IMG/VR virus record: IMGVR_UViG_3300044267_006233
Span: 1 to 28,467 of that record
DNA length: 28,467 bases
Origin: a virus
Taxonomy: Duplodnaviria > Caudoviricetes
Strand: one strand, 5' to 3'
The notes under the pieces were generated by a model, which did no database searches, was not told where the DNA came from, and was given only the letters and a program-made list of their open reading frames with translations. Positions within the stretch are counted from its first letter, which is position 1. Each line of letters starts with the position of its first letter. Below, piece after piece: positions 1 through 28,467 of this stretch. Made by a program: the position numbers and the translations under genes.

Positions 1-221
1 GAGAGCCAGTGGAGTGGCGCATATTGTCCCCTGATGTGATGCAAGCGTATCTCGACGCAGTGGAAGCAGGAGAAGAGCCTAGAGTTGCTTATTACGGACT
101 AACAAGCCAAGGCTACGAAAACCTGTCTATGAACATGGGTGAAATTAAACGATATTTGGAGCAAATCCTTCATATTGTAGGATATTATAGGGAGATAGAC
201 GAAGAAGAGGAAAAAGAATAG
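1..221 (+). CDS. 5'-truncated protein, probable outer-membrane spanin (Rz1/T4 PseT.2-like)
   Basis: The frame is open from the window edge. The C-terminal helix 'GYENLSMNMGEIKRYLEQILHIVGYYRE' resembles, from memory, T4-like o-spanin C-termini. The N-terminal lipobox would lie outside the window, so it cannot be confirmed. Confidence 0.5.
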   Translation, partial: EPVEWRILSPDVMQAYLDAVEAGEEPRVAYYGLTSQGYENLSMNMGEIKRYLEQILHIVGYYREIDEEEEKE

Positions 222-2098
222 TGCCCTATAGTAAGTATAATTTTAGACCAGGAATAAACCGAGAAGGAACCGATTATAGCAACGAAGGCGGTTGGTATGA
301 CGTTAATTTGGTGCGTTTTCGTCAGGGGAGGCCAGAAAAAATAGGGGGCTGGGAAAAAGACAATGTTAACACTTATCTAGGCACAGCTCGTGCCCTGCAC
401 AGTTGGGTGGATTTGGAGTCTACTCGATTCCTTGGACTGGGAACTACTTGGAAATACTATGTGAACGAAGGTAATAGTTATTACGATGTAACTCCTCTAA
501 GAACCACAACATCTGCCGGAGATGTCACGTTTTCTGCAACCAATGGAGACGCTACGATTACCGTTACAGACTCTAGTCACGGTGCGGTTAAAAATGATTT
601 TGTCACCTTTAGTGGTGCCGCTACTCTGGGCGGTTTAATTACTGCCAATGTTCTAAACCAAGAGTATCAAATTGCAACTATTGTTAATGCTAACAGCTAC
701 ACCATTGAAGCCAAAGACACCGACGGGGACACCGTAACAGCTAACAGCAGCGATAGTGGCAACGGTGGATCAAGTGTGGTTGGGGCCTATCAGATTAATG
801 TCGGGCTAGATGACTATGTTTCTAGCACAGGTTGGGGCGCAAGTCCGTGGGGAGACGGAACCTTTGGTTCAGTGACCGCTTTATCTGATACTAACCAGTT
901 AAGGCTGTGGACGCACGATAACTTTGGTGAAGATTTATTAATGGGAGTTAGATCAGGCGGTATTTATTATTGGGACTCTTCTTCTGGAACAGGCACTAGG
1001 GCTGTTGCTTTGTCGGCTCTTTCAGGAGCTAATTTAACTCCAACAAAAGCTTTGCAGGTTATGGTCTCAGAGAAAGACAGACACGTTATTTGTCTGGGAG
1101 CAGATCCTTTAAACGCAGGAGGGACAGCTAGAACAGGGGCGATAGATCCTTTGTTTGTTTGCTGGAGTGACCAAGAGAACGCGGCTGAATGGGAGCCAAA
1201 ATCAGATAATACATCAGGTTCTTTAACGCTTTCTTCTGGTTCAGAGATTGTTGGTGGGTTGTCTGCAAGAGAGGAAACATTAATTTGGACGGACAGCTCT
1301 CTTTATAGTATGCAATTTGTCGGCCCTCCTTATACCTTTGGCGTTAACTTGGTTAACCAAGGGGTTGGTTTGGTTGGACCCAAAGCAGCTGTTAATACAC
1401 CGGTAGGTGTGTATTGGATGGATCAAAAAGGGTTTTATTCTTATGACGGAAGTGTAGCAGCGGTGCCGTGCTCCGTGCATTACTATGTCTTTAGCGATTT
1501 TAATGTGGACCAAGCGTACAAGGTGTTTGGTTTTCTTAACAAACAGTTTAGTGAAGTGGGTTGGTTTTATCCTTCTGGTAGCTCTACAGAAATTGATCGG
1601 TATGTCACTTATAACTATCAGGAAGGTGTTTGGACCTACGGCCAGTTAACCCGATACGCTTGGATAGATCAGGACATTACCTCTTATCCAAGAGCGACTT
1701 ATAATAACTATTTGTACAAGCACGAGACAGGAAACGATGATGACGGGTCGCCCATGGACAATGTGTATATTGAATCAAGTGATTTTGATATAGACGAAGG
1801 TGAGTTTATATCTTTCGTAAGAAATGTCATACCGGATGTTAAGTTCACTGGAAACGGTGGAAGTGACCAGACGATTAATTTCGTAATGAAATCAAGAAAC
1901 TATCCAGGGGAGAGTTTATCTACGGACACTACTCAAACTGTAACCAGTAGTACAACCAAATTAAACACAAGAATAAGAGCGAGACAAGCTGTTCTTAGAA
2001 TAGAGTCCGATGACGACGGTTCTTCTGGAACAAGAACAGGTGTCGGCTGGCGATTGGGAGATACGCGACTAGATATTAGACCTGATGGCAGAAGATAG
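221..2098 (+). CDS. Podovirus tail hub / tail tubular B-like (stabilisation) protein, 625 aa
   Basis: N-terminus 'FRPGINREGTDYSNEGGWYDVNLVRFRQGRPEKIGGW', beta-rich Trp/Tyr/Gly content, 'WSDQEN' and C-terminal 'WRLGDTRLDIRPDGRR' are typical of this marine podovirus family. It lies upstream of the internal virion genes. The GTG start overlaps the previous TAG. Confidence 0.75.
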   Translation: MPYSKYNFRPGINREGTDYSNEGGWYDVNLVRFRQGRPEKIGGWEKDNVNTYLGTARALHSWVDLESTRFLGLGTTWKYYVNEGNSYYDVTPLRTTTSAGDVTFSATNGDATITVTDSSHGAVKNDFVTFSGAATLGGLITANVLNQEYQIATIVNANSYTIEAKDTDGDTVTANSSDSGNGGSSVVGAYQINVGLDDYVSSTGWGASPWGDGTFGSVTALSDTNQLRLWTHDNFGEDLLMGVRSGGIYYWDSSSGTGTRAVALSALSGANLTPTKALQVMVSEKDRHVICLGADPLNAGGTARTGAIDPLFVCWSDQENAAEWEPKSDNTSGSLTLSSGSEIVGGLSAREETLIWTDSSLYSMQFVGPPYTFGVNLVNQGVGLVGPKAAVNTPVGVYWMDQKGFYSYDGSVAAVPCSVHYYVFSDFNVDQAYKVFGFLNKQFSEVGWFYPSGSSTEIDRYVTYNYQEGVWTYGQLTRYAWIDQDITSYPRATYNNYLYKHETGNDDDGSPMDNVYIESSDFDIDEGEFISFVRNVIPDVKFTGNGGSDQTINFVMKSRNYPGESLSTDTTQTVTSSTTKLNTRIRARQAVLRIESDDDGSSGTRTGVGWRLGDTRLDIRPDGRR

Positions 2099-2421
2099 TG
2101 GCTAAATTACTAGAAACTAGACTGCCTACAGCCATTGGTTCTGTTGAGCCTGAACTCTATAACAGAATGGTACGGGTGTTAGAGATAAATCTTGGAAGAT
2201 TTGACCCAACAGCAACACCACAATACAATGATACCACCTTAAATAAGAACCAGTATGCTGCTGGTGATGTCATTTGGAATACGAGTAAAAACGTTTTACA
2301 GGTCTATACCGGCAGTAAATGGCAGGATTTATCAACTAGAACCGAGGTAGGCTTAGAGGCCACCGGTGCTGTTGGAACTTTAACTGTGTCGACAAACGGC
2401 GCAACAATTATTTCTTTATAA
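2098..2421 (+). CDS. Small virion structural protein, 107 aa
   Basis: Coupled to both neighbours by TAGTG and TAATG overlaps. 'GDVIWNTSKNVLQVYTGSKW' is a beta motif common in tail/fibre proteins. Confidence 0.6.
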   Translation: MAKLLETRLPTAIGSVEPELYNRMVRVLEINLGRFDPTATPQYNDTTLNKNQYAAGDVIWNTSKNVLQVYTGSKWQDLSTRTEVGLEATGAVGTLTVSTNGATIISL

Positions 2422-3629
2422 TGCCCATAGAAAAAGTTAATGGAGGATACAAATGGGGTAAATCTGGAAAGGTTTATCCAACCAAAGCTCAAGCTGCAAA
2501 ACAAGCGAGAGCTGCGTATGCTTCTGGGTACAAGGGGTATCAGTCTGGAGGCGGTGTTACTCAATCAACAGACCCTTTTGCTCCAAACTTTGAGCTGTCT
2601 CGTAGTGGAGGCAAAACAACCACTGTTGGTGGACCAAGGCAAACAAACAAAGACACTTTTGCTAAAGACTTTGCCAAGTACATGCTGATGACGGGTATTA
2701 TGTCTAATCCTAAAGCTAGACAAAACTTTATGTTGGCTAAAATGTTCAGGGACCAAGGACCTATGGGAGTTGGCAAAGCTCTAGGACAACGAGCAGGCAT
2801 AGAAGCGTTGTTTAGAAAAGTTGGTCCGTGGGGAATGTTATTGCAAAACAAAGGAGGACCTTTAGGTTTAGGTATTATGAGCTCAGGCGCCCCAATGAGT
2901 TCAAGAATTATGCAAGGACTTCTTGATCCTAGAGTATCTGGCAGACTAAAGCTTGCCCAAGCTTTTCCAGGAATATTTGCTCTTGGTTGGGGGCTGAATA
3001 AGTTTTCGCCGAGAATACCTGGACAAACAGGTGCTTTTGGACAAGGGCTTGGTCCCCAAATTGCGAATATCTTTGCTCCTATGTTTGGAACAAGAACACA
3101 TGAAGAAGCAATGAGAGACTTTGGACCCGGAATATTCGGTGGAACACTAGGACCAAGAATAAGAAACTTTTTTGGTGGAGGAAGAGACAGAGAAGAAGGC
3201 AAAGGAATATTCGGCGGAACACTAGGACCAAAACTAAGAGAGATTTTTACTCGTAACAGAGATGAGTCTCCTATACAAGAAATAGAGGTCACGGCTCAAA
3301 GAAGAGGGACCCCAGAAGAAAGAGCTAGAGAAAGAGCTAGAGAAAGAGCGGAGGCGTTTAATAGAAGCATAGCTATGGATGAAGCAATGCTTCGTGGCAG
3401 AATAGAAGAAACAGGCGGCCTTCCTATTGACAAACTAACCGGTATAAGCCCTGGAGCCGCACGGTCCTTGAACCAAGGACTAAGGGCAGGTATTCGTGGA
3501 AGAATGTTGGCTAAAAGAGCCGCAGCAAGAGCTTTATCAGGGAGGGAGGCAAAAGTAAACCGTTCTGGTCTTGATCCTGTGACAGGTAAACCAATTAGGC
3601 GGTTCAGCAGCAGTCACGGAAGAAAATAA
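2421..3629 (+). CDS. Probable internal virion (cargo/ejection) protein, 402 aa; basic and Gly-rich, with a YQSGG motif and a TonB-box-like peptide
   Basis: TAATG coupling and position in the virion operon. A basic N-terminal module 'MPIEKVNGGYKWGKSGKVYPTKAQAAKQARAAYASGYK' is followed by YQSGG, amphipathic repeats and IQEIEVTAQRR. Confidence 0.6.
   Translation: MPIEKVNGGYKWGKSGKVYPTKAQAAKQARAAYASGYKGYQSGGGVTQSTDPFAPNFELSRSGGKTTTVGGPRQTNKDTFAKDFAKYMLMTGIMSNPKARQNFMLAKMFRDQGPMGVGKALGQRAGIEALFRKVGPWGMLLQNKGGPLGLGIMSSGAPMSSRIMQGLLDPRVSGRLKLAQAFPGIFALGWGLNKFSPRIPGQTGAFGQGLGPQIANIFAPMFGTRTHEEAMRDFGPGIFGGTLGPRIRNFFGGGRDREEGKGIFGGTLGPKLREIFTRNRDESPIQEIEVTAQRRGTPEERARERARERAEAFNRSIAMDEAMLRGRIEETGGLPIDKLTGISPGAARSLNQGLRAGIRGRMLAKRAAARALSGREAKVNRSGLDPVTGKPIRRFSSSHGRK
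3129..3231 (+). repeat. 28-bp direct repeat (1 mismatch, 75-bp period) encoding GIFGGTLGP x2
   Basis: ggaatattcgg(t/c)ggaacactaggaccaa at 3129-3156 and 3204-3231. A degenerate third peptide copy (GAFGQGLGP) lies upstream, and a 12-bp ERAR tandem lies at 3318-3349. Confidence 0.9.
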
Positions 3630-3646
3630 ACATTAACAAAAAAACA

Positions 3647-3655
3647 TGTTAGAAT
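3647..3655 (+). promoter_or_regulatory. Extended -10 promoter (TGtTAGAAT) inside the virion operon
   Basis: TGnTAGAAT sits in the only sizeable AT-rich gap of the operon (3630-3692), followed by SD-like GGAGA and the ATG at 3693. Confidence 0.5.
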
Positions 3656-3692
3656 AAAATGCAAATAGCTATACACAACAACGGAGACATAA

Positions 3693-4823
3693 ATGGCCTT
3701 TGAGCTAGACCCATTTGATTTTGGCAATAACCTCTATGACGACTATGAGGTCCCTGATTTATCAATGCCAACATTTGAAGATATGTTTGGTGGAGATGAT
3801 AGTGGAATAGGCTCTATCTTCGACGACTCTATCTTTGACTATGAAGTTCCTGATTTATCACTAGACGCCGCAATAGAAGAGCTTCTTAGTGGAGAAGAGC
3901 CTTTTGATTTAAGGGATCCCGCAGACTACAGTTGGCTTGACGCACTTCCCCCTCCAGCAGCGGATCCCGAAGACGATTGGCAGGGTCCTTTTGGATGGGG
4001 TGTTATTCCTGGAATCAGAGACGTTTTTTTCGGCTCAGGTGAAGGTCCTTTGGGCGGAAATGTTTTAGAAGGCGGTGGCATACTCGGTCAAATATTAGGC
4101 TTCGGCGGAGCAGGCGGGGCCGGAGCAGCAGGCGGGGCCGGAGCAGGCGGCGGTGGACAAGGCGGCGAAGGCGGCGAAGCAGGCATTGGTGGTCTACTAA
4201 GCGGTCTCGGCGGAGGCAATCCGTTACTGTCTTTCCTAGCCATGAAATCTTTGCTAAAAGACGAGCCTAAAGGAGTGGTTCCCGTTGGTGAACAAGCCTA
4301 TGGACAAGCACAACCGTTTAATTATCAAGACTATCAACCCACTAATCTACAACCTGCATTAATGCCAGGAGTCGGCTATGCAAACGTAGGCGCACCAGGT
4401 ATGCAAAGCGGCGGGGAGGTTGGAGAACCGACCAAGTGGGATATACTTACAGCTATACAAAACGATCAAGTGATAGACCTTGGAGACGGCTCTATTGCTG
4501 TAAATATTAATGGCCAGTACGAAACAATATCTGCTGAAAGGATGGCGGAAATAAAGGATCATAGCAACAAGAGCGGCATAATTGTTGGAAGCGGCAGCGC
4601 TGCTCCATTTGTTAATAGTAATTTAGCCACTATCTTAGACCGGATGGCAGAAGATAGTTATGAAGGTATGCAAAGCGGTGGAACAGTACGACCAGGAGAC
4701 GTCACTTTTGCTAAACTAGAGCCTGGCGAGTTTGTTATTCAAAAACCCGCTGTGGACGCTGTTGGTATTGAAACATTAGAACAAATTAACAACATGGGGA
4801 ACGGGAGGCCTTATTATGGCTAG
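3693..4823 (+). CDS. Probable internal virion protein, 376 aa; acidic N-terminus, Gly linker, two MQSGG motifs, conserved C-terminal module
   Basis: SD GGAGA. The C-terminus 'MQSGGTVRPGDVTFAKLEPGEFVIQKPAVDAVGIETLEQIN' matches the '(F/Y/M)xxGG..GE(F/Y)V...AV...G...L..IN' module known from tape-measure and internal virion protein C-termini. Confidence 0.65.
   Translation: MAFELDPFDFGNNLYDDYEVPDLSMPTFEDMFGGDDSGIGSIFDDSIFDYEVPDLSLDAAIEELLSGEEPFDLRDPADYSWLDALPPPAADPEDDWQGPFGWGVIPGIRDVFFGSGEGPLGGNVLEGGGILGQILGFGGAGGAGAAGGAGAGGGGQGGEGGEAGIGGLLSGLGGGNPLLSFLAMKSLLKDEPKGVVPVGEQAYGQAQPFNYQDYQPTNLQPALMPGVGYANVGAPGMQSGGEVGEPTKWDILTAIQNDQVIDLGDGSIAVNINGQYETISAERMAEIKDHSNKSGIIVGSGSAAPFVNSNLATILDRMAEDSYEGMQSGGTVRPGDVTFAKLEPGEFVIQKPAVDAVGIETLEQINNMGNGRPYYG
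3741..3860 (+). repeat. 24-bp direct repeat encoding DYEVPDLS x2 (96-bp period)
   Basis: gactatgaggtccctgatttatca (3741-3764) and gactatgaagttcctgatttatca (3837-3860) differ only at two synonymous positions. Confidence 0.9.
4110..4145 (+). repeat. 18-bp tandem duplication in a Gly/Ala linker
   Basis: gcaggcggggccggagca x2 at 4110-4127 and 4128-4145. Confidence 0.9.
4397..4678 (+). repeat. 15-bp exact direct repeat encoding GMQSG, 267 bp (89 codons) apart
   Basis: aggtatgcaaagcgg at 4397-4411 and 4664-4678. Confidence 0.9.
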
Positions 4824-5664
4824 TTACGCCGATCCATCAACAACCGCTTATTACGACCAGCCTTATGCTGGAGCAATGCGTCGTGGCTTCTTAGAGTCTG
4901 CGTCTGCTTTAGCAAAACAGCCTATGCCAATTCCGGTCAGGCAGTATGCAGGGCTTGATCCCTATGAAATGCAAGCACGCCAATTAGCAGGGGGTCTTGG
5001 AGGCTTTGCACCTTATATTCAACAAGGGTCCGGCATGATGGGGCAAGGATTTAACACCATGCAACAAGCAAGAGGTATGTTTGGTCCTGGTGCTGCACAA
5101 CAATTTTACAACCCCTATGAAGATCAAGTGGTTCAAGGTGTCATAGAGCAAATGAACAAACAGAACCAACAACAAGGCATTGAAGACAGGAACCGCGCTA
5201 TATCTGCGGGAGCTTTTGGTGGTTCGCGTGGAAGATTAATGGAACAAGAACGAGAAAAATCCTTTGGCCGTGGGCTAACACAAGCGGTTGGTGGTTTAAG
5301 ACAACAAGGCTGGAACCAAGCACAGCAAGCAGCTCAACAAGCGGGTCAAGGACTAGGTACTTTGGGTCAAGGCATGGGTCGAATGGGCGCAGGATTTGCC
5401 GATCTTGGAATGTTGGGACAACGTGGTCTTGGCACTATGATAGGTACTTTTGACAGACTTGGACGAACAGGACGAGGCATCCAAGATCAAATGTACGGTG
5501 CTCAGTATGACGCTGCAAATCAAATGGCAATAGAGCCTTGGAAACGTATGCAAGCGTATCAAAACATGCTTGGTATGATACCAGATGGCGCTAGAACCAC
5601 CTACGGCACTCAAGCTGGCGGTGGTGTGTATGATTTAATGCGAATGTTTGGAATGTTGGGCTAA
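4816..5664 (+). CDS. Internal virion / DNA ejection (pilot-like) protein, 282 aa
   Basis: Q/G/A/M-rich helical protein with 'QFYNPYEDQVV' and 'AGAFGGSRG', motifs typical of podovirus ejection proteins. SD GGAGG, and it overlaps the upstream gene. Confidence 0.7.
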   Translation: MASYADPSTTAYYDQPYAGAMRRGFLESASALAKQPMPIPVRQYAGLDPYEMQARQLAGGLGGFAPYIQQGSGMMGQGFNTMQQARGMFGPGAAQQFYNPYEDQVVQGVIEQMNKQNQQQGIEDRNRAISAGAFGGSRGRLMEQEREKSFGRGLTQAVGGLRQQGWNQAQQAAQQAGQGLGTLGQGMGRMGAGFADLGMLGQRGLGTMIGTFDRLGRTGRGIQDQMYGAQYDAANQMAIEPWKRMQAYQNMLGMIPDGARTTYGTQAGGGVYDLMRMFGMLG

Positions 5665-7040
5665 TGGCCTGGCAGAAAAGAAACATGTTTTCTTCCGCCG
5701 TCGATATGCAAAGAGGCGGATCTGTACCGTGGCCCAGTTACGAGGGCGGTGGTATCATTGGCGCAACGCCTAAAGAACGCAAAAGAATGTTCACCATCTG
5801 GGACAAGATGACCCAGGGACAAAAAGAAAAAGTCATGGACGGCAAACGCTATCAAATGGGCGGAGCTGTTATGCCGACACAGTTGTTTGAAGAAGGCGAT
5901 CAAGACATTAACATGGCGCTTAATAACATGGTGAGCATGACCAACCCTTCCCTAGAGCAGATTGGGGAGACCGAAGCGGTTTCCATTGGTCCTTCAATGG
6001 AAGGGGAAATGGCGATGGACCAAGGACCTAGTGTTGAGGGGGTAAAAGACAAATATCAAAGCATAGCTAAACAATACGCAATGAATCTTGCTGAAGAAGG
6101 CGGCGACATGAACTTGTTTATGAAGCAGGCCAAACAAATAGAGGTTGCTTACGCCAACGAACTGGAAAAAATGGGAGAAGAGGCAACTCCTGAAAACCAG
6201 TTGATGACACCGGAGTTTGTTGAAGAAATACAAATGATTTTTACTGGCGATGTTCTTGAAATGCAAACAGGAGGTCCTGTTACCGCTATGACTGAAGATG
6301 AGGCCAGACAACAAATAGAAGCTTTAGGATACGGCAATCGGTTTACCCCTGCAATGTGGATGAGCCTTTCAGAAGAAGACCGAGAAAAGTGGAAAAGGCT
6401 CGCGCCCGCAATCAACACCATTTCTGGGGTTGATGAGAACAAAGCGGTTATGAGTAGACTAGATGATTTGTTAAGACAAAGAGAAAAGCTAGCTCCTCAA
6501 ATGGCTTATGCAAAACCAACCAAACAAGGAGGAATCCTTGGCTTTGCTACTCAATACAACGAAACAAAAGCATTGGAAGCGGCAGCTAAAGACAAAGCAT
6601 TGGAAGACGCAATGAACGCGATCAGATACGGTGCAAGAGGCACGACTGGGAAATCTGGAACCATTCCCGCTGCTGTAATTTCGGACCTTTATGGTATAGA
6701 CGATGACATGAAACAGTTTAATTCATATATGGACAGAGCAAGCAAAGGCTCGCAAGGAAACTTTAATGTGTATGAGGAAATACCTGGGTACATAAATATG
6801 ATAGGGCGTCTTCCAAAACGAATGGAAGAGGGTATGGGCATTGGAGGCACTAAAACGATAAATAATATGCCAATGGATTTCTATGCGTTTTATCAAAGAG
6901 AAGCCCCGGCTCTTCGTCAAGAGTGGGCAGAGCTAGAGCAAGGTGAGACTTTGATGGGGGTACAAAAGACCTTTGATGGACAACCGCTTTCTGAAGCAGC
7001 TCTTTGGCAAGATTTGGTAAACACTTGGAAAGAACTGTAG
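5664..7040 (+). CDS. Probable internal virion protein, 458 aa, with four [M/Y]xxGG motifs
   Basis: TAATG coupling. Contains MQRGG (5706), YEGGG (5739), YQMGG (5850) and MQTGG (6261). It lies between the pilot-like and large ejection genes. Confidence 0.6.
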   Translation: MAWQKRNMFSSAVDMQRGGSVPWPSYEGGGIIGATPKERKRMFTIWDKMTQGQKEKVMDGKRYQMGGAVMPTQLFEEGDQDINMALNNMVSMTNPSLEQIGETEAVSIGPSMEGEMAMDQGPSVEGVKDKYQSIAKQYAMNLAEEGGDMNLFMKQAKQIEVAYANELEKMGEEATPENQLMTPEFVEEIQMIFTGDVLEMQTGGPVTAMTEDEARQQIEALGYGNRFTPAMWMSLSEEDREKWKRLAPAINTISGVDENKAVMSRLDDLLRQREKLAPQMAYAKPTKQGGILGFATQYNETKALEAAAKDKALEDAMNAIRYGARGTTGKSGTIPAAVISDLYGIDDDMKQFNSYMDRASKGSQGNFNVYEEIPGYINMIGRLPKRMEEGMGIGGTKTINNMPMDFYAFYQREAPALRQEWAELEQGETLMGVQKTFDGQPLSEAALWQDLVNTWKEL

Positions 7041-7049
7041 AAGTGCGTC

Positions 7050-10000
7050 ATGTCACAACAAATTGAAGAAGCTAGAAGAAGAGCCCGTCAAAAAGCCCAA
7101 CAGACCCAACAATTACCCACCTCGGCAAATACCCCAGAAGATGAAGAAGAGTTCTTAGGATTTCTTGACTCTTTTGGTCGAGCTATAGATACCACCCAAC
7201 AATTAGGCTACTCCTTTTCCAGAGTAATAGGGGAAGCAATGGACTGGGACGAACTTAAAGCGTTCGGGCAACGAGGGGTTGAGCGTCAAGAAGAAGATAT
7301 TGCCGAGTATGAAAAAGAGGGGCGAACCGTTCAAGCTACCGAGCTGTGGAAAAAGTTTAAAAACGAAGAGGAAGACCTTGAGATAGGAGACCTTGGCATT
7401 TGGCTTAAACAAAGTGCTGGTGATGTTGTACCGCCTTTGGCCGTCACAGCCGGATCTATGTGGGCAGGCACTAAAGGAGGCGCGGCTATTGGAGCAATGA
7501 TCGCTGGACCAGCTGCGCCCGCTGGCGCAGCTATTGGTGGAACCATTGGAGCAATTGCTGGTCTGGTTCTTCCTTCTTATGTGTTGGGCGTAGGTGAAGT
7601 CGACTTAGCGATAAAAGAAAAAGCCGGAGAAGATTATGAAGCTCCTGCAACAGCACTTATTGGTGGGGTTCCAATTGCCTTGTTAGATGTAGCCTCTTTA
7701 GCGTTACAACTAAAACCGGTTATTGGCCCAGCAGTAAGAAAGTTTGGTGCAGAGCAGGTTGTTGATGAGTTAATAAAACAAGGCGCTAAGCAAAACATAG
7801 CTAAGGCAGCAGTTGTTAGTGCAGTTAAAAACATGCCTGTGGAAGGTGTCACAGAGGCGTCACAAGAATACATTGCCGATTTGGTAGCGGAAATAGAAAC
7901 TGGCGTTGCTAAAACCGATCAAGAAAAAATAGATATGATGATAAACGCCGGGCTTAAAGGAGCTATTGGTGGTGCTATTGGTGGAGGTACTTTTGAAGCA
8001 GGAGCTACATACAGTCAAAACCAAAAAATGGAAGAGCAAAAAGCCTTAGAAGAATGGCGAGACAAAAACGTAGTAGAAATAGACGCTGAGTTAGAGGCTT
8101 TTAGAGGAGAATTGCCTGAAAACGCCAGTGACCTATATGACTTATACGGGGAAGAAATACTTGCTACAAGATCTGCCTCACGAGAAGAAATGGAACAAGA
8201 AATCGTTGCTTTGGAAAGAGAAAAGTTGTGGGGAGCTGCCTTAGCTAGAGAAGCGTCCAAAGATGCTCTAGCGGATGTTTCTAAAGAAATGCTTACGGAA
8301 GAATATTTAGGGGCTGTAAATAATCTTTCCGATTCAGAGTTTGCAGATTATATAGCCGAACAGTTTCAAGTAGATGCTCGAATTGTAGACGGAGAAGTTG
8401 TGTGGGGAGATCAAAACCCAGAGACACTACAAGACATATCAGACAACGATCTGATGTTTGAAAGATGGTTAGACAAACACGGATTGAACTCAAGAGACCT
8501 ACAAACAATAAAAGAAGCCATGGTTATAGAAAACGTTGACTCTATTATGAGACTAAAGGGAGACACAGCTGTCAGCAAACTAGGGCTGTTCCAATTTAAT
8601 CAATATGTTGAAGACTTAATGACGCACTACACGGCTCAAGAACTTCGGTCCATAGCTATTGTAGCTGACATGTTTGGTGATACAGACAGGGCTAAAGACA
8701 TGACTAAAACTCAATTAGCAACTCACATAGCAGAAGAAAAAGCCTCAATTGAGTTGGCAAAACAGAAGTTGGGTCCTTATATAGATGAGAAAAATCAACA
8801 GGCAATGATTATAAACATGGAAAGAGAGGAGTTAGGAAGTGTTCCTGTGGGAGAGGTGGAAGAAACATCGGTCATAGGAACGCCACAAAACAGAAAGCTC
8901 CAAAGATTAATTGGCACCACAGGAAACGCTTTTGAGGTGATTGTCCAAAAAGTTGATCCTTCCAAAGACGAAGGAGCACCAGGTTATCTTGGCGAAACGA
9001 TTGTGTTTAAAAGATACGGTCCCTATGAGTTTCTTTCCGAACAAGAAACAGATTCTGGCTATGCTAGAAACCTTCCTGATAGGGCTAGACAAGAGTTTGC
9101 TCAGACTGCCTTTGATGTGTACAACGAGCTTCCGGAGGTTAAAGACGGAACCTTGCCAAGAAGAGAGATGCGTGGAGAAGAAAAAGAGTTTATACAACAA
9201 AGACGAAGACGCGGAGCTGAATTGTCCACACTGACTCCCGGTTATGAGGGCATGACTTTAGACGAGTTTATGGCCACAACCCCTGAAAACGAGTTTAAGT
9301 TTAATCAAGCTAGGGTTGTCAGAGGTTCTCTTTTCCACGAAAAAGGTATGCACGGAAGAGGGGCCTTTATGGAAAAGTTTCTTTCTTTTTTAAGCACTCG
9401 GTTTAGACCGTTCGGTCCGATGGGCTTGGTGGCAGGGCTAGAGTATAAAAGGATGCGTGCAGACATTAGAGCACTTGATAAATTAGCTATGCAACTAGCT
9501 ATTGGAATCGACAAAGCGTTAGGGGAAGCTGTAAGAACAGGAGAGATTACAAGCATAGACGAAGGCAACCGGCTTTTACTGTCTTATCTTCGCAAAACAG
9601 GGTTTTACAGAAACCTTGACGCAGAAATTAAAAAATTTGAAGAGTTAAAAAACGACAAGTCTAAAACCAAGGAACAAAGAGCCCAGTATTCAAAAGACTT
9701 AGGGGCACTAAAAGGACGTAAAGAAGAACTGATTGCAGACACATTGGCTGTACAAGAGGATTTGAAAACAGAAAGAGACGAAACAAGAAGAGAGGCTCTT
9801 TTAGAACGAATTAGCCAAAACACACTTGAGTTGTCTACAAAGCAGGATCGTCGAGTTGCTCTTGCTCAACTTCCTTCTTCTCTTCAAGACATAGCTTTGA
9901 AATCAAGAAAAACCATTGACTCCTTATCACAAAGAATCTTGGACGAAATGCCTGCGGAAATTTTGCCAGAGGAAAACAGACCGTTAATACAAGAAAACCT

Positions 10001-12782
10001 TGGGCGATATTTAACCTCTTCTTTTAAATTATTTGAACCCTCTTTGGGTTGGAATCCAAGGTTTAGTAAATCTTGGAACAAAGAACACCAGAAGCTATAC
10101 GAAAGAGCAATAGATTCTTTGACAGCTCTTAACCAACAAGGAGGCAATACAACTTGGACAAAACAGGATTCTATAAATGAAATTGATTCTATTTTAAGAA
10201 TGGAGAAGTTTAATTCGACCACTGATTTGGCGCGTATTCCAGGAATCCTTACAGCTGTGAGTGCCGATCAAGCAGCAGGTATTCCAACCAAAGGTGGCCT
10301 TCTACAAGAAAGATATAAAATACCTTTTGCAATTAGAGAACTAATGGGAGAGCACACGGATCCTAAAATAATGGTAGCGACAACCATTTCTCGTGTGTCT
10401 AAACTTTTAGAAATGGCTGAGTTTTACAGAAGTCTTGAACAAATTAATGAAATGCCAGGAGAGATGCACTTTTCTCCGGTTAGGACAGCTGAATACAGTG
10501 TTCCTGTGAGGGCTCTTGGAGAGTGGAACCCGCTGGATGGCTATTACACAACACCAGAGTTTGCTAATGAAATAGAAATAGGAGGCTCAGAAAGTGGTTT
10601 TTTTGATAACGATTTTGTGTCTTTTTATAGGTCCTTTATTTTAGCGCCAAAAGCAGCTGTTCAGTTTGGAAAAATTGTAATTAGTCCGGCTACTCAAATG
10701 AGAAACTTTGTGGGTGGCGGTATAATGTTCTTGGGCAACGGTCATTGGAGACTGGGTGCTTTTCCTGTGGCCATGGACGCTATTAGTAAGGAGCTTTTTG
10801 GAAGTGGCGTAATATCTTTTATAAAAGACAAGCAAGGCAATAACAAGTTCTACGATAAAGGCAAGCTTAATGATAGGGGTGCGAGAGCAGAAAAAACATT
10901 TAGAAAACTACAAAGGCTCGGTATTGTTAATACCAGTGTAAAACTTAATGATGTCTTAGGTATTTTTGCCAGAGCAAATAGTGGGGAATACAACACATAC
11001 AACGATTTTATTATGGCTTTGTACACTTTAAAAAACACAAAGCCTGGAAAAGTGGCTTCTGCCGTTCCTGAACACCTGCTTACTACAGCGAAAGAGTTTT
11101 ATGCCGCAGCGGATGACTTTTGGAAAATAGCGGCTTGGGCAGCTGAGCGAATGAAGTTGGAAGCCGGTCTGAGAAAAATAGAGGCGTATGCAGAAGGCTC
11201 TTTATCGGAGCAAGCAAAAATGGAAGCTTTGATGGAGTTTGCTGAACGTTTAACTATGAAAACAGGGACAGGCAAAGTTCACAATCAAAGCATGGCTCAA
11301 GTTTTTAGAAACGAGACCAACTTGGAAAGTTTGATCGACGAAATTGCAGCCCATAACGTAAGAATGGGGATGCCTAACTATGATTACATAGGTCGTTTTG
11401 CAAGAACTTGGAGACAGATCGCCATTGTCGGAAACTTTATTGCCTTTCCAACTGAAATGGCTAGGGTGTCTTGGAACATTCCTCAATTGGCCATGCAACA
11501 AGCTACCTTTAGAGTTTCGTCAGACTACATGGAAAAGCACAATTTAAAACGAGAAAACGTACTAGAAAGAACTCCTCTCGGACAAATTATTCCGCTTTCA
11601 AAAAACATAAGGCCGTTTACCACCTCCGCTTTTGAAAAAGGATTGGGCTTTACTATTGCGGCAGGTGGGCTTGGTTTTTCAATAAAAGAAATTGGAAAGA
11701 TTCTTTTCGACATTGATGAAGAAGACTTGGACGCTGCAAGAAATCTTAGTGCCGATTATGCAAAAGATGATTTGATAATTCCTATTGGTGAAATGCGTTC
11801 TCCAGAAGAAGGCGGAGGCTTCCCCGCTCTTAATGGGAACTACATTCTTCCGTGGAGTGAAATATCAAAGCTTTGGCCGATGGTTGAGAAAAACATTAGG
11901 GAAGCAGAACGAACAGGCGACGATTCTTGGGACTCTGGCGTTATAGGCGGTGTTGTGGATTGGGCGGCGAACTACAGCGATCAATATTTAGGCTACGCAA
12001 TTTCAGAGAAAACAAGAAGAGCTATAGCGACAAACACTGATCCTGAGACTTTAAAGCCAATTTATAATGAAGAAGACGCAAGTCTTGGAGAAATCGCATG
12101 GGACGTTATAACTTATATGTGGAAGGACCTAGGACCAGGGCTTTCTCCCCAAGCACAAACTGTAAGGAGAGCTTTTGCTAAAGGAGAAAAACGCTTTGAT
12201 GACTACAACAGAACCGTTTCTATGCCAGAAGCAATGGCTAAAGCTAGTGGTTTAAGTCCTATTCAAATAGAGCCTACAAAGTCTTTAGACTTTGTGATTG
12301 GAGACACTCAAAAATACTTTAAAAAATATGTTCAGCCTGAAATGCTACAGGCTGCCAAAGGTGGTGAAATTTCCGAGCAGGATATTATAGACCAATGGAA
12401 AAAAGCACAGAGCTATTGGTTTTTAGAGCAACAAAGACTTTATTTTGAAGTTCAAGACATGATTAAATTAAATGTTGATCCTGCTAAAATCAAAGCAGAG
12501 TTTGATGATCGAGTAAGAGGGTATGGAAGAGACTTCTATGAAAATATCAGAATGGGTATTTTTACTCCTTGGAAAATTCCTAAGTTTTATCAAGAACAGT
12601 TCGACGAGCTTACAAAACAAATGAGAATCGAAATGTCAAAACAGGGTAGGGACACCAGCTTAATAACAAGAAAGTGGCCAGAAGAAAAGCTTGAGTTTTA
12701 CTACGAGTCTTTAACTAAAGATAAAGGGGTTCCTGCTAGTCTTTTGGAAAATCCGACTCTTTCGTTTCCTTGGGAAGACTAA
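7050..12782 (+). CDS. Large internal virion/ejection protein (T7 gp16-position, large polyvalent protein type), 1910 aa
   Basis: Last and largest gene of the virion operon. N-terminal Gly/Ala-rich hydrophobic segments with 'EGVTEASQE', a long helical body, and 'MPNYDYIGRFARTWRQIAIVGNFIAFPTEMAR' in the C-terminal third. Confidence 0.75.
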   Translation: MSQQIEEARRRARQKAQQTQQLPTSANTPEDEEEFLGFLDSFGRAIDTTQQLGYSFSRVIGEAMDWDELKAFGQRGVERQEEDIAEYEKEGRTVQATELWKKFKNEEEDLEIGDLGIWLKQSAGDVVPPLAVTAGSMWAGTKGGAAIGAMIAGPAAPAGAAIGGTIGAIAGLVLPSYVLGVGEVDLAIKEKAGEDYEAPATALIGGVPIALLDVASLALQLKPVIGPAVRKFGAEQVVDELIKQGAKQNIAKAAVVSAVKNMPVEGVTEASQEYIADLVAEIETGVAKTDQEKIDMMINAGLKGAIGGAIGGGTFEAGATYSQNQKMEEQKALEEWRDKNVVEIDAELEAFRGELPENASDLYDLYGEEILATRSASREEMEQEIVALEREKLWGAALAREASKDALADVSKEMLTEEYLGAVNNLSDSEFADYIAEQFQVDARIVDGEVVWGDQNPETLQDISDNDLMFERWLDKHGLNSRDLQTIKEAMVIENVDSIMRLKGDTAVSKLGLFQFNQYVEDLMTHYTAQELRSIAIVADMFGDTDRAKDMTKTQLATHIAEEKASIELAKQKLGPYIDEKNQQAMIINMEREELGSVPVGEVEETSVIGTPQNRKLQRLIGTTGNAFEVIVQKVDPSKDEGAPGYLGETIVFKRYGPYEFLSEQETDSGYARNLPDRARQEFAQTAFDVYNELPEVKDGTLPRREMRGEEKEFIQQRRRRGAELSTLTPGYEGMTLDEFMATTPENEFKFNQARVVRGSLFHEKGMHGRGAFMEKFLSFLSTRFRPFGPMGLVAGLEYKRMRADIRALDKLAMQLAIGIDKALGEAVRTGEITSIDEGNRLLLSYLRKTGFYRNLDAEIKKFEELKNDKSKTKEQRAQYSKDLGALKGRKEELIADTLAVQEDLKTERDETRREALLERISQNTLELSTKQDRRVALAQLPSSLQDIALKSRKTIDSLSQRILDEMPAEILPEENRPLIQENLGRYLTSSFKLFEPSLGWNPRFSKSWNKEHQKLYERAIDSLTALNQQGGNTTWTKQDSINEIDSILRMEKFNSTTDLARIPGILTAVSADQAAGIPTKGGLLQERYKIPFAIRELMGEHTDPKIMVATTISRVSKLLEMAEFYRSLEQINEMPGEMHFSPVRTAEYSVPVRALGEWNPLDGYYTTPEFANEIEIGGSESGFFDNDFVSFYRSFILAPKAAVQFGKIVISPATQMRNFVGGGIMFLGNGHWRLGAFPVAMDAISKELFGSGVISFIKDKQGNNKFYDKGKLNDRGARAEKTFRKLQRLGIVNTSVKLNDVLGIFARANSGEYNTYNDFIMALYTLKNTKPGKVASAVPEHLLTTAKEFYAAADDFWKIAAWAAERMKLEAGLRKIEAYAEGSLSEQAKMEALMEFAERLTMKTGTGKVHNQSMAQVFRNETNLESLIDEIAAHNVRMGMPNYDYIGRFARTWRQIAIVGNFIAFPTEMARVSWNIPQLAMQQATFRVSSDYMEKHNLKRENVLERTPLGQIIPLSKNIRPFTTSAFEKGLGFTIAAGGLGFSIKEIGKILFDIDEEDLDAARNLSADYAKDDLIIPIGEMRSPEEGGGFPALNGNYILPWSEISKLWPMVEKNIREAERTGDDSWDSGVIGGVVDWAANYSDQYLGYAISEKTRRAIATNTDPETLKPIYNEEDASLGEIAWDVITYMWKDLGPGLSPQAQTVRRAFAKGEKRFDDYNRTVSMPEAMAKASGLSPIQIEPTKSLDFVIGDTQKYFKKYVQPEMLQAAKGGEISEQDIIDQWKKAQSYWFLEQQRLYFEVQDMIKLNVDPAKIKAEFDDRVRGYGRDFYENIRMGIFTPWKIPKFYQEQFDELTKQMRIEMSKQGRDTSLITRKWPEEKLEFYYESLTKDKGVPASLLENPTLSFPWED

Positions 12783-13452
12783 ACTTTTCCACCCGCTCCA
12801 TCCAGGCATCAGCGGCACGTTTAAATTCGTCCCCTTCTAAAACAAACTCCTGGTAAAGACAGTCCACTGAGCACATCATAATCACGCCTTTTTCAATATC
12901 TGTGCCGTACAGCTCGTTGTGTGCCAAAGAATAGGCAGCAAGTTGTTGAAAGTAGTCCCACACCCACTGTCTGCGTTTTGGTCTGTTGGTTTGTTTAAAG
13001 TCTATAATAGAAAGATCGTCGTCATGCACACCGATAACGTCTGCTTGACCAGCGTATTTATCAGGATAGTACAAAGATACTTCGCAACCATACACCTGTG
13101 AGATATTAGGAAACCCTTGGTCCATGATCGTACAGGCCATTTTTAAAGCTCTTTTCTGTTGTGCGTCTTCTGGCTTGTAGTCCCAGATTTCCCCGTTGAC
13201 AATCTGTTTCTCCAGAATGTTGTGCATATAGGTTCCTCTGGTCGCAGCTTCTGTACGAATACGTTCTGCTTCCTCTTCTCCCACCTTTTCTATCCACTTT
13301 TTCAAGAAGTCTCCTTCTTTTGTGCCAGATAGAATAGTGGTTACAGACGGGAGTTTTTCTCCATTGCAGTCATAAAACCTTCCGCCTTTCCTATCCTCGC
13401 TGGAAAACACGCCATACTCGTACGGCGACTCGTAAAGTATTTTATGCTTCAC
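12736..13452 (-). CDS. PD-(D/E)XK exonuclease (MGME1/RecB-family-like), 238 aa
   Basis: Motifs LPSVTTIL, RGTYMH, EVSLY, YAGQADVIG, IIDFKQT, QLAAY. Its 3' end overlaps the convergent 1910-aa gene by 47 nt. Confidence 0.9.
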   Translation of the reverse strand: MKHKILYESPYEYGVFSSEDRKGGRFYDCNGEKLPSVTTILSGTKEGDFLKKWIEKVGEEEAERIRTEAATRGTYMHNILEKQIVNGEIWDYKPEDAQQKRALKMACTIMDQGFPNISQVYGCEVSLYYPDKYAGQADVIGVHDDDLSIIDFKQTNRPKRRQWVWDYFQQLAAYSLAHNELYGTDIEKGVIMMCSVDCLYQEFVLEGDEFKRAADAWMERVEKFSLPKETKESDFPKD

Positions 13453-13453
13453 G

Positions 13454-13624
13454 TTACTGCTTAGGAACTTCGGAAAGTTTTCCGTCTTCCAGGTCTTGTT
13501 TTAAGCGTTTTACCGCAAAAGCAAAGACATTACTGGTCGGTCTTTCGGTTTTTTCTCCGATTTCTGCTGCTAAATCAACGATTTGTCTGCGTATTGCTAC
13601 GCTTTTCCACTTTTTAGTGTCCAT
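13454..13624 (-). CDS. 56-aa ribbon-helix-helix (CopG/Arc-like) transcriptional regulator; not in the ORF track
   Basis: Manual translation: MDTKKWKSVAIRRQIVDLAAEIGEKTERPTSNVFAFAVKRLKQDLEDGKLSEVPKQ*. It has an alternating beta-strand (KSVAI) plus two helices, SD AGGAG at 13630-13634, and fills the polA-exonuclease gap. Confidence 0.75.
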   Translation of the reverse strand: MDTKKWKSVAIRRQIVDLAAEIGEKTERPTSNVFAFAVKRLKQDLEDGKLSEVPKQ

Positions 13625-13644
13625 TTCAACTCCTATTAGTTTGG

Positions 13645-13674
13645 ATTATACATTATATTTTAGGATATATCCTA
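13645..13674 (-). promoter_or_regulatory. Promoter with tandem TATAAT boxes and a perfect 14-bp palindromic operator candidate
   Basis: Minus-strand TATAAT at 13652-13657 and 13645-13650. The palindrome TAGGATATATCCTA at 13661-13674 overlaps the polA stop and the spacer/-35 region. Confidence 0.6.
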
Positions 13675-15537
13675 GTTTTTTGCGACCATAGAGTCGCCCC
13701 AATTTTTTCCAACCTCAGCGTCAACTTTGTTTGGAACCTCCAGAGGCACGGCTTCTTCCATGATCTTACAAATATCCTCTATGTCCTTTTTATCGTCCAC
13801 AGAAAACACCAGTTCATCGTGTACTTGTAACAAAGGGGGATAACCTTCTTGATAACAATGAACCATGGACTGCTTGGTCATGTCAGCAGCCGAACCCTGA
13901 ATTAGTTTATTAAGCGCTTTATAAACAAACGCTCTTTTAATCTCTCCGTTATACTCATGCACAGCTTCTTTGTATTTCATAGGCCGTCCTGTGCCATATT
14001 TTAGTGGTTCCCACATATCAAAGTGGCACCGCCTTCCTAAAATGGTTTTAATATACCCTTTCTGGTTCGCGCTCCTCATTACAGAGTCTGCTAGCTGTCG
14101 AACAAAAGGTGCATAAGTATTAAACTTGGAAAGTATTTCCGAGGCTTCTGGAACTCCAACCCCTAATTGATCGGCAAGCTTGCCTTTGCCCATGCCATAC
14201 ATAATGCCCAGACCAATTGTTTTAGCTGTCTTCCGATCAATTCCCACCAGATTTGCAACCTCCTGGTGAAAGTCTGCGTCTCCGTTTCTGTACGCGTCCG
14301 CAATCGTTGTTGCCCCATCATAATGAGAACGGCTTGCATAGTGCGTCAGTATTCTCGGCTCTTGTTGTGAAAAGTCTGCTGAGCACCATTTTTGTCCTTC
14401 TTCTGGCAAAAACAAAGAACGAATAAGCGGTCCAATTTCTTTGTTGCGCGCAGGAACTTGTTGTAAATTAGGGTTGCTCATTGAGAGCCTTCCCGTAACG
14501 GTTCCTCCTGTTTCGCCTTTAAGTTGTCTTATCTCAGCGTGTATTCTGCCCTTGTGTTCGTGTTTTAAAATAGAATCAATAAAGGTACTGTGCGTCTTGT
14601 TTACCTCTCTTGCCTCCCTTATTAGCTGTGCTACCGGATGAGAGTGGTTTTCTAAAAACGCTTTAGTAAAACTTGGTAGTCCTGTAGGCGTTCTTAAATA
14701 AGACAGTTTCAAAGCATCAAAAACTTTAGACAAAGAGTTTGCTGCCCAGAGTTGAACTTCTTTAACCCCTGACTCTTTTATAATCTCTCTTACTATTTTC
14801 TTTTCTCTCGCAATCAATTTTTTCTTTAGTATCGCTGCCCTTTCAACATCTACACGAACCCCTCTTTGTTTCATGTCCAGGACAACAGGTAAAACACTCA
14901 TTTCTAACTCAAACACGTTCCAAAGGTTTTGTTCTTCCAACAAACCTTTAAATCGGTTCCAAAGTTTTAAGGTAAGTGCAGCGTCTTGCGTTGCATAAGT
15001 GCCAACATAAGCGGAAGGAAGTCTCCACATTTCTGCTTTAGGATCTAGTCCCCACTCTTCTGCTGCCTGTCTAAGCTCTGCCTCTGATTTACCTTCTTGC
15101 AGATACTCTTGTCCTAGGGAATTGAGTGTGTACCAATACATGTTTTCATTAATTAAAGGCGCAACAATCATGGTGTCAATAATTTTTCCCTGGACATCGA
15201 TGCCTTCGTTCTTTAACCAACCAACATCGTACGTCGCATTATGAAAAACCTTGTCTTGTTGTTCTGATACAACATCTCGAACAAACTCCAGCACTCGTTT
15301 TTTAGGAAAGTTAAACCCGGATTCGTGAGCAAAAGGGAAATAATCAGCGAATCCTTCACAAGCAATGGAAACTCCGACTGCCTCTCCGTCTCCTCTAATA
15401 TAACCTGGGCCTAGTTCTTTTAAATTTGGGTCTTTGGTTTCAAGGTCGATAGCTATTTCATCAGCGTCTTTTAATAACTGGGTTGGAAATGTATCGGGTG
15501 GTGTCCACTCTGTAGGTGGTTTATAAACAAAACTCAT
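13672..15537 (-). CDS. polA: Family A DNA polymerase with 3'-5' exonuclease and no 5'-3' exonuclease, 621 aa
   Basis: ExoI IAIDLET, ExoII FHNATYD, ExoIII YATQDA, TGRLSMSNPNLQQVP, motif A SADFSQQEPRI, motif B KTAKTIGLGIMYG, motif C QVHDEL. Confidence 0.97.
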   Translation of the reverse strand: MSFVYKPPTEWTPPDTFPTQLLKDADEIAIDLETKDPNLKELGPGYIRGDGEAVGVSIACEGFADYFPFAHESGFNFPKKRVLEFVRDVVSEQQDKVFHNATYDVGWLKNEGIDVQGKIIDTMIVAPLINENMYWYTLNSLGQEYLQEGKSEAELRQAAEEWGLDPKAEMWRLPSAYVGTYATQDAALTLKLWNRFKGLLEEQNLWNVFELEMSVLPVVLDMKQRGVRVDVERAAILKKKLIAREKKIVREIIKESGVKEVQLWAANSLSKVFDALKLSYLRTPTGLPSFTKAFLENHSHPVAQLIREAREVNKTHSTFIDSILKHEHKGRIHAEIRQLKGETGGTVTGRLSMSNPNLQQVPARNKEIGPLIRSLFLPEEGQKWCSADFSQQEPRILTHYASRSHYDGATTIADAYRNGDADFHQEVANLVGIDRKTAKTIGLGIMYGMGKGKLADQLGVGVPEASEILSKFNTYAPFVRQLADSVMRSANQKGYIKTILGRRCHFDMWEPLKYGTGRPMKYKEAVHEYNGEIKRAFVYKALNKLIQGSAADMTKQSMVHCYQEGYPPLLQVHDELVFSVDDKKDIEDICKIMEEAVPLEVPNKVDAEVGKNWGDSMVAKN

Positions 15538-17075
15538 ATAATGTACCTGTAATAATCGTCTTGGGCTTGTATAAAGTACAAGTTCTCTATGGTGCGAGTA
15601 ACGGCAACATAAAACTGTCTGTGAAGCCCATCTGGTTGTAATACTGAAGAGCGTTTTTGTGCTTTGGATAAGTCCAAATACACAGCAACATTCTCCGCCT
15701 CTCCGCCCTTTGCCTGATGAATCGTTGAAATGACAATTCGCGGTTCTCCGTGCAAGTCTTCATTATTTTTTATTGCTTTTTCTATAAACGATCTTCTTTC
15801 TACATCTATGCTTTTATCAAATAGTTCTTTCCATGTTTTGTTTATAATCTCTTCTTTTAGGCCATAATTGTCTATGGCTTCTTGTAAAGTTATCTTTTGT
15901 CCTTTGTCTACTTGTTGTGCCACTCTGCTTATATACCCTCTTTTAACTCCCTGCTTTCCCAAATGAAAATACAAATCGTCTAGCTCAGACAAAGTAATTT
16001 CTTCTGTTTTGATTTTCTCCCAGGTGTCTATAGCTGACATCATTCTGGCTGGAATGTAGCGGTAATGGTTGTGTACAAAAGGGTACCCGTTATCTATTAG
16101 AAACTTTCTAATATTATACCCTTTAGAAGTGTCTGTGAGCATATAATCACAAGAAGCCATAACTAACCACTCTCCTTTGTCCAGGGGTAGTGTTTCAATA
16201 GAGTTAACATTATTAACCGTTCCCGCTTGCTCTCTTGGTTTATAGTCTTTTGGCTCTCGACATAAAATTCTTTCTGAAATCTTTTTAGCAATAGGATGTA
16301 CTTGTTTGGGTATGCGATAAGATTGGTCTAAAACAATTTTCTCGCCTTCATAATCAACAAACCGCTCTGGTCGGGCTCCGTTCCACTCATAAATTGCTTG
16401 GTCATCGTCTCCTGCTATATATGTTTTTTCTGCTCCGGCTGCCAACTTGTCCACCAGTCTCCAGTTTAGTTCTGCCAGGTCTTGTGCTTCATCTACAATT
16501 AAAAGATCAAGCGGTGGAGCTGTGCCGTCTTCTAAAAAACTAACAATCATATCGGCAAAAGAATAAATAACCGGAGTTCGAGACAACCTAAATTCTTCCC
16601 AGGCCTCCGCCATTGGTTCCAACATGTGAGGAACAACCCCTTTTCTTTGCTCTACGTCCAGGGACAATCGCTCATCTTTTAAAGAACGACAATTGGTTTT
16701 CGCTCGTTCTATGATCTCGAAGTAAGGATCTTGGACCACGGACCTAATGGCTCTTGTGTTGTTGGGATATTTTTTCGTTAGGTTAAACTGATACTCTTCT
16801 AAAAAATCAAAAATGTCGCGCCCACCAACGACATGAGATATTCCCATGTTCCTTTTACAGAACGCATGGCTTGTACAAAAATACGGCATTTCTTCAAAAG
16901 ACAGTCCAAAACGGACATGAGCTCTGTTCTTTCCTTCATTAGCTGCTTTAACAGAAAAAGAAATAAACGCTATCCTCTCTGGTTGTGTTCCTTTGTCGAT
17001 GTGGTCTTCTATAATATTAAGAAGAGTGGTTGTTTTCCCTGTCCCTGGAGGACCAAAATATTTTGTTACTCCCAT
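15534..17075 (-). CDS. UvrD/Rep-like superfamily 1 helicase, 513 aa (start moved from 17150 to the ATG at 17075)
   Basis: Walker A GPPGTGKTT, Walker B IVDEAQD, AGDDDQAIY, QSYR, STIHQAKGGEA, YVAVTR. SD GGAGG precedes the ATG at 17075. Confidence 0.93.
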   Translation of the reverse strand: MGVTKYFGPPGTGKTTTLLNIIEDHIDKGTQPERIAFISFSVKAANEGKNRAHVRFGLSFEEMPYFCTSHAFCKRNMGISHVVGGRDIFDFLEEYQFNLTKKYPNNTRAIRSVVQDPYFEIIERAKTNCRSLKDERLSLDVEQRKGVVPHMLEPMAEAWEEFRLSRTPVIYSFADMIVSFLEDGTAPPLDLLIVDEAQDLAELNWRLVDKLAAGAEKTYIAGDDDQAIYEWNGARPERFVDYEGEKIVLDQSYRIPKQVHPIAKKISERILCREPKDYKPREQAGTVNNVNSIETLPLDKGEWLVMASCDYMLTDTSKGYNIRKFLIDNGYPFVHNHYRYIPARMMSAIDTWEKIKTEEITLSELDDLYFHLGKQGVKRGYISRVAQQVDKGQKITLQEAIDNYGLKEEIINKTWKELFDKSIDVERRSFIEKAIKNNEDLHGEPRIVISTIHQAKGGEAENVAVYLDLSKAQKRSSVLQPDGLHRQFYVAVTRTIENLYFIQAQDDYYRYII

Positions 17076-18652
17076 TCTTTTTCCTCCACAGGCACCCTGA
17101 ACTCTTCTGGAGAAACAGCGTCGTCTATTTCTTTTACATCCATGACCCATACTTTTTTGTTGCCCACAGACTTATCTATCCATTTAGAAGAGTTGATTGC
17201 CCCTATTTCTTTTAGCCGAGTAAACACTTCTGCTTCTTTTATGTTTCTCATCTTTTTAAATTCTTGAATAAACACCACTAGATCACGTCCAGTGAACCAC
17301 CATTCTTTAATGTCGTCTTCTTCGTGTCTGTACACTCCTGCTGAAACAACGGCTAGTTTTGAAGTGGACTCTGAAAGTCTGCAAAACTCTAGTATGACCT
17401 CGTTTAGTACACCTTTCTTTGTCATGTCTGACGGAACATCTACGACTTGAACATCTTGTAGCCACTTATTGAGCTGTGCAACCCAGTCTGATTTCTTTTT
17501 ATCGGGAGGACAAGTGTTTAAAACTTCCATACATTTTTGTTGGTACAAAGAGAAGTTATGCAACTGTTTGGTTTCTAAAACAATGGTTTGTCCATCAATG
17601 TCTAAATGCCAAAGAGGTGGGTCTGTCATGTATTTTCTAAGCCCACCATAGACCGGCTCTCTTTGTGATGCGTCTATGCCGTATCTTCTTGTAATACATA
17701 TACCGCTTTGACAAAACCCTTTAAGTGGGTCTTTGCTACATTGGTATCTGTACTCATTTTTTTCTAGGCTCTGAATAATTGTGTTAAGTTCGCTGTGGGA
17801 CAAAGGTTTTACGCAAGCTGTTTTGTTAACTTCTTGCAGTTTGTCTTTCCATTCTTCGCCTTCGGGATAAACTTTTCTTAGAAACACACCGTAGTTTAAC
17901 ATTGCATTGTTTCTCGTACCTTCTGGCACACCGTTAAGTTTCATGTGCACCAAGCAAGGAGGTGCCTCGTCCCATAGGCCGTCTCCGTTTAGTTGTTTCT
18001 TTCGACCTTTGCGTACTGCGACAAAAGCGTCTAATTCTTCTTCGCTAATGGCCCTTCTTTTAACTATTCTAATAAACTCTTCCGGTCCAGCAGCATCTCC
18101 TTTTGCGTTTATTGCATAACGGGTTGTGTCGTTTCCAGAAAAATAGGGCATATTAAGCCAGTTTCCAGTTTGTTTTTCTTGCGGTAGTTGTTTAGACCAC
18201 TCATATTGTTTAGGAAAAATCTCGTCTCCTGTTCTTCCCATTGAAGCCGCTATTTCTTCTAGTTTGTTTTGAAGTTTAAAAGCCGGGATAGGCTCTTTGG
18301 TAAATAAGAACAGATGTACCCCACCTGATTTAGTCATGCAGGGTACAAGGGGCAATTTCATCTCCTTGATTGTTTTTAGTATTTCTTTGACATTTATTGG
18401 GTACTCATCGACATCGATGCACCCCCAAGAACAGGTCTCGTCATCGGTTAAAGGAACGACTCCTAAAGATAGCTTACCGGCTAGATGTTTTTTCCATAGC
18501 TCAATGGTTAATGGTTCGTGTAGTGTTCTGCCCCTGCCTTCTTTTTTGATTCCCTTTTCTGTGTTCTTCTGTTTTCCAGTTATTTCGTAGATGCCATGTG
18601 CCCTTGTTAAACCAGAAAAAATTTGCATAAGTTTTTCCGCTGTTTTTTCCAC
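17066..18652 (-). CDS. Archaeo-eukaryotic primase (AEP/prim-pol) with PriCT-like domain, 528 aa
   Basis: Motif I WGCIDVDE, motif II TKSGGVHLF, EIFPKQ, GNWLNMPY, then APPCL..GTRNNAML (PriCT-like) and a Cys cluster YQCSKDPLKGFCQSGIC. No Walker A motif. Confidence 0.85.
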   Translation of the reverse strand: MEKTAEKLMQIFSGLTRAHGIYEITGKQKNTEKGIKKEGRGRTLHEPLTIELWKKHLAGKLSLGVVPLTDDETCSWGCIDVDEYPINVKEILKTIKEMKLPLVPCMTKSGGVHLFLFTKEPIPAFKLQNKLEEIAASMGRTGDEIFPKQYEWSKQLPQEKQTGNWLNMPYFSGNDTTRYAINAKGDAAGPEEFIRIVKRRAISEEELDAFVAVRKGRKKQLNGDGLWDEAPPCLVHMKLNGVPEGTRNNAMLNYGVFLRKVYPEGEEWKDKLQEVNKTACVKPLSHSELNTIIQSLEKNEYRYQCSKDPLKGFCQSGICITRRYGIDASQREPVYGGLRKYMTDPPLWHLDIDGQTIVLETKQLHNFSLYQQKCMEVLNTCPPDKKKSDWVAQLNKWLQDVQVVDVPSDMTKKGVLNEVILEFCRLSESTSKLAVVSAGVYRHEEDDIKEWWFTGRDLVVFIQEFKKMRNIKEAEVFTRLKEIGAINSSKWIDKSVGNKKVWVMDVKEIDDAVSPEEFRVPVEEKEWE

Positions 18653-18672
18653 GCGTTTCCTTCATTTTGGAA

Positions 18673-18708
18673 CGCTCCTTCCCAAAACCCCCGTAAAGGA
18701 AAGGAGCG
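18673..18708 (-). promoter_or_regulatory. Intergenic 11-bp RNA hairpin between the SSB-like and primase genes (attenuator or processing site candidate)
   Basis: Minus strand CGCUCCUUUCC (18708-18698) pairs with GGGAAGGAGCG (18683-18673), with one G-U. No strong U tract follows. Confidence 0.5.
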
Positions 18709-18716
18709 CCGTTTAC

Positions 18717-19514
18717 TTAGTCGTCTTCCCAATCTGCTTTTTTACCAGACTGTTCTAACGCAGGATTGTTGCTCTTTGCGCCAGGACCACCAATTTGGTC
18801 CATGCCGCCTTTTGCAACGTGCTTAGAGAACTCTTCTGCTTCTGCAAAAAGGTCCTTTTCGCTCTCCTCAAGCATCCGCTCCTGTGTGATGTTATAGCTA
18901 TACCAACTACCACGATCATTGGACTCTACTTGAGTGGATAAACGATACCAGTGAGAGTACGCAGGTGGAGTAAACATCCCCTTAGCACCCTTTAGTTTCG
19001 TTCCTTGGATCATAGTGTTCCAAGCACGAGAGTGTTTTAGTTGCGATCCTGTCATATTGATTACACACTTTTGAGGTGTTTCATCAACGAGCGCGTAGCC
19101 ATAGTGATTAGCCGTCACTGTCAGTTGGGTTTCCCCTCCTGGAGTGATTAATCGACCTTGACTATCGCGTGTGCACCGATTTAAAAGATCGGAGTCAGCG
19201 GGATGTACAGCCTTTATGCCTCCACCTTTCTCACGCAACCCCCACTCAACGAGTGTTTTGGTGTAGTAAGCCGGTAAAAACAGAAGGCCTTCATCGCCAC
19301 TAATGACGATGTTGGTTCCGCTATAATACAAATCCCCTTCTTCCGCATCTGGGTTATAGTCACTAGACGTTTTTTGTCTTTGTGGAGACAGCGCCTGAAC
19401 TATACTCAAACGAGGTGTGCGAAGGTCATCTGCACTTACATCTCCGAAGCCTTTTTCTTCGATGTTTTCAAATAGGGACGTTATGGATGTCCCATTTCCT
19501 TTCTTCGTTGCCAT
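18717..19514 (-). CDS. Putative ssDNA-binding/annealing protein, 265 aa
   Basis: Lies in the replication operon, has a conserved-looking 'DLRTPRLSIVQALSPQ', a beta-rich core and a flexible tail ending in acidic/aromatic 'DWEDD', as phage SSBs do. Confidence 0.55.
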   Translation of the reverse strand: MATKKGNGTSITSLFENIEEKGFGDVSADDLRTPRLSIVQALSPQRQKTSSDYNPDAEEGDLYYSGTNIVISGDEGLLFLPAYYTKTLVEWGLREKGGGIKAVHPADSDLLNRCTRDSQGRLITPGGETQLTVTANHYGYALVDETPQKCVINMTGSQLKHSRAWNTMIQGTKLKGAKGMFTPPAYSHWYRLSTQVESNDRGSWYSYNITQERMLEESEKDLFAEAEEFSKHVAKGGMDQIGGPGAKSNNPALEQSGKKADWEDD

Positions 19515-19536
19515 ATCTTGGTTCCTCTTTATTCGT

Positions 19537-20106
19537 TCAACGGTTTATTTTTGTGCGTTTGCCTGTGTACACAGAGAATTTCTTCTGTATGTCTACATCA
19601 AACGATGAATTACCCGATTCGATCATTTCTCTTACGAAAGCTCGAAGGGTGCTTGGATGAACTGCTTCCTTAGTTTCGGGTAAGTACCCTTCTTTAGAAA
19701 GCATTTCTACCAATCTGGAAGCGTCAGCATCTTCGCCTTGGCCAAAAGAAACAGTTAGGGTGTTCTTTATAATGTCCCCATGACCGTTGTCTCTTAACCA
19801 ATCGTGCGCTGCCTCCAGGTTGGCGGCAGTAATGCGTGCGCTGTAAAATGGATCTGCTGAAATTCGTGATCCGTCACTGAGTTTTAGATCAGAAACGCCG
19901 AGTTCAGCTAATTTATCTGGAATAGTTTGCTCAGAAAGTTCTCTGTGCTGATCTTTTATTTTTCTCAGCCTTTCTTCTGTGTTCCCTATTTCTCCCTCTA
20001 GGACCAGTAAATCGTGACACAACTTACTTAGACTTTTTATAGCAGGTTCGTCCATGTCCTCAACTGCTTTTTTGATGTTTTCTTCAAACATTTCGTTCAT
20101 CTTCAT
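19537..20106 (-). CDS. Conserved replication-module hypothetical protein, 189 aa
   Basis: N-terminal coiled coil, then 'AHDWLRDNGHGDIIKN' and 'VHPSTLRAFVRE', a pattern I recognise next to SSB-like genes in PolA/SNF2 phages. Confidence 0.7.
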   Translation of the reverse strand: MKMNEMFEENIKKAVEDMDEPAIKSLSKLCHDLLVLEGEIGNTEERLRKIKDQHRELSEQTIPDKLAELGVSDLKLSDGSRISADPFYSARITAANLEAAHDWLRDNGHGDIIKNTLTVSFGQGEDADASRLVEMLSKEGYLPETKEAVHPSTLRAFVREMIESGNSSFDVDIQKKFSVYTGKRTKINR

Positions 20107-20408
20107 TTTTTCTTCCCCTTATTTATAGGTATTATGTTATTCGGTACTCGTTCTTCTTCTTTATCTAAATTTATTTCAAATTCTGGTATGAAAAAAATTA
20201 GTCCCTCGTTATTTACTTCGACGACTTCAACAGATTCTTCTGGTTGGTCTAAGACGGAGTACACATATCTTAGTGTTTCGTCTAAACTAGCGAAAGGGCC
20301 TATTGATTCGCGTAAGTTTTTTTCAAAAGGAGCAAAGTTTATAAACCATCTATTTTTTCTGTCGCTACAGACTTCTATTTTGGTTGTCGTTCTTCGTTCC
20401 TTATTCAT
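20103..20408 (-). CDS. Hypothetical protein, 101 aa (start moved from 20486 to the ATG at 20408)
   Basis: The ORF-track start overlaps the divergent promoter and the SNF2 start. MNKERRTT begins just downstream of the minus-strand promoter and overlaps the next gene by ATGA. Confidence 0.6.
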   Translation of the reverse strand: MNKERRTTTKIEVCSDRKNRWFINFAPFEKNLRESIGPFASLDETLRYVYSVLDQPEESVEVVEVNNEGLIFFIPEFEINLDKEEERVPNNIIPINKGKKK

Positions 20409-20410
20409 AA

Positions 20411-20450
20411 CTTGCACTAAGCATATACTATATGTAGAATAGATTGCAAG
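20411..20450. promoter_or_regulatory. Overlapping divergent sigma70-type promoters
   Basis: Plus strand: TTGCAC (20412-17), 17 bp, TAGAAT (20435-40). Minus strand: TTGCAA (20449-44), 18 bp, TATGCT (20425-20). CTTGCA...TGCAAG inverted arms flank the region. Confidence 0.65.
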
Positions 20451-20476
20451 AAATATTTTAATAAAGAACGAAGGAT

Positions 20477-21934
20477 ATGAAAACAATGGATATAGAAACT
20501 TATAAATTCAAAACCGAACCTTACGAGCACCAAATGGAGACTCTTGCCAGGAGTGCTCATAAAAATCTCTATGCACTTTTCCTTGAGATGGGCCTTGGCA
20601 AATCAAAAATCTTATTAGATAACGCCGGTATGCTCTTCGAGCAAGGAAAAATATCTGGTCTGCTAATTATAACACCAAAAGGTAATTTAAGGAACTGGGA
20701 CACACATGAGATCAACAAGCATTTACCTGATCGCATAGAGAGAAATGTTCTGGTATGGCAACCCAATCACACTAAGCAATGGACCAGGGACTACGATAAA
20801 ATGGTTAAAGAGGACAGTGACGGTGTTCTAAATGTTTTTCTAGTAAACGTCGAAGCCTTTGCAACAGTTAAGGCATGTAAATTTGTTGAAGAGTTTTTGG
20901 TAACACACGATGTAATGATGGCGATTGATGAATCCACTACGATAAAGAATCCGAAAGCCAAGAGAACGAAACATTTAATTAAGCTGGCTCCTCTAGCTGA
21001 TTACCGAAGAATCCTAACAGGGTTCCCCATTACCAAAGCCCCTCTTGACCTGTACTCACAGTGTTATTTTCTGTCGCCTAACTTGTTGGGGTTTTCTAGC
21101 TACTATGCGTTTAGTGCAAGGTATGCGATCACCCAGGCACGCAGAATGGGCGCTCATTCTTTCCAGCAAATTGTTGGTTTTCAAAAACTTGAAGAGCTCC
21201 AACAATCTATTAAAGACTTTTCAATCCGTAAAACGAAAGACCAATGCCTGGATCTTCCTGCCAAAGTATATACAAAGCGTTATGTCGAACTAACGGACGA
21301 GCAAAAGAAAGCTTATGGCACCATGAAACAAAAAGCATTGATGATCTTGGAAGACGAAGTGTTTAGCACCATGAATGTACTGACACAGATTATGCGACTG
21401 CAACAGGTGGTCGCAGGTAGTCTGCGTAACGAAGAGGGTGAAACGATTGTCTTGAAAAACAACAGAGTCCGTGCGGTGCTGGACCTATTAGAAGAAACTT
21501 CTGGAAAGGTGGTTGTTTTTGCGGTGTTTCAAACCGATATACAACAATTAGAAAAGGCTATTGCTGCAAAATTTGGTGAAAGATCTGTGGCCTCTTATTA
21601 TGGTAAGACGCCCCAGGACGACAGACAGCGGATTATTGATAAGTTCCAAGATCCCGACAGCGAGCTACGCTATTTTATTTCTAATCCACAAACAGGCGGT
21701 CGCGGTATTACTTTAACAGAGGCCAGCACCATGATCTTTTATTCTAATTCCTATGACCTAGAGCTGAGAGTCCAGGCAGAGGATCGTATTCACAGAATCG
21801 GGCAAGATAAAAGCTGTACCTATGTTGATCTGGTGTCCAAGGACACCGTTGATGAAAAAATTCTTCAAAACCTTTTAAGCAAAGTTAAAATTAGCAACGA
21901 GGTTCTTGGAGAAATACGCAACTGGTTTAAATAA
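20477..21934 (+). CDS. SNF2-family (SF2) helicase, 485 aa
   Basis: PYEHQ, LFLEMGLGKS, IDEST, ILTGFP, GRGITLT, QAEDRIHRIGQ. Confidence 0.95.
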   Translation: MKTMDIETYKFKTEPYEHQMETLARSAHKNLYALFLEMGLGKSKILLDNAGMLFEQGKISGLLIITPKGNLRNWDTHEINKHLPDRIERNVLVWQPNHTKQWTRDYDKMVKEDSDGVLNVFLVNVEAFATVKACKFVEEFLVTHDVMMAIDESTTIKNPKAKRTKHLIKLAPLADYRRILTGFPITKAPLDLYSQCYFLSPNLLGFSSYYAFSARYAITQARRMGAHSFQQIVGFQKLEELQQSIKDFSIRKTKDQCLDLPAKVYTKRYVELTDEQKKAYGTMKQKALMILEDEVFSTMNVLTQIMRLQQVVAGSLRNEEGETIVLKNNRVRAVLDLLEETSGKVVVFAVFQTDIQQLEKAIAAKFGERSVASYYGKTPQDDRQRIIDKFQDPDSELRYFISNPQTGGRGITLTEASTMIFYSNSYDLELRVQAEDRIHRIGQDKSCTYVDLVSKDTVDEKILQNLLSKVKISNEVLGEIRNWFK

Positions 21935-21947
21935 GGTATACTGAGTT

Positions 21948-22205
21948 ATGGCTTCTTATAAAAAATACTTAAAAAACCCGGCTACACAAACAACGGTTGA
22001 CGACATTCTTGCGGACCTTTTACCTATTGTTAAATCGCACTGCGAACGAGACGATGTTGCTCCTTGGGACATGGCAACAGCCTTAGTGGTCCTGTTGTCT
22101 TCGCTAACAAGCAGTTCTGATTTGGACAAAGAGGTCTTGATTCAGTTGACCACATTCATTATGGAAACGACGACGGACCAAGGACTTTTCTCAACCAAAC
22201 ATTAG
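21948..22205 (+). CDS. Hypothetical protein, 85 aa (apparently leaderless)
   Basis: Fills the gap between SNF2 and the large ORF. TATACT lies 5 nt before the ATG and there is no properly spaced SD. Confidence 0.65.
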   Translation: MASYKKYLKNPATQTTVDDILADLLPIVKSHCERDDVAPWDMATALVVLLSSLTSSSDLDKEVLIQLTTFIMETTTDQGLFSTKH

Positions 22206-22220
22206 GTGTATTATAGGGGT

Positions 22221-25200
22221 ATGGCAACGTCCCCTAAAGATACAAGCCTTTCTTCCGCTTTTCGATACGCAATAGATCAACCTCTGGAGAACATGGCAAC
22301 CACTTTCCAAGCCCTTGGTATGAAGGACTGGGAAAAGTTTATGCGAGATATTATTGAAGAACCGGAGAACTACGAGGCAGCAGCTGGAGAGTTTATCAAC
22401 GCCCAGGGCGAAGGGTTTAATTGGGAGTATTTTCCAAGAGCAGTGTTTGAACAAGCAGGACAAATTGCGGGTTCTATACTAGCCAGGGGCGGCGGAGGCG
22501 GTCTTGGTTTTCTCGCAGGAGGTCCAGGAGGGGCTCTTGCGGGTGCTTTTATCGGTCCAGCTTTATTTGAGGCTATACAGATTGCCGGTCCTGTTGCTAT
22601 GGAAAGAGCAAGCAGAGCCGATCCACCAAGAGCAGAACCGAATTGGGATGATTGGAAAGGCGCATTAAGCACCTCTGCTTTTTCAGGGGTTCTAAACGCT
22701 TTTGGTATTAGAGGTGTGGGTGTGCTTAATGACATTGGTAGGGGCACTATTAAACAAGCTGGAAAACAAGTTGTTAAAGGAGGAGTATCAGAAGGTGTAA
22801 CTGAAGGGTTCCAAGGGCTTACAGAACAGGTCGGTGGTACAGCGAGAACGGCCCAAGGACTAGAAATAAACCCTAAAGCAGCGTTTGGAGAAGGTTTATT
22901 GGGTGCCGGTGCAGGAACAGGCACACAGGTTGGTACAGAAATACTTGGACAAGTGGCTCCTCCGACCCAGGACGGCACACTTTATTCTAATCCGTTTACG
23001 AGACTCTTTGGTAAAAAGGAAGAAGCAGAAGAAGCTCCCGAACCCACGGCTGTTCCAGAAGAAACACCCCCTCAAATAGAAGACCAAAGAGATCCTGAGC
23101 AGGTTTTAATGGAGCAGTTGTACGGCGAGCTAGAAACAGAGGCCCAAAAAATACCTACGTTGAGAAAATACTTGGATCCAGTGACGCTTAGAGGCTCGTT
23201 GATTAGTGGTCCAGAAACAGAAGCTGCGAAAGCATGGGACGAAGATGTAATAAACACAGCCTACGAAGGCCTTGCTCAAGAAATCGAAAAGGAGTTTGAG
23301 GCTACAGACGTTCCTAAAGAGAACAGGGGCCCAATACTTCAAGATGTCTTAGACGGTGTAAAAAGAGAACAGGATTTGTACGTCACATCTGATTTAATTT
23401 GGGATGAGGGCATAACGCCTGATAATATGTTTAGAACACAGGACATATTATTTGGCTTGGTAAAGCCTAAAATAGCTGAGCTTAGCGCAGAGGTTGAGCC
23501 TGCGGTGGAGGAAACAAACCTTTTTGAACCCGACGAGTACACACGTCCTATGTACAATGCACCCAATTTTACGAACTCTTCTTCTGAATCTGGAGCAGTA
23601 ATAACAACCGATGTGCCAGTAGGCCGTGTTAATAGAGTGATGAGCGATCCCAGTATTGGTTTATACATGGGAGAACCAAACAAGCTTGGTTTCTACCCCG
23701 ACAAAATTGATCCAAAAACATTGGGACACAGTGTTCTTAGAAAACATTTGCTGGCAGTGAAGAGCGACGGAACCTCCCGTTACGGTGTACAAGGGGTTAC
23801 AAAACCTGGAAACCCCGACAAGCTTTTTAAATCTTTGTTCCTGGACAAAAATGAGCTGGGTTTTCCGATTCCTAAAAAAGGAGTAAGCGCTAAAAATAAA
23901 AAGATTGCTCTTCAGGCAATTTCAACCGGTGTTGCTCAAAGACTTTTAGACTTAAAAACTCAAGGACGAACTGTTGAGGTTGCCGAATTAGACCGGATCA
24001 TAGATGATTACTACTCTCGATTCCAACACGTTCACCTTACAGACGGAAACCCAGCTGCTCTCGAAGAATCAAGACAGAGAATAGCAGATGAAACACGTTC
24101 TTGGGCTCCGCCTCCATCAACACCGGATATGGAGCGGCTTGAAGCCAGGTTCCTTGGAAAAAAATCGGTGGACGTCATGTACGAAGAATTAATGCGGTCC
24201 CCTCTTTTTGAAAACCAAGAACCAGAAGTTAGTGAGTTTCTTGCAAACTACTACTCTCCTGGTGTATACAACTCGATTTATGAGGACTTAATTGATATAG
24301 CCGAAGGCAACGCTTCTGCACAACAAAGAAACGACGCCATATATAATAATTTTACTTTTGACCCTGGGGTGTCTCCTCAGTGGTTGACAGAAGCCCAGTA
24401 CGCAGAAATAGAAAACAAGATTTATCCAAAATATCGAGAAAGAATGGAGAGCTTTATTGATAAAGAACTGCCAGCCGTCACTCCTTTATTAGCTCCTGGA
24501 AAAATAGAAGAGGGTGCCTGGGAAAACGTTGCTGGGACCCGACACAAAGGAATACAGCTTGAAGACTATTCGCAAGGGAAATACTCAGAAGGGTTTCCTG
24601 GTAAAGACATTTGGGAAACCAGGGAATTTAGAGAGGGGAGAATAGAGAACCCATATTATTTTAAACCCAAAGAGTCTGTAATCGGAACAGGGATAAACGA
24701 CGAGATTTGGTATTCCTTTAACCCTCGGTTGTCTAAAGAAAAAGAGGCGGAGGCAGGACTGTCTTTAGATGCAAGAAGAAGCGACCCAAGACATTATGAT
24801 AAGTCTATGGGCGGTCACGCTATTTTGCCTGGCACGTTAGGCTGGACAAGAGGAATTATGGGAGAGTTTGGACCAGGGCTGTATGGAAAAATGATTGGAG
24901 AGTTTCAGCAAGACGTATATAGGCAGGGCCAGAAGGGAGGACCTGACGCGCTCAGAGACATGCGCTTTAGAAGTCTGACAGGAGAAGCAAAGCTTACCCC
25001 TAGTGAAAAAGTCTCGCAGAAAAAACTAGACAACATTGAGAACGCTTTGAACAACGTTTTCGGACGTGGCGGGAGCGTATATGAATCAGCGCTTTTCGCA
25101 CCGTTTATGCAGTTGGAAAGAGACACAGGGGTAAAAGGAGAGTTTAGCTCCCCTGATGAATACGCCTTGGACCCAGATCGTTACCCCCGATATATACTTA

Positions 25201-26294
25201 AAGACCTGCCTGCACGAAGAAACGGTTTTCTTCGTAGAATACCTGGGATTGGGGACGCTAGAAAAGAGTTTAGCTCCCCGGAGTTTCGTATGGCCCAAGC
25301 GCGGTTTTATAGAGGGCTCCCTGACCAAGGAATGAATATAATACCTGGTGGAGATTCCATGAGTACCCGTCTTTTAAAAAACATTGCAGATCAAATGAAC
25401 TCCGCTAAGATTAATGGCAGGCTTCAGCGCACAAGGGACCGAATTTACGGCGACTGGTTGTTGGAATCACAGCCTTTCCGTGTACTAGGAAGAGAGTTAA
25501 ATGAACAAGATATAGCAACCCATTTAAGGCCCAAGGAAGGACCATACGACAAATGGGGTGGTAATTGGCTGGAGTTTTTTGGACCCGCCATAGAAGACTC
25601 GGAAATACAATCAAAAGTGGCTGATGTAGAAAGCGTACGGCCTTTTATAGACCATCTTGTTTATCAACAAAGCGCGCCGTTTATTCTGGAGGAAGCGCGC
25701 CCCTGGGCTATGGAACAAATCCGAAGCGAGATGAACAGTGAGAACTTTGACGTTGAGGTAGCTCCTGTCATTGATGCGCTAATGAATCCTGATGAAAACC
25801 TTACAGACGAAAAGATCAAGAAACTAGAGAAAAAGGAAGAGACCGGAGACATACGACCGGAAAACATTATTCCCGATGTTCCTCATCAAGGAACAACGTA
25901 CGGTGCAGAAGGAGAGATTGCGAAGGATATGCTGCACAGAGAAATCTACGAACTGTTGACTACCTATCCAGACGCAAACGTCCTTGGTTTGCAACGTTAT
26001 GGAACATCGGGGTCTCCCGGATCCATGTATAAGGCTGGGCTTGCTGAAGCTAAGAAGCTGGCCGCTGAAAACCCTTCCATTTCTATAGTGAAAATTGCTG
26101 AGTTTCCAATAACTCGGCGGGAAGGAAGAGAAACTGTGCAAAGGATGCAAGAAATTTGGCTACTTATTGTGGGGGACGTAAGAGAAAATATTATTTTGGA
26201 CGGCGGTGTTGAAGGAATGATGAAAGGGGGATTGGTTAAGAAAGCAACGAATCAAGTATTGAATTATGGAGACTACGGAAGACGATATATCTAG
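22221..26294 (+). CDS. Second large ejection/polyvalent-type protein, ~1357 aa (ATG 22221 preferred to GTG 22206)
   Basis: The N-terminal ~250 aa parallel the 1910-aa protein (YAID/RAID, Gly-Ala hydrophobic stretch, EGVTEGFQ/EGVTEASQ). It also has an internal 'GWTR..GEFQQD..RQG' motif and a C-terminal GMMKGGLV motif. Confidence 0.65.
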   Translation: MATSPKDTSLSSAFRYAIDQPLENMATTFQALGMKDWEKFMRDIIEEPENYEAAAGEFINAQGEGFNWEYFPRAVFEQAGQIAGSILARGGGGGLGFLAGGPGGALAGAFIGPALFEAIQIAGPVAMERASRADPPRAEPNWDDWKGALSTSAFSGVLNAFGIRGVGVLNDIGRGTIKQAGKQVVKGGVSEGVTEGFQGLTEQVGGTARTAQGLEINPKAAFGEGLLGAGAGTGTQVGTEILGQVAPPTQDGTLYSNPFTRLFGKKEEAEEAPEPTAVPEETPPQIEDQRDPEQVLMEQLYGELETEAQKIPTLRKYLDPVTLRGSLISGPETEAAKAWDEDVINTAYEGLAQEIEKEFEATDVPKENRGPILQDVLDGVKREQDLYVTSDLIWDEGITPDNMFRTQDILFGLVKPKIAELSAEVEPAVEETNLFEPDEYTRPMYNAPNFTNSSSESGAVITTDVPVGRVNRVMSDPSIGLYMGEPNKLGFYPDKIDPKTLGHSVLRKHLLAVKSDGTSRYGVQGVTKPGNPDKLFKSLFLDKNELGFPIPKKGVSAKNKKIALQAISTGVAQRLLDLKTQGRTVEVAELDRIIDDYYSRFQHVHLTDGNPAALEESRQRIADETRSWAPPPSTPDMERLEARFLGKKSVDVMYEELMRSPLFENQEPEVSEFLANYYSPGVYNSIYEDLIDIAEGNASAQQRNDAIYNNFTFDPGVSPQWLTEAQYAEIENKIYPKYRERMESFIDKELPAVTPLLAPGKIEEGAWENVAGTRHKGIQLEDYSQGKYSEGFPGKDIWETREFREGRIENPYYFKPKESVIGTGINDEIWYSFNPRLSKEKEAEAGLSLDARRSDPRHYDKSMGGHAILPGTLGWTRGIMGEFGPGLYGKMIGEFQQDVYRQGQKGGPDALRDMRFRSLTGEAKLTPSEKVSQKKLDNIENALNNVFGRGGSVYESALFAPFMQLERDTGVKGEFSSPDEYALDPDRYPRYILKDLPARRNGFLRRIPGIGDARKEFSSPEFRMAQARFYRGLPDQGMNIIPGGDSMSTRLLKNIADQMNSAKINGRLQRTRDRIYGDWLLESQPFRVLGRELNEQDIATHLRPKEGPYDKWGGNWLEFFGPAIEDSEIQSKVADVESVRPFIDHLVYQQSAPFILEEARPWAMEQIRSEMNSENFDVEVAPVIDALMNPDENLTDEKIKKLEKKEETGDIRPENIIPDVPHQGTTYGAEGEIAKDMLHREIYELLTTYPDANVLGLQRYGTSGSPGSMYKAGLAEAKKLAAENPSISIVKIAEFPITRREGRETVQRMQEIWLLIVGDVRENIILDGGVEGMMKGGLVKKATNQVLNYGDYGRRYI

Positions 26295-26430
26295 GGAAAA
26301 AGCGGCTTTATATTGGTATAACCAAGGTTATAGAGAGGAGGCTTTGCACCAAAAAATAGAAGAGACGATGGAACAAGGACGCCTCGTTGACGAGGGCCAT
26401 ATTACTTGTGCAGGCGGGGTTTGCGACTAG
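26266..26430 (+). CDS. 54-aa acidic protein ending in CAGGVCD; not in the ORF track
   Basis: Manual translation: METTEDDISREKAALYWYNQGYREEALHQKIEETMEQGRLVDEGHITCAGGVCD*. It overlaps the previous gene by 29 nt and has protein-like composition. Confidence 0.55.
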   Translation: METTEDDISREKAALYWYNQGYREEALHQKIEETMEQGRLVDEGHITCAGGVCD

Positions 26431-26536
26431 CTATAATAGGCATGTAGTTTTTAGGGTTCGACAAGCCTTTGTTGAACCTGGGTATCAACCAACCTATTAT
26501 TCTTATTTTTCTTATTAAGTCTTTCATTCTCTTTCC

Positions 26537-26566
26537 AATAAAATCGGGGGAGTTATTTCCCCCGAT
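26537..26566 (-). terminator. Rho-independent terminator of the leftward operon
   Basis: 9-bp stem ATCGGGGGA (26543-51) / TCCCCCGAT (26558-66) with a 6-nt loop, followed on the minus strand by UUUAUU. Confidence 0.75.
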
Positions 26567-26573
26567 CTACACC

Positions 26574-26697
26574 TGGGCCGTTCCTCAACGCGCAAACATC
26601 TCTTCTCGACCCATATGTTCTTTAAAGTCCCATTGTTTATGTCTGCAATTTTATCGACGTACGCTGACACCACACACATAAACTACCGAACTGGGAC
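26574..26697 (-). ncRNA. Candidate structured RNA (two hairpins) just upstream of the terminator
   Basis: Stems GUCCCA/UGGGAC (26697-92/26632-27), GUUUAUGU/ACAUAAAC (26683-76/26642-35) and UGGGUCG/CGGCCCA (26613-07/26580-74). G-U pairs favour the minus strand. Confidence 0.3.
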
Positions 26698-26718
26698 CAA
26701 ATCCGTCTTAACAAGGCG

Positions 26719-27039
26719 TCAGCTACTCAAAAACTCTGAGTGTTTCTTGGGATCATCGACCACGACCACCCATTCTAAGGTGCCGTTGTCGTCCCACTGC
26801 ATTAAAACTGCCCCTAGACACGCTGTCATGTCTAGCTCATTAAAAATTTTATAGGCCGTGAGCGCGGTTAATTGATCCGAGTAGAAGTGCATCACGGATT
26901 TGCTCTTGCCATTGGGCATTTCGCCTTTGTATATTTCAGTTAGGTTAAAATCGTCTGTGAACAACGTACAAGTGTGCGATAAGAAATCAGCGTCTTCTTT
27001 GTTGTAATAGACAAGTGTTATTGGATCGCTATTGCTCAT
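26719..27039 (-). CDS. Hypothetical protein, 106 aa (start moved to the ATG at 27039)
   Basis: SD-like AAGGAAAGGA precedes MSNSDPITL. This start gives an 11-nt overlap with the upstream gene instead of 95 nt. Confidence 0.65.
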   Translation of the reverse strand: MSNSDPITLVYYNKEDADFLSHTCTLFTDDFNLTEIYKGEMPNGKSKSVMHFYSDQLTALTAYKIFNELDMTACLGAVLMQWDDNGTLEWVVVVDDPKKHSEFLSS

Positions 27040-27373
27040 ATTTCCTTTCCTTTCCTTTTTCTTTAAGTAAATCAAGTAGGGGCTTGAGTTTATCCCAGGT
27101 TGTTTTCTGTGGGTTTTTGCCATGAAGGGTAAAATCCTTCAGGGTTCTGTAATCAACACTAATTAAAACCCCAATTGTTTTCCAAACATCTATTTCGTTG
27201 ACTTTTCCTGTCTGTTTTTTACAAAGATGTGCGTGAAAATCTTTAAGCAACTCTCTATAAGCATGGTAGATGTCGCTTTTTTCAAAGTAGCCGTTGTCGT
27301 AAAGAAACTTAAATCTTTCTTCTAAAGAGTTTCCTTTGATAATAAATCTAGTTTGTCCGTTTTGTTCGTACAT
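27029..27373 (-). CDS. Hypothetical protein with possible Cro/XRE-like HTH, 114 aa
   Basis: The C-terminal half 'VWKTIGVLISVDYRTLKDFTLHGKNPQKTTWDKL' fits the XRE HTH spacing pattern. Confidence 0.55.
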   Translation of the reverse strand: MYEQNGQTRFIIKGNSLEERFKFLYDNGYFEKSDIYHAYRELLKDFHAHLCKKQTGKVNEIDVWKTIGVLISVDYRTLKDFTLHGKNPQKTTWDKLKPLLDLLKEKGKERKYEQ

Positions 27374-27374
27374 C

Positions 27375-27608
27375 TCAATACCCCTGGGTCACATGGGAAT
27401 AAGCGTCTGGACAGTCTTCAACATCTTTTCCACAAGTGCATTTGTCTTTTTCTGTTGGTAACGGTCTCAAGACACCGCTGTCGTCGAAAAAAACCGTGTC
27501 GGGATGCGACGTTTTTAAAAGTTTGTGTAGCGTTTTTGTTATTTCTTCAGGCGACATTGTTTTGTTTGCCTTGAGTATCCAGTCTATTAAGTTAAATTCT
27601 TTTGCCAT
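27375..27608 (-). CDS. Hypothetical protein, 77 aa, with a C-terminal CxC-x6-C-x5-H motif
   Basis: SD AGGGAG and 'CTCGKDVEDCPDAYSHVTQGY'. First gene after the structured leader. Confidence 0.7.
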   Translation of the reverse strand: MAKEFNLIDWILKANKTMSPEEITKTLHKLLKTSHPDTVFFDDSGVLRPLPTEKDKCTCGKDVEDCPDAYSHVTQGY

Positions 27609-27613
27609 TTTTT

Positions 27614-27720
27614 CTCCCTGATCTTATGCCTGGTTCTTTTTTATATGTTTATCTCGGTTGCCCAAAGAACCAGGCTAACGGACTAAGATCGGATCCGAAA
27701 TTAAAGGAGGCCAACCGAGT
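27614..27720 (-). ncRNA. Structured 5' leader (pseudoknot or two-state switch) abutting the RBS
   Basis: Interleaved stems 27712-27719/27653-27660 (8 bp), 27664-27675/27628-27639 (12 bp) and 27684-27690/27620-27626 (7 bp). It begins at the predicted transcription start. Confidence 0.55.
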
Positions 27721-27726
27721 AAGTGA

Positions 27727-27754
27727 ATTATACCCCAAAGTAACATAAAGTAAA
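27727..27754 (-). promoter_or_regulatory. Sigma70-type promoter for the leftward small-gene operon
   Basis: TTTACT (27754-49), 16 bp, TATAAT (27732-27), with an AT-rich upstream element. Predicted +1 is near 27720. Confidence 0.6.
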
Positions 27755-27814
27755 CAATATTTTGTATATTTTTTTGAGCACGAAGGAAAAGGGTGTTTTG
27801 TCGTTCGTGAGATT

Positions 27815-27937
27815 GACCAAGGTCCAAGGACCAGGGACTTTTGTCCTGTTTCTAAGGGTGACTTGCTTGTTTCTATAATTGACTTGCTTGTTTCTCCAGC
27901 AGGAGGGCGGGTTTCTCCAGGGGAAACGTTGATTTCT
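27815..27937. repeat. 7-bp tandem repeats followed by five 21-bp-phased (G/A)TTTCT boxes
   Basis: gaccaag gtccaag gaccagg gac at 27815-27838. (g/a)tttct starts at 27848, 27869, 27890, 27911 and 27932. tgacttgcttgtttct is exact at 27859 and 27880. Confidence 0.85.
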
Positions 27938-28216
27938 CCACCGCACCTCAAAAAAACGTAGAAGTTCACTAAAAGTTAGGTGAAAACACAGGTACGAAGG
28001 CTCTGAAACCCTTTAAAATCAAGGGGTCTTGTTTTCCTATATAGACAACCACCACCTAACCTGAACTTCTACTTTTGTGATTTTACAAAAGACTAATACG
28101 AAAAAAAGTTGGAAAAGTGAGGTGCGGAGGTGCGTTTTCCTTGAAAACCTTTGTTTATAGGGGTTTTCACCTAACCTGACAGAGGTGCGGTGGAGGTGCG
28201 GTGGGTTAGGTGAAAA
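27935..28216. repeat. Nested inverted and direct repeats with an AGGTG core (replication origin or packaging-site candidate)
   Basis: Inverted repeats at 27941-50/28118-27, 27958-68/28062-72, 27975-82/28053-60 and 28164-76/28204-16. Tandem gaggtgcggtg at 28182-92 and 28193-203. Confidence 0.8.
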
Positions 28217-28256
28217 AATACTTACTAAATCTTACTTAAAACTATATAATTTAATT

Positions 28257-28467
28257 ATGCCAAAAGGACAATCAGGAAATATATCAGGTCGTAACGACAA
28301 ACACTTGACGCCAAAACAGATTCGTTTTGCTAAAGAGTTTGTTTATAACGATGGATCAAAAACACAAACCGAGTGTGCTGTAGCTGCTGGGTACGGCAAG
28401 TCGAGTGCTCATGTTCGGGCATCAGAGCTGTTAAACCCACAAAAATATCCGCTTGTTGTTCGATATA
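28257..28467 (+). CDS. terS: Terminase small subunit, 3'-truncated by the window edge; not in the ORF track
   Basis: MPKGQSGNISGRNDKHLTPKQIRFAKEFVYNDGSKTQTECAVAAGYGKSSAHVRASELLNPQKYPLVVRY carries the classic TerS HTH pattern 'LTPKQ.RF..E....T..A..AGY...SA...ASELL'. TATAAT lies 6 nt upstream of the ATG. Confidence 0.85.
   Translation, partial: MPKGQSGNISGRNDKHLTPKQIRFAKEFVYNDGSKTQTECAVAAGYGKSSAHVRASELLNPQKYPLVVRY

What the first reader, a model, noticed from the sequence alone, without database searches (positions are those of the whole stretch)
27609..27732. ~110-nt 5' leader with interleaved stems: pseudoknot or riboswitch-like translational switch
Seen on the minus strand from the predicted +1 (~27720): CUCGGUUG pairs with CAACCGAG (P1, extendable to 10 of 11 bp). 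GCCUGGUUCUUU, inside the P1 loop, pairs perfectly with AAAGAACCAGGC downstream of P1 across an A-rich linker, which is H-type pseudoknot topology. GAUCUUA/UAAGAUC extends this helix to the edge of the SD (AGGGAG, 27614-19). An anti-SD CUCCUU (27704-09) and an alternative CGGAU/GUCCG hairpin also exist. Inference: a cis-regulatory RNA gating the small-gene operon, or a stand-alone pseudoknotted RNA (for example an antitoxin-like decoy). I do not recognise it as a known family.
Basis: partly seen in the sequence, partly recalled or inferred. Interest (0 to 1): 0.7.

Follow-up and report, generated by a model that had tools for sequence, protein, structure and literature searches.

The report
Interlocked double-pseudoknot RNA of ocean phages
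This stretch is one of two copies in the genome of an uncatalogued, roughly 100-base RNA motif whose four interlocked helices are kept by compensating mutations across a phage lineage; it likely shields or punctuates the phage's small-gene message rather than switching one gene on and off.

Summary
The stems are real (crossing 8+12 bp stems in 0 of 5000 shuffles) and belong to a four-helix fold, order A-B-C-B'-D-A'-D'-C': two interlocked H-type pseudoknots. The window holds a second, 54%-identical copy at 26626-26723. Homologues (28 distinct sequences, three subtypes) lie in 34 of 35 terminase-linked loci of one HTVC023P-related phage subclade, with compensatory changes in all four helices, and in none of 16 loci of the next clade. 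No Rfam match. Copies sit at the head, middle or tail of a variable small-gene cassette, with no constant partner gene. The SD lies outside the helices, 2-22 nt away or absent, so a translational switch is unlikely (0.12). Best reading (0.4, inferred): a nuclease-blocking boundary that stabilises the cassette mRNA and persists as a small RNA. Rivals: new self-cleaving ribozyme (0.2), protein decoy (0.2). Transcription is not shown. The scan noted similarly described double-pseudoknot phage RNAs on other DNA; no sequence match was returned.

The parts
27727..27754 (-). sigma-70-type promoter-like site (TTTACT ... TATAAT); predicted +1 near 27720
   Evidence: 10 of 12 consensus matches; 4 sites found against 6.5 expected, so not significant alone; kept at the same place in related loci, also in L127 and L137 where no RNA follows
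27620..27719 (-). copy 1 of the double-pseudoknot RNA motif (subtype 1), 100 nt
27698..27708 (-). variable linker of the outer pseudoknot, holds the anti-SD-like UCCUU
27679..27697 (-). helix B (27697-27693 with 27683-27679), whose loop is a 2-nt linker plus the 5' strand of helix C (27690-27684); most conserved part
27664..27675 (-). helix D 5' strand, 12 bp with 27628-27639
27640..27652 (-). A-rich linker L3 crossing helix A; takes a hairpin insertion in L116
27620..27626 (-). helix C 3' strand, closes the fold
27606..27619 (-). SD and start codon of the first cassette gene, outside all four helices
27375..27608 (-). 77-aa ORF; relatives carry a 28-aa form or another gene here; no family above cut-off
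27029..27373 (-). 114-aa ORF, accessory; no family above cut-off
26719..27039 (-). 106-aa ORF, homologues in 24 of 35 loci; its stop codon (26721-26719) lies inside helix A of copy 2; no family
26626..26723 (-). copy 2 of the RNA motif (subtype 2): A 26723-26715/26671-26663, B 26705-26701/26691-26687, C 26698-26692/26632-26626, D 26683-26672/26646-26635; 59 of 109 aligned columns identical to copy 1
26402..26527 (-). conserved 41-aa ORF behind copy 2, converging on the virion genes
28305..28467 (+). start of the divergent terminase small subunit gene, used as the anchor for related loci

Best explanation
The motif is a conserved, position-independent module of four covarying helices in the phage's small-gene cassette, predicted to fold as two interlocked pseudoknots that likely act as a physical barrier to host ribonucleases. 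Shown: the pairings, their covariation, the one or two copies per cassette and the changing position. Inferred: host RNA polymerase makes one cassette transcript from the conserved promoter; B stacks on C (12-14 bp) and D on A (21-24 bp), so that both the 5' strand (A) and the 3' strand (C) of the unit are locked in pseudoknot helices; a head or middle copy would hinder RNase E scanning or a 5'-3' exonuclease from reaching the genes behind it, a tail copy would stall 3'-5' trimming of the genes before it, and the unit itself would remain as a stable RNA of 100-120 nt.
For: Position varies while the fold stays: head of the cassette in 25 of 35 loci, two copies in 14, middle or tail only in 9, none in 1. 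No constant partner gene. What is conserved is helix geometry (D 10-12 bp; linker l1 1-3 nt over a 7-8 bp C, 5 nt over a 9 bp C) while three linkers take insertions and only one unpaired base, the A before helix D, is in every copy (the final search pattern required it). Subtype 1 begins 2-9 nt past the -10 box, at the predicted 5' end; downstream copies begin at the stop codon of the gene before. In E. coli reporters pseudoknots block RNase E scanning in proportion to coaxial pairs, 15 bp being a potent obstacle (PMC9943677, passages); a flaviviral pseudoknotted xrRNA stops bacterial RNase J1 (PMC5760640, passages).
Against: No RNA data. Host unknown, so its nucleases are unknown. Near-invariant sequence of helix B, with two retained wobble pairs, is more than a plain obstacle needs and points to specific recognition or chemistry. 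A tail-only copy (L140) cannot protect cassette genes from 5' attack, and a head-only copy cannot protect them from 3' attack, so the model needs two modes. Subtype 3 head copies leave about 6 unpaired nt at the 5' end (13 nt from the -10 box). The arrangement matches hammerhead clusters in prophages equally well.
Confidence: 0.4

Rival explanations
1. A self-cleaving ribozyme of an undescribed class that cuts the cassette transcript into gene blocks; the conserved B/C/D junction would be the active site.
For: Copies flank short blocks of changing genes, the pattern reported for hammerheads in prophages (PMC3088659, passages). Compact double pseudoknot with about ten near-invariant bases clustered at one junction.
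Against: Almost all near-invariant bases are paired; linkers next to the core change length (J 3 versus 9-14 nt, l1 1-3 versus 5 nt). No Rfam ribozyme match for any subtype at E up to 5-10. Strand order differs from HDV, twister and pistol (their orders recalled, not from a call). No known ribozyme stands in its place in 20 related loci.
Confidence: 0.2
2. A small RNA gene: the unit is released from the transcript and binds a host or phage protein as a decoy, in the manner of pseudoknotted type III antitoxins or their phage mimics.
For: Gene-like behaviour: at least one copy in 34 of 35 loci whatever the position; sequence-conserved helix B suggests a binding surface; both ends are protected by pairing.
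Against: Not a tandem array, no cognate toxin or constant protein partner nearby; no own promoter or terminator found for copy 2; no match among 32 pattern hits in prokaryote genomes, so no host counterpart is seen.
Confidence: 0.2
3. One reading: a cis-acting translational switch or attenuator in which a pyrimidine tract in a linker pairs with the downstream SD under control of a ligand, a protein or an upstream ribosome.
For: An anti-SD-like tract lies in the variable linker of 8 of 11 subtype-1 sequences and in L3 of 5 of 9 and 5 of 8 of the others; linker-SD pairing beats shuffles in 5 of 19 copies with an SD; downstream copies overlap the upstream stop codon, so a terminating ribosome would open helix A.
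Against: No helix covers the SD; SD distance 2-22 nt; 9 of 28 sequences have no SD within 30 nt and some keep the tract all the same; 14 of 19 do not beat shuffles at p 0.025, the window among them; the supposed alternative hairpin is compatible with all other helices; downstream genes are unrelated (DNA methylase, unknown peptides, none).
Confidence: 0.12
4. The pattern works as DNA (single-stranded DNA signal or recombination hub for cassette shuffling) or is a chance product.
For: It lies beside a repeat-rich non-coding region near the terminase gene; four contigs end inside the motif (L128, L143, L144, L145), as expected where identical sequence leads into different genes.
Against: 117 G-U against 4 A-C cells on the strand read from the promoter; copies in one genome are only 54% identical; compensatory changes in crossing helices; a sequence-free topology scan gave 31 hits in 1.40 Mb, all of this family.
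Confidence: 0.05

Closest known systems
CPK1 H-type pseudoknots, type example the T2/T4/T6 gene 32 translational operator
   Same: The inner B/C unit has CPK1 geometry: 5-bp stem 1, 1-2 nt loop over a 7-bp stem 2, no gap between stems (definition from PMC11262651, passages); an A-rich unstructured stretch follows in many copies.
   Different: A second pseudoknot (A/D) is interlocked with it; the genes behind are not an SSB and change; copies occur with no gene behind; subtype 3 has a 5-nt loop over 9 bp.
Exoribonuclease-resistant RNAs (flavivirus xrRNA) and pseudoknot obstacles to RNase E scanning
   Same: Compact multi-pseudoknot, often in two copies, beginning at a stop codon; long coaxial stacks across the path of a nuclease.
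   Different: No three-way-junction xrRNA fold or sequence match (Rfam); DNA phage and bacterial host; also found at the predicted 5' end; resistance and 5'-end threading are untested.
Clustered hammerhead ribozymes in prophage operons
   Same: Several copies flanking single genes or short blocks whose identity is not constant (PMC3088659, passages).
   Different: No hammerhead core, no Rfam match, different helix order; cleavage untested.
SAM-II/SAM-V riboswitches (features recalled, not from a call)
   Same: Outer scaffold of the same order: P1, two 5' strands in its loop, A-rich linker, two stacked 3' strands next to the SD.
   Different: The last helix does not include the SD, there is an extra helix B, no SAM-II core, no methionine or SAM genes, no Rfam match.
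Type III antitoxin RNAs (ToxI, CptI) and phage pseudo-ToxI
   Same: Pseudoknotted RNA unit with A-rich linker that could be released from a longer transcript.
   Different: About 100-120 nt against short repeats (size recalled), not tandem, no toxin gene adjacent.

Membership tests
Any Rfam 15 family | covariance-model match at the gathering score | tested here: not met
   0 in the window and in 20 related loci; no match over any subtype at E up to 5-10 except a chance miRNA model, E 0.073, 23.7 bits against 71
CPK1 pseudoknot (B/C unit) | stem 2 of 6-7 bp crossed by a 1-2 nt loop, stems adjacent | tested here: met
   window copies: 7 bp, 2 nt, no gap; subtypes 1-2 have 1-3 nt over 7-8 bp, subtype 3 departs with 5 nt over 9 bp
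T4-type gene 32 operator | lies in the leader of the single-stranded DNA binding protein gene | tested here: not met
   downstream genes are peptides, a C5 methylase or none
Translational riboswitch | SD sequestered by a conserved helix at fixed distance | tested here: not met
   SD outside all helices, 2-22 nt away or absent
Translational riboswitch | constant 5' position before genes of one pathway | tested here: not met
   head, middle or tail; unrelated genes
Translational riboswitch | ligand binding changes structure | not testable with these tools
   needs probing
Known self-cleaving ribozymes (hammerhead, HDV, twister, twister sister, pistol, hatchet, glmS, hairpin) | class consensus core and helix order | tested here: not met
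   no Rfam match; helix order compared by hand with recalled orders of HDV, twister and pistol
Self-cleaving ribozyme, any class | site-specific self-cleavage | not testable with these tools
   bench test
xrRNA | halts a 5'-3' exoribonuclease by a ring around the 5' end | not testable with these tools
   no 3D model or assay; secondary structure differs from the flaviviral one described
Type III antitoxin | tandem repeats directly upstream of a cognate toxin gene | tested here: not met
   single or two dispersed copies; no toxin family among 12 cassette proteins scanned

The most novel reading that the evidence does not exclude
A new class of natural self-cleaving ribozyme, built as two interlocked pseudoknots with internal two-fold order (A and C, B and D swap on reversal), that punctuates the small-gene transcript of relatives of the ocean's most abundant phage group.
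Probability: 0.2. Interest if true: 0.92.

Novelty: new variant of a known kind. Interest (0 to 1): 0.7.

Why it matters
A 100-nt RNA with covariation in four crossing helices, three natural subtypes and no catalogue entry is ready for the bench: cleavage, nuclease and probing assays need only in vitro transcripts. If it blocks nucleases it would be a natural phage counterpart of xrRNAs and a portable mRNA stabiliser or insulator; if it cleaves it would be a new ribozyme class; if it is a decoy it points to an unknown host target. It also adds RNA biology to the HTVC023P-related phages, for which the one genomic survey I searched does not contain the words noncoding or tRNA (PMC9599517).

Tried and rejected
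Rfam at gathering and E-value thresholds: nothing. BLAST of 27300-27800 against GenBank phages: no match. Expression: no RNA holder listed; this is no evidence either way, and no reads could be laid. L230, L233, L237, L239, L451, L456 and L460 were looked at and dropped as chance. MAFFT could not align all three subtypes together, so no single model covers them; model R2 missed the subtype-3 copy in record G006, so its empty answers are weak; the sequence-free scan is the better negative. An anchor-based recount of helix A misregistered several rows and was not used. A coding role was rejected: 1-nt indels occur inside the motif (L129 against L130, window against L033 and L116) and the frame after the copy-2 stop is not kept. 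CsrA-site, T-loop, tRNA-acceptor (no conserved CCA) and true-knot readings were considered by eye and set aside. ESM Atlas, Pfam and PHROGs gave nothing for the 106-aa protein. Literature searches listed no paper on this motif. Fremin et al. 2023 (PMC10690425) mined IMG/VR for 8,495 candidates: six 12-letter motifs were absent from the readable supplements, but these are tables of properties and BLAST hits; the alignment and diagram files could not be read, so part of this motif may be among their candidates. bioRxiv supplements were closed.

Full report
Setting. The window is a whole 28,467-nt virus record with virion, DNA polymerase A, primase, helicase and exonuclease genes. Polymerase and small terminase are closest to 023Pt_psg01, HTVC023P, HTVC027P and DSL-LC04 (50-54% and 30-51% identity), so it is a relative of the HTVC023P-type phages; at 43% GC the host is not known. 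The finding lies on the minus strand between a promoter-like site (27754-27727) and a cassette of small genes that runs away from the terminase gene. That the cassette is expressed early is an inference from the host-type promoter.

Observation. Of 5000 dinucleotide shuffles, 1 had a 12-bp stem, 0 had crossing 8+12 bp stems and 48 had crossing 7+8 bp stems. With the 5-bp CGGAU/GUCCG hairpin they use disjoint bases, in the order A B C B' D A' D' C'. B and C form a classical H-type pseudoknot (5 bp, 2-nt loop, 7 bp), which meets the CPK1 definition (PMC11262651, passages); A and D form a second, larger one interlocked with it.

Homologues. I anchored on the terminase gene (80 loci kept of 246) and read upstream. 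BLAST and promoter position gave eight variants. A model built from them, which held only parts of A and B as pairs, found a second copy in the window at 26624-26733 and in relatives; it starts on the stop codon of the 106-aa gene and is identical to copy 1 in 59 of 109 columns. A second model picked up a third subtype weakly, confirmed by eye and pattern. Viral and metagenome pattern scans added variants of the same clade. In all, 29 distinct sequences, one dropped for an N, leaving 28: 11, 9 and 8 per subtype.

Covariation. Hand parse of the 28: B 140 of 140 cells paired with a two-sided change at 1 of 5 positions, C 196 of 196 with 5 of 7, D 294 of 307 with 10 of 11, A 214 of 224 with 8 of 8. 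These percentages are inflated, since the parse required pairing and chose the register of A and bulges in D per sequence. Less biased counts: subtype 3 on a plain MAFFT alignment, 99.5% of 192 cells paired, 9 of 24 pairs changed on both sides including one in B, 0 of 500 shuffles as high, slid partners 31-46%; helix A on an alignment not fitted to it, 85.8% against 76.8%, the four core pairs always paired with UA/CG and GC/AU swaps, the two outer columns failing in copy 2, and the count of two-sided pairs reached by 74 of 500 shuffles; C and D on an alignment fitted to them, 95.3% with 13 of 19 pairs two-sided. Related sequences are not independent, but swaps occur within and between subtypes. 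Loop l1 lengthens with helix C (1-3 nt over 7-8 bp, 5 nt over 9 bp), as a pseudoknot needs. G-U cells outnumber A-C 117 to 4 on this strand. One point is unexplained: in the L129 lineage helix A could reach 17-18 bp with only 2-3 nt of L3, which cannot all form together with D; its outer part begins before the predicted +1.

Distribution. Among loci L115-L161 with at least 1500 nt upstream, 34 of 35 carry the motif (33 whole, one cut by the contig end); L137 lacks it at both homologous places but is itself cut short. Among L162-L194, 0 of 16 do; most of those I read lack the cassette. Five longer records (14-49 kb, 23-80% complete) show one or two copies each. A scan for the topology with no sequence term found exactly the three known copies in the window plus 19 stretches covering most of G006, G007, HTVC027P, DSL-LC04 and 023Pt_psg01 and part of G001, and 31 hits, all of this family, in 470 loci of 1.40 Mb. 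None of 32 prokaryote-genome pattern hits passed. The family as seen here is confined to one phage subclade; more distant forms could be missed, since only exact patterns reach the collections.

Context. The motif is at the head of the cassette in 25 of 35 loci, doubled in 14, and only in the middle or at the tail in 9. Neighbours change: short unknown peptides, the 106-aa gene (24 of 35), a pyrimidine-dimer glycosylase homologue, a C5 DNA methylase, or no recognised gene. L127, L137 and the glycosylase-first loci show that the promoter needs no copy behind it. The SD is never in a helix; it lies 2-22 nt past helix C or is absent within 30 nt (9 of 28). An anti-SD-like tract occurs in one or other linker in 18 of 28 sequences, pairs better than shuffled linkers in 5 of 19 and not in the window; nested-ensemble accessibility of the SD varies from 0.01 to 0.99 with no common pattern. 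This leaves a small opening for a cis effect but not for a conserved switch.

Mechanism. Nothing functional is shown, and no RNA run was available. What is conserved is shape plus the sequence of helix B and its junction; linkers accept insertions. This fits an obstacle: coaxial pseudoknots protect downstream sites from RNase E in proportion to their length (PMC9943677, passages), and a pseudoknotted xrRNA halts RNase J1 (PMC5760640, passages). Here the predicted stacks are 12-14 and 21-24 bp and both ends of the unit are paired. I put this at 0.4. The context also matches hammerheads that flank changing gene blocks in prophages (PMC3088659, passages), which keeps a new ribozyme at 0.2 despite the scarcity of invariant unpaired bases; a released protein-binding decoy gets 0.2, the translational switch 0.12, a DNA-level role or chance 0.05.

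Novelty. No Rfam family matches any subtype. Four literature searches listed no description (listings only). I read passages of the Minerva preprint (10.64898/2026.09.22.753630), of PMC9599517 and of PMC10690425 without finding it; the alignments of the last could not be read, so a fragment may be among its 8,495 candidates. Earlier notes of this scan describe double-pseudoknot RNAs in other phages, one with two copies between small early genes; look-ups with all three subtypes returned no sequence match, so I cannot say whether any is the same family. Verdict: a real, undescribed structured RNA family; function open; interest 0.7.

Noticed in passing
window 27750-28300: Long non-coding stretch between the promoter and the terminase gene with nested perfect inverted repeats (14 bp 27936-27949/28182-28195; 13 bp 27975-27987/28163-28175; 15 bp at 93% 27954-27968/28062-28076) and repeated short motifs; 73-87% conserved over 300-400 nt in relatives, and a similar repeat pattern in clades that lack the RNA. 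Candidate genome end, packaging site or origin.
   Followed up: no
L128, L143, L144, L145 (contig ends): Four contigs end inside the RNA motif, as expected if it is a branch point where different gene cassettes follow the same sequence.
   Followed up: partly
window 26547-26563 (-): G/C-rich hairpin with a weak U tract about 60 nt behind copy 2 and just before the SD of the 41-aa ORF.
   Followed up: no
L171, L172, L187, L188, about 70-120 nt upstream of the terminase gene: The same promoter sequence as in front of the RNA lies on the other strand, facing the terminase gene, in the more distant clade.
   Followed up: no
L140, L149, L152 cassettes: Cassettes carry a pyrimidine-dimer DNA glycosylase homologue (PF03013) and a C5 cytosine methylase (PF00145) beside the RNA.
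   Followed up: partly
window 27375-27461 (-): The C-terminal Cys/His-bearing peptide of the 77-aa ORF exists alone as a 28-43 aa ORF in relatives.
   Followed up: no
window 12736-21934: The replication genes lie as an opposite-strand block inside the run of virion genes; order not compared with relatives.
   Followed up: no
L230 about 890-908 (-): A chance-level core hit in an unrelated short contig with several further local complementarities; fails the structure test.
   Followed up: partly
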